A stretch of DNA of 64,000 nucleotides, taken from a virus. Location: the IMG/VR virus record IMGVR_UViG_3300046171_000138. One strand, 5' to 3'. Made by a program: the position numbers and the translations under genes. Below, piece by piece: positions 1 to 64,000 of the stretch. Under the pieces are notes generated by a model. That model did not search any database, had not been told where the DNA came from, and saw only the letters and a list, made by a program, of their open reading frames with translations. The stretch's first letter is position 1. Every line of letters starts with the position of its first letter.

Positions 1-217
1 AACGGTAGTCAAGAGTGTCAGCGTATTGCAGCACTACTCAAGTCGATCGGTGGTGAGTTTCTCGAGTATAAACTCAACGAACATTTTACTCAAAGAGCGT
101 TTGAAGCAGAGTTTGGAGAACGAAGCTACATATCCACAAGTTTCTATTGGTGCCAAGCACCTTGGTAACTTGCATGACACACTTCATTACATGAGTGACA
201 AAGGAATGTTTGTGTGA
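1..217 (+). CDS. Glutaredoxin-like protein, 3' part, with an apparent +1 indel at ~121
   Basis: Frame 1 reads NGSQECQRIAALLKSIGGEFLEYKLNEHFTQRAFEAEFGE. Removing C121 joins it to EATYPQVSIGAKHLGNLHDTLHYMSDKGMFV, which carries a Grx-like TYPQV motif. Confidence 0.6.
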   Translation, partial: TVVKSVSVLQHYSSRSVVSFSSINSTNILLKERLKQSLENEATYPQVSIGAKHLGNLHDTLHYMSDKGMFV

Positions 218-223
218 TATAAT
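195..223 (+). promoter_or_regulatory. sigma70-like promoter
   Basis: GTGACA-17 bp-TATAAT. A late-like ACTAAATA also lies at 236-243. Confidence 0.5.
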
Positions 224-262
224 AGCAGGTTGGCGACTAAATAAAAACGTGGTCAAGATGTT

Positions 263-529
263 ATGAAATACTCATTATCTCAAGCATACGTTTTTTACAT
301 GGGAAGTGTGGTACGTATGTATTTCATACAGAGTATCCCGTATACATTTGACGAACTGCCACTAATTATTCAAGAGCATCCATCAGTTCAGACTGAAGCA
401 TTGCAAGGTCGTGATTGGGATGACGAAGAATTATATAAGTGCTCTTCATATCTTGCTGAAGAGGAATGTCATCCTCTGATGTTTGATATTGAAGTTAATG
501 ATCCTGAACTATTACCTAAAGATGATTGA
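263..529 (+). CDS. Hypothetical protein (88 aa)
   Basis: Clean ORF downstream of the promoter; it overlaps the cpeT start by 8 nt. Confidence 0.7.
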   Translation: MKYSLSQAYVFYMGSVVRMYFIQSIPYTFDELPLIIQEHPSVQTEALQGRDWDDEELYKCSSYLAEEECHPLMFDIEVNDPELLPKDD

Positions 530-1064
530 ACAATTTATAGAATGGTTTGAAGGAACATGGGAGAACAAAGTCCAGGCATTTTCAAATCCCGCTAGGTTTG
601 CTATGGTGCGCCTACAGCACCACAAAGTACCTGGAACGGACGCTATGTTCTATGGCGAACAAGCTTACAATTATCAACTACATGCCCCTTACAGGCAGTT
701 TATTGTAGAAGCAATTGAAGACCCTAATGGTCAAATTAGGGTTCTTAACTATGATTTCGAGAAATGGCGTTATTTGGGTGCTCTAAATCTAGATCAAATC
801 AAGTACGACAAAGGGTTGACACACAAGCAAAAGTGTGATACAATTATGACTTACGACCCAAATAAAAACCAATTTAACGGTTCTATTGACGGTTGTGAGT
901 GCTTGGTTCCCTACAAGGTAGATCAAATGACCTATGTCAGAAATGAGGCAACTCTTGGCGTAGACTTTTATAATGTGGTTGATCGTGGATTCCTTGTAGG
1001 AACTGTAGACCAAGTATGGGGTGGTCGTTTTGGAGAGTTTCAATTCAAACGTATGCCCCTGTAG
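522..1064 (+). CDS. cpeT: CpeT/CpcT-like phycobiliprotein lyase
   Basis: Sequence MIEQFIEWFEGTWENKVQAFSNPARFAMVRL...FYGEQAYNYQLHAPYRQF, with a C-terminal DRGF...QVWG...FQFKR. ATG at 522 is the likely start. Confidence 0.85.
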   Translation: MIEQFIEWFEGTWENKVQAFSNPARFAMVRLQHHKVPGTDAMFYGEQAYNYQLHAPYRQFIVEAIEDPNGQIRVLNYDFEKWRYLGALNLDQIKYDKGLTHKQKCDTIMTYDPNKNQFNGSIDGCECLVPYKVDQMTYVRNEATLGVDFYNVVDRGFLVGTVDQVWGGRFGEFQFKRMPL

Positions 1065-1130
1065 CTCAGCTGGTAGAGCACCGCTTTTGTAAAGCGGTTG
1101 TCGCAAGTTCAAATCTTGTCGGGGGCTCCA
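1055..1130 (+). tRNA. trnT: tRNA-Thr(UGU) with encoded CCA
   Basis: Acceptor stem GCCCCTG/CGGGGGC, D arm AGCTCAGCTGGTAGAGC, anticodon arm CCGCT-TTTGTAA-AGCGG, T loop GTTCAAATC. Confidence 0.95.
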
Positions 1131-1212
1131 GTCGATGTGGCGGAATTGGTAGACGCGCCAGGTTTAGGTTCTGGTGGGGTAACTCGTGGAGGTTCAAGTC
1201 CTCTCATCGACA
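1131..1212 (+). tRNA. trnL: tRNA-Leu(UAG)
   Basis: Acceptor stem GTCGATG/CATCGAC, anticodon arm CCAGG-TTTAGGT-TCTGG, long variable arm, T loop GTTCAAGTC. It abuts the CCA of tRNA-Thr. Confidence 0.93.
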
Positions 1213-1222
1213 TTAGGAAATT

Positions 1223-1801
1223 ATGCAATTCGCTTTAGAAACTTACATTAAAGACATTTCTGTCTGTGATGATCTCATTAAATTCTTTCATGAGTCTCGT
1301 TTCTCAAGTATGAATCGCGGTCCTGGTACTGTATATGGCAGCAGAGGAAAAGTGGGTAAAAAGTCCACAGATCTCTCTGTATTTCCTTCAGAACAGCGAC
1401 AATTTCCTATAATCATGCGATATCTAAATCAATTAATTTCGTGTGCTGATCAATATATCGCAAAATTCCCATGGTGTAATGAATATGCTCCTTGGGGTTT
1501 GACCGAAGGTATCAATATCCAATGGTACAAACCAGGTGAGGGGTATTATGATTGGCACACAGAGCGGTGTGATGCTAGTTCTCCCATGAGAGATCGACAT
1601 CTTGTTTGGATGACATATCTAAATGATGTTGAAAATGGAGGTGGAACACAGTTCTATCACCAAAACGCAACTGTAGGAGCGAAGAAAGGTAAAACCTTGA
1701 TATGGCCTGCAGACTGGACTTATACTCATAGAGGCGAAGTTGCTCCGAATGAAGATAAGTATATAATTACTGGTTGGTTTAACTATGAAATCACTGGATG
1801 A
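1223..1801 (+). CDS. 2OG-Fe(II) oxygenase (prolyl-4-hydroxylase-like)
   Basis: WHTE (HxE), LVWMTYLNDVENGGGTQF, WPADWTYTHRG and KYIITGW motifs. Confidence 0.88.
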   Translation: MQFALETYIKDISVCDDLIKFFHESRFSSMNRGPGTVYGSRGKVGKKSTDLSVFPSEQRQFPIIMRYLNQLISCADQYIAKFPWCNEYAPWGLTEGINIQWYKPGEGYYDWHTERCDASSPMRDRHLVWMTYLNDVENGGGTQFYHQNATVGAKKGKTLIWPADWTYTHRGEVAPNEDKYIITGWFNYEITG

Positions 1802-1994
1802 ATACAATTTTAGTGGTCGTCCAGTGACCTCCATGAATATCCTTCTTCTCATCAGCGAGTTAGAAGGATCTTATCAAAATCTCAAATATATGGGATTGAG
1901 AGAAGATATGGACATTATTGATGAAATGAAACGTAGATATTACAAACTCTACTATCAAAAAAAGAAGGAAGAGAAGGCAAACAATCCTCTATAG
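1785..1994 (+). CDS. Hypothetical protein (start may be ATG 1833)
   Basis: ORF between the oxygenase and tRNA-Asn, with a basic C-terminus. Confidence 0.6.
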   Translation: MKSLDEYNFSGRPVTSMNILLLISELEGSYQNLKYMGLREDMDIIDEMKRRYYKLYYQKKKEEKANNPL

Positions 1995-2057
1995 CTCAGC
2001 TGGTAGAGCACGGAACTGTTAATTCTGTTGTCCCTGGTTCGAGTCCAGGTGGAGGAG
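1985..2057 (+). tRNA. trnN: tRNA-Asn(GUU)
   Basis: Acceptor stem TCCTCTA/TGGAGGA, anticodon arm CGGAA-CTGTTAA-TTCTG, T loop GTTCGAGTC. Confidence 0.95.
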
Positions 2058-2097
2058 TTGGCGATACTGCCAAACCAAACCCCTTCCGTGTGCTATG

Positions 2098-2125
2098 AAA
2101 CCTCCCTGCAAGGGGAGGTTTTATT
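2098..2125 (+). terminator. Rho-independent terminator
   Basis: AAACCTCCCT-GCAA-GGGGAGGTTT stem with a GNRA loop, followed by a T-rich tail. Confidence 0.8.
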
Positions 2126-2126
2126 G

Positions 2127-2134
2127 TATAAATA
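2127..2134 (+). promoter_or_regulatory. T4-type late promoter
   Basis: Exact TATAAATA, 36 nt upstream of the giant structural gene. Confidence 0.85.
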
Positions 2135-2170
2135 ATCCAGAAGAATAGTCCTAGAAGGAACGGGTTAATT

Positions 2171-5100
2171 ATGCCTCTTACAAGACTTGATAATCTTTAC
2201 TCAAGTAAAACAGGTAAGTATCTATATGTATCGCCAGATGACTTTAATGCGACAGACGAGTTAGACAATAGAGGTAACTCCCCATTACGTCCATTTAAGT
2301 CTATCCAGAGGGCATTCCTTGAGGTAGCACGATACTCTTACCTACCTGGTAAGGATAATGATAGGTTTGACCAGTTCAGCATCATGCTGATGCCTGGTAA
2401 CCACTACATTGATAACCGTCCTGGTCTTGTAGAGACTGCTAATCCTGAATCTAGATATTTTGATTCTGGTAATCTAATTGAAGCGAATAAACAGCTCATT
2501 GTTGATCGTTCTGCTGCAGAAATTTTCGTACAACACCCTGATTTCTTCTATCCTGGTGATGCTGCATCTGATGATGGGTCTCGATATGCTGACGCATATC
2601 GTCTAGTACAGTTGAATCGTAAGGAGATTGTAGACAAATCTGCAGCACATCTCGCAATTCAATTCCCTGACTTCTTCTATCCTGGTGGCAATGGTACAAC
2701 AGAAGCTGAATATAGATTTAAAGATGGATATCGCCTAATCCAACAGAACAAGAGAGAAATTGTTGATAGGGCAGCAGCAGAGATTGCTGTAGCACACCCT
2801 GATTTCTTCTTCCCTGGCGACCCTGCAGACGATCCTGTATACAGATTTAAGGATGCATATCGTCTGATTCAGCAGAATAGAACTGAAATTATTGATAGTG
2901 CCTGGACTGCAATGCAGGCTGGTTCTAACCCTGCAGATCCTTCTGATGAAACAAAGTGTAAGCGTGACATCGGTCTTCTAATTGATTATGTTGGTGTTGA
3001 CCTTGTAAAAGGTGGTAACGAGTATACTCGTAAGTTCACCCTGAAGTATTTCCAAGGTGGTGTATTCTCTTACATCATTAGTGAAGTGTTGTCTACGAAT
3101 GACGCATATAATGCTGCTAGGGATCTGATGATCCAAGCAATGAAGAATGAGTTGACAATCACTGATGCTACTATCACGATTGATCCTAATTCATGTGCTA
3201 ACGTAGAGTCTGCAATCAATGTCTTGGTTCAGATTGTTACCGATGCATTTACTGCTGCTGATGCATCAGGACTTCCTGCAGAAACACTAGGATCTGATCT
3301 AACAAATGAAGCAAAATGTAAGCGAGATCTGGGTATATTTGTTGACTATCTTGGGCTTGATCTGGTTAGTGGTGGTAACGAGTACACTCGCCGTTTTACT
3401 GGTACATATTTTGATAACAGCGGATCCCCAATTTCTAATGGTCTACTAGGGGAAGAAGCACAGGCTATCACTGCTTTCAATAAAGCTCGTGATTTGATGC
3501 AATCTGCAGTCAATAACATCTTGTTGGTTCAAGATTCTACCATCACTGTAGATGGTGGTGGTTGTGCTAACGTACAGTCTGCAATCGCTACACTAACACA
3601 AATTTTTACTACTGTCATTAATGATGGCAACCTATCTCAACTTCCTGTTGAAAACCTAGGAAACTTCGCTAGTGCAAATGAAATCGAGTGTAAGCGTGAC
3701 ATCGGTGAGTACATCGATTCCCTTTCTCTTGACGTTGCACTTGCAGGTGGTAACAGATACACTCGTAAGTATCTGAAGACTTACTTCAATGAGGCAGGAA
3801 ATGCTTTCATTAGTGGTTCTCTAGATGGTGAGCAGGCAGAAGCAATATCTGCTTTCAATAAGGCAAGAGATCTGATGATTGATGCGTTCAGAAATGAACT
3901 CTTCTCAAAAGATTCGACTATCACTGCTGATCCTAACGGCACTCCTCTGTGTGCTGATGTTGCTAGCATGGTTGGCACTCTTGCTGCTATTGTAGAGACT
4001 GTCCTAACTGATGGTAACCTAACACAACTTCCTGCTGAAGTTGTTACTGATCACGAGACACCTGGCGAGACCAAGTGTAAACGTGATATCGGTTTGATTG
4101 TTGAGGCTGTTCTTGCTGACATCAGAAACGGTGGCAACAGCAACACTATCTCTGTAGCAAAGACTTACTTTGACAGAGAAGGAGCTCCTCTAGCAAATGG
4201 TATTGTTGGCGAAGAGGCAGAGAGCATCACCGCATACAATAAAGCGCGTGATCTAATGAAGTTGGCAGTCACGAACTCCTTGCTAGACAAGGATCTGACT
4301 ATCTCTCCTGGTCCTGCTATTGCAGGCGCTAACACCCCTGACATCGAGTATGACGAGTCTGGTAACCCTGGTGCATGTATTGACGTTCAGACAAACATTC
4401 AAACCCTGGTAACAATCCTTACCGATGTTATTAGTGCTGGTAGCTTGAGTGTATTGAGTTCAGTTACAGTTACTGGTGTTGTACCTATCTTTGACTACAA
4501 CAGAGCACTTCAGGAATGGCAAGATGACAGCATCATTGACCTAGGTAACCCTGATAACGTATTCTATAAGTTCAACTCTACCGAGGGCGGTTGTATCGTC
4601 CCCAGAGGTTGTTCTCTAATTGGTTATGACCTCCGTCGTACCATCATCAGACCTCTATATGTACCTGATCCCGTTGATGGTGATCAAGAGAGAACTGGTG
4701 TTTTCAAACTGACTGGTGGTTGTTACCTATGGCAGTTCACTATCAAGGATGGTGACCTCTCCGAAAACTCCCCACTATATGATCAAGCAGACTAAGGTAG
4801 GTAAGGTTTACTACAAGAAGAACTCTACGGATCTGAAGATTCCCGAGTATTCTCACCACAAGATCTGCATCATGACCTATGCAGGTAATGATGAACTAGA
4901 TCGCTACTACGAGAAAGTTGGTAGAGCATTTGCACAGTTCCAGCCTACAATTGATGATGGCGAACTAGAAGCACTGGTACAAGAGACTAGAATTGTTGGT
5001 CCTCTATCTGATACCAGAACTGTTGAGCAAATTGAAGTTGTTGATATCCCTGGTACATCTACTTCTAGACTCACTGTTACTACCAAGATTGAGCACGGAT

Positions 5101-8100
5101 ACTTCAAAGGTCAGTACATCGCTGTTATCAACAGTGGTCTATCTGATGAAGTCAACGGAACATTCAAGGTTGATACCATTGATGATAACAATCCAAAGGT
5201 ATTCACCTACATCATTCCTATCACAGCTGCTGGTCTAGGACTGGTTTCTGGTACAACTTACAGCACTGCTAACGGTCTTGGCACTAGTGCAGTGATTCAA
5301 GCGGAAATTGACTCTGTTGAGTCCGCATCTCCGTATGTTTTCAACTGCTCGATCGTTCTACCTGGGGTCAGTGCGGCATGTGGGCGGATGGATCCAAGGC
5401 AACTGGATTCAAGTCGATGGTTGTTGCACAGTACACGGGTGTTTCGCTCCAGAAAGATGACAGAGCGTTCATTCGTTACGACAGATTTACTAACACATGG
5501 AACCAAGCATCACTAACTGATGCATTTGCTACCAGTTCCTTATCACACTAAAGGTGATGCATACTGGAAGGATGAGTGGAGAAACTTCCACATTCGTGCT
5601 TCGGATGACTCCTTCATTCAGTGCGTCTCGGTCTTCGCTGTTGGTTTCCACGATCACTTCCTGATGGAAAGTGGTGGTGACATGTCTATCACCAACTCGA
5701 ACTCCAACTTCGGTAACACTTCACTCCACTCTATTGGTTTCAAAGGATTCTCCTTCAACCAAGATAAAGGTGGTTATATTGATGCTATCATTCCTCCCAA
5801 GGTTGTTGATACTAATGTAGAGTCGATTAAGAAGAATTCTTACTACACTCTTGACATCGAAGCATCAAACGATGTTGCTAATAACACCAGACTATATCTT
5901 GCTGGTGATACTAATAAGGATCCAGCTTCACGTCCTGCAGCATCTATTGATGGATATAGAATTGGTGCCAAGCAAGATGACAGACTATATGTCAAACTGC
6001 CTTCTGGTGGTGTAGGTGGTAAGCAGACGTATCATGGTACACTAGAACCGTCTGGTATCAAATCAGTCACGGCATCTCTGTCTACTCTAACACCTAGTAA
6101 CTTGAACGTATTGTTCGATCTAGATGGTGATGGAAATGACGACTTTAACAAGGCATATGATGCTGCTAATCTTATTGAGAAGAACAGATCCTATCTTGCT
6201 CGAGAGACTTATGGATACATCACTGCTCAATATCCAGCACTTCTGACTAACACATCTCTAACTATCACCAAGTGTGAGAGAGACATTGGATTTATTGTTG
6301 ATGCTGTTGTCAAGGATCTTCGTGTCGGTGGTAACATCAACACTGTATATGCTTCCGAGTCTTACATCTCTAGTGGCAACGTATCTTATGTTGATACCTG
6401 AACTAACTGAAACTCTTATTGCATATGACTACCTGAAGAGATTGATCTTCGGTGTAATCCGTAACGGTACACTCCTAATCAAGAACTGCACCACGTCTAC
6501 CAGCTAGCACCAACGTTATTGTTGGTGATACTTCTGGTCTTGTAGTTGGTATGCAGGTCAGTGAGTATGCCGAGAATGATTTTGTTAATGGTTTCTTGAC
6601 CCAAGGTTCTTCACGTCTTGGCACTAACTTACTTGGAAGTAGTCCACTTATTATCGCAGATATTGTCAATGCAACTACTATTGTATTGGCTGATCCTGCA
6701 ACTGGACAGGTTTATCAACCACAACTGGATAGCAGCACTACTTGGTTGTATTTTGAGAACGTTAACCAATACTCTTCATCCCCCGTCTTGTAGATCTTTC
6801 GATCACTCAAGACGATACATATCCCGAGTGTACTAACATTGTTACTGCTATCGAAGGATACTTTGATGTTGTTAACCTGGTACTGAATGGTAACTGCTAA
6901 TCAGGTAACCAGAGTTGAAGCCTATCATTGAGTCTTCGGCTCTAATTGGTAGAGCAACTGTATTTGTAGTTGATACTGGTAATGGAGATACTGATCCTCA
7001 TGGATTCCAAACAGGAACACCTGTAAGACTTATTCCAAGAGCAACTAATGCTGGTGTTGACAAGCGTCTAGTCAGACTACCTCGTGGTTTTGAGACTAAC
7101 AGACCATACTATGTAATTGCTCCTGGCAGAGATACATATCCAAATTCGTTTAATAATACTTCAGAGTTCGATAATAGTGCAGGCACCAAGTTGCTGCTTG
7201 CTGCTACTAAAGAAAATGCTGCTGCTGGTATCTATATCTACTCTTCTGAAACAGAGAGTATGAGTCCTGACGTTGAACTATTGGTTCAGCAACAGATTCT
7301 TGACGAGAATTATGATTTGCACAGATATGTTTGTAATGTCTCTGGCATTTACATCGAAACAGATATTCCGCACACATTCGACGTACCTGTACCAAATGTC
7401 CCAGCACAAACCATCTTCTTCGCTACATCTGGTGATGCAAGTTCTCAACTACCGACTATTTCGGGTGCTGGTGATGTGGCAACAGATGTGTATTACTTCC
7501 CACGTTTTATCTCCAAGACGAAGTTTAGCGTTCACACCACCCAAGCAGATGCTCAAGCTGGTACAAACGCTGTCATATTTACTGCAAATAGCGGAAGTGA
7601 TTTTGTTGTCTATGGAAACAAAAAGACTTCCCCCCTCAAGTACGACCCAGTTAGCTTCCAAAGATGGTATCTAAATGTCAAGGATGAGTCTTCAGGTGGT
7701 ACTGATCCTAATGCTATCCTCACCAGATTCCATGCTACTGACTTTGTAGATGGAACTGGTAATCTATTCACCCCAGATACCTGGTATGAAAGAATTGAGG
7801 ATGATAGACCTGCTCTCGATAGAATTTATCGCTTGCGTTATGTTCTGCCACAGTATCTACAGACAGTTCGTGAACCACTCAATGGTTATGTTATTAAGTC
7901 AAGAACTGATGATAGAAGACGCCTGAAGGCACAGAAGTTCTATCTAGAACCCTTCAGCAACGGCGCACCAGCGGTTGCACAGTTCTTTAACCCTGCGAGA
8001 CCTACCGAGCAATTAGGACTGTCTCTAGCGGATCTGGACGCTGCTAGTGTTGATATTAGTGGTGGATTCTATGATCCATACGAAAATCCACTACAAGTTG

Positions 8101-11100
8101 AGTTTGAGTCCAAGATTGCGACGACAATTCAGTCTGCTAAAACTATTTCTGTTGACCCTCAAGGAACAGGAACTGAAGTAGACAGACTTGAGTTGACTGT
8201 ATTTGATCATACAATTATCAACCAGCAATTGAAGAATGAAATCTTCACTGTTATTGAGATTGGACCTCCACAAGGTGCAGGCATCCAAACCAGTATTTAC
8301 AATAGTAATTCCGACAACTATATCAGTTGGACTGGTTATTGCTCTGGATCTGGTTATGTTCATGCATACTATCAAGCCGATGCAACAGCATTTGTTATCC
8401 TGAAGAACATCACTGGTAAGATTGATTATAATGTCTATAGTCCTACTAACTTTGTTCAGAACAATGGGACGTTCTTCAATCTAACTGGACAACCTGATGC
8501 ATATCCCACTTCTCTTTCTAGATCGGACAGAAAAAATTTCCTGTATAGAATTGAGGGTGCTAATGTTTATACTGCAGTTCCTGGTGATAAGATCACCACA
8601 CCTGGTGGCGACACATATACTATTTCTAGACTCGAAGATGTTCCTGATATTGATGATACCTTCTACATCTTCAATATTGAGACTATTCAAGAACAGATTC
8701 CTCTTCAGCAAGATGGTATCTACTATCTGACTGCTGTTCGTGGTAACATCTCTCCATATCCTCTGGGTGCTGGTGTTGGAACTAACTTCCACTACTACAA
8801 ATTCTCTCAACCTATTTCTAACCTGTATCCTCTGGATTATAAGAATGATCCACTGTGGTTCCAGGTCAGTCTTACCACTGGAACTAGAGATCTAACTATT
8901 CTTGATCCCCCAGCATCAGCAGCTGCTGCAGATAACTACGTTCATGGTCTTGTTACTCTTAACGACTACAAGTTCAGTGAAACAAAAGAAGCAGTTGTTG
9001 ACCTGACTAGAACTTCGCCTTTTGCTGCTTATGAGTTTACTAATACTACAAGTGATCTGAACAGTGCAATTCTGGACAACAGATTGCAGGCACAAGAAGG
9101 TAATGCATCTGTAGGTTCCGAGAACAGACAGATTCCTATCTCTGGTGACTCTGTATATCCTCTGGAGAAGAGATTCTATACAGAATTGCGTCGTCCTTCG
9201 ATTGCAAGATCTGGTAACCACACGTTTGAGTACCTTGGTTTCGGTCCTGGTAACTACTCAACTGGTTTCCCACTTCGCCAGGAAGTTGTTCTATCTGATA
9301 AGCAAGACTTCTACGCACAAGCAAAACGTGAAGACGGCGGTATTGTCTTCTACACGGGTCTAAACTCTAACGGTGACCTCTATATTGGTAATCGTAAGAT
9401 CAACGCTATTACAGGCGAAGAGACGTTCCTTGAGCAGGCAGTTCTTGAGGATAGTGGTGATGACGATGAAGGAATCGGCGCACTAGTTACTACTTTCGAT
9501 ACAGCAGTTACCTTTAATGATAAGGTAACCATCGAAGGTGATACTTTCCTTAACAATCCTGTTACGATTAACGTCGATCCTCTGGAAGGTGATGCACTTC
9601 GCATCCTATCTCTGGTTGACACTGGTGATGATCCCACACAAGACAGATCTTCCTTCAGAGATACAAGAGATGGTGATATTATTCTCACCAAGAACCAGAT
9701 TGAAGCTGCGGTTTACAAGTTTAACCCACGCGGTAATGTAAATGATCCTGGTCAAGTTTATACCTGGAGAACACATTACACTGGTGGTCTTCCCTCTAAT
9801 GCTTCTCCTGATAACACTGGTCTTCTATCTGCTGGTCAAGGTGGAACTGCCTTCTATACTCTACAGAGTATTACTTATGGATCTTCTATCCTACCTGCAG
9901 CTGGTGATGTTCTATACAAGGGTCTAGAAGTTGGTAGTAGCGGTTCGATGGGTTGGGTTTACTCCAACTTCTTTACTGAACTAGGTGATCTACAGATCTT
10001 CTCGATTACTTCTAATAATACAGCAGAACTTACAATCACATGGGCTGCTGGTCTAGACAATAACGGACTAGGAATTAGAGTTGGTGAAAATCTACGTATC
10101 TCTAACTTCAGTAACTCGTTCTTGAATGGTACGTGGGCAGTTCTTGCTGGTGGATTCTCTGGAACAGGTAACACCTGTACGATCAGAATCTTCAATGAGA
10201 TCGCACAGAATGTCTATGCATGGGGAGATGAAGGTCCTGGTGCGAAGATGGAAATCTCCAAGTCCAGATGGAAGGAGACTGGCGTCATCGGTGCTGAAAC
10301 ACTTCGCACAAGAACTGAAGTACCTGGTGATTACAGACTGGGTATCAACACTGTCGGCAGAATGGCGAAGGAAGGTGTACTCACCGCTTCCGTAACTGCT
10401 GAAACAGATCCAAGATCTAACTTGGATGTTGTTGGTAACGCATTCATCAGTGGTAAGAATTTAGTAACCTATGATGCTGTTGGTGCAGTAACTGCAAACA
10501 ACTACCTAGCAGAACCTTCTGTTGGTAAGACATACTTTGCACTCACTAATGCATTCTTGGTTGGTGGTGACAGTTCTGATCCTGATGACTTTGCTACTCT
10601 TCGTGTTGCAACTTCTGATCTAGCAAGTGCTAATCAATCCTCTACTTACAGAGCAGGTGGTCGTGTTGGTGTTAACACCAGCATCGGTCTAGATGCATCT
10701 ACTGAACTTGATAAGAACTTCGTTGTAATCGGTGATTCCAGATTTACTGGAAACATGCAGATTCAGGATGACTTGAGTGTAGATGGTGGAGACATTAACT
10801 CTACTTCAGAAACATTCAGGTTCCTAACTGATAACGTTGACTTCCTTATTGCTGCAAGTGATACCGAATCGTTTAACATCGGTAACAACACTACAAGTGA
10901 TCAACTCATCAACATTGGTAACAATGTTTCTGATTCTTCTTCTCATACATTGAGAGTTGGTGCTAACGCTGGTGTCACTACCTTCGAGGTTCACAAGCGT
11001 TCTACTAACGCATTTGTTGATATCGCATCAGTAGAGGATGTAGTAGGTTCTGCTTGTTCGATCAAGATTGGTGGTGCTGCTCCTAACCTGAACTCTCAAA

Positions 11101-13541
11101 CCTTAATTGGTACATATCAGACTAGACTAAATGGTACTCTGGAAGTTGGTGCTTTCGCTGGTACATCTATCGCTAGAATCTTCACCACTGCAGCTACGCT
11201 GAATATTGGTGACGGACAGAACACTACGAGAGTTACTGTTGGTGCTAACTCTTCTACGGTAGACATCGCAGCACTTGGTGGTCGCACCACGATTAGAAAC
11301 TCGCTACTCGTTCAGGGTAGCACCACATCCAACTCCACCATTAAATTGTCTGGTGGTCTAAATGCTGGTATTATTGCAATTGATAGAGCAAGATTCGGCA
11401 CTTCTCCATCGGAGCATATCGTTGGATCTCTCGACAATCCTAACATCACGTTCCTCAAGTACATCCAGCTTGGTAGACAAATTGATACCGCTGGTGTTGG
11501 ACCTTGGGGTGGCGATCAGTACCTCCTATCTGGTGGTCAGGTTGCTGCAATTGATAACATTACTCCAGAATCGAGTGCAACATGGGTTGCTAACGAGACT
11601 TATTCGTTCATCACACCTACTGGTGGTACAGGTAACGGTGCTCTGTTCACTGTTCAGGTTCTATCTGACGGTACAGCAGACATTAGTCTAGTATCTCCTG
11701 GTTCTGGTTACTCTGACAACGATCTGCTGACTATTGAAGCAGCGAAGTTGGGTAACTCTGGCGGTGCTGATCTATCATTTAGGGTTAATGGAACTAATGA
11801 TTCTGGTAACGTATACTTACTACCAGTCACTAAACCATCTGTCAATGATTTCCAGATTGGTGATCTACTGTTTATCGAGAGATCAGTACAGGTAACTGGA
11901 CAGGATACAAACATTTCTCCTGTTGGTGAACAGTACAGTGAACTTCTTGAAGTTGCTGGTCTTACTAATATCACCGACCCTGCTGATCCTCTCGGTTTCA
12001 GAATCTTGGTTACTCGTGCTAAAGATGGTACGACTGCAAGAACTGATCACCCAGATAATGCAATCGTCTCCAAGTTTGATAAGCAACTCAATGCTTCGTT
12101 TATCACTGGATTTGACTTTGATAACAATGGAACTCTAGATCCTACATCTAGTGTTACGATTAACGATAATTCAATTCTAACAATCGTTGCTGATGGCACT
12201 GATATCGTCACCATTAATTGGAATAACGAGACTAACACTAGTGTTGGTGCTGATTACGGTGAGTTTATTACAATCGCGCAGACGGACATCGTTGGTCTAA
12301 ATGGTACATGGCCAATTCAAGGTGGTATCAGTGGTCCTGCATCTAGTCTACAGATCAAGACAAGTCAATATGTTTCGACAGGAACTTACGTCTGGTCTGA
12401 TCAGGCGGCATCTGCCGAACTTAAGATCAATAGTGGTGCTGGTCTACTGGCAGATTCGGCATCTGTTAGAATCGGCGTTGCAGAATTTGGTGGTGTTCTA
12501 ACTACCAGCGATTACCTGCTCCTATCTGATTCTGAAATTGTTAAGGTTGATGCTTTGGTATCTACCGACATTCAGTCTCTGATTGTCACAGACGGTGGTG
12601 ATCCTGAAGTTGAGGTATTTAAGGTTGAGTCTACAACTGGTAAAACATTCGTAGGCAACACACTATCGGTTGGACAAGGATTTAACAAGTTCATTGTTGA
12701 TGGTGGAACTGGTGATACCGTAACTCAAGGTAAACTAACCACCAATGATACTCTGAAGGTAAGAGGATCTGTTGTAGAACTGACCCAGTTCTTCACACTA
12801 ACCAACGGCGGTTCATCAGGTATTGCTGAAAGAAACACACTTCGTGTTGATACTGCAACTGGTGATCTAGAAATTTATGGTGGCGACTTCAATATCTTCG
12901 GACCTGATGGCACTACACCACGTCTACAGTTCAATAATTCTTCAGGTGACTTCACTACCTTCGGTTCATTCTCTGCTCTGGGAACTGGAACATCTGTATT
13001 TGGTGGTAGTATCCTTGCTGGTGGTGATCTTACTGTCAACGGCGGTGATCTAACGGTTAACTCTGGTGGCACTGAAGTCTTCGGTGTTGATGAAGATGGC
13101 GCTGTTACTGTCGCTGGTATCTCCAACTACTTCTCACAAACTGGTGGTCGTAAGTGGGTCTACAGCGATTCCTTTGATGTTGATGCAGAAGCAAATACAA
13201 ACTACTTCCTCAATATCTCTCAAAATACGGTCGTTAAATTGCCTACAGGAGCTTTGATTGGTGACATGATTAGAATCGTTGATATCGGCGGTCTACTTAC
13301 CTACAACCTCTCGCTGGTTGTAAGAGCACCATCTACAATTAAAGTTCAAAATGCAAGTGATAACACAGGCACCACTCTATTGACGGGTAATACTGCTGAC
13401 CTAAATGGTTATGATGGTGGCGAACTAGTCGTTCAGACACCTAACGCTGGATTTGCACTAGTATTTGCTGGTACAACTGATCCAGATGGTAATACCGCAG
13501 TTCCAATAGGAAAAGACGGATGGTTCTTAATCGAGGTTTGA
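2171..13541 (+). CDS. Giant virion structural/fibre protein (~3,790 aa reconstructed), interrupted by 9 single-base indels between 4793 and 6920
   Basis: N-terminus MPLTRLDNL...YVSPDDFNATD..DNRGNSPLRPFKSIQRAFLE is typical of cyanomyovirus giant structural proteins. Fragments 2171-4795, 4716-5516, 5520-6401, 6274-6507, 6551-6793 and 6915-13541 join into one continuous frame. The C-terminus has the fibre module NYFLNISQNTVVKLP...GDMIRIVD. Confidence 0.8.
2490..2900 (+). repeat. Three tandem ~44-aa coding repeats
   Basis: Unit AAEI..(H/F)PDFF(Y/F)PG....(R)(Y/F)(A/K)D(A/G)YRL(V/I)Q(L/Q)NR.EI(V/I)D, with a period of about 130 nt. Confidence 0.85.
2954..4500 (+). repeat. Four ~125-aa KCKRD(I/L)G helical repeats (fifth copy at 6270)
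   Basis: (K/E)CKRD(I/L)G at 2954, 3314, 3686 and 4073, and KCERDIG at 6270. Each is followed by GGN. In the four tandem copies a second Cys follows (CANV twice, CADV, CIDV). Confidence 0.85.
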
Positions 13542-13545
13542 TTTA

Positions 13546-14922
13546 ATGTTCTACCAGGAGTCAAAGACAGCAAGAGCGGCAGTGGTTGGAACCATCATGC
13601 CATGGACGGGAGGGTTGAGTGACATCCCTCCTGGGTGGATTTTATGTAGTGGTGGTGTTGTAGATGCTGCAGATTATCCATTGCTTACACAAGCAGTTGG
13701 TAATACATATGATGCTTTAGGTGGATCTATTACAGGAAATTTCCCAAATTATACTGGGACAATTAAACTCCCTGATTTGAATGAAAAAGCTTTGATGGAT
13801 ATTGAAACTTCTTACTTTGCTCCCAGAGCATCTGGTGGTACTGGTAGGGATGCAGATATAGATCCTGATGCGCTCACTATTATGTCGCCAATTATCGGTG
13901 ACAATGAGGATAATGGTATTACTACTATCTTCACAAATGTCACTATTGATGTTATCTTTAATATCAATGCAGATGACAGAACTGGATACCAAGGAAAAAT
14001 TACAGGCAACACAAAAGAAGATGGAGAAGGTGTTGCTACAGTTTATACTGGTCCCAGAAAATTAGGAAGAAAGCACGTCAAGAGACATAATCACCCAGGA
14101 ACATATCCAACTCTGGAGGTTCAGAATCCACAATTACCTGGAGATGGTGTTGCTGGTTACGAGAATATTGCGTACACCTTATATCACTCACACGTTGATA
14201 ACGAGGGTGGTGGTCAAACAGGAGATACTTATTACTTTGGTTGGTCTGATGATAGTGCTGGTGATGGTTCGACTAGTAATGTTAATGCTGCTCCTGGACT
14301 CGCAGCTGGTAATGTAACTGGTAGTACAACTCCAGCTGGTGCAGAACTTGATTACATGTTTACTTGGCCAGCAGCTAATGCTACAATACCATCTGGATAT
14401 AATGGAGGATCGCAGGGTGTTGTTGTAGCACATGTGAGATCGGAGAACCCTCCCGTTAACATGAAACCCCAATCCGTACTAGGATCTCCAATTTCAAGTC
14501 AATTTGCTGTAACTAATTTAAGACCTGAAGGACCATTTTTGGATTCTAATCGTGCGGTTCCAGCTGCAGCTCGTGGTGGTAGTTTTAATATTCCTTCTGG
14601 TCTTAAGAACTACTATGATTCTTCAAATCAAACAGCATCACAAGTTCGTGCTACGATGATGAGTCATGCTGGAGTTAATTTTACCTCTAATGATCTGGGT
14701 TTAGGTGGTAATGTAGGTGATTCCATTGAAGCACATGATCACGGAGAGTTTGATATTGAGTTTGACTCTGGTGGTTTGAGACCTGCAACTAGTATTATCA
14801 CTGACGTTAACTTGCCTGGTACAGTCAATGTAGATAATACACAGAATGAGAGAGCATTGCAAATAGATATGAACATCTCACAACCAACACTTTCCTGCAT
14901 ATACATCATCAGAGCATACTAA
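13546..14922 (+). CDS. Tail-collar domain fibre protein
   Basis: VGTIMPWTG..SDIPPGWILCSG.VVDAADYPLLTQAVGNTY...IKLPDL collar motif, an internal HxH motif (RHNHPG) and the C-terminus QPTLSCIYIIRAY. Confidence 0.85.
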   Translation: MFYQESKTARAAVVGTIMPWTGGLSDIPPGWILCSGGVVDAADYPLLTQAVGNTYDALGGSITGNFPNYTGTIKLPDLNEKALMDIETSYFAPRASGGTGRDADIDPDALTIMSPIIGDNEDNGITTIFTNVTIDVIFNINADDRTGYQGKITGNTKEDGEGVATVYTGPRKLGRKHVKRHNHPGTYPTLEVQNPQLPGDGVAGYENIAYTLYHSHVDNEGGGQTGDTYYFGWSDDSAGDGSTSNVNAAPGLAAGNVTGSTTPAGAELDYMFTWPAANATIPSGYNGGSQGVVVAHVRSENPPVNMKPQSVLGSPISSQFAVTNLRPEGPFLDSNRAVPAAARGGSFNIPSGLKNYYDSSNQTASQVRATMMSHAGVNFTSNDLGLGGNVGDSIEAHDHGEFDIEFDSGGLRPATSIITDVNLPGTVNVDNTQNERALQIDMNISQPTLSCIYIIRAY

Positions 14923-14923
14923 A

Positions 14924-15841
14924 ATGGCAAAGTCAATATCTACTAATTACGCCAGACAGAAATCTCACTGGGGTGGTGTTCCTGGAACTATTCAGATGCA
15001 TACTGTTTACGGAATGGGATTTAATAATGATCCTAGTACGGCAGTATTCAGAGATAATATTCCTGGTGGATTTTTGAGGTGTGATGGATCTATTCTAAAT
15101 GTAAAAGATTATCTGCTATTGTCTAAAATTTTAGGTGTAGGAACCGAATGTAGATTTGCAAAAGAAAATGCAGTTCTACGTGATCCAGATGCTGACACAG
15201 GAGATCTTGGAACATTTCAGATACCTGACCTAGGATCTAAAGTTATCATCGGTGGTAGAGGATCTGGTGAGTATCGTGATACAACAATGGAGAACAAGCC
15301 CAACCAGAATAAGGTTGGTGTTGAAGTAACTCCACAGACACCTCTTGGCGAAAGACTATTTACAAATTACGTCTCTAATACTGGTGATGGCATGAAACTT
15401 ACTGCACAAACATCTATTCCTTTTAGAGGCAATATCAAGTACAACATGCCCTCTTATGTAAGTCCAGAGATTCTTTCTATTGAACAGTATCAAGCACATC
15501 AACATGAGGCTGACTCACACGTTCTAAACACCACAGCGTCTCAATATCGTATTGATGGTGATGGACTAACTGGCGACAGCTCCACAGCATATAGTGCAAA
15601 TGTAGAGGCAGAAAATATTTTGGATGAAACTCAACCAAACGTTCAGAGAGGTTCACCTAGTCACGATCACAGAATTTCAAAACCTTTCACTTACTCTCAA
15701 AACTTCAGTTATTCTTTCCCTGCTGCTAATATTCCACTAGATGACATGGAATCATACATCGATGTTGACACAACTAATTTAGAAGTATTGAACCAGGTTG
15801 TAACTCCTTTCATTATGGTACATTACATTATCAAGTTTTGA
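14924..15841 (+). CDS. Tail-collar domain fibre protein
   Basis: PGTIQMH...PGGFLRCDGSILNVKDYLLLSKILG...FQIPDL, HQH and HDH motifs, and the C-terminus VTPFIMVHYIIKF. Confidence 0.85.
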   Translation: MAKSISTNYARQKSHWGGVPGTIQMHTVYGMGFNNDPSTAVFRDNIPGGFLRCDGSILNVKDYLLLSKILGVGTECRFAKENAVLRDPDADTGDLGTFQIPDLGSKVIIGGRGSGEYRDTTMENKPNQNKVGVEVTPQTPLGERLFTNYVSNTGDGMKLTAQTSIPFRGNIKYNMPSYVSPEILSIEQYQAHQHEADSHVLNTTASQYRIDGDGLTGDSSTAYSANVEAENILDETQPNVQRGSPSHDHRISKPFTYSQNFSYSFPAANIPLDDMESYIDVDTTNLEVLNQVVTPFIMVHYIIKF

Positions 15842-15842
15842 T

Positions 15843-17348
15843 ATGGCTCAATACAACAGTCAATATACTTATAGTAGTAGCTTAACATTAAGAGCTGATG
15901 TAAAATACGTCCAGTATATTACTGTTGCTGGTGGTGGAGGTGGTGCTAGACCTTTTGCTGGAGCTGGTAGAATTCCTCAAAATGGTGGCGATACCAGACT
16001 CAACACAACAGGATTATGGTCTCAAGGTGGTAGAGCTGGCGAACTAAATCGTGGTGGTTATGGTGGATACGGAAACTATTCCTATGGTAGGAATGGTCAG
16101 ATCAATAATTCTGGTGGTGAGTTTTTGCGTGCTGCGTCTGGTTATGGACCATATGGATTTGGTGGTGCAGGACAGTGGCGAGGTCCGCCAAACTCTGGCG
16201 GTGGTGGTGGCGGCGGTGCGTCAATCGCAACATATTATCGAGGATCAAATGGTGCTGTTGGTGGTCAAAGCGTAGGTTGGACTATCGGACAAGGTGGAGT
16301 GCAGGGTGGTAATGGTAATAGAAGAAGAGGTTATGTTGGCGGGATTTATATCAATCAAACCACTTATGATAGACCTGCTGCTAGTATAAGTGCCAATCCT
16401 TCTTCTATCATTTTAGGAAGCTCCACTACATTAACCTGGACTACATCTGGCGATATTGATAGTGTTAACATTAGTGGAATAGGTAATGTAAGTACGAGTG
16501 GATCTTTAGCTATTACTCCATCAGGATCAGGAAATTGGACAATTAATGCAATTAATCCAGCATATACAACACAGGATACAGTTACAGTTACGGTATTAAT
16601 TCCACCAATAGTTAACATGTATTTTGACAATGACACTATTGTTTTGGGAGAAAGTGCTGAATTGTTCTGGAATGTTAGTGGTGATGCTAGTCAAATGTCT
16701 ATTGATAATGGAATTGGTGTTACTAACCTGACGGGTAGTCAAATAGTTACACCAACACAATCTGTAGTTTATACAGGAACTGCTACTGGTGCTGGTGGAA
16801 CAGGTAGTGACACTGCTGTGCTAACAGTATTGCCACCACCATCATTGAGTGTTTCTGGTCCAATTGTTGTTGACTATTTGGATGACATGGCTTTTAGCGT
16901 CAGTGCTACAAATGTACCTGGTGGTGTTAGTTTTACTACTGCATATCTTAATACAAATCAGAGTCAAGAACAGGAAGCTTCAGTAACTATTCCAGGTAGT
17001 AATGGTGATCTGGTTGAGATTACAGATTTTTCATATACTCCTGCATATGATAATTTTGGTCCAACATCAGTAACATTTTTGTTTACTGCCAATGGATATG
17101 GTGGATTGCTGGCATATGAGCAAGTAGTTATTCCTGTCAATATCGACCAGACACCAGATGCTATTGATATTCCCTCAACTGAAGATAAGTTGAGAGATGA
17201 AGCGCCTGTTGTCACACCTAACGTTGAGGTTACAACAGAACAGATTGTGGTTGAGGATATTGATATCCCTGTTGAGATTAAGTCTGATTATCCCATTCAG
17301 GTTGAAATCGAGAACGGTGATGTCTGGTATGATGTGAGGCAAATCTAA
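15843..17348 (+). CDS. Adhesin-like fibre paralog 1 (Gly-rich tip, Ig-like repeats, shared C-terminal module)
   Basis: Gly-rich N-terminal ~170 aa, SISANPSSIILGSSTTLTWT-type repeats, and the C-terminus IDQTPDAIDIPSTEDKLRDEAPVVTP...WYDVRQI. Confidence 0.75.
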   Translation: MAQYNSQYTYSSSLTLRADVKYVQYITVAGGGGGARPFAGAGRIPQNGGDTRLNTTGLWSQGGRAGELNRGGYGGYGNYSYGRNGQINNSGGEFLRAASGYGPYGFGGAGQWRGPPNSGGGGGGGASIATYYRGSNGAVGGQSVGWTIGQGGVQGGNGNRRRGYVGGIYINQTTYDRPAASISANPSSIILGSSTTLTWTTSGDIDSVNISGIGNVSTSGSLAITPSGSGNWTINAINPAYTTQDTVTVTVLIPPIVNMYFDNDTIVLGESAELFWNVSGDASQMSIDNGIGVTNLTGSQIVTPTQSVVYTGTATGAGGTGSDTAVLTVLPPPSLSVSGPIVVDYLDDMAFSVSATNVPGGVSFTTAYLNTNQSQEQEASVTIPGSNGDLVEITDFSYTPAYDNFGPTSVTFLFTANGYGGLLAYEQVVIPVNIDQTPDAIDIPSTEDKLRDEAPVVTPNVEVTTEQIVVEDIDIPVEIKSDYPIQVEIENGDVWYDVRQI

Positions 17349-18694
17349 TGCCACAAGTTAGTATTTCATGGTCTAGAAACGCAGGAGACAGTAACTACCT
17401 ATATGGTATGCCTGGTGGAACTATTGGTCCCAATAGTGGTAGTAGAACTGTAAATGTTGGGTGGAATCAAACATACAATCTATCTGCTAATGGTAGCGGT
17501 CCTGGCAATGTTGCCATGCGAAGACTAAACAACAACACACTTGGTCTTGACGATAGACAAGGTGCTGGAGCTGATGGTGACTACAATGACATGATCATAT
17601 ATGTCAACAATGGTGGATTTATTAATAACAGTCAGTATCGTAGTCCCACACCTGTATATGGATGTACAAACAGTGCTGCAATTAATTACAATCCATCTGC
17701 ACAAGTAGATGATGGATCTTGTGTTGTTGTAAACCCAACACTATATCTTACTTCTAGTAATAATCCACTTATCAGAGGACAAAGCACTAATATATCGTGG
17801 TCTACTTCTTATGGACAGTACATGCAAAGTGCAACAGTAACTGGTATTGGTAATGTAAATACATCTGGTAGTAGTAGTATACAACCCCAAAGTTCTGGCA
17901 CATATACATTCACAGTATCATGGAATGGGGGAAGTAGATCAACGAGCTTGCAGCAGACTGTGTATATACCACCACAAATTACAGCATATTTTGATACAAA
18001 TACTATTGTTCTTGGAGGAAATACTAGATTATGGTGGTCAACTAGTGGTGATGCCAGCACTATGACTATCAGTCCTAGCATTGGAGCGACATTGTTGAGT
18101 AGTAATGCAATAGTACAACCAACACTGACAACCACATATACGCTTACTGCTAATGGTGTTGCTGGATCTACTAGTGAACAACTCACTTTAACAGTAATTC
18201 AACCACCATCACTAGAAGTTAGTGGTCCAATTGTAGTACCATATGGTCAGGAAACTATTAATTTTTCTTACGAAGTAACAAATGCAAATAGTGTAGATGT
18301 AGAGGTGATACAGAGAGATTTAGATAATAGTGATACCACTTATAATTTCACTACTTCTACTGACGCATCTTTATATGAATATACTCCAGTCTGGGGAAAT
18401 CGTGGACCTATGGCAATTATTGTTACTATGACTGCTAATGGTCAAGGAGGATTGATAAGGATTAGGCAAGTTACCGTTCCTGTTAGTATCGATCAAACAC
18501 CAGATGCTATTGATATTCCCTCAATTGAAGATAAATTGAGAGATGAGCAACCAGTTATTACCCCTGATGTTGAGGTTACTAGTGAACAGATTGTTGTTGA
18601 TGATATAGATATTCCTGTAGAAGTTAAATCTAATTTTCCTGTTCAGGTTGAGATCGATAATTCTAATGTCTGGTATAACATAAGAGAGCTATGA
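17348..18694 (+). CDS. Adhesin-like fibre paralog 2 (putative Ca/lectin-like tip)
   Basis: Tip contains LGLDDRQGAGADGDYNDMIIYV, followed by YGCTNSAAINYNPSAQVDDGSC and the shared C-terminal module. Confidence 0.75.
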   Translation: MPQVSISWSRNAGDSNYLYGMPGGTIGPNSGSRTVNVGWNQTYNLSANGSGPGNVAMRRLNNNTLGLDDRQGAGADGDYNDMIIYVNNGGFINNSQYRSPTPVYGCTNSAAINYNPSAQVDDGSCVVVNPTLYLTSSNNPLIRGQSTNISWSTSYGQYMQSATVTGIGNVNTSGSSSIQPQSSGTYTFTVSWNGGSRSTSLQQTVYIPPQITAYFDTNTIVLGGNTRLWWSTSGDASTMTISPSIGATLLSSNAIVQPTLTTTYTLTANGVAGSTSEQLTLTVIQPPSLEVSGPIVVPYGQETINFSYEVTNANSVDVEVIQRDLDNSDTTYNFTTSTDASLYEYTPVWGNRGPMAIIVTMTANGQGGLIRIRQVTVPVSIDQTPDAIDIPSIEDKLRDEQPVITPDVEVTSEQIVVDDIDIPVEVKSNFPVQVEIDNSNVWYNIREL

Positions 18695-20361
18695 CTGTAA
18701 GTTTTAGTAAATTTAGTCCTGGAAGTATTACTTGGTCGGTCCCAGCATATGCTACTAACGTAACCTTTACAGTGGCTGCAGCAAATGGTGGAGGATCTCA
18801 ATCTACTACATGGAATCATTCGCGTGGTGGTTTTGGTAGAGCAGGTAACTTTACTATTGCAACAAGATCTTATGCATATAATTTAACTTTCTATCTCGGT
18901 TCTGCAGGTGCTAAAGGACAAGGACCCCAGAATCCTGGTGGATCTGGTGGTGGTTCTCCATTAGCAGGTGGTGGTAGGGGTCACCGTTCTGGTGGTGGCG
19001 GAGGCGGAGCTTCTGGCGTTTACGATAGTGGATTAGGAAGATACATCGCATGGGTCGGTGGCGGTGGTGGTGCTGGTAGGTTTGATAACCAAACTGGTGT
19101 TAGTGGATATTATTCTGCTGGTCGTGGTATTGGTGGTGGAGGCACTAGTAGTTCTCCGAGCTGGAGAACAGGTGGAACTGCCCCTGCTGGTCACCGTGGC
19201 GGTGGTGGTGGTGGATCAACTGCTGGTGGCGCTGGTGGATATGGAGGTGCAACAACCACTAATGGATATGCTGGTATTGGGGGCAACTCTGGGTGGTATA
19301 ATAATGGAGATATTGGTTGGATTACTAACAGTGGTTATGGAAACTTTGGTAACGGATATGGTGTTCTATCATATACAAATCCACCACCAACGATTAGTGT
19401 ATTTACAATCAATCCTTCTACACTAATTCTTGGAAATTCTTTCCAGATGCAGTGGAATGTTACTGGTGCAGTTTCGAGCGTAAATATTACTCCAGAACCT
19501 GGATCATCATCTACTTCTGGTAGTGGTACATTTACTCCCTCTCAAGATGCAACTTATACATTAACTGCAAGTGGACCTGGTGGAACAGTAGCGCAAAGTA
19601 TTCCTGTTGATATCAAGATACCGCCAGAAATTATATTATCAGTAGATAAACCCCAGATTACAGTTGGAGATGTTTTTACCTTATCGTGGGTAACTACTGG
19701 AGATGCTAATACTGTTAATATCAATCCTGGAGTTGGATCGACCAATCTTGTTTCAAGTATAGCACTCCAACCTACACAAACTACAACATATACGGCAGTT
19801 GCTAGCGGTCTTGGTGGAAGTGATACAGACCAGATTACTGTTGAGGTTGTGTATCCTCCAGAAGCTTCCTTAAATGGTCCAATATCTGTTGATTATGGTA
19901 ATGATATACTCCTGACATATAGCACAACAAATGCTACTGAACCACCACAGTTATTGAGAAAATATGTCAGTCAAGGTAATCCAGATCCAGATTGGACCTT
20001 GTATACAACTGTGCCAGCAGGAAATACTAGTCAAGGAAGCATTTTATTCCAACCAGATTATGATGACTTTGGACCAGATGTTATTTTGTTCCAGTTATAT
20101 GTCATTGGTGATGCTGGATTGTATTCTACTGCTCTTTTCAATGTATCAATCAATATCGATAGAACACCTGATGCTATTGATATTCCATCATCAGAAGATA
20201 AACTTCGTGACGAACAACCAGTTATTACACCTGATGCGGTAGTAACATCAGAACAAATTGTGGTTGATGATATTGATGTTCCTGTTGAAATCAAAGCAGA
20301 TCAACCTATTCAGGTTGAGATAGATGATAGCGGTACATTCCAAGAGGTTAGGGAGATCTAG
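18691..20361 (+). CDS. Adhesin-like fibre paralog 3 (Gly-rich tip)
   Basis: WSVPAYATNVTFTVAAANGGG...GGGGG glycine-rich domain and the shared C-terminal module. Confidence 0.75.
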   Translation: MTVSFSKFSPGSITWSVPAYATNVTFTVAAANGGGSQSTTWNHSRGGFGRAGNFTIATRSYAYNLTFYLGSAGAKGQGPQNPGGSGGGSPLAGGGRGHRSGGGGGGASGVYDSGLGRYIAWVGGGGGAGRFDNQTGVSGYYSAGRGIGGGGTSSSPSWRTGGTAPAGHRGGGGGGSTAGGAGGYGGATTTNGYAGIGGNSGWYNNGDIGWITNSGYGNFGNGYGVLSYTNPPPTISVFTINPSTLILGNSFQMQWNVTGAVSSVNITPEPGSSSTSGSGTFTPSQDATYTLTASGPGGTVAQSIPVDIKIPPEIILSVDKPQITVGDVFTLSWVTTGDANTVNINPGVGSTNLVSSIALQPTQTTTYTAVASGLGGSDTDQITVEVVYPPEASLNGPISVDYGNDILLTYSTTNATEPPQLLRKYVSQGNPDPDWTLYTTVPAGNTSQGSILFQPDYDDFGPDVILFQLYVIGDAGLYSTALFNVSINIDRTPDAIDIPSSEDKLRDEQPVITPDAVVTSEQIVVDDIDVPVEIKADQPIQVEIDDSGTFQEVREI

Positions 20362-20363
20362 AC

Positions 20364-21920
20364 ATGGCGGGAAGTGCTGGACAACTACATAGATTTGATT
20401 CGTTTTTTAACCCTAATAATCCTGGCGGGGATTCTTTTTATACCTCAAATCCTGGTGGAGAATCTTTGGGTGCATACTACCAGACTGGAACTAATGTATG
20501 GAACCTATTCATGGGCATGAGTTCTACTGGAATTAATGGTCAAAGTGTGTCTTATGTCTACAGATTTTGGAGTTCTAGCATCAATGATCACCTATTCAAG
20601 ACTTCATCTGGTACTCCTCAAAACTATCGTCGTGAAGGTATTATTGGTGTGGCATTTACGAGCAATGGACCATATCGCCAAGCAATCTATAGATATTATA
20701 AAAGTTCTACTGGCGACCATAGATATGACACTAGTAGTAGTACACCTAGCGGATATGTATTCGAGGGTATTGCGTGGTATTCTCCTATTCTCGTCTATGG
20801 ATGCAAAGATCCCAATGCTACTAACTATAACGGATGGGCAAATCAACCCAGCACAGGATGTAACTATACTGTATACGGGTGTACTGATCCAAATGCCTCT
20901 AACTATAATCCAAGTGCTAATGTTAATTCTGGGTGTACATATCCTACTCCAAGTGTAAGTTTGAGTATTAGTCCTAGTTCTATTATTCGAGGACAAAGCG
21001 CCACAATATCATGGAGTGCATATAACTCTACCTCTCAAAATATAACTGGTCTCGGTAATGTTGGTGGCAGTGGAAGTCAATCAGTAAGTCCTACCACTTC
21101 TACATCATATACTCTTACTGGAAATTATTATGGATATACAAATGCGTCTGTTAGTAGGACCCTCACTGTTTATCAACCTCCCAGTATACAATTTAATGTA
21201 GATGATAGTGAGATTGTTAGTGGTGCTAATACAACACTGCGTTGGAATGTATCTGGTAGTGTAAATTCAGTTACTATTGATAATGGAATTGGTGTTACTA
21301 ATCTAAATTCTTACCAAAATATTTCTCCAACAGTAACCACCACATATACTCTGTCTGCTTCTGGTCCTGGTGGAACTGGTAGCGGAACAGTCACAGTTGT
21401 TGTAGTTGATCCACCAGAAGTTGCGATTAATGGTCCTATAGTGGTAAATTATGGAGACAACGTAACTATTTCTCATGAGATGGTGAAAGCAGTAACAACT
21501 TATGAGTTGCAAATACTAGAAACTGATCTGGATAATAACACCGCAGCACCACCTGTAAGTCCTGTTAATCTTGGACCAGGACAATCTGCGAATAGCACAT
21601 ATACTCATTATGTTACATATCATGATAGAGGACCACGCTCTATTTCATATGTTTTGTATGCAGTTGGACAGGCTGGTTTAACTGCTATTGATCAACTTAT
21701 TGTGCCTATTAACATTGACCAGACACCTGATGCTATTGAGATTCCATCATCAGAAGATAAACTACGTGATGAACTTCCAGTCATTACTCCCAATATCGAA
21801 GTTACCACCGAACAAATTGTTATTGATGACATAGATATTCCAGTAACAATTAAAGCAAGTCAACCTATTCAGGTAGAAATTGATGATAGTGGTACATATC
21901 TGCCAGTAGAGGAACTATAA
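20364..21920 (+). CDS. Adhesin-like fibre paralog 4 (DUF5648/AbfB-like triple-repeat tip)
   Basis: Repeats LHRF..GDSFYT, VYRFWSSSINDHLF..YRREGI and IYRYYKSSTGDHRY..YVFEGI, two YGC.DPNA.NY repeats, and the shared C-terminal module. Confidence 0.75.
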   Translation: MAGSAGQLHRFDSFFNPNNPGGDSFYTSNPGGESLGAYYQTGTNVWNLFMGMSSTGINGQSVSYVYRFWSSSINDHLFKTSSGTPQNYRREGIIGVAFTSNGPYRQAIYRYYKSSTGDHRYDTSSSTPSGYVFEGIAWYSPILVYGCKDPNATNYNGWANQPSTGCNYTVYGCTDPNASNYNPSANVNSGCTYPTPSVSLSISPSSIIRGQSATISWSAYNSTSQNITGLGNVGGSGSQSVSPTTSTSYTLTGNYYGYTNASVSRTLTVYQPPSIQFNVDDSEIVSGANTTLRWNVSGSVNSVTIDNGIGVTNLNSYQNISPTVTTTYTLSASGPGGTGSGTVTVVVVDPPEVAINGPIVVNYGDNVTISHEMVKAVTTYELQILETDLDNNTAAPPVSPVNLGPGQSANSTYTHYVTYHDRGPRSISYVLYAVGQAGLTAIDQLIVPINIDQTPDAIEIPSSEDKLRDELPVITPNIEVTTEQIVIDDIDIPVTIKASQPIQVEIDDSGTYLPVEEL

Positions 21921-23278
21921 TGCCATATCGTATTGGACATTGGAATAATTACGGTGGATCATGTGTCACCAACTATAGTATATGGTTCCCTGGTGGCGGT
22001 GGAGATTTTAATGATACCTACCGCAATCAAGTTACATATGCATATATGTCATTGTTTGGTAGATACGGAGAACAGGCTGGTGTAGAAGGATACGTAGGTA
22101 CGTGGGTATATGGTACTGGACAGCAGGTATATGGTACTATCACAAATATGGTCAAAAGGGGTGGTATATCCAGTGGTGAATATGGTCAAGTTCAGTCAAG
22201 GGGTAGGCATACTGGCATGGCTAGTGGTACTTGTCCACCACCAATAATCAGGGGATGTACTAATCCAAACGCAGTAAACTATAATCCAAGAGCACAACAA
22301 GATGATGGTACATGTTATTTCAATCCACCGTATGTAAACATATCTGTTAGTCCAACTTCGTTTATAAATCCAGGATCTGCAACTCTTTATTGGAGTACAT
22401 CAAATACTTATTCTAGATCAATTACTAGCATTGGGTCTGTTAGTACATCTGGTAGTATTACGGTATCTCCTACTAGTACAACGACTTATACGTTAACAGG
22501 ATATGGATATGGCGGTAATCGAAGTAATTCTGTTGTATTGTACGTATATCAACCTCCTCAAGTAACATTAACGCTTGACAATTCTACAATTGTTATTGGA
22601 GAAACCACTAGATTGAGATGGACTACTACTGGAGATGCTAGCACCATGACTATCACTCCTGGAATTGGATCAACTAATTTAGTAAGTAATCAAATTATTT
22701 CTCCGACAATCACCACTACATATACTGCAACTGCATCTGGTCTAGGTGGAACTGATAGTCAACAAATTACTATCACTGTAATACAACCACCAGAAGTTGA
22801 TCTTGCTGGTCCTCTATCAGTAAATTATGGTGATGATATTATATTATCCCATGAACAAGTGAGAGCAACTACAACATATGAATTGAGGATTAAAGAGTAT
22901 GATCTTGATTTAAGTGAAACTGATAGAGTTGTGGATCTAGGTTTTGCTGCTAGTGGTACATATACAGATACTGTTGCGTATCATGATAGAGGACCATCTT
23001 CTATCAGATATGAGTTATATGGTGAGGGAGCTGGTGGACTTCAATCTATCAAAGTAGTTACAGTTCCTATTAATATTGATCGAATACCAGATGCTATTGA
23101 CATTCCATCATCAGAAGATAAACTACGTGATGAACTTCCAGTCATTACACCTGATGCAATAGTTACTAGTGAACAAATTGTTGTTGAGGATGTAGACATC
23201 CCTGTGGAGATTAAATCCAACTATCCTATTCAAGTTGAAGTTGATGGTGGTACATTCCAAGATGTTAGAGAGATGTGA
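21920..23278 (+). CDS. Adhesin-like fibre paralog 5 (DUF4214-like tip)
   Basis: QVTYAYMSLFGRYGEQAGVEGYVG, GCTNPNAVNYNPRAQQDDGTC and the shared C-terminal module. Confidence 0.75.
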   Translation: MPYRIGHWNNYGGSCVTNYSIWFPGGGGDFNDTYRNQVTYAYMSLFGRYGEQAGVEGYVGTWVYGTGQQVYGTITNMVKRGGISSGEYGQVQSRGRHTGMASGTCPPPIIRGCTNPNAVNYNPRAQQDDGTCYFNPPYVNISVSPTSFINPGSATLYWSTSNTYSRSITSIGSVSTSGSITVSPTSTTTYTLTGYGYGGNRSNSVVLYVYQPPQVTLTLDNSTIVIGETTRLRWTTTGDASTMTITPGIGSTNLVSNQIISPTITTTYTATASGLGGTDSQQITITVIQPPEVDLAGPLSVNYGDDIILSHEQVRATTTYELRIKEYDLDLSETDRVVDLGFAASGTYTDTVAYHDRGPSSIRYELYGEGAGGLQSIKVVTVPINIDRIPDAIDIPSSEDKLRDELPVITPDAIVTSEQIVVEDVDIPVEIKSNYPIQVEVDGGTFQDVREM

Positions 23279-23284
23279 TAAATA
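23277..23284 (+). promoter_or_regulatory. Late promoter variant
   Basis: GATAAATA overlapping the stop of paralog 5, 31 nt before the next ATG. Confidence 0.6.
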
Positions 23285-23315
23285 CTAAAGAAATCGTGAC
23301 CATCGCCTGCGGTAA

Positions 23316-26300
23316 ATGACCTTTTCGTTCGGAACTACACCTGTATATGTAAGCGAAGGGCAAACTATTCGCCTGAAGTTTAAAGCGCCATCGGCTTGGG
23401 ATACAACTCAAAGCGTAACGGTTCAGATTGGTGATCAGCAGACAATCTGGTATATCTCTACGATTCCAGAAGATTTTGCACCAGATCCATATCCATTTAC
23501 ACCATTAGATGAGGCAACACCAGACATCATGTATGTCTATGGTGATGGTACTAGAGCACAAGAAGATATTATAGAAGTTTCTGGATTAACACCTGGATCA
23601 TCTGCTAGTGTTTCACTAGTATCATCTTATCTTGGAGCTAATATTGATGACTATGCTGTTCGTATTCAGTTAGTACACCAAGGTGAAGCAGACTTTGGAT
23701 CATGGGTTATTCCATCTAGTAATATCTTCGTACAAAATGGTGATAGAGTCCAGTTAAGACTGAAGTCTAATGATACTGGTGGTCTTACAAGAGTTGCTGA
23801 CTTAACTATTGGTGCTAGAACCGAGAGATGGACTATCACCTCGGCAATACAACCACCTAACATTCCAGAACCATTCCCTGATTTTGACGAAATCATTGGT
23901 AGTCCAGTTGACACAGATGTTTATAGTGAGATCTTAAGAGTTACTGGTCTGAATGACCAGGCAATAGTCAATACTGATAATGGTGCTCTAATTGGTATCT
24001 CTACTAGCAATGCTTTTATTGTAAACGATGAAGGATATAATGTTTTAGATAACACCACATTTGTTGCTTCTAGTACCAACCCAACCATCCAGAATGGTGA
24101 GTATATACAGTTAGTATTAACTACACCAGCAACATCAACTACTACCACTACAAATCTCTTGAGTATTGGTGATGCTGTTGCTGGATCTAGTTGGGGTGTT
24201 ACTACTGGTAGTTTCCCATCTACTACGCCTGGATCCTTTGTATTCAATGATGCACTTGATGCACTTGAGGATACTTTGATTGCATCTGATGTAAAACCAG
24301 CTAGTGGTATCGTTGGATTAGGTAATGGTGTAACTGTACCTGTAACACTAGTATCCACAGATGGTACAGAACCAAGAGTTAAAATCTACTATGATAATGG
24401 TAGTGAAAGTTCTGTCGGAATCTTCCCTACAGATGTGAGTAATGGTGATAAAATTCAGATCTATAACAAATCCGATGCCACATTTGGTGGTACAGTATCT
24501 ACCACGATTAAAGTTGGTACACTACAGATTCCTACATGGTCTATCGTTACAAACACTGGTCCTGATACTGACGCAGCATTTACACCACCAAATAATCTTA
24601 CTAACAGGGCACCTAATAGACAATATGTTAGTTCTATTGTTGCTGTCACTGGTATCAATAGAGATATTACAATCACTGGCACAAATGGTGTACTCATTTC
24701 CATTGACTTTGATACACCAGTTGTAGGACCAAGAACATTTACACCTGCTAACAGTAGTTTTCAGTTATATCTAAACGCTAGTGGTCTTGCTAGCACTGTA
24801 AGCACTACTGTTGTTGTAGGTACTGGTGCTAGTAATCAATTTACTTGGAATGTATCCACATATGCCGTAGCACCACCAGCGCCAGAATTAAAAGGAACAT
24901 GGTATAGTAGAAAGAACTCTTACACATATGAAGATACTAATGGTGATGTTCAATTAAGAAATGCGAAGGATGATGGTCTTGCTATTGGTACAGTTCTTTC
25001 CGTTCTTAAGCAACCAAACGGATCTTATGGTACAATAGATGGTGACCTGGATTCTAGATATCCTGGTTTCATTGAGTGTGATGGTAGACCACTATCAAAA
25101 ACTGAATACCTTGATTTGTTTGCTGTTATTGGTACACATTATGGACAGTCTGATGCCAATGGTAATACTGGAACTACACACTTTAAAGTTCCTGACTATA
25201 GAAACAGGAAACTTACTGGAGTTGGTGTTGTTGATGGTAATAGATCATCATCTGCTTTCCTTCCAACAAATAACATCAACGAACCAGGTAACACTGGTGG
25301 GTGGTGGTATGTTGACAAGGTAGATGTTGCTGGTGATAATCCCTATGAGCAAATACTGCAAGGTGGTTCACAAGCTGAAGGTAAGGTTCAGACATTTGCA
25401 TTGTGGCAGAATAAACCTTCTGTTGATGCTGAATATATTGAAAGAACAGTCGGTCAATATGTAAATAGAGGTGAGGGTGGTAATCCTGACTATTGGACTG
25501 CATTCGGTGAATCTCAAGAGGAGGATGTTTTAGTTCTTGGTGGTACTGGTAGTGGACTACGACTGCGAGTTAGAGCAGAAGCAAATGATTTGGATGGATC
25601 AGGTAATCCAGATGATACAAGAGTTACAGTTGTGTCAATACTAGATCCTGGTACTGGATATCAATCTGGGGATTTGATGGACATTGGATTCTCCACTGCT
25701 GCACCTGGTGGTGGCACTGTTATACTTTCTCCTGGCATTAAAGTATTAACAGTAACGTCAACACCAGTAATCAATTCTGATGAAGGCACCGAGAGTAACT
25801 TCTTTAACTTTGGTACAGTTAAGACACAATTCAATGCACCAATTCAAGCTGACGTTGAGTTTACTGTTAATGGTACGGTAACTGCACAGATTGGACAGTT
25901 ACAGGAGAAAATCATTGATGTTCCTACACATAGTCACCTATTTGTTACTGCATTTACTGCTGAAGGATTTGGTGGTACAGGATTGATTCCATGGAACAGT
26001 CAAGTTTTTGCTAATAGTGGTCTAGGACAGGTGAATAAATCAACTGGTACTGGTGATGGTCCATACATTAACTTCATTGGTGGCGGTGGTATTGCTGAAG
26101 ATGAAATTTATCGAGAGCAACCTGATGTATGGTATCCACTATATCTGTCAGAGTTGAAATCAAAAACTCAACCAGGTGGCAATGCTCTGTACTTCGATCA
26201 ACTTTGGGATGATATTCTTCAGTCAAATGAAGGTAGAAGTTTTAAGGAACGCATTGTTGAATGGGCAGGAACATTTGGAGACGCTCCTCTTGAAGAGGGA

Positions 26301-26867
26301 GATCCTCCAGGAACAGCTAGTTTGACACTAACTGCGAAAGTATTCTGGCCATCACCTTTCAACAGTCTTAACTCTGACGATGTTGTATCAGTAGCAGGAA
26401 ATCATCTGAACTTGAAGAGATATCCAGACGATGTATATGGAACAACTGGTGGTGGACCAACTGCTGTTTCTGCTGCTATTGATGTTACTGGATCAAGATT
26501 TAGAATTGAGGCATATACTCCACCAGCAATTCTAGAAGATAGTGACACTACAACTTCTTCTCACAATCACCTAATGGGGTTAACTCCTGTTTTAGATCCA
26601 ACGCAAGATTATAGTTATGGTAACCAAAATGGTCCTGGTCTTTTCAAAACAGGATTGGGTGGTTTTGGTACTACACTTAACGTCAGTTTTGACAATAATC
26701 AATTTGTTGGTAACACACCACCAGTTGGATATGTGTTGAATACTGGTACATTCACTCTTAATCAGAATATCAAGAAACCAATTCCTAGCGTCAAGATGAA
26801 ACCCAACATACAAGTTCCTATCATACAAGAGTTTCACAAAGTCAAATATATAATCAAGGCATATTAA
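23316..26867 (+). CDS. Large fibre/structural protein with N-terminal Ig-like repeats and an internal tail-collar domain
   Basis: Collar motif AIGTVLSV...YPGFIECDGRPLSKTEYLDLFAVIGTHYG...FKVPDYRNR, HSH and HNH motifs, and the C-terminus FHKVKYIIKAY. Confidence 0.8.
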   Translation: MTFSFGTTPVYVSEGQTIRLKFKAPSAWDTTQSVTVQIGDQQTIWYISTIPEDFAPDPYPFTPLDEATPDIMYVYGDGTRAQEDIIEVSGLTPGSSASVSLVSSYLGANIDDYAVRIQLVHQGEADFGSWVIPSSNIFVQNGDRVQLRLKSNDTGGLTRVADLTIGARTERWTITSAIQPPNIPEPFPDFDEIIGSPVDTDVYSEILRVTGLNDQAIVNTDNGALIGISTSNAFIVNDEGYNVLDNTTFVASSTNPTIQNGEYIQLVLTTPATSTTTTTNLLSIGDAVAGSSWGVTTGSFPSTTPGSFVFNDALDALEDTLIASDVKPASGIVGLGNGVTVPVTLVSTDGTEPRVKIYYDNGSESSVGIFPTDVSNGDKIQIYNKSDATFGGTVSTTIKVGTLQIPTWSIVTNTGPDTDAAFTPPNNLTNRAPNRQYVSSIVAVTGINRDITITGTNGVLISIDFDTPVVGPRTFTPANSSFQLYLNASGLASTVSTTVVVGTGASNQFTWNVSTYAVAPPAPELKGTWYSRKNSYTYEDTNGDVQLRNAKDDGLAIGTVLSVLKQPNGSYGTIDGDLDSRYPGFIECDGRPLSKTEYLDLFAVIGTHYGQSDANGNTGTTHFKVPDYRNRKLTGVGVVDGNRSSSAFLPTNNINEPGNTGGWWYVDKVDVAGDNPYEQILQGGSQAEGKVQTFALWQNKPSVDAEYIERTVGQYVNRGEGGNPDYWTAFGESQEEDVLVLGGTGSGLRLRVRAEANDLDGSGNPDDTRVTVVSILDPGTGYQSGDLMDIGFSTAAPGGGTVILSPGIKVLTVTSTPVINSDEGTESNFFNFGTVKTQFNAPIQADVEFTVNGTVTAQIGQLQEKIIDVPTHSHLFVTAFTAEGFGGTGLIPWNSQVFANSGLGQVNKSTGTGDGPYINFIGGGGIAEDEIYREQPDVWYPLYLSELKSKTQPGGNALYFDQLWDDILQSNEGRSFKERIVEWAGTFGDAPLEEGDPPGTASLTLTAKVFWPSPFNSLNSDDVVSVAGNHLNLKRYPDDVYGTTGGGPTAVSAAIDVTGSRFRIEAYTPPAILEDSDTTTSSHNHLMGLTPVLDPTQDYSYGNQNGPGLFKTGLGGFGTTLNVSFDNNQFVGNTPPVGYVLNTGTFTLNQNIKKPIPSVKMKPNIQVPIIQEFHKVKYIIKAY

Positions 26868-26882
26868 TATTATTTTATTATC

Positions 26883-27575
26883 ATGACACAACAAATCGCT
26901 CCTTATCGTCCACTTGAACTAATGGAAAATCCAAAAATCACCAAGTGTGATTTTACAGATTTTATTGGTGTGTGGGAAAATTTCGTACCAGCAGCTCTAT
27001 GTCAACAACTTGTCACATATGGTGATAGAGTCTTCAATGAAGATGTTGCTAGTGTTCTGAACCAAGATGATGAAGATCAAGGTGATCTAGGAGCTTCAGA
27101 AGGCGAGATTAACATCATGGAAGGTTCTGCCATGTATGGGTCTGCATTTACTAGACATGATAGATCATTCATGCTAAACTATGCATCAGCAAAATATACT
27201 AATAATATTAACCAGATGCTGAAATCATGTGCTAATCACTATTGCTGTTACTATTCTACATTGAAGAAGACTAAAATGTTTTCTTCTGACATCAAGTTTC
27301 AGAAAACTCCAACTGGTGGTGGATATCACTCATGGCACTATGAAAATGGTACAATTGAATGTGCTGCTCGTGAATTGACATGGATGATTTATCTAAATGA
27401 TATTGAAGATGGTGGTGAAACCGAGTTCATGTATCAGAAACGTAGGATTAAACCTACAGTCGGCACAGTAGTTATTTTCCCTGCTGGTCTAACACATGTT
27501 CATAGGGGAGGTTTCCTTTTAGGTGATAAGGATAAATATATAGTAACAGGTTGGTATATCAAAACTCATGGCTGA
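26883..27575 (+). CDS. 2OG-Fe(II) oxygenase
   Basis: GGGYHSWHYE, LTWMIYLNDIEDGGETEF, IFPAGLTHVHRG and KYIVTGW motifs. Confidence 0.88.
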   Translation: MTQQIAPYRPLELMENPKITKCDFTDFIGVWENFVPAALCQQLVTYGDRVFNEDVASVLNQDDEDQGDLGASEGEINIMEGSAMYGSAFTRHDRSFMLNYASAKYTNNINQMLKSCANHYCCYYSTLKKTKMFSSDIKFQKTPTGGGYHSWHYENGTIECAARELTWMIYLNDIEDGGETEFMYQKRRIKPTVGTVVIFPAGLTHVHRGGFLLGDKDKYIVTGWYIKTHG

Positions 27576-28539
27576 TAGCATCGAATTGGTAGATAATATT
27601 AACAAGGTGATAATGGAGATTGATTTACTGAACAGTCTCGTTATCGATTCTACTCATATTTTGGACTTGCCTAATGGTAATAAAATCAATCAACCAATTA
27701 AAATCCTTCCTGATATCATGGAAAGATTTAAGAACGAGGTTGTTGGTGATATATTCCATACAGATACAGTTGATGAACTAGAGCACGTTCTTTTCTATAG
27801 TGATGATACTGCACTCATCCAACGTAGAAAATACAAATATGATTTTGCGACTGATCAGTCAACCTCTATTCAATATATTTTCAATGGTGCTACTACAGAT
27901 CAAATTAAAGAGTTGCGTCAAAGAGTAGTAGATCTTACTGCTGCCTCTCATGTTGTGAGAGAAAGACAGATCAGAGATAAGATTACTAAAATTTCTGAAG
28001 AGCAGATGTTTTATGATGCCACTATGAATAAGAGGCTAGTTGAAAGAACAGCAATGCTCAAAGGTTCTGACTGGCGTGTCCTACCTGATATCGAAGATTC
28101 TTACGAAGGTGAGAAAGAGATGTGGAAGAAGTGGAGAAAGGCACTCCGTAGCATGGATGCATTCAATAAAAAGTATGATGATCCTCTGGATCTCTTCAAG
28201 GCAATCAAGGCTATTAAATGGCCTATTGACCCATCAATTTATAGAATTGCATATCCTGATAACGTAGATCCTGCTGGTAACGCAATTGAATATAATCTTG
28301 ATATAGATGATGCGAGGTTGTGGACTGAAAGAGACGTTGATGCATCTAAAGATTATGTCAATGATAGACTAACAACTGTCATTGAATGGAGAGATAGATC
28401 TACTAACGCCAAGAGAGTGGTAGCACAAGGAGTTCAAGATTTAATGAAGTTGATGCGAGTCGAAGACTTCGTTGAACACGGTATCGATTATTCAACATTT
28501 TATGATGAGGAAGATTTAAATGATATGGCTGCTGAATGA
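27568..28539 (+). CDS. Tail fibre assembly chaperone-like protein
   Basis: RTAMLKGSDWRVLPD...EMWKKWRKALR matches the R..LL..SDW..LPD...W..YRQ.LR chaperone motif. Confidence 0.7.
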   Translation: MADSIELVDNINKVIMEIDLLNSLVIDSTHILDLPNGNKINQPIKILPDIMERFKNEVVGDIFHTDTVDELEHVLFYSDDTALIQRRKYKYDFATDQSTSIQYIFNGATTDQIKELRQRVVDLTAASHVVRERQIRDKITKISEEQMFYDATMNKRLVERTAMLKGSDWRVLPDIEDSYEGEKEMWKKWRKALRSMDAFNKKYDDPLDLFKAIKAIKWPIDPSIYRIAYPDNVDPAGNAIEYNLDIDDARLWTERDVDASKDYVNDRLTTVIEWRDRSTNAKRVVAQGVQDLMKLMRVEDFVEHGIDYSTFYDEEDLNDMAAE

Positions 28540-29167
28540 TGTTCTGACTCCTGCAGAGTCAGGCAATATACTTTCTGTATACACAGAGCATAGATTTCAC
28601 TGTGGGAGTGATAGTAATCCCAGAGAAGGTGTAAAGAAAAGTTCTGTACTTAATTACGATGACCCAGACTACAAGAGATGTATGCAAACTCTGTATACTC
28701 CTCTACAAAAAGGATTATCTGATTTTCTAATCAGGAGATCTGGACAACCATACTTTGTCTGGTATAAGACTGGTGGATTTTATAAATGGCATTTAGATGC
28801 ATTCCCTATCGCTGGTATTGCACCACACTTTAGTTTCACTGTAGCTCTCAATGACCCTGATGAATATGAGGGTGGAGAGTTAGTCATTCGTGTTGGCAAT
28901 ACTGAACATGAATTCAAACCACCAAAAGGATCAGTAATTTTATATAATACTGGTCTATGGCATAAAGTAAATGAAGTCACTGCAGGTAATAGAAAGGTTG
29001 CTATTGGGTGGGCAGAGAGTTACATTAAAGAATCTGCCATGAGACAGAATATTATTGATCTTAAACATGCAATCAATGATGTTGCTGATGACGTTAGTCA
29101 CGAACAACTAGAGAAACTTGAATCCGCAAGGATGAATATGATTAGGGAATTTGTAGATAGACCATGA
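28520..29167 (+). CDS. PKHD-type (YbiX/PiuC-like) Fe(II)/2OG hydroxylase
   Basis: GGFYKWHLD, FSFTVALNDPDEYEGGELVI, KPPKGSVILY..LWHKVNEVTAGNRKVAIGW, and a YbiX-like C-terminal helix. Confidence 0.88.
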   Translation: MIWLLNDVLTPAESGNILSVYTEHRFHCGSDSNPREGVKKSSVLNYDDPDYKRCMQTLYTPLQKGLSDFLIRRSGQPYFVWYKTGGFYKWHLDAFPIAGIAPHFSFTVALNDPDEYEGGELVIRVGNTEHEFKPPKGSVILYNTGLWHKVNEVTAGNRKVAIGWAESYIKESAMRQNIIDLKHAINDVADDVSHEQLEKLESARMNMIREFVDRP

Positions 29168-29700
29168 CATATACTACTGATGATGTTGTACAATATTTTG
29201 ATTTCTTCGATGAAGAAGATTTTCAAGAGATTCAGAATAAGACAGGACACGGATCGCGATGGACCTTTGGTCACACCTCGCTAGGTAAAGAGCATCCAGA
29301 GTATCATAGTTGCACACCATTCTGGAAGATAGACTTTGCTGAAGATCCATTCTTCTACGATCATCTTCTAAATAAGATACAGAAGAAACTAAACACACGA
29401 TTTAAACTACAACATACGTATGCTAATGGGCATACTTTCGGTCAAGATGGATCAGTTCACGTTGATGCACAGACCGACAACGGAAGAACACTATTGTTAT
29501 ATGTAAACCCTAGATGGCATACAATGCTAGGTGGGCAAACTAATTTCTACATCAACAACGGTGAAGTGCATGGTGTATTCCCAAAAGCAAACAAAGCAGT
29601 ATTGTTTCCTGGTAAAATACCACACTGTGCTGCACCGTGTACTAGAAACTTCAAAGGATTAAGAGTCACTGTCGCCTGGAAACTGTTTATCGATGATTAA
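29164..29700 (+). CDS. 2OG-Fe(II) oxygenase
   Basis: YANGHTFGQDGSVHVD, TLLLYVNP.W...GGQT.F, and PHCA...RVTVAWK motifs. Confidence 0.82.
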   Translation: MTYTTDDVVQYFDFFDEEDFQEIQNKTGHGSRWTFGHTSLGKEHPEYHSCTPFWKIDFAEDPFFYDHLLNKIQKKLNTRFKLQHTYANGHTFGQDGSVHVDAQTDNGRTLLLYVNPRWHTMLGGQTNFYINNGEVHGVFPKANKAVLFPGKIPHCAAPCTRNFKGLRVTVAWKLFIDD

Positions 29701-30046
29701 CCAAAACTATCAGATCTTCAATCTACAAGAGATTCTTGGACGTTATGCAATGACAGCTGGAGTGCCACTAGCGTTCATTAGAGTAACTGGATGGAACAAT
29801 AGCACCAATGTTGATGCTATCAATACATCTATTGCTCGATACTCAAAAATGCTAGAGTCAGATCTTATTGCTGACATGAAACAGTCAGAGTATGTGGTTG
29901 TAGAACTTGAGAGACTAGATCAGGGTGTACTTGATTACTTTGATGACAACTTCCCTGATAGTCAAGCATCTGTTGCTAATCCAGAGATGTATGTGTTTTA
30001 TGCATTGTATAATGATCTAGGACAACTTATCGCATCAAACGAATGA
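29693..30046 (+). CDS. Hypothetical protein
   Basis: 117-aa ORF translationally coupled to its neighbours. Confidence 0.7.
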   Translation: MINQNYQIFNLQEILGRYAMTAGVPLAFIRVTGWNNSTNVDAINTSIARYSKMLESDLIADMKQSEYVVVELERLDQGVLDYFDDNFPDSQASVANPEMYVFYALYNDLGQLIASNE

Positions 30047-31029
30047 TCTTCTCCGACACTTACACAGTAAAAGAAGTATACAGTGTATTGAGGCAAGAGC
30101 ATCTATACACAAGTTCGATGATGCCATGGTTATACACATCATTGAAAGATGTGAAGTATCAACCTGCAATAGCAGATGATGCTCGTAATAACATGAATGA
30201 GATCTTTGTATTTGATTATTTAATTAGCGAGGTCGCTCCTACTATTAAAAACGAGTACAAGACGTTTTGTGTTAATCATAATAGTAATGAGCACTTGTCT
30301 TATGAGAGTGGTATAGATTTATCTTACAATGCATTATATCAACAGCGCAATTTACAACATCTAATTGATGAGACAAATACTTCACATTTGAGGGAGGTAT
30401 ACAATAAGGTTACAGAATCTATTCGTACACACCACATTAATCCAGACGCACGTCCAAGTTGTGATAAAGGCGCTACATTTTGTGGTTATTTGTATGATAT
30501 CTCTGGTACTCCTATTGCAGTGAAGGTGAAACAAGGTCAGGGTCTAGATTATAACATTACTGATAATGAAGTAATGTCTAGACTTGCCGCACATTGTAAA
30601 AGAAATCCTTTATACCTAGACGGTGAGATGATCTTCCATGCTAATGGTAGAGAATCATTTAGATTAAACTGTCAATATCATACAGCATTCTGGAGAGAAA
30701 GAAAGTCTAGTGTTAAAGAGACCAGAAGTGTTATGACTGCTGAACGAAATCGTGAGAAGATTGAGTTGAGAGATGAACAGATTTCAAGAGAACATCTATA
30801 TGGATTATCATCTGCAAAGGGTGATTTCTTGACAGAAGAACATGGAAAGTATATCAATAGTGTATTTCCTGACACTCGTCAAGTAGTATTTGACAATGGT
30901 TTTAGGAAAGGATTGCAGAACTTTAGAGTTGACTTTGAGTTTGTGTTTGAGAACAATGAATTGGTAGATATTCTATTGTTTAGGACAACACACAATGAGT
31001 TTAAGGAGATCGAGACCCTGATCCCTTGA
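30043..31029 (+). CDS. Hypothetical protein
   Basis: 328-aa ORF with an ATGA overlap to the upstream gene. Confidence 0.75.
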   Translation: MIFSDTYTVKEVYSVLRQEHLYTSSMMPWLYTSLKDVKYQPAIADDARNNMNEIFVFDYLISEVAPTIKNEYKTFCVNHNSNEHLSYESGIDLSYNALYQQRNLQHLIDETNTSHLREVYNKVTESIRTHHINPDARPSCDKGATFCGYLYDISGTPIAVKVKQGQGLDYNITDNEVMSRLAAHCKRNPLYLDGEMIFHANGRESFRLNCQYHTAFWRERKSSVKETRSVMTAERNREKIELRDEQISREHLYGLSSAKGDFLTEEHGKYINSVFPDTRQVVFDNGFRKGLQNFRVDFEFVFENNELVDILLFRTTHNEFKEIETLIP

Positions 31030-31054
31030 CAAGCAGGGGCTGATGCTGTATGAT
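31026..31054 (+). promoter_or_regulatory. sigma70-like promoter
   Basis: TTGACA-17 bp-TATGAT. Confidence 0.75.
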
Positions 31055-31078
31055 TCGTGGGTTGTCACCCCCTACATA

Positions 31079-31363
31079 ATGCAAGGTTCATTGCCTGATC
31101 GTTCTGCGCTCAATATTCATGACGCTGCCTGCCTCGCTCCTTTCTTTCGTGCTCAAGCACCTCACGGTGACATTCCAACACGTCAGGAACTACGTGCCAA
31201 GGGTCTACAGTCAAAGAAGCGTGAGGACTCTCTCAAGGGCATCTGTGATGCTCTGAACCGTGTTTACCCTGATAGTGTTGACTACAGTGTAGTTGAAGAT
31301 GCTCGTAAGCGCAAGCAAGCGGAAGCAAAAGCAGAGAAGGAGTTATCATGTACGAAGAACTAA
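31079..31363 (+). CDS. Hypothetical protein
   Basis: MQGSLPDRSALNIHDAACLAPFF...; ATG 31079 lies downstream of the promoter. Confidence 0.6.
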   Translation: MQGSLPDRSALNIHDAACLAPFFRAQAPHGDIPTRQELRAKGLQSKKREDSLKGICDALNRVYPDSVDYSVVEDARKRKQAEAKAEKELSCTKN

Positions 31364-31527
31364 ATTGTTTTGAAGAAGCACTCAAGCACTTTGGAACAAG
31401 AGTAGAGATCATCACTGCTATGGAAATGGCAAAGAAAATATCACCTGAAGATGCCTATCAGATGATTAAGGATGAACTCAAAGAAGTTAAGTTATGCCGT
31501 AAACAATTCAAAAATAAGGACTGCTGA
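31348..31527 (+). CDS. Hypothetical protein (59 aa, not in ORF track)
   Basis: MYEELNCFEEALKHFGTRVEIITAMEMAKKISPEDAYQMIKDELKEVKLCRKQFKNKDC. Confidence 0.7.
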   Translation: MYEELNCFEEALKHFGTRVEIITAMEMAKKISPEDAYQMIKDELKEVKLCRKQFKNKDC

Positions 31528-31530
31528 ATC

Positions 31531-31761
31531 ATGTCACAACCACGCCAAAAAGATCCCTCCGATCCACTTTATGATGCAAATGATAAGTGGAATGAGTATA
31601 AGGTAGATCTGCATTGTAATGAAGAACACTCACCTGATGAGTGGGATCCTAATACAGAAGGTAAGATTGCTGATCCACAGAATCGTCACCAAGATAAGGT
31701 GCTAGATAAGTTCTGTGATGATCACCCTGGTTCCCCTATGTGTAAGGTATTCGATGACTGA
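31531..31761 (+). CDS. CP12-like protein (C-terminal CP12 motif only)
   Basis: Ends FCDDHPGSPMCKVFDD, matching the CP12 C-terminal CxxxPxxxxCxx(Y/F)DD. No AWD.VEEL motif is present. Confidence 0.55.
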   Translation: MSQPRQKDPSDPLYDANDKWNEYKVDLHCNEEHSPDEWDPNTEGKIADPQNRHQDKVLDKFCDDHPGSPMCKVFDD

Positions 31762-31939
31762 CGAAGAACTTAAGCAACAAAGACGACGTGATGCATTCAA
31801 TCTCTTTTATGAGAGTGTATTGAAGCCTGACAATAGACTTCGAGCATGTGCTCACAACCAAGAGTGCTACAATGAACTAATGGAGTGGCGATCTGATATC
31901 ATTTCGTATCTAGATGATAGAAGGAATCGTGAATTCTGA
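31754..31939 (+). CDS. Hypothetical protein
   Basis: MTDEELKQQRRRDAFNLFYESVLKPD..., with the start overlapping the previous stop. Confidence 0.65.
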   Translation: MTDEELKQQRRRDAFNLFYESVLKPDNRLRACAHNQECYNELMEWRSDIISYLDDRRNREF

Positions 31940-31968
31940 TCTATATACTCTAGTTTACATTTATTGCC

Positions 31969-32181
31969 ATGACTAAACATGACATGTTGATCGACTCCAT
32001 TAACCTAAAGCTGCACGAAGTGTTCAACATGGGCAGGACATTGGATGATAGTGATTGGGACGACGACACAGCATCACAAATCTCTCAACATATTCTAGAA
32101 TTGGTTGAGGATCACCAACAATCAAAGAAAACTAATTATGGAGTCCACAATGGACAGTACCAATGGAGAGCAAGTGACTGA
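31969..32181 (+). CDS. Hypothetical protein
   Basis: 70-aa ORF. Confidence 0.55.
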   Translation: MTKHDMLIDSINLKLHEVFNMGRTLDDSDWDDDTASQISQHILELVEDHQQSKKTNYGVHNGQYQWRASD

Positions 32182-32407
32182 AGTTATTGTACCCGAAGGT
32201 GCAGAACTTATTGATGAATGCTTCTACGTCTGGGAAACTAGGTATGGACTGTATTCTACGATGACAAAGGCAGGTCGCAACATGATGACTGGTGGCACTA
32301 AAGATGGTGTCTGTCTTATGACACGTTGGCATCTTAAGTGTGAGCAAGAGGGTACACTACATCTATACACTAGAGTTGTCAATAGTACCCAGGGCGTCAA
32401 GTTATGA
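32138..32407 (+). CDS. Hypothetical protein
   Basis: ORF with ATG at 32138, coupled to the next gene. Confidence 0.6.
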   Translation: MESTMDSTNGEQVTEVIVPEGAELIDECFYVWETRYGLYSTMTKAGRNMMTGGTKDGVCLMTRWHLKCEQEGTLHLYTRVVNSTQGVKL

Positions 32408-33102
32408 TGGAACAATTTAGTAATGATATAAGTGGTGAGACAGTAGAAATTGCTACTATACCTATCTTTGCAACGCCATTGATAGTTACTAAATTCCCAA
32501 AGCATGAATCATATGAATGGAAGTCATTTGATAGGGTAGTTAGAAAACCAGAGGTATGGTTTACTCCTCTCAATACATCATTCCCTAATATTAAGGAGGA
32601 TGATCCGTATATTGATAATGAGACTGCGGAGAATGTTAAGAGAGATGTGTTAGAGCATTGCAAGAAAGTCCTTGCTTGCTATAATATGCCAGCTGACATA
32701 CGATACAACGGCTTCTGGTATAATGCATACTATGAAGAACATGGTCAAGAACCACACGATCATTTGTCACCTGATAACTTAAACCCATACTGGTCTGGCA
32801 TATACTTTGCAAGCAATTGTTGTGAAGGACAGTTGACATTCCAGAAAACAGATCTTTCCATGCGTACACAGCAATTGTTTAAGCATAGTGATAGTAAGAT
32901 CTGTGACTATTACGAAGAACTCTGGACATCATACATTCATGATGGACATATATTGTTGTTCCCACCACATCTGAAACATGCTGTAAAGGTGGGTAAGGAG
33001 AATCGTAATAAGATGAGGTTGACATTCAGTTTTAATCTTGCTATTAATAGGAGTGCGTACTTACCTGATGAATATTTTCGTGACGAGTCAACATCCGACT
33101 GA
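32404..33102 (+). CDS. 2OG-Fe(II) oxygenase-like (TIGR02466-type) protein
   Basis: PIFATPL, WYNAY...QEPHDH, WSGIYF, LLFPPHLKHAV and RLTFSFN motifs. Confidence 0.82.
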   Translation: MMEQFSNDISGETVEIATIPIFATPLIVTKFPKHESYEWKSFDRVVRKPEVWFTPLNTSFPNIKEDDPYIDNETAENVKRDVLEHCKKVLACYNMPADIRYNGFWYNAYYEEHGQEPHDHLSPDNLNPYWSGIYFASNCCEGQLTFQKTDLSMRTQQLFKHSDSKICDYYEELWTSYIHDGHILLFPPHLKHAVKVGKENRNKMRLTFSFNLAINRSAYLPDEYFRDESTSD

Positions 33103-33580
33103 ATCAGCAGAGTGTTTACCTGACAAGCACATTGTCAAGATGCCATTAGAAACATGTCAGATGCTATCTATTGTATGCTCTGACAAGTGGGGTCATGGTT
33201 ATGGCACAATACCTAAAGCAGATGGTAATCCATATGCTACTGATAAAGGTGCATTCCGTAATCATCCTTGTACTAAATGGGCTAATGAGACTGTAGAGAA
33301 CTCTAGATGGTTGCTTGCTCATGGTATAGCATTATGTGAAGAGTATTTCAATCGATATGGTAAATGCCATACTTGTTTCAAGACTCTCCTTGTTGCTGAT
33401 GAGATCATTCCTTATGTTAAATGGGATAATCATACTCCATTTGTTCGTGCAATGCCTGAAGAGTACAAGTTTGATGATAGCATAGATACACTGACAGCAT
33501 ATAAAATGTATATTGCTTCTAAACCATGGGTATCTAGCAACTACCTACGACTACCGAACCGCAAACCTGACTGGATTTAA
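33068..33580 (+). CDS. denV: Pyrimidine-dimer DNA glycosylase (DenV/endonuclease V-like)
   Basis: MNIFVT..P.ESAECLPDKHIVKMPLETCQMLS, HPCTKWA...N..WL..HG..LC.EY..RYGK.H, and TPFVRAMPEEYK. Confidence 0.75.
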   Translation: MNIFVTSQHPTESAECLPDKHIVKMPLETCQMLSIVCSDKWGHGYGTIPKADGNPYATDKGAFRNHPCTKWANETVENSRWLLAHGIALCEEYFNRYGKCHTCFKTLLVADEIIPYVKWDNHTPFVRAMPEEYKFDDSIDTLTAYKMYIASKPWVSSNYLRLPNRKPDWI

Positions 33581-33723
33581 TGAAATATATTGTTCCTGTT
33601 GATGATGAAGGTGTGCTTACATTTCCTGATGAACTCATGGATAAATTAGATTGGCATCCAGGTGACACACTATTGTGGATAGATAACAAAGATGGATCAT
33701 TTACACTAAAGAAAGAAAACTAA
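33580..33723 (+). CDS. AbrB/MazE/SpoVT-like small DNA-binding protein (47 aa)
   Basis: MKYIVPVDDEGVLTFPDELMDKLDWHPGDTLLWIDNKDGSFTLKKEN fits the swapped-hairpin pattern. It has TAATG overlaps at both ends. Confidence 0.7.
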   Translation: MKYIVPVDDEGVLTFPDELMDKLDWHPGDTLLWIDNKDGSFTLKKEN

Positions 33724-33944
33724 TGGCACTATCAAAATCAGTTGAAGACTCACTAGATGAAGCAGAGTCTAACCTACGTAATGCATTGTCATATGCTGCA
33801 AGACAAGAGAAACCTTTCATTTGTAATGCTATTGCAGAGATGATCAGCAAGATTGACTCAATGAAACAAATGGATAGCATCATGGATAAGCTTGATAACC
33901 GTAACTTTGGAGATAGTGGAACATGGGGACCAATCGTAGAGTAG
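33723..33944 (+). CDS. Hypothetical protein
   Basis: MALSKSVEDSLDEAESNLRNALSYAARQEKP... Confidence 0.7.
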   Translation: MALSKSVEDSLDEAESNLRNALSYAARQEKPFICNAIAEMISKIDSMKQMDSIMDKLDNRNFGDSGTWGPIVE

Positions 33945-34096
33945 AGATCGAACTAGGATCAGACTTACAGGATGAGTATGAGTATTGGTTAGAAGCGAAG
34001 CGATCATTATGTACAGAACGCAGCATCAATTCATTTCTCAATTTCATATCAGTATATGGCACACACAACAACCCAAAAGACCCTGACAAAGCGTGA
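33923..34096 (+). CDS. Possible hypothetical protein
   Basis: ...VEIELGSDLQDEYEYWLEAKRSL...; the start is uncertain and it overlaps both neighbours. Confidence 0.4.
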   Translation: MGTNRRVEIELGSDLQDEYEYWLEAKRSLCTERSINSFLNFISVYGTHNNPKDPDKA

Positions 34097-34259
34097 AGCA
34101 GTGTGGATCTGCAGACGCATGATCAAGGTGTGGCATAAAGAATTGCGTGGAGATGCATCAGGTAAGCAATTATACTGGTCATTTTTCCTTGACACACTAC
34201 ACAATTGTGGTAGAATATCTGATGAAGACCACGCAACATGGCAATGTCCATTCAAGTAA
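34056..34259 (+). CDS. Hypothetical protein
   Basis: 67-aa ORF. Confidence 0.55.
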   Translation: MAHTTTQKTLTKREAVWICRRMIKVWHKELRGDASGKQLYWSFFLDTLHNCGRISDEDHATWQCPFK

Positions 34260-34426
34260 CACTGACCAAAGAAGAACTAAACATCATTTGGAGCGCACTA
34301 CAATACATGACACGCGGACAAGAGAGTGTTGTCACGACAAAGTATGGTAGTGTCTCCGAGTTGGCACAAAGAATTGACTTCTACCTGTCTACAGGAAGAC
34401 ATGGGAAAGATCTAGACCTGCTGTGA
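34238..34426 (+). CDS. Hypothetical protein
   Basis: 62-aa ORF. Confidence 0.5.
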   Translation: MAMSIQVTLTKEELNIIWSALQYMTRGQESVVTTKYGSVSELAQRIDFYLSTGRHGKDLDLL

Positions 34427-34480
34427 CAGTATACAAACCGCCACACATCAGCTCGCCACGCACTCGTTGCGCTCTACAAT
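34422..34480 (+). promoter_or_regulatory. Early promoter with two-block motif
   Basis: GTGACA-GTATACA-AACCGCCAC, with -10 TACAAT at 34475. Confidence 0.65.
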
Positions 34481-34506
34481 ATGCAAGTACACAACAGGAG
34501 CACCCT

Positions 34507-34653
34507 ATGTGGGATGAGATCAACGACATGGAAGGCGAAATCTTCGATCGTTTAGACGTTGATGATGATCTTCCCTCCATTCTGTCGCTCACTGATGAAG
34601 ACATTAATCAGTTGATTGACGAGCACGAAGCAAACACTGACGACAACAACTGA
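34507..34653 (+). CDS. Small acidic hypothetical protein
   Basis: MWDEINDMEGEIFDRLDV..., downstream of the promoter. Confidence 0.6.
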   Translation: MWDEINDMEGEIFDRLDVDDDLPSILSLTDEDINQLIDEHEANTDDNN

Positions 34654-34655
34654 TC

Positions 34656-34817
34656 ATGCAAAAGTACGAACTCACCATTCAATCTAACAGTGGAAAATTT
34701 CTTCAACGACACATCGTTTCTCGACAAACTGCACAAACTGTCTGCGATTTCGTCAAATACAACGGATACCAAAACTACGCCGATGTTAAACTCATCGTCG
34801 CAGAATGCTGCTATTGA
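34656..34817 (+). CDS. Small hypothetical protein
   Basis: MQKYELTIQSNSGKFLQRH..., 53 aa. Confidence 0.45.
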   Translation: MQKYELTIQSNSGKFLQRHIVSRQTAQTVCDFVKYNGYQNYADVKLIVAECCY

Positions 34818-34944
34818 TGAACCTGATGTATTTGCCATGGCATTAGAATCTCGTGCAGCATATTATGAAGTGACAGTGGATTATTACATTGAAGAGTTTC
34901 TTCTGTAGTATACATATCAATGAATAATTCACAAGTATTCATCC

Positions 34945-35088
34945 ATGACTGATATCGAACAATCCATGGTAGATGAGATGAAATCACTCATCAAAGATCA
35001 CGCAGACACGATCAACGATCAAGCTGCTTACATCGAAGAACTGCAACAACAAATGTCCGACATGCACGATAGATTCTATGACTGCTGA
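34945..35088 (+). CDS. Small coiled-coil hypothetical protein
   Basis: MTDIEQSMVDEMKSLIKDH..., 47 aa. Confidence 0.5.
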   Translation: MTDIEQSMVDEMKSLIKDHADTINDQAAYIEELQQQMSDMHDRFYDC

Positions 35089-35347
35089 TGTTATTCATGA
35101 CCTTGATTCACACCTAGACAGTGGTCATGTGTGGAGACTTGAACTCGAACAAGAGTGGCAAGATGATCAAGCAGAACCACCTAATGGTGTGTATACTGTC
35201 TGCAACTCACGTCATCGCACCAAATCAGAGAGTCTAGCAATGTATATTGCTCACACACTATATCCTGACATTTCATTCATCACGATGACAGATCAACCAT
35301 GTACGAGAGACAACTATGTATCCAGTAGGGACAGAAGTAGAGTATGA
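35078..35347 (+). CDS. Hypothetical protein
   Basis: 89-aa ORF. Confidence 0.55.
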   Translation: MTADVIHDLDSHLDSGHVWRLELEQEWQDDQAEPPNGVYTVCNSRHRTKSESLAMYIAHTLYPDISFITMTDQPCTRDNYVSSRDRSRV

Positions 35348-35613
35348 TGGATACTATGGTGTTGTGACCTTCAACTATGAAGATAAACAATGCACCATAT
35401 GCATCAAAGTCTGTACCTGATGACATCCCTAGATCAGTCTGTCTCGTAGTAACGAAACAAAACTTTCACAAAATTCACCTCATCAACGGAAACCGAAGCG
35501 ATTCTTGACATCATGGAACAATACAACTTTGAAATGGGTAACTACGAAGGCGACTGGACAGATGATCCAGCAGTTCGGGAGTCTATCTTGCGTGATGCAG
35601 CCGAGCAGGTGCT

Positions 35614-35673
35614 GTGGGACAGTATCGAAACTGTACCACCAGAACTGGACGAGTTCTGACCACAGACTATACT
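35614..35673 (+). promoter_or_regulatory. Early promoter with two-block motif
   Basis: GGGACA-GTATCGA-AACTGTACC, with -10 TATACT at 35668. Confidence 0.6.
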
Positions 35674-35674
35674 G

Positions 35675-35941
35675 ATGCTATCAACACCAGAACAAATGCT
35701 GATTGACACCCAACTGCTCTCCGTCATCGAGTCCCTCCAGGATGCCCTGCAAGTGGGTGAGAATGCTACTAACCTAGATTCCCCTGTAGACTCTGATGGA
35801 GACGCTCTGAAGGACTGTCTAGACGACTCTCCTGCTCCTTCGTATGCATATGCATATGGTTGGACTGCTGCTAGCATCAAATCTGCGTTGTTTTCACTCG
35901 AAACTATTCGTACACAACTTATCAACGCGAAAACAATGTGA
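35675..35941 (+). CDS. Hypothetical protein (start possibly 35697)
   Basis: ORF downstream of the promoter. Confidence 0.6.
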   Translation: MLSTPEQMLIDTQLLSVIESLQDALQVGENATNLDSPVDSDGDALKDCLDDSPAPSYAYAYGWTAASIKSALFSLETIRTQLINAKTM

Positions 35942-36285
35942 ACAATCATCATTTAGACAGACACCTAACACAAGATCAGATAAACAGTGCCGCTCACGAG
36001 CAGGTTGATAATTTCTTTGAAAGTAATGATAAGTTTATCTTGCCTGAAGATCCCCTGTTTAAATATGATCCTGTATACCTCCCTCATCGTAAGTGTCAAT
36101 GTTGTGATCATGATAAGTTCTTCCTAGAATATCATTACAAACGTTGGGATACAGGAAAGAAGAGATTGTCTCACTTTGGTCTGCTACGTTGTGATAAATG
36201 TGGTTCAGCTATTACATGGGTGAACGGAGACCTACGTGATGCACTTATCGAAAGAAACAACATTAACATAGCAGAGATAGACTAA
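35938..36285 (+). CDS. Zn-ribbon-like hypothetical protein
   Basis: CQCC...CDKC cysteine pairs. Confidence 0.6.
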   Translation: MNNHHLDRHLTQDQINSAAHEQVDNFFESNDKFILPEDPLFKYDPVYLPHRKCQCCDHDKFFLEYHYKRWDTGKKRLSHFGLLRCDKCGSAITWVNGDLRDALIERNNINIAEID

Positions 36286-36500
36286 TGAAACTCGATAGTA
36301 AAGCGAGAGTTGTAGGCAGTGTTGGAGTCATCACTGCCTATTTTATTATCTTGCATGTGAATGTAATCACTGGTGTGGTGTTAAATTGTATTGCTGATGT
36401 GATCAGCATTCCATACTTCATCAGGACAAAATCATGGGACGTGGTGATCATGGTAGTGTTCTTGCTCATGATCAGCATGTCCAAGCTGACCACCTCTTGA
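36285..36500 (+). CDS. Small membrane protein
   Basis: Two to three hydrophobic segments and a PYFIRTKSWDVVIM motif. Confidence 0.7.
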   Translation: MKLDSKARVVGSVGVITAYFIILHVNVITGVVLNCIADVISIPYFIRTKSWDVVIMVVFLLMISMSKLTTS

Positions 36501-36543
36501 AGTGTCCACTATTGTGGCACAGCACCCCATAACCGTGTATATT
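36485..36543 (+). promoter_or_regulatory. Early promoter with two-block motif
   Basis: TGACCA-CCTCTTG-AAGTGTCCA, with -10 TATATT at 36538. Confidence 0.65.
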
Positions 36544-36567
36544 AAGAGAGTCAACGCAATGCACCCC

Positions 36568-36810
36568 ATGACAGTCCAAGTCGTCAAGCACTCTCACTAC
36601 AAGATCGAGATCGACACCAAGGATCTCTCGTTTCCAATCGTGTATTTCCGTAAAGAAGGCAAGTGTAAGACTGCCAAGGGCATGGAGCGTCAGCACGAAC
36701 GCATCGTGAGCGAGGTTATCGAGGACTGGCGTCAGTTTGACAGTCAGATCAAGCGTTTCACTGTCTCCCGTGTGCCAGCAGACGAAGTGCCCACCAACTT
36801 GTCGAAATAG
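36568..36810 (+). CDS. Hypothetical protein
   Basis: MTVQVVKHSHYKIEIDT..., downstream of the promoter. Confidence 0.65.
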   Translation: MTVQVVKHSHYKIEIDTKDLSFPIVYFRKEGKCKTAKGMERQHERIVSEVIEDWRQFDSQIKRFTVSRVPADEVPTNLSK

Positions 36811-36830
36811 GGCACCAGATGCCCTATACT
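36772..36830 (+). promoter_or_regulatory. Early promoter with two-block motif
   Basis: GTGCCA-GCAGACG-AAGTGCCCA, with -10 TATACT at 36825. Confidence 0.7.
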
Positions 36831-36856
36831 TAATTCATCAGCAACCAACCCACACC

Positions 36857-37108
36857 ATGCAACTCACAAACAACGTCTGCACTGTTGACTTCTTTCCCGA
36901 GGCATTCATTGCTGAAGGTGACAACGTGATCGTCAAGCGTTTCCAGAAGCGTGTTACATTCAACAATGGCACTAAATCTTACAGCACTGTGACTATGTTG
37001 ACAGCACAGAATGAGTGGGAGACACGTATCGCTAACGGTGCTACAGTTAATGGATACAACATGTCACAAATGCCACGCTCCGAGTATGCTCCAATGGCAG
37101 TAGGTTGA
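36857..37108 (+). CDS. Hypothetical protein
   Basis: MQLTNNVCTVDFFPEAFIAE..., downstream of the promoter. Confidence 0.7.
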   Translation: MQLTNNVCTVDFFPEAFIAEGDNVIVKRFQKRVTFNNGTKSYSTVTMLTAQNEWETRIANGATVNGYNMSQMPRSEYAPMAVG

Positions 37109-37173
37109 TCCGAGGGTTTATATAATTGTGTCTCCAGCCGCGAGACCTTCCCTCATTCTTTTCTTTCTTCATC

Positions 37174-37347
37174 ATGCTTTTCGATCTCCCAGTTTACAAG
37201 AAACAACTTCCACAAGTATGGTTGGAGGATGGTAAGTTTATCATCGAATCTGACTCGTTTCGTTATGTGATTGAAGATGACTTAAAACTATTGTTTAAGT
37301 TGTGCCGTCGTTTTAAGTCTGATGCTATCACTCAAACTTATGAGTAA
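37174..37347 (+). CDS. Hypothetical protein
   Basis: MLFDLPVYKKQLPQVWLEDG... Confidence 0.6.
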   Translation: MLFDLPVYKKQLPQVWLEDGKFIIESDSFRYVIEDDLKLLFKLCRRFKSDAITQTYE

Positions 37348-37480
37348 GTCAAACTTCATTCAATACTCACTCGCATTTGTTGTCACGATCTTTGCAATGT
37401 CATCTTATTTGATGTTCCTTGCTCATCGTGACACACAGATGATGAACTACTACAACTCAACCATTCAGAAAACAAAATGA
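37340..37480 (+). CDS. Small single-TM protein
   Basis: MSKSNFIQYSLAFVVTIFAMSSYLMFLAHRD..., 46 aa. Confidence 0.5.
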   Translation: MSKSNFIQYSLAFVVTIFAMSSYLMFLAHRDTQMMNYYNSTIQKTK

Positions 37481-37568
37481 CAGTGAACGTACAACAGTGG
37501 GCAGCATATCTTCACTGGTTAGATGACTGTGAGTCAGGCTATGAGATGTTGTTAGTGTTAGATGCTGT

Positions 37569-37865
37569 ATGACATTACCAACTGATTTCCCATACACAGC
37601 ACCAAAGCATTATTATTATGAATGTGAAGATTTCAAATCTAATGTGGTTGCTATATGGCTTTGTAACACTCAAAGTTATTCTTATAGCACTGATAGTCCT
37701 ATTCGTACCATCTGGGGATTCGTCAAGTTCAAGCGAACAAAGAGAAGCACTACGCACACTTACCATGCCCCCATCAACTCAAATAAGGTAGGTAAAGAGG
37801 TGTCGTTAAATAACACCACGGCATGGAGTGCAATGCCATTACTCAAATCATATGTAAGCACATGA
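37569..37865 (+). CDS. Hypothetical protein
   Basis: MTLPTDFPYTAP...IWLCN...TIWGFVK...YHAPINSNKVG. Confidence 0.7.
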   Translation: MTLPTDFPYTAPKHYYYECEDFKSNVVAIWLCNTQSYSYSTDSPIRTIWGFVKFKRTKRSTTHTYHAPINSNKVGKEVSLNNTTAWSAMPLLKSYVST

Positions 37866-38245
37866 ATGTAGAAGACGATCCAAATACTTATCGTACTCCT
37901 GGACTCTATGATGATCCTACAGTACATCAGCAATCACCACTCGAAAGACTGATCCTATCATTGTTTGAGAAGTTGAAGTGGGAACTTGATGATGACATTG
38001 AGATCACAATTTCAGGTAGTCAGACATCAGGTATTGATCAACCTGAAGGATACAATAAGAAATGGTCAACACCTCTTGGTGAGGTAAAGTATAATCATGA
38101 TGCATTCATTGTGATTAAGAACCGTGATCGTAGTCCTTTTGTACCATCAGTCGCACCACTACCATCACAACAGGGTGATAATCCTGAAATGATTCAACCA
38201 ACTGAAACCAATGACACTGACTTACAGCAAGGAACAACTGATTGA
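37862..38245 (+). CDS. Hypothetical protein
   Basis: ATGA-coupled ORF containing KYNHDAFIVIKNRDR. Confidence 0.65.
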   Translation: MNVEDDPNTYRTPGLYDDPTVHQQSPLERLILSLFEKLKWELDDDIEITISGSQTSGIDQPEGYNKKWSTPLGEVKYNHDAFIVIKNRDRSPFVPSVAPLPSQQGDNPEMIQPTETNDTDLQQGTTD

Positions 38246-38417
38246 TGCACTCGTGCATGAGTGGGACTATCTTTGTCATGATGATTACGATCCTGATGAT
38301 GACACACCAGAGGAGTATCGTCTGAAGTTAGAGTTACTCACTGTGGAAGAATTGGTAGAAGAAACATCAACTGGTGAAGGTTACACACTGGATGAGTTCA
38401 TGGACAATCATGGGTGA
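38211..38417 (+). CDS. Acidic hypothetical protein
   Basis: YSKEQLIDALVHEWDYLCHDDYDP... Confidence 0.7.
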   Translation: MTLTYSKEQLIDALVHEWDYLCHDDYDPDDDTPEEYRLKLELLTVEELVEETSTGEGYTLDEFMDNHG

Positions 38418-38470
38418 CAGTTCAAGAACTGGTCAGAACGCTTGACAGTGACCCCATAGGGCTGTATATT
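38412..38470 (+). promoter_or_regulatory. Early promoter with two-block motif
   Basis: GTGACA-GTTCAAG-AACTGGTCA, then TTGACA(38442)-17 bp-TATATT(38465). Confidence 0.8.
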
Positions 38471-38494
38471 AAGAGAGTCAAAGGAACACATCCA

Positions 38495-38668
38495 ATGCTC
38501 GTCTCCGAATACTACATGATCAGTGCTGTCACTCCTGAAGATGGTGAGGTAAGTTATGAGACGATTGATCAGCAGTTGGCACGTAGCATACATTCTGAAT
38601 TGCTCGGTCGTCAACTGAATCAGGACGGTACGCATAGTGTCACAGTCCGTGTGCCAACACGCTCCTGA
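38495..38668 (+). CDS. Small hypothetical protein
   Basis: MLVSEYYMISAVTPEDGEV..., downstream of the promoter. Confidence 0.55.
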   Translation: MLVSEYYMISAVTPEDGEVSYETIDQQLARSIHSELLGRQLNQDGTHSVTVRVPTRS

Positions 38669-38679
38669 TCCATTATACT
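38622..38679 (+). promoter_or_regulatory. Early promoter with two-block motif
   Basis: AGGACG-GTACGCA-TAGTGTCAC, then GTGCCA-17 bp-TATACT(38674). Confidence 0.7.
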
Positions 38680-38700
38680 AAACACATCAGCAAGGCATTC

Positions 38701-39159
38701 ATGACCACCACACCAATGAACAAAGAGTTTTCTGACTATTGTGCTCAACGTGACGCACAGAATAGTATTCAACTCAACATCACCAAGTATTGCTTTGAGT
38801 TATGTAATGCACTCTTGACAAACTATATCAATGAATCGATTCGTCGTCATGAGTTCTTGATGCCATCATCTGATAAGCAAGAGTATCATGCTGCATGTAT
38901 TGCAGATTTACAAGATGGTAATTGTGGTTATGAGTTTACTGTTGACACTGGTCGTAAGTATCACAAGATCATGATGCATACTGGTGGTACTAAATCAGTA
39001 CATGCATTTGTTGATCGTAAGACTGGTGAAGTATACAAACCAGCAAGTATCAAAGCACCTGCCAAGGGAGTACGATTCAATATGCTCATTCTTTCACAAC
39101 GTAATTGGTTGTTAGAGAATGCTGATTGGGCTGGTGGTTATCTGTACCGCAGGGGTTGA
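38701..39159 (+). CDS. Conserved T4-like phage early hypothetical protein
   Basis: TGRKYHKI...SVHAFVDRKTGEVYKPASIKAPAKGVRFN...ADWAGGYLY. Confidence 0.8.
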   Translation: MTTTPMNKEFSDYCAQRDAQNSIQLNITKYCFELCNALLTNYINESIRRHEFLMPSSDKQEYHAACIADLQDGNCGYEFTVDTGRKYHKIMMHTGGTKSVHAFVDRKTGEVYKPASIKAPAKGVRFNMLILSQRNWLLENADWAGGYLYRRG

Positions 39160-39184
39160 CATTCAACTCAATACATAGTATACT
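39156..39184 (+). promoter_or_regulatory. sigma70-like promoter
   Basis: TTGACA-17 bp-TATACT. Confidence 0.8.
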
Positions 39185-39199
39185 CACTTCAGTTCACTC

Positions 39200-39427
39200 A
39201 TGACCACGATGGAATCCGATTTCATGTATGTTGTCGTTAATGGCGAAGCAATCATGTTAGAGAACGGCACCACAACTACTTACCTAGTTGATGATGACGG
39301 TACAATTGACTGGGATAGTCACGATACTCTTGATTGGGAGGATATGCTACCTGAAGAGTATAAACTGTACAAGGCAGCATATGATTTCCTTGCTACGTAC
39401 AACAACACTTACATGTATACCAAATGA
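39200..39427 (+). CDS. Hypothetical protein
   Basis: 75-aa ORF downstream of the promoter. Confidence 0.65.
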   Translation: MTTMESDFMYVVVNGEAIMLENGTTTTYLVDDDGTIDWDSHDTLDWEDMLPEEYKLYKAAYDFLATYNNTYMYTK

Positions 39428-39651
39428 ATCTCGTCACTGAACACGTTCTAGAACTGCTAGAACCCATCACCGAAGAACTGAAGGTCAAACCAAGACTTGA
39501 TATCTCTGACAGGGAATATCAACTGTTCTGGCGTTATCATGGTCACTATCCTGCCGAGTTTGCTGCTGCTCTGATGAAAGCATTACCTGAAGGTTATACT
39601 TTCGTTGAGTATGATCACTTGAATAACAAACTCACTACCACTCATGAATAA
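39424..39651 (+). CDS. Hypothetical protein
   Basis: ATGA-coupled ORF. Confidence 0.65.
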   Translation: MNLVTEHVLELLEPITEELKVKPRLDISDREYQLFWRYHGHYPAEFAAALMKALPEGYTFVEYDHLNNKLTTTHE

Positions 39652-39922
39652 AGCACTCCAAGAACAACTCTCCAGACAAATGGATATGATCATGGAGAAT
39701 CGACTACGACGATTCAAGTTTCTCATACGTAAAGATCGTATGGAAGATGCTTTCTCTATTGCTGATGAGTTCTATGAGTGGATGCATCCTGATCACCAAG
39801 ATGATGATGACCTGATTGTGTATTACAATGAAGAAGAACTCGAAGCCCTCTACTACCAAAAGAAAGTCCAAAGCCTCTCCGAAGATCTTGAAGATTACGG
39901 ATCGGCGGAAGAACATTACTGA
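39644..39922 (+). CDS. Hypothetical protein
   Basis: Coupled ORF with an acidic C-terminus. Confidence 0.6.
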   Translation: MNKALQEQLSRQMDMIMENRLRRFKFLIRKDRMEDAFSIADEFYEWMHPDHQDDDDLIVYYNEEELEALYYQKKVQSLSEDLEDYGSAEEHY

Positions 39923-40157
39923 TTGGCCACCACATTCTAAACACTTCCCCTATAGACTTGAATGGATCTATCATAATGATAAGATCATCGCTATGTTTGA
40001 GTGTGAACATCATCTTAACAAACACCTGATAAGATACAAACTCAACAAACGTAACTCCAGGGTAGACATCTTCCCTGATCATACACATACATTTAAATCT
40101 AACTACAAGAAACCTAAACGTCAACTCTTCTCCACCCTTGAGGATTTCTTCCAATGA
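39816..40157 (+). CDS. Hypothetical protein (start uncertain)
   Basis: WPPHSKHFPYRLEW...FECEHHLNKHLIRYKL. Confidence 0.55.
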   Translation: MCITMKKNSKPSTTKRKSKASPKILKITDRRKNITDWPPHSKHFPYRLEWIYHNDKIIAMFECEHHLNKHLIRYKLNKRNSRVDIFPDHTHTFKSNYKKPKRQLFSTLEDFFQ

Positions 40158-40288
40158 AACTTAAAACAACAACAAAACAATTTATCAACTCCAAAGGTGA
40201 TAAGTGGGAATGGGAAGAGACAGAAGAACTCATTAAAGCAATTCAGAAACTCGAACAGTATGCACCTGATTATGGTGTAGGCAAATGA
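40154..40288 (+). CDS. Small hypothetical protein
   Basis: MKLKTTTKQFINSKGDKWEWEETEE..., with ATGA coupling on both sides. Confidence 0.55.
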   Translation: MKLKTTTKQFINSKGDKWEWEETEELIKAIQKLEQYAPDYGVGK

Positions 40289-40503
40289 ATTATGATGGAC
40301 CATTGTATGCACCATGGCACAAAGTATTACAAGGAAGAACTACAATGAAGTTTAATCTCGAAGAACTTAAGTATCTTCAGTCTATACTAGATCAATCATC
40401 ATCCTATGCAAAGGCAAGAGGTGAACAGGTAGATCATCCATCAGTATCACATCAACATATCATTCAGAAGATTCAATACCAAATACATAAACTCTCCTCA
40501 TGA
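40285..40503 (+). CDS. Hypothetical protein
   Basis: 72-aa coupled ORF. Confidence 0.5.
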   Translation: MNYDGPLYAPWHKVLQGRTTMKFNLEELKYLQSILDQSSSYAKARGEQVDHPSVSHQHIIQKIQYQIHKLSS

Positions 40504-40889
40504 GAGATCATAAGGCAGAGTATGCGAGGCTTTCACCTGAAGCAAAGGCAAGGAAGATAGCGAGGAACTTACTACCTGAAGTGATACAACGAAAAAAAGA
40601 ATGGTCTCTCCAAAGACTATCCACAAGAAGAGAACGAGAAGCATACAATTACAATGCTATTGTCTCTTTCCTTGAACAACGTGACAATCATGAAGGATGT
40701 ATAGGATGTGGAACAAAAGAACGATTAGAATTCGATCATATCAACCCAGAAGATAAAGAATTCGATCCTCGTCCTAGAATGGGTGCTAAAACTATGTCAG
40801 AGAGACAATGGAATGAAATTGCAAAGTGTCAACTCCTATGTTATGATTGCCATAGAGAGAAAACTGGAGATCAATTTCGTAAGCAATGA
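40500..40889 (+). CDS. HNH endonuclease
   Basis: CIGCG...LEFDHINP...KCQLLCYDCHREKT. Confidence 0.85.
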   Translation: MRDHKAEYARLSPEAKARKIARNLLPEVIQRKKEWSLQRLSTRREREAYNYNAIVSFLEQRDNHEGCIGCGTKERLEFDHINPEDKEFDPRPRMGAKTMSERQWNEIAKCQLLCYDCHREKTGDQFRKQ

Positions 40890-41116
40890 ACTATAGACAT
40901 AAAGCACCAACCAAATACTATGTTGTTGAGTATGAACACACATACTATAACCATACACATAGTACAAGGACAAAGGCAGTCTATTTTACACTTGAATCAG
41001 CACAAGAAGCATCACTTAAGATGATGAAGAGAGGACAACACATACATTCAGTACATGAAGAGAAACTGTTATCTAAACCTGATATACTCTCAATACACCG
41101 TACAGGCACTCCGTAG
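40886..41116 (+). CDS. Hypothetical protein
   Basis: ATGA-coupled 76-aa ORF. Confidence 0.5.
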   Translation: MNYRHKAPTKYYVVEYEHTYYNHTHSTRTKAVYFTLESAQEASLKMMKRGQHIHSVHEEKLLSKPDILSIHRTGTP

Positions 41117-41162
41117 TAGCCACCAGGTATCTCAACGACACAATTTGATGATTTCTTAACAA

Positions 41163-41184
41163 CCTGTGGAAAAACCTGTGGAAA
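41163..41184 (-). repeat. Tandem 11-bp repeat containing two DnaA-box-like 9-mers
   Basis: CCTGTGGAAAA twice. The reverse complement TTTTCCACA at 41165-41173 and 41176-41184 fits TTWTNCACA. Confidence 0.6.
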
Positions 41185-41264
41185 ACTAAATGTATTAAAA
41201 AACATAGGTAATGTGCGGAGTTATTGTTGGTTTAGCGCCCCAGCACTCGAAAGTCAAGGAGCTT

Positions 41265-41325
41265 GTGTGACAGCCTGCGAAGTGACCCCGAGACCCTTGA
41301 CAAATTGGCGTTTCTGGGTTATTAT
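41265..41325 (+). promoter_or_regulatory. Early promoter with two-block motif
   Basis: GTGACA-GCCTGCG-AAGTGACCC, then TTGACA(41297)-17 bp-TATTAT(41320). Confidence 0.8.
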
Positions 41326-41342
41326 AGAAACATGGAAAAGGC

Positions 41343-41366
41343 AAAAAGTCAGTTTTTTGACTTTTT
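41343..41366. repeat. AT-rich inverted repeat
   Basis: AAAAAGTCA-GTTTTT-TGACTTTTT. Confidence 0.6.
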
Positions 41367-41390
41367 CAGAAAACTCAATTAATTAAAAAA

Positions 41391-41620
41391 ATGAATTTAA
41401 AGATTTTGAATCTTCTGCTATCTTTAGTTTAACTACCAATGAAGATAGTCTTGTTATTGTGTTCAAATCATCTGAAAAAGAGTATAATTACACTATAAAT
41501 GATACAAAATGGGTAGAATCACTCACTAATTGTATTAATAACAAAGAAAGTGTTGGTAAATTTGTATCAACTAGTCTAAAACATAAGAATATCCTAGAAA
41601 ACAAGGATAATTCTAAATAA
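41391..41620 (+). CDS. Probable small protein (KTSC-like fold possible) with a 1-nt deletion near the start
   Basis: Adding one T in ATGAATTT gives MNFKDFESSAIFSLTT...VIVFKSSEKEYNY...KESVGKFV... Confidence 0.4.
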
Positions 41621-41653
41621 TTACTCTATAATTGCTATTACTGACTAATAACA

Positions 41654-41824
41654 ATGAAAAACAATCGTAAGTACAATCCAGATAGTAATCACAAAGAACT
41701 TCAGATTGAAGATGATTATGAACACTTTGGATATGATGTTAAGAATGCCAAGAGATTCAAGAGCAGAGCGAAACGATCTGCCAAGTTCAGAAACTACGAT
41801 GAATATCGACTGAATTGTCAATAG
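41654..41824 (+). CDS. Small hypothetical protein
   Basis: MKNNRKYNPDSNHKELQIEDDYEHFGYDVKNAKRF..., 56 aa. Confidence 0.55.
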   Translation: MKNNRKYNPDSNHKELQIEDDYEHFGYDVKNAKRFKSRAKRSAKFRNYDEYRLNCQ

Positions 41825-41827
41825 GTA

Positions 41828-41885
41828 GTGGACACTAGTTGAAGTGTCTACTATCACTTGCAATTTGATGTGGATCATGTAGTGT
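41828..41885 (+). promoter_or_regulatory. Early promoter with two-block motif
   Basis: Near-perfect dyad GTGGACAC-N8-GTGTCTAC, then TTGCAA-16 bp-TAGTGT. Confidence 0.6.
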
Positions 41886-41908
41886 ATACACAGTTGAAAC
41901 ATTTTCAC

Positions 41909-42082
41909 ATGAGAGTCATCACTACCCCATCAACACGTAGGGGTTACATAGTGACCAAACATCGCACACAGGATGTAGATCAACGTACACTTGTGGATAA
42001 CTATGGGGCAGCTATGATTGTTGCCCATAACATAAGTGAAATCGAGGGTTGCCGTGTGACGGTTGACAAGGTGGCACGGTAG
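41909..42082 (+). CDS. Small hypothetical protein
   Basis: MRVITTPSTRRGYIVTK... Confidence 0.5.
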   Translation: MRVITTPSTRRGYIVTKHRTQDVDQRTLVDNYGAAMIVAHNISEIEGCRVTVDKVAR

Positions 42083-42114
42083 GGGTTGCAATCTCCTTCC
42101 CGTTCCTGTATTGT
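42054..42114 (+). promoter_or_regulatory. Early promoter with two-block motif
   Basis: GTGACG-GTTGACA-AGGTGGCAC, then TTGCAA(42086)-17 bp-TATTGT(42109). Confidence 0.75.
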
Positions 42115-42143
42115 ATTAACAAGTCAAACAACCGACACCAAAC

Positions 42144-42470
42144 ATGCGTAAGATCGAAACCCAGATGAACGCTGCCATCACAGCGAACGCCAACTGGTCT
42201 AAAGCAAACACATCCGTTAGCACCACCGATGGTGTGTCTGAAGTGCGTCTTCATGGTAACTTGATCGCAAAAGTTGGTGATGATTTTGTCACTGTATTTG
42301 ATGGAGGTTGGCAGTCTAACACCACCAAATCTCGTCTCAACGCTATCATCAACGAGTTCTGCAATGCATTCACTGATGGTGTATTTCAGAAGGACTTTCA
42401 GTGGTTCGTTCGTGACAACAAAGTCGTGAATGATTTCGTCAACGGTTACACATTCAGTGAGTTTGCATAG
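42144..42470 (+). CDS. Conserved cyanophage-type early hypothetical protein
   Basis: MRKIETQMNAAI...NWSKANTSV...VRLHGNLIAKV...GGWQSNTTKSRLNAI. Confidence 0.8.
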   Translation: MRKIETQMNAAITANANWSKANTSVSTTDGVSEVRLHGNLIAKVGDDFVTVFDGGWQSNTTKSRLNAIINEFCNAFTDGVFQKDFQWFVRDNKVVNDFVNGYTFSEFA

Positions 42471-42473
42471 GTG

Positions 42474-42497
42474 AGAGGGGTATATCCCCTCTTTTTT
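42474..42497 (+). terminator. Rho-independent terminator
   Basis: AGAGGGG-TATAT-CCCCTCT followed by a T run. Confidence 0.85.
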
Positions 42498-42536
42498 ATT
42501 GTCTCCACTATGTAACACTAACTGATTCAGCCGCCC

Positions 42537-42595
42537 GTGGACGATCGACCTAGTGGCACACAGTCTCTCGCATTGCCTCTCACAGCCCCTATAAT
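42537..42595 (+). promoter_or_regulatory. Early promoter with two-block motif
   Basis: TGGACG-ATCGACC-TAGTGGCAC, with -10 TATAAT at 42590. Confidence 0.7.
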
Positions 42596-42601
42596 AAGGA
42601 C

Positions 42602-42799
42602 ATGAACGAAACGACCTACGAAATCTCTTGCCCCACCTTGGGTGAGACCGAGACCACGACCGACCTGGATCGTGCGATGGACATTTGCTACAGCATGCAT
42701 GATGAGTCAAACTCCTATGCATACATCCGAGATTCATTCGGTGATATCGTCGGAGAGTATGGCGACGTAATGGAAGCAGTTGCACTGGGGTTAGTTTGA
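42602..42799 (+). CDS. Hypothetical protein
   Basis: MNETTYEISCPTLGETETTTDLDRAMDICY...; AGGA precedes the ATG. Confidence 0.7.
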   Translation: MNETTYEISCPTLGETETTTDLDRAMDICYSMHDESNSYAYIRDSFGDIVGEYGDVMEAVALGLV

Positions 42800-42972
42800 T
42801 GGAAAGGACAGGATTTTTCATGCATAGCGAGAACCCCTCGCCACTGATGCAGAAGGTCATGGAGAACATCCAACGCCAGCATCAGCAGGAGATGGAGTAT
42901 AGGCAGGCAGTCAGGGCAGGACGCATCCAACCAGACCAGTTCACGAGCTGGAACATTAGCGACAGACATTGA
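42799..42972 (+). CDS. Small hypothetical protein
   Basis: MERTGFFMHSENPSPLMQKVMENI...; TGATG overlap with the previous gene. Confidence 0.55.
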   Translation: MERTGFFMHSENPSPLMQKVMENIQRQHQQEMEYRQAVRAGRIQPDQFTSWNISDRH

Positions 42973-42990
42973 TCGCTGACCGACTAGGAT
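42933..42990 (+). promoter_or_regulatory. Possible early promoter with two-block motif
   Basis: AGACCA-GTTCACG-AGCTGGAAC, with -10 TAGGAT at 42985 at the same spacing; the match is weak. Confidence 0.45.
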
Positions 42991-43013
42991 ACACACAAGA
43001 AACAAAACAAACA

Positions 43014-43259
43014 ATGGATCAACCAACCTACGCCGTCCAACCTGCAGCATGGGGCAACTTCGATGGATGGGGTTGCGACTATAGCCCCACGATCGAGGAT
43101 GCATACAAAGCATGCAAGATCTGGCGTGAGATGGGTGAGTCTGGCGACATGATGATCTTTCGTATCCTACCAGGTGGCAACCCCATCCGATGGGTGAGAG
43201 TCTACGCTGACGAATCAATCGAGAGTGTGACAACCCAAGAGCTGGCACTGCTTAAGTAG
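43014..43259 (+). CDS. Hypothetical protein
   Basis: MDQPTYAVQPAAWGNFDGWG... Confidence 0.65.
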   Translation: MDQPTYAVQPAAWGNFDGWGCDYSPTIEDAYKACKIWREMGESGDMMIFRILPGGNPIRWVRVYADESIESVTTQELALLK

Positions 43260-43311
43260 GCAACGCCACCACATCGACTAGAATTCAAAAGTAAACAACA
43301 AAGGACACAGC

Positions 43312-43533
43312 ATGAACGGTTGGGCAACTTACGAAACTTGGAACGCTGCACTGTGGATCGGCAACGATGAGACGATCTACCGCCACGCCAAACTGAATAA
43401 GAACCTCGGCTACCGCAAGTGGGCAAAGCGTTTCATTGATGAATTCGGTGAGTACATCACAGGCGACGGGGTTGCCTGGTTGCATGACGACATCGACCAA
43501 GATGAGATGGATGCCATGCTCGCAGAACTGTAA
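43312..43533 (+). CDS. Conserved phage hypothetical protein
   Basis: MNGWATYETWNAALWIGNDE...GDGVAW; AGGA lies upstream. Confidence 0.75.
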   Translation: MNGWATYETWNAALWIGNDETIYRHAKLNKNLGYRKWAKRFIDEFGEYITGDGVAWLHDDIDQDEMDAMLAEL

Positions 43534-43582
43534 GGGGTCGCCCCCTTCCATGCTACAATACACAAGAACACAACCCCACACC

Positions 43583-44152
43583 ATGAACGCCACCGCTTTT
43601 AATCTCGACAACGCCGTTCGGATCTATGAGGAGACGATCGCTCCTCTTCATGCTCGCTACCTGTCAGAAGACAACGCAGGCGGCAAGATGAGAGCATCGA
43701 TGGGCGACCTCTATGAGGACGTGGCACAGGCAGTGATCTATGCAGTCGATCCCTCCATCGTGTGTAAGCACAACGATTATATCATGATCGAGAGCAGGGG
43801 AGGCAAGAGCTACAAGAAAACACAGGTGGACATCCATGCATACAAGGATGGAGAACTGATCTTTATTGTAGAGGGCAAGACCTATCTAGACTCCTCCATG
43901 CTGGACCGTGCCTGCAGTGAGTTCGACAAGATCCGCCGTGTCTACCCTGGCATCCCTGCCGCTGTGTTCACAGGACAGGACGCCACCGACCCAGACTCTG
44001 CCGCTTGGTTTGCTGATGAGACAGATCATCAGGTATTTGTCGTCAACCAAACCAAGCAACGCAGGAGCACAGCGCCGATCTTTGAGACTGCCGACCCGCT
44101 GGACATGATGGCACTACAGGCATTTGCCCGATGGGTTGACTCCTGCCTGTGA
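43583..44152 (+). CDS. PD-(D/E)xK restriction-endonuclease-like nuclease
   Basis: MGDLYEDVAQ helix, QVDIHAY and FIVEGKTYLD (D...ExK) core. Confidence 0.6.
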   Translation: MNATAFNLDNAVRIYEETIAPLHARYLSEDNAGGKMRASMGDLYEDVAQAVIYAVDPSIVCKHNDYIMIESRGGKSYKKTQVDIHAYKDGELIFIVEGKTYLDSSMLDRACSEFDKIRRVYPGIPAAVFTGQDATDPDSAAWFADETDHQVFVVNQTKQRRSTAPIFETADPLDMMALQAFARWVDSCL

Positions 44153-44183
44153 TCTGGTAGACTATCCAAAGAACACAACCCAC

Positions 44184-44384
44184 AGCATGATGATTTCACT
44201 AGACACCAGAGAGCACAGCAGCGCCACCGACAAAATCCAACTATTCCCCCTGTCCCGTATAGTTTTCATCCATTGGTCCTCGGGTCACTACTCCATGCAC
44301 CGTGCCCGCCTTCGTGATATGTTATTACTTTTGGACCAACGAATTGGATTCGGTGAGTGGTGCAATCGTTACGCTCTTAACTAA
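44184..44384 (+). CDS. Possible hypothetical protein
   Basis: ORF at the end of the early region; support is weak. Confidence 0.35.
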   Translation, partial: SMMISLDTREHSSATDKIQLFPLSRIVFIHWSSGHYSMHRARLRDMLLLLDQRIGFGEWCNRYALN

Positions 44385-44386
44385 CA

Positions 44387-44530
44387 TTAATCTGGGCACG
44401 TTAGCGTTGCATCGGTAAGTCCCAGATCAACACTATGTAACACCAGGGGGCAGTAAAACGCCCCCTTTATTGTATACCCCCGAATGCCGAGCGGGACTCC
44501 TACCACTACTCTAACCTACAAAGTGTTACC
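44387..44530 (+). ncRNA. Candidate structured non-coding element (RNA or ssDNA)
   Basis: Stems ATCTGGG/CCCAGAT (44390/44427), GTAACAC/GTGTTAC (44437/44529), AGGGGGC/GCCCCCT (44445/44466) and CCCG/CGGG (44479/44495). Confidence 0.35.
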
Positions 44531-44537
44531 CAAGCAA

Positions 44538-44545
44538 GATAAATA
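44538..44545 (+). promoter_or_regulatory. Late promoter variant
   Basis: GATAAATA upstream of the late/baseplate block. Confidence 0.55.
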
Positions 44546-44600
44546 TTCCAAGGAAATAAAAAAATTTCCCCAGAAAAAATTTCCCCAAAATAGTTGAATC

Positions 44601-44807
44601 ATGAAAGACTACGATCGCTTTATTAATAAGCAAGCAGAAGTATTGAATGAGTTCGATGATTTCTGCGAACAATTCGAGAAACGTGCTGCCGAGAACTTTA
44701 AGAACCCAAACAAACAAGATGAAAGATTTGAACTCCTCCGAGAAATCAGCGAACCTGGAAGAGGTGCTATCGATAGCATTCCAGGAGATACGGGAACTGA
44801 AAGCTGA
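44601..44807 (+). CDS. Hypothetical protein
   Basis: MKDYDRFINKQAEVLNEFDDFCEQFE... Confidence 0.6.
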   Translation: MKDYDRFINKQAEVLNEFDDFCEQFEKRAAENFKNPNKQDERFELLREISEPGRGAIDSIPGDTGTES

Positions 44808-44922
44808 AGTCGAGCGTCTAAAGTCTCCAAGTCTCATGTATAGACGCCCTGGTGCTGTCGCACATGAGAAGATAACAGATTACTTGGATGATGTAGATAA
44901 ACGACTAAAGAAATTAGAATAA
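44719..44922 (+). CDS. Coiled-coil hypothetical protein (start uncertain)
   Basis: EIRELKAEVERLKSPSLMYRRPG...DYLDDVDKRLKKLE; TAATG-coupled to the next gene. Confidence 0.55.
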   Translation: MKDLNSSEKSANLEEVLSIAFQEIRELKAEVERLKSPSLMYRRPGAVAHEKITDYLDDVDKRLKKLE

Positions 44923-45753
44923 TGGCAATTCTCATACCTGCAGGAACATCATTTACTTTAGGATCTGGACCTGGGTGGAGGATGTTGCCGCCTCCGAGTA
45001 ACTTTGTGATACCTGGAATGTTTCGAGATGGTATAAATCTGAATATCTATGAGAACGTGGGGGTAGTGAATGTCACTGCTCAAGCAAACTTGGTATGTCC
45101 TGGAGGAACACCTGGTCCCTCACAGCCGAGTCCCGAGTTAATCACAGGTATCAGTATTGGTATCATGCCACCTGGTTGTATTGTACTAGCGGGTGGTGTA
45201 CCGACTATACCAGAGATGTTAGTAGGCACTGATGCTGTGACATTCGGGAGTATCAGTGTAGCACCTGGAGTCACCACATTAGTATTGCCAATCCCACTCA
45301 TTGGTAATTACACGGAGAAGTGGATGTATGATATGCAGGCAGGTTTTGGAGAAAGTTACAAAGGTAGTACAAGTACCACGTACCAGGGACAATATGAGGG
45401 GTGTCACATTTCAGGGAGGACTTGGAGTGCAGAAAACCTTTAAGCGTGATGAGAAGTTAAAGAGAATCAGTGGATCGGGAAGGCTCTCTGCATATCAGGC
45501 AACACCTGAAGGTAGGGAGTTTGTTGGACCTTTTGTACATGATATAGCACAGAGGGGTAGTAACTATGTACATGCTTATAAACCGTCTCTGATCAAAACT
45601 CTGCGTTTTCATTATGAGATTACAGTTACGAGTACATGTCCACCATACATCTGGAAGTTCCCAGCATTTATCGATGTAGATAACAACTGGCAAAATCACA
45701 CGAAGCGTACTAAATATCGTTTAAGTAAGCAAACCGAAGCAAGAGAAGGATAA
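44922..45753 (+). CDS. Hypothetical (probably structural) protein of ~277 aa with a +1 G in GGGG at ~45399
   Basis: ORFs 44922-45443 and 45301-45753 join as ...QYEG/VTFQGGLGVQKTF...; TAATG coupling at both ends. Confidence 0.6.
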
Positions 45754-46052
45754 TGCCAGCAGGAAGTGGAATCAGTCGAATGAAGGATTTGGAGAGTGGT
45801 CATCAGTGTTGGCCACCTGTACCTGTAATTACTGGTTCATTGAATGTTTTTGTGAATAAGATTGCAGCAGTAAGAGTTGGTGATGTAACTGCAGTTCATG
45901 TATGTGGAAATAAACCACCACATACTGATAAGTGTGTGAAGGGGTCTAAAAGAGTCCGAATCAACAAGATGGATACTATGCGTATAGGTGATCTGTTATC
46001 CTATGGTGCAGTGATGACAGAAGGGTCTCATACGGTATTGGCAGGATTGTAG
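45753..46052 (+). CDS. 5.4: PAAR-family baseplate spike protein (gp5.4-like)
   Basis: GHQCWPP...GSLNVFVNKIAAVRVGD...HVC...H...GSKRVRIN...RIGD...GSHTVLAG. Confidence 0.85.
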   Translation: MPAGSGISRMKDLESGHQCWPPVPVITGSLNVFVNKIAAVRVGDVTAVHVCGNKPPHTDKCVKGSKRVRINKMDTMRIGDLLSYGAVMTEGSHTVLAGL

Positions 46053-46066
46053 ATCTGTGGTATAAT
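46038..46066 (+). promoter_or_regulatory. sigma70-like promoter with extended -10
   Basis: TTGGCA-17 bp-(TGG)TATAAT. Confidence 0.7.
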
Positions 46067-46089
46067 ACTAGAAGTTCATCATTAGAATA

Positions 46090-46236
46090 ATGGCAAAGTT
46101 TAATCGAGCGTTGACGGGTAATTCGTTCATTGAACCAATTCCCAAGAAGAGTCGTCAAGGCAATGGTAAGAACACCAAGTATGCAGCAACAAGTCGAAAC
46201 AGTGCGAAGAAGCGTTATCGTGGACAGGGTAAGTGA
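46090..46236 (+). CDS. Small basic protein (48 aa)
   Basis: MAKFNRALTGNSFIEPIPKKSRQGNGKNTKYAATSRNSAKKRYRGQGK. Confidence 0.7.
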   Translation: MAKFNRALTGNSFIEPIPKKSRQGNGKNTKYAATSRNSAKKRYRGQGK

Positions 46237-46886
46237 ATTTAATTTGCAATCTTCCTGCAGAGAAGGTGTGGGTTCGTAAGGAATACTTACGAGATCATCA
46301 AGACGGGCATGGGGAGTTTGTAGAGGGCGTCTGGGTATGTGCTAAAAGCATACCTGGGCGTGCTTTTTACTTTGAGACATACTTGCCTACATATGGAGCA
46401 ATGTATGACAAGCTACCTATCAGTGCATTTGTAAGATCACCTAAAACACCAGATGTTGATATGAGTCTGGAGAATCTACAATTTTGGAATTGTATGGATT
46501 ATGGGGTAGCATGTATGAACAAGGGATTTGTATCATCAATGGACTGTGAAGTCTTTACAAGAGACCATGGATTGATGAAAGGTCAATACTTGTTTACATT
46601 AGATAACTATCATGCAAACATCGATGTTATAGATAATAATGTAAGTGAGGTGCCACAAGAGCACAAGTCGCATAATTGTATCGCTCTAAACAACGGTCAG
46701 TATGCACTATATCCTAATAATAGAATGCGCTTGTATGACCTCTCTATAACCCCCCAGGACCCTCAATTCCCTGACTTTAAGGTATCCACTATAGAATACC
46801 AAGTAGAGGCAGGAATTGACTGGGGACGCCTAGGAGACACTGACGATTATTTCTGGCAAACACCAAAGGAGAAAGAAAATGGGTAA
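46233..46886 (+). CDS. Conserved T4-like hypothetical protein upstream of g25
   Basis: NLP..KVWVRKEYL.D...GHGEFVEGVWV..KSIPGRAFYFETYLP.YGA.YDKLPISAF. Confidence 0.8.
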   Translation: MNLICNLPAEKVWVRKEYLRDHQDGHGEFVEGVWVCAKSIPGRAFYFETYLPTYGAMYDKLPISAFVRSPKTPDVDMSLENLQFWNCMDYGVACMNKGFVSSMDCEVFTRDHGLMKGQYLFTLDNYHANIDVIDNNVSEVPQEHKSHNCIALNNGQYALYPNNRMRLYDLSITPQDPQFPDFKVSTIEYQVEAGIDWGRLGDTDDYFWQTPKEKENG

Positions 46887-47007
46887 TTCACCAACTGATA
46901 AGAGTAAAGATTTTATCAAATCAGGAATGACTCTTATCACTCAAATAGAGTCTGATAGGATCTTAAAAAAGATCAAGACAGAAGATAAGAAAAAGGACCA
47001 TAAATAA
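46879..47007 (+). CDS. Small hypothetical protein
   Basis: MGNSPTDKSKDFIKSGMTLITQ..., 42 aa. Confidence 0.55.
   Translation: MGNSPTDKSKDFIKSGMTLITQIESDRILKKIKTEDKKKDHK
46999..47006 (+). promoter_or_regulatory. Late promoter variant
   Basis: CATAAATA, 19 nt upstream of g25. Confidence 0.65.
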
Positions 47008-47025
47008 ACAATAAATCGTGTTATT

Positions 47026-47421
47026 GTGCCCAATCAACAGTCTTTTAAAGATTTAAAGGTTACTATGAAGCCTCATCCAATTACGGGTGACTTACTAGTA
47101 ACTAAAGACGATGCATCTGTTAAGCAGTCAGTTGTTAATCTTATATTGACTACTCCTGGAGAAAGATTCTTCGACGATGAGTTGGGTTGTGGTATTTCTG
47201 AATTACTATTTGAACCACTTGATTTTGGTACAGCGGGTTTGATTGAAGACCAAATCAGAACCACTTTGAGGAAATACGAGTCTAGGGTCACATTGACAGA
47301 TTTGGCAGTTGACCCAAACTTTGATGATAATGCCTTTGACGTTGCTATTGAGTTTATAATTCGTGGTCGTCAAGACGAACCACCTCAAAACGTCAACTTC
47401 CTCTTACAGAGAACCCGATGA
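47026..47421 (+). CDS. g25: Baseplate wedge subunit gp25
   Basis: FKDL....HPITGDL....D..SVKQSVVNLILTTPGERFF...GCGISELLFEP...YESRV. Confidence 0.92.
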   Translation: MPNQQSFKDLKVTMKPHPITGDLLVTKDDASVKQSVVNLILTTPGERFFDDELGCGISELLFEPLDFGTAGLIEDQIRTTLRKYESRVTLTDLAVDPNFDDNAFDVAIEFIIRGRQDEPPQNVNFLLQRTR

Positions 47422-49220
47422 AGTACATTCAAGTAAATAATTTAGATTTTGCAGATATCAAGACTGCGCTCAAAGATTACTTAAGAGCGCAGACTGATTT
47501 TGTCGATTTTGATTTTGAAGGGTCTGCCTGGAGTAATTTGCTAGATGTACTAGCATATAATACGTATTACACCGCGTTCAACACGAACATGGTGGCTAAT
47601 GAGTTGTTTTTGGAGTCAGCAACACTCCGTGATAACGTTGTATCTCTTGCGAAACAATTAGGATATAAACCAAAGTCTATTGTTTCTCCGCAAGCAACAG
47701 TTAATTTTCAAGTAAATTTTACAGGAACATACCCAAGTGTCATTACCTTGAAGAAAGGCACGGGATTTGTTACTACATTTGATGATCAGTTATATCGTTT
47801 TGTCGTAATTGATGATTACAAAGCGGGGGTTGTTAACGGTCAAGCAATTTTTGAGAACGTTGTACTCCAAGAAGGTACTCTCATTGAAGAGACTTATACC
47901 AAGTCTACGGTATTAAAAAATCAAAAGTTCATTCTAAAGAACAGTGGTGCGGACACAAGCACACTGCGTGTCAAGGTATTCCCCATCGAGGGAGCATCAG
48001 AGTTTGCATACTACAATCAGATCAACAATATCATTGATATTGGAGCATCTGACAAGATCTATTACGTAGATGAAAACGCTGATGAGCAATATCAACTCTT
48101 TTTTGGTGATGGTGTAGTTGGATCTGCGCTAGAGAATGATAACTTTGTTGAGGTATCATACTTAATTTCTGGTGGTGCTGCAGCAAATGGCGCTAGTGTA
48201 TTTACATTTAGTGGTGTTCTACAGGATAATAACGGTACTGCATACCCACTTACGGTAACTAACATTACAACAGTTTCTGCAGCTGATGGTGGAGCGGGAA
48301 TTGAAAGTATTGATAAGATTAAGTTCAATGCTCCTAAACTATATGCCACACAGAACAGAGCAGTTACTGCAATGGACTATGGTGCTATTGTAAGAGAAAT
48401 TTATCCTGCAGTATCTGACATCATTACATATGGTGGTGAAGAGGAGAGATACCCTGAATTTGGTAAAGTCAAGATTGTCATCAAACCAGATAGTGGTGCT
48501 ACACTTTCTAGTGTGACTAAAAAGCAAATTATTGCTAGATTGAAAGACTATGCTGTAGCATCAGTCACTCCAGAAATCAAGGATCCATCAATCTTGTATC
48601 TAGAACTAGACAGTAGAGTCAGTTTCAATACACGTATTACAAATCAATTCCCTACTGATGTTAAAACTAAAGTCACTAATTCAGTAGAAGAGTATACTAA
48701 ACTATCTGATACCGAGAAATTTAACGGCAAATTTAGATATAGTAAGTATGTTGGAGTAATTGACAACGCTGATCGTTCAGTTACTTCCAACACTACGACA
48801 GTAATGATGAGGAAGGATTTCTATCCACAAATCAATACTACTACTTACTACGAACTTTGTTTCCAGAACCCATTTAAGTTGTCATGTCCTGAAGATGGAC
48901 CTGTTGTTATGTCAACAGGATTCAAGGTCACTGCTTATCCCAATGTTGTCGTTTATTTTGAAGACAGGGATGGTAAAATCGTCCTATATAGATTGGATCC
49001 TGGTACAGGTGAAAAGATTGTCCTGAACGACAATATTGGCGATGTTGATTATGAGGAAGGCGAAATCAAATTATATGATGTAACCATCTTACAGGGAACC
49101 TTCTTTGACAACAGAATCTCGGTTCGAGTGATCCCACGTAACAATGACATCAGTGCATCTAGACACATGTATCTAGATTTAGATGTTGCAAATAGCAAGT
49201 TCGCGGTATATCCAGAGTAA
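47418..49220 (+). CDS. g6: Baseplate wedge subunit gp6
   Basis: LDFADIKTALKDYLRAQTDFVDFDFEGS..SNLLDVLAYNTYYTAFNTNMVANELFLESATLRDNVVSLAK, and QNRAVT..DY. Confidence 0.95.
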   Translation: MKYIQVNNLDFADIKTALKDYLRAQTDFVDFDFEGSAWSNLLDVLAYNTYYTAFNTNMVANELFLESATLRDNVVSLAKQLGYKPKSIVSPQATVNFQVNFTGTYPSVITLKKGTGFVTTFDDQLYRFVVIDDYKAGVVNGQAIFENVVLQEGTLIEETYTKSTVLKNQKFILKNSGADTSTLRVKVFPIEGASEFAYYNQINNIIDIGASDKIYYVDENADEQYQLFFGDGVVGSALENDNFVEVSYLISGGAAANGASVFTFSGVLQDNNGTAYPLTVTNITTVSAADGGAGIESIDKIKFNAPKLYATQNRAVTAMDYGAIVREIYPAVSDIITYGGEEERYPEFGKVKIVIKPDSGATLSSVTKKQIIARLKDYAVASVTPEIKDPSILYLELDSRVSFNTRITNQFPTDVKTKVTNSVEEYTKLSDTEKFNGKFRYSKYVGVIDNADRSVTSNTTTVMMRKDFYPQINTTTYYELCFQNPFKLSCPEDGPVVMSTGFKVTAYPNVVVYFEDRDGKIVLYRLDPGTGEKIVLNDNIGDVDYEEGEIKLYDVTILQGTFFDNRISVRVIPRNNDISASRHMYLDLDVANSKFAVYPE

Positions 49221-49223
49221 TAG

Positions 49224-52200
49224 ATGAGTACACAGATTTCGGCTCTAATTGAAGACCAACTTCCTGGGTTTATTGTTTCTGAATACGAAAACTTTTCGAG
49301 TATTTTAGAAGCATACTATCGACAACAGGAATCGGTCGGTCAACCTCTTGATATCATCAGCAACATTACGAAATATCGTGATGTTGATTTTTATGAGAAG
49401 AATTTACTGAAAGAATCTACTACAGTTGCTTTGACTGTAAATGCATCCTCCACGACTTTGGTAGTCGCTGATGCTAGTTCATTTCCAGAGAAGAACGGAT
49501 ATATTAGAGTTGGAACAGAAATCTGTTTCTACAAAGAGAGAACAGATACAGAATTTTTAGATGTCTCTAGAGGAGTGAGTGGTACAACCATTCTCGGAGA
49601 CCTACACAATGAGTCCACATTTGTGTCTACATCAGCAGTAGACCACTATGTTGGTGAAGATGTACATAACTTAAGTCATCTGTTCTTGTATGCCTTTGTA
49701 AGGGCATTTGAGCGAGAGTACCTAGTTAACTTCCCAGAAGCATACTTGAAGGATGATGTAGACAAGAGACTCCTAATCAAGAACATTGGAGACTTCTACA
49801 AAACTAAAGGTGGCAACAAATCTATCAGATTCATCTTCAATACTATTGTATCAAAGAGATCTGATGATATTCCAACTACATACTTTCCAAAAGATAGCAC
49901 AGTAAAGGTATCGGAATCTGATTGGTCTGCTGTATTTGCAGTACAAGCAATCGTTTTGAGTGGTGATGCCAATAAATTGATTGGTAAGACTATTATCCAG
50001 CAAGAGGATAAGAATTCTATTGGATCTTCATATGCATCTGCTAATGTAGAGAATATAATCCAAATTGGTAAAGTAGGAGACTATGGTCTTTATAATTTAA
50101 TTATCGACCCTGTTTCTGTAAATGGCAATTTTAACATCCCCCAAAAGACAGTGCTGGACAGGGTTTTGGGGACCTCTCTTACAACTAACGATACAATCAC
50201 TGTAGACTCTACTTTAGGTTGGAGCTCCCAAGAAGGGTTTGTGCAGATCAATGGTGAGATCATTGAGTACGAAGGAAAAACAGCACGACAGTTTGTTATC
50301 AAAGAACGTGGAACTGTCACGAGAATTCACAATGTCGGTGACATTGTAACTAGTTACTCTAATGTAAGAAGTGACGATGTTAGTTTGCTTCTATATGGTA
50401 TTCTAACAAAACTTTCTCCAGATGTAGTATATCCTTACTCACAAACAGGAGATAAGATTCAGATTTCTAAACCTGGATTTGAAACTAGAAATACCATCAT
50501 TTATGACGAATCATCTAGATCTGTAAGGTGGAAAGTAAATACCACAGGTGCTTATGCTTCGGTTCCTCTTAATCCTGGTGTAGGTCTCCCACTTCAAAAA
50601 TATTTGGCTGATGTCAGTGCTGTCTATCAAGACGGTCAGTATTACTATATTGCTACTTCCTCATATCCATCTACACCTATTCTTACTGGTCAAGATCAAC
50701 CTAACTTGGTTGATGGAAATCAACTCAAGCTTATTCCCAAAACTACTAGTACGACCACTGAAGTCTATAAAACCCCATTTAGAGACATCGGTGTATTTGT
50801 AGACGGTAGTATTGCTTTTGGATATAAAAGCGAGGATCAGATTGCATATGGCAACATCCAATCTTACACATTGACCTCCAGAGGTTCTGGATACACAAAA
50901 CCTCCTTTTGTTCTTATTAATGGTGAAGAGCAACTAGCTTTGTCAACTTTAGTCGGTGATACTGTAAACTCTGTATTTACTCGTCTCGATAAGAATTATA
51001 CAGCAGATCCTCTAGTAGAAATTGTTAGTGGACGAAATGGTGTAGCAGAAGCTATTGTAACTTCTGGAGAAATTACTAGTATTCGTCTAATTAATGCTGG
51101 AGAATATTATTCAGCACCCCCAGTTGTTGTTATTACCGATTTGGCAGGAAAAGGTAGATTTGCAGAATTTAGAGCGACTGTTGATACCAAAGGTAAGATT
51201 ACTGGATTTGAACAAGTTGATGGTGGTAAATTCTATACTCAAGAGAATGTACGAGTACAAATTGTAGAAGAGGCAAGAAACAATCCTGCAGCAGCAACTG
51301 CCACGATTTACAGGTGGGTAAAAGACCGATATTTTAATAATTCTAATTTCATTGATGATAACGGTGGTCTTGCAATAAAAGACCTCATAGAAAATGAATT
51401 TTACTATGGTGTGGTTGCAAACCCCAAACGTCTTCGTTTTAGACTAGGGGACAATTTAACACCAACTCAATTCCAAGAGACTCCTACTTTAACACACTCG
51501 CCCATCCTAGGTTATGCCTATGATGGCAATCCGATTTACGGTCCTTACGGTTACAGCAACCCACTATCTGATCAATCTTCTATTGCAAGGATGAATAGTG
51601 GATATCAGCTTAAATCCAGTCGAACTGATGGTCCAGTAGACGCTCCATATGACATGGGAACGTTTGTAGATGACTATGAATGGATTGCTACTGTTGATAC
51701 TGGTAAGACTCGTCTTGATGTTAATAATGGTAGATTCTGTGTAACACCAGAATATCCACAAGGTACATATGCATACTTTGTGACTATTGATGCTACTAAT
51801 ACTCCTGCGTACCCTTATATCCTTGGAGAGAACTTCTATTCTCTACCAGTTAGGTCTAACTACGAAAGTAAAGTAACTCAAAGATCTATTCCCATCACAT
51901 CTGAACGTTTATTCATTCCAGGAACGTTGAAGAATGGTTCTGAAGAAATTGCGTATATTGATACTGTAAGTAAAGGATTTGTTAATACAGTAGATATTGA
52001 AGATTCTCAACCTACGTTCCAAATTGGATCAAGAATATATGTAGATGACAGTGGCACTGGTGGATCTGGTGCTGCTGGTATTGTTGCATCTACATTTGGT
52101 AAGACTGTCTCTGGTATTGAGTCTAAAGAGACCAAAGCAGCTCTATTGACATCTCTTTCTAGCTTCTTTGCATTTGAGGGTGATATTATCACTCAAGAAA

Positions 52201-55200
52201 CTACAGGTGCAACTGGTGAAGTTATTAGAGACATTTCAGAAGAAAATGAAATTGGTGTCAGAAATATCACTGGATCTTTCGAGTCTGGATATGAAATCAA
52301 TTCTTCTACTCAAGTAATCAATTTACTACTATCTCAAAACAGTTCTTACACTTTAGGAGAAACTCTTGCTTTAGTTCTATTTGAGGATCCAACAACAGAG
52401 ATTGCTACTGGAGAAATCCTAAATCAAACTATTGACCAAAATTCAGTTCGTCTGAAGGTTACGAGTGGTGATTTTGCTGATTATCTCAATTATAATGAAG
52501 GTGAAGTAATTCTTAAAAGTTCTGACCTAGGTAATACTGCAGGAACAGAGATTGTAATTATCAATCAATTGAGTAGAGATATTAATATTACTGATGTTGA
52601 TGAGTCTATTGCTATTCTAGAAACAACTGAAAATCATGACTTTGGTACTGGAGATATTATTAATATCACAGTAGATCCTGATCCTGCTACTACAGAGACA
52701 ACTTATTATGTAACGAAGAAAAAGTTTCAAGAGATCACTTTACTTCCAAATGAATATAGTGCAAAGGTTGATGATACTGGTGTTGGTGAGTCTACTGTAC
52801 TTGGTTTAGGTAAAGATTACATTTCTGGGGAGTATACTGATGTCCCTCTTGTATTTGCTAATTCTGCTTTGTCGAGATCTGACGTAGTAGCAGCAAAGGC
52901 ATCTGTAAGTGTAGATACTGCTAATTTTGATAATAGCGGTAATATTGGTAATATTACCATCACTAGTGCTGGTGCAAATTATAAAGCAGACGATATCTTA
53001 ACAATTGATCCATCTGCTATTGCTAAAGTAGATGCAGCTGATTCAGACATCTCTCCGATTCTATCGATGGTGTATTTGAATCAAACAGAAGTTGATTCTT
53101 ATGCACAGAAAAGATTCTTCGTTGCTGAAGCAGATTATCCAACTGTTGTAACAGCACTGGGCACTCCTGGCGGATTCTTCCAAAATGATTCTGGTGGCAC
53201 TAATCTCATCTATATTTCTAAAGATGATGCAAATTTTTCCATCACTTACTTTGTTGCTGATACTGAAGGTGAAGATTTAACTACTTCAGATACTATTAGT
53301 GGTGTTGCAATTACTAGTGTTGACATATACAGCCCTCCAGGTAGTCTTAAACCCCAATACAGATTTGAAGATGATCAAGGTGAGCGAAACCCAGATTATG
53401 AAATACGAGTAGGATCTACTCTTACTTTACAACCAATGCCTGGTCATGCAGTGCATGTTGTATCTGACATTGAGTTGGGACTCAAAGATGATGGTCGTGC
53501 TCAATTTACTGTCGATTATACAGTTGCTGCTGGTGTTACTAACAGTGGATCTGTAACAGATCCTATTGTCTTTGTACCTACAGTTCCTGGTGTATATCAA
53601 TATGTCTGTGTAACTCATCCAGAAGCTCGTGGAACTATCACAGTGTATCCTGCACCAAGTGCTGCTGGTCCACTAATTAACGTTGATGCTGTTGGTTTTG
53701 GTGTTGATAGAACAGACGTAAACGTTACTAATACTTTTGCAGCATCAGTTGACGATCTTGTATCTATTGGTAACGAAATTATTAAAATTACTGCTGTAGA
53801 TACAGATAATAAAAATATTTCGGTAGCAAGAGCTCAAGAAGGAACTATTAAAGTTAACCATTCTAATGATAAAGAATTAGTATCTTATTTGCCGAATTAC
53901 CGATTTGCAGAGGGTACAAGAATTGGAACTGGCGTCAATGCACCAGTAGTTGTTTCTTACAATAAGGAAACTAAAAAACTAATTGTCAACTGGGATTACA
54001 ATGCAACTAGTCCTGTTGCTTTGACTACAGTATCTTCAATTGTTGATACCAGTAGTCCACAAAAAATCGTTACTGTCGGTTCAGTAGGTGATGTTGTTGA
54101 TAAGCTTCTATTCTCTACAGATAACACAAGTTTCCTCACTAATCCTATTGTAGATATTCAAAAGTATTATTTCTACAAGTTTGATGTAAGTCATCCTTCG
54201 ATGTTGAACTCTTACCTTGATATTTCAACCAGTCCAAACTTCAATGTCTTTACTGAAGAAAAAGAAGTTGGTTTGAATGAACCTGGTAATGCTGGTGCGT
54301 TTGTGAGAATTAGACTTGGATATGGCGCAAACATTGGAGAACAAACAAGAAAAGATGTTAACTTCACAAGTTACTACTATTTCTTGACTTCTTCCACAAC
54401 TGATACTGAAGGATCTTATCTTCGTATTGTTGATGACCCTCTATCGGGTAGAAAAGAAGTTGCATATACCACAGACAAAAAAGTTGTCTACAAACTTTCT
54501 GATGTTCCTCAATATGATGGAACTGGAGAGATTAGATATACAGGTAGGTCAGTTGGTAAGATTCATTCTATCAAATTAGACAATCTTGGATCTGAATATG
54601 ATAAGTTGCCAATTATTAAAGGTGTAGTCCCTGCAGATGGATACAAAGCAGTCGTTACTGCTATTAGGGATATAGCCACTAATAACATTATTTCAATTGA
54701 TATTGTTACTCCAGGTCAAGGATATTCCAAACCAGAAGTTGTTGTTGCTTCTGGTCTAGGAAGTGGTCTTAAAGCAATTGCTGATGTAAAGGATGGTATC
54801 ATCACTCAAGTTAGAATTACTGATCCTGGTAATTATACCACCACACCAGAACTAGAAATTATTGAAACAGACAATAAGATGTTTTTTGTGTCTGATAATA
54901 TTGGTCGTCCACAAAACGTTAATTTTGTAAGAAATGGATCTGGATTCCATAGTGATAGTACGATTAGATCAAATTACTATTCACCTAATGTTTTTATTCT
55001 TGATAGCTTTGATTTAGATGCATTTAGACCTGGCGAAACTATTGAACAGAAAGTAAATGGTATTATTGTTGCTCAAGGCATAGTTGCTCAAAATGGATGG
55101 AGAGTAGGATCTAATATTCTACGTTTGGAAGATATTGTCGGTGTTTTTAAAGAGGGACAGACTATCATTGGAAAGAGTAGAAAGAAAACTGCTCGTATCA

Positions 55201-58200
55201 AGACAATCAGTAGATCTTCGTTTATTCCTAACATTGTTACTAGAGAAAAAACAATTGGTAGATTTACTTCCGACAGAGGAAAGGTAAGTTCTAGCAATCA
55301 AAGAATCCATGATTCTAATTTCTATCAAGATTATTCCTATGTTGTTAGATCTAGGACACCAATCAACCAGTGGCGTGATGTAATTAAGGATACCACACAT
55401 CCAGCTGGATTTAAGATGTTTGGTGAAGTCTATTTGGAATCTGAAGGTGTATCTAATATGCCTTCTAGTCAAAAAGCATTTAAGTCCACCATGTATTTGT
55501 GTGGTCCTCCTCTTGCAGTTTCTTCTTTGTCTACAAAGAGAACTATCCAGCAACAGGTAATTAAAGTAAAAGACTCTAGAGTTGTTAGAGGCGAAGGATC
55601 AGTTTCTGTATCCGATTTTGACGAAACTCTTACCAGAGTAAGAGAACTTAAGTTGTCTCCTGCTTTTGACGGTAGATATGACCCACAGACTGGTCTGAAA
55701 ATTGGCAACAAACAGTTTACCATTACTGATGCTGCAACTGGCACTGCATACACACCATATAATGAGCAAGAAATTTTAATGACCATTGATGGCATTGCAC
55801 AAAGACCAGGATATTCTTTTAAAGTAGTAGGTAATCAACTTTCCTTCTTTGAACCACCACTTGGTCCAAGAGTTACCGAAGATCAGCTTGTTCCCCCACA
55901 GAATGCATATATTAGAGCATTTAAGTTCAGAGAAGATACAGATAATGCACGTTATCTAAAGCGTTTAAAAAATATTGCAGATTCTTTCGATGGCAGAACT
56001 AGAATCTTTGATTTGAACTGGGAAGATGGTAGTGTTGTAAAAACACAGGTCAACGAAGACTTGTTTGTATATCTTGATGGAGTATTGCAGCAAGGTTCTT
56101 ATGAGATCAGAAGATTTTCGAGTGCAAACAAAACAGATCGTATCGCTTTTGTCAAAGCACCCAAAAACTACAAAGATCTTTATGATGCAGATGCTTTTCC
56201 ACAAGAACTGCAGAACGAAACATATTTTTATGGATTTGGTGTAGGTCTATACGAAAGACTTGGTATCGACAAGAGAATAGTTCCTTATACTCAAAACAAT
56301 CAATACCTAATCTATGACTCAAACAATAATGTAAAAACTATTGACAATCCATTATATGCATATGTTTATGTGGATGGCGTTCTCCAAAAGCAAGATCTGT
56401 CATACAAGATCAATGGAGCTTCAATTACTTTTATGCAACCATTGGAATATTCGGAACAGGCAGATGGATCTTATACTTGTGCAAGAGTAGATATTATCCG
56501 TTTGTATGGTAAGAACTATCAATCTACTCTTAATATCTTTAATTATGAACAGGATGCTTTCTATAACAGAGCAACTGTAACTTTTGATGGCGTAGGTACA
56601 TATGATACCATGTCTTCTTGGTATGTTTTAAATACTAGTGATAGAACTAGTGTTGTTCAAGGAGATAGAGTTTGGGGTGAACTTATCAGTATCCAAAAGG
56701 GCACTGGAAATCAATGGATTGCTGTATTAAAATCACAAAATATTGATTTTGTTGCTGGATCTGATGTCACTTTTGATAGATTTGATGGAGATCCTTTGAC
56801 AATTAGTTTTACAGACTTCTCAATTGCATATACAACAAATGTTGCTGGAGAACGTATTCTCAATCGTGTAGAAGCTAACTATATTCCTTTCTTGCCTACT
56901 AATGATTCTTTTGATAGTTATGACTATCGTGGTGAGATTCTGAAAGAGCATCCAACTCTCCGTAGAGGAGATAAGATCATGATTGACGGTGAAAGTGAAT
57001 ATCGTAATATTATTAGTTCTCCACTTTTTGCCAAAACAACTGATTATCGTAAAGGCGGTAATGCTTCTGCTAACTTCTTTGCTAAAGTTGCTTCTTCTGA
57101 TTATAACGGAGATGTTCTTGGTGAAGGTCTGTCAGTTACAACAACCATTGATACTGGTAAGGTAACCTCTTTGAATTGGAATAGGAGGGAACTAACATAT
57201 TTCTTCCAAAATAGTATTCTTATCAATCCTACTGCCTATAACTATAATACCCCACCAGTATTAAACTTCATTCCTACGAATGGTGAGGGTGGCGGTGCTA
57301 GAGCACAAGTTTTGGTATATGGTGGTCAAATTATTGACATCATTTTAGTAGATGGTGGTTCTGGATATACTGCTCCTCCAAGAGTTGTTATTTCTAGAGG
57401 ATATAATATTCTTCGTGAAAATAACCATCCAGAATTTTCTTTAATTAGAACTATTTTTGGAGGTCAAGGTGAAGGGTTGAATGCAACTATTCAAACTACA
57501 TCATCTGTTATTGATCTATATCGACGTAACTTGCTTGAGCATGTTGCTATTATACAATCTCCTAATCCTCTTGGAACCGCGAGATTGATTGGTAGGAGAA
57601 TGGATTTAGTTACTCCTGAAATTGGAATGGGAATCCCATCCGAGCAGGATATTATTAAACGTATTCAATGTGTTGTAGCAACACAATCACCTGCTGCTAT
57701 TGAGCAACCAACTTTTATTAGAGTGTTCCTTGAAGTAGAGGATATTGGATTTGCATCATTCCGAGCAGATAAGACCAGATATTTTAATTCTGGTGTTATT
57801 GCCTTGGATGAAAATCCAGTTACTTATCCACAATTCTACTCACAAGGTAAATTGGGAGGTACTGTAGCTTCCTTTATTGATTACTTGTACATAGATGTTG
57901 GTTATGCAAATGTATCAGGTATTACTCTTGAGCAACTTGAATTGACATATACACAATTCAAGGGTATCAGCGAAGGTGTTGATACTTGGATGGATAATAT
58001 GGCATTGAATAATACATCACTAACAACTGATGGAACTCTATTCAATCCTGGAATTCCATCTATCCAAGAGCTGATGTCTTATCTAGATGCACCGTTGACT
58101 GCATCTTCTATTGTAATCTATATTCCAGATACCACTAATTTCCCTGATAGTGGTAAATTACTTGTCGGTAAAGAACTTGTAACCTACACATCTAAATTAT

Positions 58201-58304
58201 CTGATCGTCTTATTGGTGTTACAAGAGGTGTTGACAACACAACAGCAGCAGCACATACTGCTGGTCAGTTCATCAGAACTATCGGTCTAGAGACAACTCT
58301 CTAA
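49224..58304 (+). CDS. g7: Baseplate wedge initiator gp7 (3,026 aa, with accessory domains)
   Basis: Lies between g6 and g8. Motifs include QLPGFIVSEY..F...LEAYY, KNIGDFYKTKG...IRFIF, and YQDYSYVVRS...WRDVIKDTTHPAGFKMFGE. Confidence 0.88.
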   Translation: MSTQISALIEDQLPGFIVSEYENFSSILEAYYRQQESVGQPLDIISNITKYRDVDFYEKNLLKESTTVALTVNASSTTLVVADASSFPEKNGYIRVGTEICFYKERTDTEFLDVSRGVSGTTILGDLHNESTFVSTSAVDHYVGEDVHNLSHLFLYAFVRAFEREYLVNFPEAYLKDDVDKRLLIKNIGDFYKTKGGNKSIRFIFNTIVSKRSDDIPTTYFPKDSTVKVSESDWSAVFAVQAIVLSGDANKLIGKTIIQQEDKNSIGSSYASANVENIIQIGKVGDYGLYNLIIDPVSVNGNFNIPQKTVLDRVLGTSLTTNDTITVDSTLGWSSQEGFVQINGEIIEYEGKTARQFVIKERGTVTRIHNVGDIVTSYSNVRSDDVSLLLYGILTKLSPDVVYPYSQTGDKIQISKPGFETRNTIIYDESSRSVRWKVNTTGAYASVPLNPGVGLPLQKYLADVSAVYQDGQYYYIATSSYPSTPILTGQDQPNLVDGNQLKLIPKTTSTTTEVYKTPFRDIGVFVDGSIAFGYKSEDQIAYGNIQSYTLTSRGSGYTKPPFVLINGEEQLALSTLVGDTVNSVFTRLDKNYTADPLVEIVSGRNGVAEAIVTSGEITSIRLINAGEYYSAPPVVVITDLAGKGRFAEFRATVDTKGKITGFEQVDGGKFYTQENVRVQIVEEARNNPAAATATIYRWVKDRYFNNSNFIDDNGGLAIKDLIENEFYYGVVANPKRLRFRLGDNLTPTQFQETPTLTHSPILGYAYDGNPIYGPYGYSNPLSDQSSIARMNSGYQLKSSRTDGPVDAPYDMGTFVDDYEWIATVDTGKTRLDVNNGRFCVTPEYPQGTYAYFVTIDATNTPAYPYILGENFYSLPVRSNYESKVTQRSIPITSERLFIPGTLKNGSEEIAYIDTVSKGFVNTVDIEDSQPTFQIGSRIYVDDSGTGGSGAAGIVASTFGKTVSGIESKETKAALLTSLSSFFAFEGDIITQETTGATGEVIRDISEENEIGVRNITGSFESGYEINSSTQVINLLLSQNSSYTLGETLALVLFEDPTTEIATGEILNQTIDQNSVRLKVTSGDFADYLNYNEGEVILKSSDLGNTAGTEIVIINQLSRDINITDVDESIAILETTENHDFGTGDIINITVDPDPATTETTYYVTKKKFQEITLLPNEYSAKVDDTGVGESTVLGLGKDYISGEYTDVPLVFANSALSRSDVVAAKASVSVDTANFDNSGNIGNITITSAGANYKADDILTIDPSAIAKVDAADSDISPILSMVYLNQTEVDSYAQKRFFVAEADYPTVVTALGTPGGFFQNDSGGTNLIYISKDDANFSITYFVADTEGEDLTTSDTISGVAITSVDIYSPPGSLKPQYRFEDDQGERNPDYEIRVGSTLTLQPMPGHAVHVVSDIELGLKDDGRAQFTVDYTVAAGVTNSGSVTDPIVFVPTVPGVYQYVCVTHPEARGTITVYPAPSAAGPLINVDAVGFGVDRTDVNVTNTFAASVDDLVSIGNEIIKITAVDTDNKNISVARAQEGTIKVNHSNDKELVSYLPNYRFAEGTRIGTGVNAPVVVSYNKETKKLIVNWDYNATSPVALTTVSSIVDTSSPQKIVTVGSVGDVVDKLLFSTDNTSFLTNPIVDIQKYYFYKFDVSHPSMLNSYLDISTSPNFNVFTEEKEVGLNEPGNAGAFVRIRLGYGANIGEQTRKDVNFTSYYYFLTSSTTDTEGSYLRIVDDPLSGRKEVAYTTDKKVVYKLSDVPQYDGTGEIRYTGRSVGKIHSIKLDNLGSEYDKLPIIKGVVPADGYKAVVTAIRDIATNNIISIDIVTPGQGYSKPEVVVASGLGSGLKAIADVKDGIITQVRITDPGNYTTTPELEIIETDNKMFFVSDNIGRPQNVNFVRNGSGFHSDSTIRSNYYSPNVFILDSFDLDAFRPGETIEQKVNGIIVAQGIVAQNGWRVGSNILRLEDIVGVFKEGQTIIGKSRKKTARIKTISRSSFIPNIVTREKTIGRFTSDRGKVSSSNQRIHDSNFYQDYSYVVRSRTPINQWRDVIKDTTHPAGFKMFGEVYLESEGVSNMPSSQKAFKSTMYLCGPPLAVSSLSTKRTIQQQVIKVKDSRVVRGEGSVSVSDFDETLTRVRELKLSPAFDGRYDPQTGLKIGNKQFTITDAATGTAYTPYNEQEILMTIDGIAQRPGYSFKVVGNQLSFFEPPLGPRVTEDQLVPPQNAYIRAFKFREDTDNARYLKRLKNIADSFDGRTRIFDLNWEDGSVVKTQVNEDLFVYLDGVLQQGSYEIRRFSSANKTDRIAFVKAPKNYKDLYDADAFPQELQNETYFYGFGVGLYERLGIDKRIVPYTQNNQYLIYDSNNNVKTIDNPLYAYVYVDGVLQKQDLSYKINGASITFMQPLEYSEQADGSYTCARVDIIRLYGKNYQSTLNIFNYEQDAFYNRATVTFDGVGTYDTMSSWYVLNTSDRTSVVQGDRVWGELISIQKGTGNQWIAVLKSQNIDFVAGSDVTFDRFDGDPLTISFTDFSIAYTTNVAGERILNRVEANYIPFLPTNDSFDSYDYRGEILKEHPTLRRGDKIMIDGESEYRNIISSPLFAKTTDYRKGGNASANFFAKVASSDYNGDVLGEGLSVTTTIDTGKVTSLNWNRRELTYFFQNSILINPTAYNYNTPPVLNFIPTNGEGGGARAQVLVYGGQIIDIILVDGGSGYTAPPRVVISRGYNILRENNHPEFSLIRTIFGGQGEGLNATIQTTSSVIDLYRRNLLEHVAIIQSPNPLGTARLIGRRMDLVTPEIGMGIPSEQDIIKRIQCVVATQSPAAIEQPTFIRVFLEVEDIGFASFRADKTRYFNSGVIALDENPVTYPQFYSQGKLGGTVASFIDYLYIDVGYANVSGITLEQLELTYTQFKGISEGVDTWMDNMALNNTSLTTDGTLFNPGIPSIQELMSYLDAPLTASSIVIYIPDTTNFPDSGKLLVGKELVTYTSKLSDRLIGVTRGVDNTTAAAHTAGQFIRTIGLETTL

Positions 58305-58312
58305 AAACACCG

Positions 58313-58326
58313 TATAAATATAAATA
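58313..58326 (+). promoter_or_regulatory. Two overlapping T4 late promoters
   Basis: TATAAATA at 58313 and at 58319. Confidence 0.85.
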
Positions 58327-58359
58327 ACACAGAAATCCAACCCGTATCTCTTAATTTCA

Positions 58360-60225
58360 ATGGCTGCTATTATCTCGGAAAAGTTTAGAATTTTTAATGC
58401 AAAGCAGTTCCTAGAGTCTCTTACTGAAGGCGCTAGTGATACTGGTGCCGACCGAAGTCGTATGTACTTCTTTGTCGGCCGACCCCAAGCATGGGATTCA
58501 TATCTAGAAGTTTACGCAACAGATGGCGGATCTTTTACCGCTGGTAATCAGGTATATGTAGGTGCCGCACTAGGTTCTGCTACATTCAAAGGGACTATCG
58601 CAAAGGTTTGTCCTAATAGTCTACTAATTCAATCAGTTGGTCCTCTTCCAACTGCTGCTCCTGCTTTGGGGTCAGCACTAAAAGAGTCTGATGGTTCGGC
58701 AGATACGGGTGTTACCGCAACCACAGGTGTCTACAGATATTCTACAGAGAACGTTCCTCCTGTACCCCTTGACAACCAAACCGAGAAATTTAGCGTTTAC
58801 GACGATATTATTGCAGCAAAAAGAATTACTTCTTCTTATGCAAGATCTGTTGTAAGAAGATACAACTGGGATACAGCAAACAATCCCAAGTTTGATATGT
58901 GGAAACCAAATTATTCAGCTACCCCAGCTGGTGGTGGACAGATTGGTGTTTCTACTGCTACGGGTGCAACTGGCATTGGTTCTTCAAAGTTCTATGTAAT
59001 GAATCAGAACTATGAAGTATTCAAGTGCCTTTATAATGGTGAAAGCATCGCTAACCCAACTGGTGTTAACGTAGTTCATGAACCAAAGACCAACCCTTCA
59101 GCAGGTCTAGGTACATATGCTGCTGGAATCTTTACTGCTCCTGATGCTTCTTACATCTGGAAGTACATGTATACCATGCCTACCGATGATGTACTAGCAT
59201 TCCTTTCTTCTGACTTCATGCCTATTGCTGCAGCAGGAGAAACATCTAGAGTTGCAACTGAAACTGCTGCTGTTGCTGGTTCTATTAACGTCGCTCTTAT
59301 CAAAGATGCTGGCACAGGTCTTACCAACGGTACTTTCTATGCTCCTATCATGGGAGACGGTTCTGGTGGTGTTGTCAAACTAACAGTTGCTGCTGGCGCT
59401 ATTTCTGCTGCAGAACTTGAAGTAGCAGGATCTGGTTACACTTATGCATCTGTTCCAGTTGTAACTGGTGTTCCTTCTGGAGTTTCTGGAAGCACTGAAG
59501 CAATTGGTCTCTTTACTGATACAGCATTGACCGTATCTCAAGCAGTTGCAGGAACGTCATCTGCAGCACTAGAGGTCATTCTTCCTCCTCAAGGTGGTCA
59601 CGGATCCGACTTTGAAACTGAACTTAATACAAAGCGTGTCATGACGAATATTCGTCTCACCTTTGTTGAGAATGCTGGTGACTTCCCTGTAGATAACGAC
59701 TTCCGTCGTATCGGTATTATCAAGGATCCTCTTGAGTACGGTACAACTACCTTCGCTACAGCAGATACTCTTTCTGGTCTAAAGTCAGTTAAATTGACTG
59801 GAGCAACTGGAAACTTTACTCCAGATGAGATGATCTCCCAGACCGTTGCTGGTGGTACTGCAATGGGCACTGTAGTCTCTTGGACCCTAGATGCTGGATC
59901 TCCAACTCCAACACCAGGAACCCCTGGTAGCGGCGTTCTGAAGTATATCCAGAGTCCAGAGTATCATACAGATGGTAACGGAATCGTAAGAGACTTCGCA
60001 TCTGATGCTGCAAATGCAATCACTGGTGCTGCTTCTGCTTCACAAGGAACAGTTGAAGTTGCCTTGGCAGATGGAACTCAATTGGTGGGTGCTATCTTTA
60101 CTGATGGTCTTGCATCTCCAGAGATTGAAAACAACTCGGGAGACCTCATATACATAGAGAACAGAAGACTAATCACTAGAGCAGCTGACCAAATTGAGGA
60201 TATCAAGTTAGTCATCGAATTCTGA
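58360..60225 (+). CDS. g8: Baseplate wedge subunit gp8
   Basis: MAAIISEKFRIFNAKQFLESL...MYFFVGRPQAW, IIAAKRI...VVRRYNW, YEVFKCLYNG, and SGDLIYIENRRLITRAADQIEDIKLVIEF. Confidence 0.93.
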   Translation: MAAIISEKFRIFNAKQFLESLTEGASDTGADRSRMYFFVGRPQAWDSYLEVYATDGGSFTAGNQVYVGAALGSATFKGTIAKVCPNSLLIQSVGPLPTAAPALGSALKESDGSADTGVTATTGVYRYSTENVPPVPLDNQTEKFSVYDDIIAAKRITSSYARSVVRRYNWDTANNPKFDMWKPNYSATPAGGGQIGVSTATGATGIGSSKFYVMNQNYEVFKCLYNGESIANPTGVNVVHEPKTNPSAGLGTYAAGIFTAPDASYIWKYMYTMPTDDVLAFLSSDFMPIAAAGETSRVATETAAVAGSINVALIKDAGTGLTNGTFYAPIMGDGSGGVVKLTVAAGAISAAELEVAGSGYTYASVPVVTGVPSGVSGSTEAIGLFTDTALTVSQAVAGTSSAALEVILPPQGGHGSDFETELNTKRVMTNIRLTFVENAGDFPVDNDFRRIGIIKDPLEYGTTTFATADTLSGLKSVKLTGATGNFTPDEMISQTVAGGTAMGTVVSWTLDAGSPTPTPGTPGSGVLKYIQSPEYHTDGNGIVRDFASDAANAITGAASASQGTVEVALADGTQLVGAIFTDGLASPEIENNSGDLIYIENRRLITRAADQIEDIKLVIEF

Positions 60226-60258
60226 TTATAAACGAAAACAAGACGGTAGTTTAATACA

Positions 60259-63200
60259 ATGCCACAGAAGACTAATCTTAAAGCCGCACCATATTTTGAC
60301 GACTACGATTCTGGGAACGACTTCTATAAGGTATTATTCAGACCTTCCTATCCTGTTCAAGGGAGGGAGCTGAATACTACCCAGTCGATCCTACAGAATC
60401 AGATTGAAAGTTATGGTAAATATGCTTTCAAACAGGGCGACCTAGTTGTCCCTGGTGAAGTTGGTCTGAATAAAAAACTTGACTTTGTAAAACTATCGTC
60501 TGTTTCTGAAGTTGCTGTAAGTGTAGATGACGAAATCATTTACCAAAAATATGATATCAATAATCTAATTGGTCAAAAGATCAATGGATTATCTTCTGGT
60601 GTTGTTGCTCTTGTACAATCTATTGTAAGTGCAACCGATAATAATGCCGACACTCTTTACGTAAAATATTTAAATGCTGGTGATGGAGGAAACGAAGAAA
60701 GGTTCCGTCAAGGAGAAACGCTCGAAGTTGTGGATGGCATTAACAGCCCTCTTCTCGTTGTTGGCACTGACGGCAGTGTTCTACCTACTAGCGTTGCGGT
60801 AACCGACCCAGACACACAAGTTACTACATTTGTAGAAAGTGGTGCCATGGGATTTGCTTCTGCTGTACAAGTAGAAGAAGGTGTATATTTTGTTAATGGA
60901 TATTTTGTAAGAAATTCTGCCGATTTAATTGTTGTTGATGGTTATAGTGACAATCCTTCTGTAAAAGTTGGTTTTAAGGTTACTGAAACTCTAGTAACTC
61001 CAGAAGAAGATCCCACACTATATGATAATGCATTTGGATCTTCCAACTATGCTGCTCCTGGAGCACATCGTCTAAAAATTAGTTTAAGTCTAGTACGATA
61101 TTCTTTTGAAGAAACTACAGACAAGAATTTTATTCAACTTCTTTCTATTAAGAATGGAGTTATCCAAAAGCAGGTAAGACAAGCTGCATATAATACACTT
61201 GAGAATACTCTTGCTAGAAGAACTTATGACGAGTCTGGTGACTATGTTGTAGATTCTTTTGACTTTGACATCAGAGAGTTTTATCAAAGACCAGGTAATC
61301 GCGGTGTATATGCACCAGGTGTCAATGGACTTATTGGTCCTAACGGATTGAGTGCTTCTGAAGCAGCGAATACGATGGTTGCTACTATCGGACCTGGTAA
61401 AGCATATGTCCGTGGTTTTGAGATTGTCAATAAAGAAACAAAGTATATTGACGTTGATAAAGCGAGAGATACGCTTTCTAGAGACAATGTAACAATCAAG
61501 TCGAACGGTCTCGCATCGTTTACTATTACCAATGTATTCAACACTCTTCCTCTTAATGCCGAAGGTGCTGATCTAACTGCATATCCAACTATCTTCCTAA
61601 ACTCCACATATAATGATGGAGTCAATGGTAGCAATGATCTAGAGTCTTCTACTGACTACATCCAAACTATCGAAAGAAGAGGTCTTGGATATGGAAAAGA
61701 TGATGCTATCAAGACTATCTACTTGCAAGCAGCAATTGATCTAGGTCTTATTGATGAGTCAAGTATTGAACCAAATACTCCTTCTAATAAAGCAGATATC
61801 AAAACTCTCTACTTTGTTTCTTCTAGAACTTCTGCTAATGGTGTAGCGTCTACCGAATCCGTAAAAGTTCTTTCTTTTGCAAAAGTAACCAGACCAGAAG
61901 TTGGAGATGTTAACGCACAGTATTTGCAATTAACTGTTCTTGGTAGAAAAGATTTTCTAGATAATCTCTTCCTTGAGTATGATGATAATGTATCCACAAA
62001 AAGAAGATTCCTTTATAAGTCTTTAGCAGAAGTTCAGCAAGAGATTAATGATGTAGGTTACATTGTTGACTATAGCAATACTATTGTACCTTTGGTTGGT
62101 ATAGCAAAACCAAAAGATGTCAGCCTAGTTGGCAGACCTGATGGATTTAATGCAGATACCGATATTGTTATTTCTCGCGGTAAACTTGCTGATGGAACAG
62201 CAATTTACAATGGTAAATTTAATCTATCCTATTTCAATCCAGTATTCTTTACTCGTTTGCTTGTAGATTCTACTATTAGCAACGGATTTGCACCTGGTAA
62301 ATATATCACAGGTTCTACCAGCGGTGCCTATGGGGTTGTAGAAGGCAATACAAATGGATTCTTGTCTCTTGGTAAGAGTCTTTACGTTAAGACTTTGTAC
62401 GGGACCTTCTTGCCTGGTGAGACAATTACAAGTGAAGAGGGAGATCTCCTACGTATTGCAGGTGAAAATACTATTTCTCACTTTGTTGTTTCTAGACAAG
62501 GGACTGGATATACTGCTGGATCCAGAGTTTCTGTCAATGGCACTCGCTTCGAGCTTAAAGATGTCAATGTAGGCATCAATGGTGGAACACTTTATAAGAT
62601 CGAAATTTTAAATAGAGATGTTTTGCAGACAGAATATTCTGCACCTCCAACTATTGACATTGAAGGAACTAGTACGATTGTTGCTAATGTTATTCCTGTT
62701 CTATTCAAGAACACTGTTCTGACTTATACAGCACAGAATGTTAAGTCTCTATATTCAGAGTTTGGATCTTCCAGTAAGTTCTCTGCTGATATCGAAACTC
62801 AAGATACAGAATTCTCCGAAACAAAAGCTGTAACCCAATACACATTTAGTGGAACTAAAGGTTACAAATATATTGAGTGTAATGGATTTGGTGCAGATGC
62901 ATCACTCATGCTCGTCCAAGGTGACGTTATTCAATTTAATGATGATACTGGTAGACTAAACAAATTTATTGTAGATCTAGTAACTATTCCAAAAGGAACT
63001 GATAAGTCCAGAATTTATTTCAACAGTGCCCTGCCTGATACAGTAACATCAGTAGCTGTTGTTAGATTGCGTCCTATTATTACAAATGGAACCACATCTA
63101 CACTTCTGTTCCCAACTGGTAGTAAAGAAGTTGGTAGTCTTGTCAAGTCCACAGAAGACACCAAGATTAGTTATTACATCAGAAGAGATTTTGTAACTAC

Positions 63201-64000
63201 TGGTAGTGACAATGGTGGCAACATTACATTTGCTGCTCAATTAGATTTTGGTACACAGAGATTTGTTCCTTTCACAGAAAAAGATTTCCTAATCACTGTT
63301 CTAGACAAGGGTGGTTCTGATCTAGTTGAAACTGGTGATGTTGTTTATGTGTCTCCAGATTTTGTCAGCATCCTTAATACTACTGACGCTACATCTGGTC
63401 TATCTTCTGGTAGTATCACACTTACCTTCCCTGGTAACTATTTTGGTAATAATGTAACTAACTTCCCCAAACTGAAGTTGACTGCTACCATTGAAGTTTC
63501 TAAAGGTAGACCCAAGCTCAAGACAGCAATTAAAAACAAGAGAGTTGTCATCACCTCTGCTGGCGATCAGGTATTGCCTCTACGTGGTCTTGATTACGAT
63601 AGTGACAGCAGTGAAGTTCTATCTTACTCCGATGTATTTAAAGTAAGATACATTTACGAAGGGTCTACATCTGCTCCTCCAACAGTTGACGTTAATGGTA
63701 ATCTGGTTGTTGGTACTGATCTAACTGATAGATTTACTTTTGATGATGGACAGAGAGATACATTCTATGATGTATCTAGAATTGTACTAAAACCTGGTTT
63801 TACTCCACCTACAGGACAAGTAGTTGTAGCATTTGATTACTTCGAGCATTCTCAAGGTGACTTCTATACAGTTGACTCATATATTCATGAGGCAGGTGTT
63901 GTAGCAGATGAGATCCCTGATTTCAACTCTGCCGTCCATGGTAACTTGAGTTTGAAGAACGTCATTGACTTCAGACCGAAGGTAGACTCTACTGCTATTA
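60259..64000 (+). CDS. vrlC: VrlC/DUF4815-like virion structural protein, truncated by the window end
   Basis: MPQKTNL...PYFDDYD..NDFYKVLFRP..PVQGRELNTTQSILQNQIE, NYAAPGAHRLKI, LARRTYDESGDY. The last codons at the window end (VIDFRPKVDSTAI) are in the same frame. Confidence 0.85.
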   Translation, partial: MPQKTNLKAAPYFDDYDSGNDFYKVLFRPSYPVQGRELNTTQSILQNQIESYGKYAFKQGDLVVPGEVGLNKKLDFVKLSSVSEVAVSVDDEIIYQKYDINNLIGQKINGLSSGVVALVQSIVSATDNNADTLYVKYLNAGDGGNEERFRQGETLEVVDGINSPLLVVGTDGSVLPTSVAVTDPDTQVTTFVESGAMGFASAVQVEEGVYFVNGYFVRNSADLIVVDGYSDNPSVKVGFKVTETLVTPEEDPTLYDNAFGSSNYAAPGAHRLKISLSLVRYSFEETTDKNFIQLLSIKNGVIQKQVRQAAYNTLENTLARRTYDESGDYVVDSFDFDIREFYQRPGNRGVYAPGVNGLIGPNGLSASEAANTMVATIGPGKAYVRGFEIVNKETKYIDVDKARDTLSRDNVTIKSNGLASFTITNVFNTLPLNAEGADLTAYPTIFLNSTYNDGVNGSNDLESSTDYIQTIERRGLGYGKDDAIKTIYLQAAIDLGLIDESSIEPNTPSNKADIKTLYFVSSRTSANGVASTESVKVLSFAKVTRPEVGDVNAQYLQLTVLGRKDFLDNLFLEYDDNVSTKRRFLYKSLAEVQQEINDVGYIVDYSNTIVPLVGIAKPKDVSLVGRPDGFNADTDIVISRGKLADGTAIYNGKFNLSYFNPVFFTRLLVDSTISNGFAPGKYITGSTSGAYGVVEGNTNGFLSLGKSLYVKTLYGTFLPGETITSEEGDLLRIAGENTISHFVVSRQGTGYTAGSRVSVNGTRFELKDVNVGINGGTLYKIEILNRDVLQTEYSAPPTIDIEGTSTIVANVIPVLFKNTVLTYTAQNVKSLYSEFGSSSKFSADIETQDTEFSETKAVTQYTFSGTKGYKYIECNGFGADASLMLVQGDVIQFNDDTGRLNKFIVDLVTIPKGTDKSRIYFNSALPDTVTSVAVVRLRPIITNGTTSTLLFPTGSKEVGSLVKSTEDTKISYYIRRDFVTTGSDNGGNITFAAQLDFGTQRFVPFTEKDFLITVLDKGGSDLVETGDVVYVSPDFVSILNTTDATSGLSSGSITLTFPGNYFGNNVTNFPKLKLTATIEVSKGRPKLKTAIKNKRVVITSAGDQVLPLRGLDYDSDSSEVLSYSDVFKVRYIYEGSTSAPPTVDVNGNLVVGTDLTDRFTFDDGQRDTFYDVSRIVLKPGFTPPTGQVVVAFDYFEHSQGDFYTVDSYIHEAGVVADEIPDFNSAVHGNLSLKNVIDFRPKVDSTAI

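Follow-up and report, generated by a model that had tools for sequence, protein, structure and literature searches.

The five tightly packed plus-strand genes at positions 15843 to 23278 of the DNA studied here encode, on balance, probably accessory adhesin arms that a T4-like cyanophage bears on its tail or baseplate; the arms would be anchored through a common C-terminal module and carry glycan-binding heads in some cases. The analysed stretch of 64,000 nucleotides (the window) derives from an uncultured T4-like cyanophage (Kyanoviridae) of marine cyanobacteria, and each of the five proteins comprises 448 to 556 amino acids. Since units of this type have been swapped, lost, gained and fused in related viruses, the array is likely a set of exchangeable tools for attachment to the surface of the host. 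We infer the docking via the module, its partner's identity, the placement on the tail and the binding of receptors from the observations described below.

In keeping with the original prediction, the five proteins are paralogs with a single layout: an N-terminal tip, two Ig-like domains (Ig1 and Ig2), a third β-sandwich (D3) and a near-invariant C-terminal module. The individual genes are as follows.

15843 to 17348, plus strand: gene 1, 501 aa; Gly-rich tip (about residues 1-169), Ig1, Ig2, D3, module at 17148-17345; match to phrog_2155 with E 4.7e-128
17348 to 18694, plus strand: gene 2, 448 aa; short tip (about residues 1-91), Cys-motif linker, Ig1, Ig2, D3, module at 18494-18691
18691 to 20361, plus strand: gene 3, 556 aa; long Gly-rich tip (about residues 1-193 or more), Ig1, Ig2, D3, module at 20161-20358; match to phrog_2155 with E 7e-170
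20364 to 21920, plus strand: gene 4, 518 aa; DUF5648 β-propeller tip (residues ~8-141), two Cys-motif linkers, Ig1, Ig2, D3, module at 21720-21917
21920 to 23278, plus strand: gene 5, 452 aa; strand-plus-helix tip (residues 1 to ~97), Cys-motif linker (98-137), Ig1 (138-210), Ig2 (214-288), D3 (292-385), module (387-452; 23078-23275)

When aligned with the product of gene 1, the other four proteins exhibit 37-41% identity; their N-termini cannot be aligned, while the last ~70 residues are near-invariant. Within the 64-kb window, the module and the profile of Ig2 are confined to the array. Neighbouring genes are joined by TAATG or ATGA overlaps, or are separated by gaps of 1-2 nt, and the overlaps suggest that all five are translationally coupled. 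Programmed −1 frameshifting across the junctions was considered and rejected: all four next genes are in the −1 frame, yet only 4-10 open codons precede each ATG, and a reading of the four junction sequences revealed no obvious slippery heptamer. The array was also searched for an internal late promoter and for terminators, with a negative result: TATAAATA is absent, and consensus sites occur at chance level.

All five paralogs match phrog_2155, a family annotated as 'virion structural protein', with E values from 1e-123 to 1e-170, and the alignments extend from profile positions ~600-780 through position 1192 of 1193. This family corresponds to T4-GC 737-739 (Sullivan et al. 2010), whose members include S-PM2 p223-225, S-CAM3 gp229-234 and Syn1 035-037. 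The description of the array as an undescribed system therefore has to be qualified, since the family had already been catalogued and annotated under both of these names; we found no published account of the architecture or evolution of phrog_2155. Its association with virions, which had been part of the original prediction, is borne out by the literature for S-PM2, where two homologues, p223 and p225 (T4-GC 737 and 739), are marked as detected in virions, each by 3 peptides (PMC3037559, Suppl. Table 8). The order of the locus is preserved in S-PM2, S-CAM3, ACG-2014i/j, Syn1 and IMG/VR loci, in which the array is found between a tail collar gene and a fibre with a Collar domain. In the window, the flanking genes are the following.

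6915 to 13541, plus strand: giant fibre-like protein of 2208 aa, the first of the cluster, assigned by synteny only; its counterpart in isolates is annotated 'short tail fiber protein'
13546 to 14922, plus strand: gp12-like short tail fibre protein (phrog_4591, Pfam Collar domain)
14924 to 15841, plus strand: tail collar protein (phrog_4714), always immediately 5' of the array
23316 to 26867, plus strand: 1183-aa fibre, the downstream neighbour (phrog_4924, Collar domain)

The Collar domain (PF07484) is present in three neighbouring proteins, and the five paralogs themselves gave no match to it. The phage studied here shares with the phrog_2155-containing isolates (S-PM2, S-CAM3, Syn1) the protein family, its position, the Ig-Ig-D3-module chassis and a downstream Collar-domain fibre, which measures ~1100 aa in the isolates. 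It differs from them by its uncultured lineage, by the presence of five units and by its own combination of tips, which is seen only in close metagenomic relatives; its locus has less than 60% amino acid identity to that of any isolate.

Among the five tips, that of gene 4 is the only one that can be firmly identified from its sequence. Its assignment to DUF5648 (PF18885) had been made in the original prediction and is confirmed by a Pfam match above the gathering score (E 5e-14 to 1e-15; 53-58 bits, cut-off 25); the same domain is present on 10/49 and 6/85 family members. DUF5648 is the O-antigen-targeting receptor-binding domain of the BSAP-2/3 toxins (bioRxiv 10.1101/2025.01.06.631476). The tip of gene 2 resembles DUF4114 (PF13448) below the threshold (21-22 bits, cut-off 27; E 3e-4 to 7e-4) and over a stretch of just 35 residues where the profile ends; DUF4114 matches occur in 4/49 orthologues, with E values of up to 8.5e-5. 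The Gly-rich tips of genes 1 and 3 have no Pfam match, including to PF12810 and PF21722. For the tip of gene 3 there is a lead to an ALK/LTK-type glycine-rich domain (atlas score 0.88, 179-182 shared features), and Gly_rich_2 matches were found in 2/85 family members (5e-4). The assignment of the gene 5 tip to DUF4214 (PF13946) found no support, as neither this tip nor its orthologues produced a Pfam match at E<=10 and the corresponding atlas lead (0.81) is at chance level. Other family members carry PA14, SUEL lectin, CBM5/12 and ChitinaseA_N domains as tips. Most tips lack a recognisable fold family; those that can be identified by sequence comparison (DUF5648, PA14, SUEL lectin, CBM5/12) are carbohydrate-binding modules or lectin types.

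AlphaFold2 models were obtained for the proteins encoded by genes 5 and 4, all as monomers. In both, the tip, Ig1, Ig2 and the third β-sandwich are modelled with pLDDT values of ~90 or above. Fold searches with these models yielded tandem Ig arrays, adhesins built from Ig arrays and PKD/CARDB-like matches; the lists obtained with whole models are dominated by the Ig domains, not by the tips. RB49 Hoc is one of the fold matches (3shs, E 8.9e-9; Foldseek), and it raises the question of whether the five proteins are Hoc-like decorations of the capsid, the sheath or the fibres, which would not determine host receptors but would lend the virion stability, or a weak and non-specific adherence to particles or mucus-like polymers. 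In favour of this alternative, the polarity of the paralogs matches that of Hoc, with Ig-like domains pointing outward and binding through the C-terminal part, and the annotation 'outer capsid protein' has been given to a related cyanophage protein rich in Ig domains. A further point in its favour comes from a co-evolution experiment with S-PM2, the text of which reports mutations in three genes termed 'short tail fiber' (S-PM2d219, d220 and d224) and mentions none in the paralogs located between them, according to a mapping of the gene numbers that is our own. This result also counts against the adhesin-arm explanation. Nevertheless, we regard a Hoc-like role as quite unlikely: the similarity is that of a generic Ig fold only, the genes occupy a fixed place in the tail-fibre/chaperone cluster of every genome examined, the tips are of specific lectin and CBM types, and cassettes are exchanged between isolates of the same species, as would be expected under host-driven diversifying selection.

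Copy number and tip repertoire both differ among relatives, as had been anticipated. The arrays comprise 2-6 units, and the number of units varies even within one species; furthermore, 2-4 units may be joined in a single ORF, as in L025 (4 units in 2259 aa, the longest such protein) and in ACG-2014j US23 (1861 aa, two modules). Breakpoints at the boundaries of modules and tips were detected in the window and between two ACG-2014j isolates (US103 and US23). The window contains the following traces of exchange.

17171 to 17623, plus strand: recombinant patch comprising gene 1 module and gene 2 tip, which matches a 4-gene clade (L009/L010) and not the otherwise nearest relatives (L003/L015); left breakpoint within 17157-17171, right breakpoint within 17623-17627
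20238 to 20280, plus strand: second, short patch within the gene 3 module, with clade-B affinity
21729 to 21787, plus strand: short gene-conversion tract of 59 nt in the gene 4 module, identical at 58/59 positions to 23090-23148 in the gene 5 module, 47 of them in an exact run

The notion of swappable tips consequently holds in so far as natural exchange has occurred with breakpoints at the boundaries of modules and tips; the idea of free shuffling does not, because the tips mostly represent old orthologous groups in a fixed order. These patterns bear on another possible role of the proteins, namely as structural parts of the baseplate wedge or fibre network that replace missing T4 gp10/gp11-type proteins and whose variable N-termini are tolerated insertions without a role in binding. 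Cyanomyoviruses indeed lack gp10, gp11, gp12, gp34-37 and wac, for which virion proteins of unassigned function are believed to substitute (PMC2984593); the conserved position of the array is in line with such a function. We consider it highly improbable, however, since the family occurs in only 49 phage records and is missing from many other cyanomyoviruses, since variation of unit number within a species is unexpected for an essential, symmetric component of the baseplate, and since the tips are conserved as orthologous groups that include bona fide glycan-binding domains.

The C-terminal module is a segment of 66 aa that is acidic and rich in proline, with a net charge of −12 to −13. In nearly all of 178 clusters it forms the very C-terminal end of the protein, and it has a pLDDT below 50 in both modelled paralogs. 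Its apparent failure to fold autonomously in the models fits a docking element. A comparison of the module with the sequences of solved structures gave no match (best E 0.43), and nothing was found in NCBIfam. Among the window paralogs, third-position identity at codons for the same amino acid is 0.56-0.67 in the module versus 0.42-0.70 elsewhere. As there is no excess of synonymous identity, the conservation of the module reflects selection at the protein level, and wholesale recent gene conversion was rejected as its main cause; only the short tract shared by genes 4 and 5 bears signs of conversion.

The leading candidates for the partner of the module are encoded by the flanking genes. The array and the first 600 residues of the 1183-aa fibre (23316-25115) occur in the same 49 phage records, circumstantial evidence that makes this downstream fibre a candidate docking partner; the co-occurrence may be mere linkage inside one clade. 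A resemblance of the module to the N-terminal repeats of the fibre was examined and rejected at the level of sequence profiles (hhalign probability 0.2%), and the length of the downstream fibre (981-1185 aa) bears no relation to the number of units (2-6). Alternatively, the modules might bind one another and thereby form the common stem of a multi-headed fibre, of which the fused proteins would be the covalent version. By Rosetta-stone logic, fusions of whole units (L025; ACG-2014j US23) imply that units are co-located; the module is unfolded when modelled as a monomer; and its identity among paralogues within a genome (0.64) is at least as high as that among orthologues between genomes (0.60), unlike the Ig and D3 regions, in which the paralogues are less similar to each other than the orthologues. 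Unit numbers of 2, 3, 4, 5 and 6 fit an oligomer of fixed stoichiometry poorly, however, and the stem would still require a means of attachment to the virion, so that we deem self-association of the modules unlikely. A point against docking through a free C-terminus is the internal location of the module in the fused 2-4-unit proteins, where a conserved junction comes after internal modules; its end need not be free, unless the fusions are cleaved.

In the adhesin-arm explanation that we prefer, each arm would be a rod of three β-sandwich domains, probably monomeric, whose N-terminal head is at the distal end and would, for some of the paralogs at least, be a glycan-binding module. The 66-aa module would fold only upon binding to a shared site on the virion, for which the leading candidate is the network of fibres specified by the neighbouring genes, with the downstream fibre of 1183 aa in first place. 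Since all arms would possess the same anchor, several different heads would be displayed at once, and the phage could thus recognise a number of glycans on the surface of Synechococcus or of particles. The conserved DNA of the module and the tip/chassis boundary would provide the homology for recombination between co-infecting phages, by which units would be swapped, added, deleted or fused. Taken together, these features may define a new attachment system of marine cyanomyoviruses, with up to six lectin-headed, monomeric Ig-stalk arms (or one polyprotein), a common virion site engaged via a fold-on-binding module, combinatorial recognition of multiple glycans, and module DNA that serves as a recombination joint for whole arms or single heads; we advance this composite picture only tentatively, as it is possible but not probable in all its parts.

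[quoted passage not shown] In comparison with the CBA120-type systems, the polarity of the proteins studied here is inverted, with a C-terminal anchor and N-terminal heads instead of a conserved N-terminal adaptor; their stalk is a string of Ig-like domains that is probably monomeric, whereas that of the CBA120-type proteins is a trimeric β-helix; their heads appear lectin- or CBM-like and not depolymerases; and their anchor is an acidic segment that seems to lack an autonomous fold. With Hoc of the T4 type, to which the fold match with RB49 Hoc points, they have in common tandem Ig-like domains (three in this comparison) directed outward and a C-terminal part for attachment, which in Hoc is a domain that binds to the centres of capsid hexamers. 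Apart from the Ig fold itself, their sequences are unrelated to Hoc, and the additional distal head, the tail-fibre gene context and the tandem multi-gene array set the proteins of the window apart. Fraser et al. are said to have described Ig-like domains on phage tail proteins. In lactococcal phages, CBMs are inserted into Dit and Tal, and accessory glycan-binding or Ig-like domains are thought to aid adsorption; the units described here differ from such insertions into core proteins as free-standing, exchangeable subunits, or parts of a polyprotein, each with a dedicated anchor.

The genes for the long and short fibres of T4 are missing from the T4-like cyanophages of Synechococcus and Prochlorococcus. 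With their lectin-type heads, natural cassette variants and small conserved anchor, the phrog_2155 units are concrete candidates for the recognition of host surfaces, and ACG-2014j US103 and US23, between which a single cassette is essentially the only difference, offer natural variants within one cultured species. The anchor might also provide a handle for the display of chosen binding domains on the particles of laboratory cyanophage strains, and an HMM of the module could serve as a marker of adhesin turnover in ocean viromes.

We lean, on balance, towards the interpretation that the five tandem genes g1 to g5 encode exchangeable adhesin arms of the phage tail or baseplate, which would combine glycan-binding heads with a beta-sandwich spacer, be anchored by a C-terminal module and be renewed by recombination. 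The genes are joined by TAATG or ATGA overlaps, or are separated by gaps of 1-2 nt:

g1, 15843-17348, plus strand, open reading frame of 501 aa
g2, 17348-18694, plus strand, open reading frame of 448 aa
g3, 18691-20361, plus strand, open reading frame of 556 aa
g4, 20364-21920, plus strand, open reading frame of 518 aa
g5, 21920-23278, plus strand, open reading frame of 452 aa

An alignment of the five proteins (37-41% identity of the others to g1) revealed unalignable N-termini, a common central part with many invariant residues, and an almost invariant stretch formed by the last ~70 residues. Two HMMs, one for the C-terminal module and one for the second Ig domain, matched only g1 to g5 when the whole 64-kb window was scanned in six frames. 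The open reading frames, the alignment and the HMM scan hence bear out the original prediction of five consecutive paralogs with dissimilar N-termini and a conserved C-terminus. At all four junctions (17333-17348, 18679-18694, 20352-20364 and 21890-21920), each downstream gene is in the -1 frame relative to its predecessor; no slippery site was seen there when the sequences were read by eye. At the g1/g2, g3/g4 and g4/g5 junctions, the final conserved codons of the upstream gene (V-R-E/Q) contain GAGG- or GGAG-like Shine-Dalgarno motifs, and a weaker AGAGAG precedes g3; a role in translation initiation may thus account for some of the conservation at the C-terminus.

The complete g5 and g4 proteins were modeled with AlphaFold2. 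The g5 model (mean pLDDT 84.6) comprises the following segments:

aa 1-~97, tip with two strands and five helices
between tip and Ig1, small Cys-containing linker
aa 138-210, first Ig domain (Ig1)
aa 214-288, second Ig domain (Ig2)
aa 292-385, third beta-sandwich (D3)

From the tip to D3, most of the chain has pLDDT values of at least 90 (79-94 for tip and linker). Values drop below 50 over residues 388-452, where conservation is highest. The g4 model (mean pLDDT 83.0) follows the same pattern, with an all-beta tip (aa 8-141) and a disordered segment (aa 457-498). The module spans 66 aa, with a net charge of -12 to -13, 16-18 acidic residues and 6-7 prolines, and has no match in Pfam, NCBIfam or the sequences of solved structures. 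D3 alone resembles PKD/CARDB/CBM-like sandwiches (e.g., 4xed; Z 10.0, rmsd 2.3 Å, 90 residues), and the structures retrieved with Foldseek and VIA-align are tandem Ig arrays, among them titin, the adhesins SiiE and GhpA, an ice-binding adhesin, and RB49 Hoc. A Hoc-like decoration that provides non-specific adherence is quite unlikely in our estimation.

A Cys-flanked motif of ~25 aa (G-C-T-x-P-x-A-x-N-Y-N-P ... G-x-C) lies between tip and Ig1 in three of the proteins, where it forms a small linker of good model confidence without a Pfam match; it is absent from g1 and g3. Its approximate positions are:

g2, ~17640-17720
g4, ~20800-20960 (two copies)
g5, ~22215-22330

The tip of g4 is a DUF5648 domain, as originally proposed (53-58 bits against a cut-off of 25). 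[quoted passage not shown] The g2 tip has a sub-threshold match to DUF4114, and that of g3 gives a lead to an ALK/LTK-type glycine-rich domain (atlas score 0.88). The DUF4214-like assignment initially made for the g5 tip was discarded as unsupported, since a Pfam search with this tip returned no match. Among 85 diverse family members, most tips have no assignable domain; those that could be identified are DUF5648 (six), a SUEL lectin (one; E 2.5e-9), ChitinaseA_N (one) and CBM5/12 (one), accompanied by weak matches to Gly_rich_2 or DUF4114. Other family members carry a PA14 tip.

All five paralogs match phrog_2155, annotated as 'virion structural protein' (E 1e-123 to 1e-170). Two genes precede the array on its 5' side, one for a gp12-like protein (phrog_4591) that has a Phage Tail Collar domain and the other for a tail collar protein (phrog_4714); on its 3' side lies the gene for a 1183-aa Collar-domain fibre (phrog_4924). 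None of g1 to g5 contains a Collar domain. The region after the fibre gene (26883-29700) is syntenic with S-PM2 p227-229 and, on that basis, encodes a 2OG-Fe(II) oxygenase, a tail assembly chaperone and a second oxygenase. By tblastn, the family is present in 49 phage records, at 1-6 places per record and with less than 60% aa identity to the window; all are T4-like cyanophages, either isolated on Synechococcus or without a host record. A nucleotide search with the window yielded a single match of 148 nt at 79%; the window thus represents an uncultured Kyanoviridae lineage. In the isolates S-PM2 (three paralogs, p223-225), S-CAM3 (six), ACG-2014j (two), ACG-2014i (three) and Syn1 (three), the locus has the order giant fibre, gp12-like protein, tail collar, paralogs, fibre of ~1000-1200 aa, 2OG oxygenase, and tail assembly chaperone.

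The association with the virion rests on the literature for the S-PM2 homologues, hence on a phage other than that of the window. Sullivan et al. (2010; PMC3037559, Supplementary Table 8) list T4-GC 737 and 739 as 'Structural protein ... Y, 3', i.e., detected with three peptides; among the three proteomes tabulated, only S-PM2 encodes them. Their coordinates (supplementary file 3), 179513-181216 and 182896-184644, correspond to p223 and p225 in the locus annotation. We regard a plain structural role in the baseplate network as improbable. An excerpt of a report on chemostat co-evolution of S-PM2 (PMC9910659) describes three 'short tail fiber' genes as mutated (S-PM2d219, d220 and d224), and names no mutation in the paralogs themselves; these genes flank the paralogs, if the d- to p-number correspondence that we infer is correct.

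Since g1 to g5 belong to a family contained in PHROGs, annotated in RefSeq and listed in the 2010 proteome table, they do not constitute an unknown gene family. Our full-text literature search found neither its architecture nor its anchor module, fused forms or cassette exchange described, although a description may exist. When the last 97 aa of g5 were searched against 1.84 billion representative proteins (E<=1e-3), only 178 module-bearing clusters were recovered, nearly all with the module at the extreme C-terminus. About a dozen among the 150 clusters listed possess 2-4 modules, as do many further proteins in a separate family protein set, and domain mapping revealed that such chains repeat the entire unit of tip, Ig, Ig, D3 and module. 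In L025 (IMGVR_UViG_3300035228_001474), a single 2259-aa open reading frame (6001-12780; no stops under table 11) with four complete units fills the slot from the tail collar gene to an 1185-aa fibre. Each of its internal modules is followed by a conserved acidic junction (RS / YG..AEPVG...DGPEEEEEFVE), which might act as a flexible linker or as a site of processing. In ACG-2014j isolate US23, two modules and eight Ig-type hits fall within one protein of 1861 aa, and ACG-2014i encodes a 1204-aa family member. Because modules also occur inside fused chains, the module does not require a free C-terminus, unless these chains are cleaved. Fusions of whole units argue that the units work side by side; that the modules of several units assemble with each other into a multi-headed fibre appears unlikely.

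For the exchangeable arms that we favor, the N-terminal head would bind a surface glycan, the three beta-sandwich domains would act as a spacer, and the acidic module would fold onto a virion site common to all arms, so that several different heads could be displayed simultaneously; the set of heads would be renewed through recombination, both at the module DNA and at the tip boundary. The downstream 1183-aa fibre is a candidate docking partner: a full-length match to its N-terminal 600 aa was obtained in exactly the 49 records that contain the family, and another 10 records have the tail collar protein without the array. This evidence is circumstantial, as linked genes of one clade co-occur anyway, and module and fibre share no sequence similarity. 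In multi-RBP phages, tandem genes share an anchor. The array resembles them in function and in its tandem genes with a common anchor, but differs in its inverted polarity, its Ig rod body, its lectin-type heads and an anchor without an autonomous fold.

In keeping with the swappable tips of the original prediction, both copy number and tips vary among relatives, as judged by scanning 21 IMG/VR loci and, in addition, the isolates with the module HMM and classifying tips by BLAST:

L003, L015, L011, L018 (closest relatives), g1-g5 in the order of the window
L007, L009, L010, L012-14, L017 (sister clade), g1-g4 only
S-CAM3, g1, g3, g4 and g5 types plus two others
L016, g1, g3 and g4 types plus two others

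By BLAST, the three S-PM2 tips show no relationship to those of g1 to g5. Genes cluster by orthologue in a tree of the Ig region, and since tip types and their order recur across loci, the tips are mostly old orthologous groups in a fixed order, with gain and loss. In Sf-CH1b (L028, 6691-13137), an IPT/TIG protein and a protein of 1466 aa are encoded in the slot that lies between tail collar gene and Collar-domain fibre; both have Ig-type hits and neither has the module, so the slot also admits Ig-rich proteins of other types.

At synonymous sites, the module (identity 0.56-0.67) is no more alike than the other regions, so its conservation reflects mainly selection on the protein. Within-genome paralogues versus between-genome orthologues show identities of 0.64 versus 0.60 in the module, 0.38 versus 0.45 in the Ig region, and 0.24 versus 0.37 in D3; the likeness of paralogues in the module would fit a shared partner, some concerted evolution, or both. 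A tract identical at 58/59 nt in the g4 and g5 modules points to a short conversion event.

Sequence comparisons indicate that cassette exchange does occur, at domain boundaries. When the window was compared with clade A (L003/L015) and clade B (L009/L010), 887 of 1025 informative sites had the clade A pattern, and the clade B sites clustered at 17171-17623, i.e., the g1 module and exactly the g2 tip (breakpoints between 17157 and 17171 and between 17623 and 17627). This agrees with the identity of the g2 tip to clade-B-type loci (96-97%) versus the nearest relatives (74-76%). A second small clade B patch covers part of the g3 module (20238-20280). The ACG-2014j isolates US103 (L024) and US23 (L031) share 93% identity as far as the beginning of gene 2, whose tip and chassis are unalignable (582 aa versus 1861 aa); the alignment resumes where the module begins, 205 nt before the stop codon, with 90.5% identity. 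Within one phage species, a whole cassette thus differs in the array slot between flanks of 90-93% identity, and the two isolates provide a natural pair for a comparison of host range.
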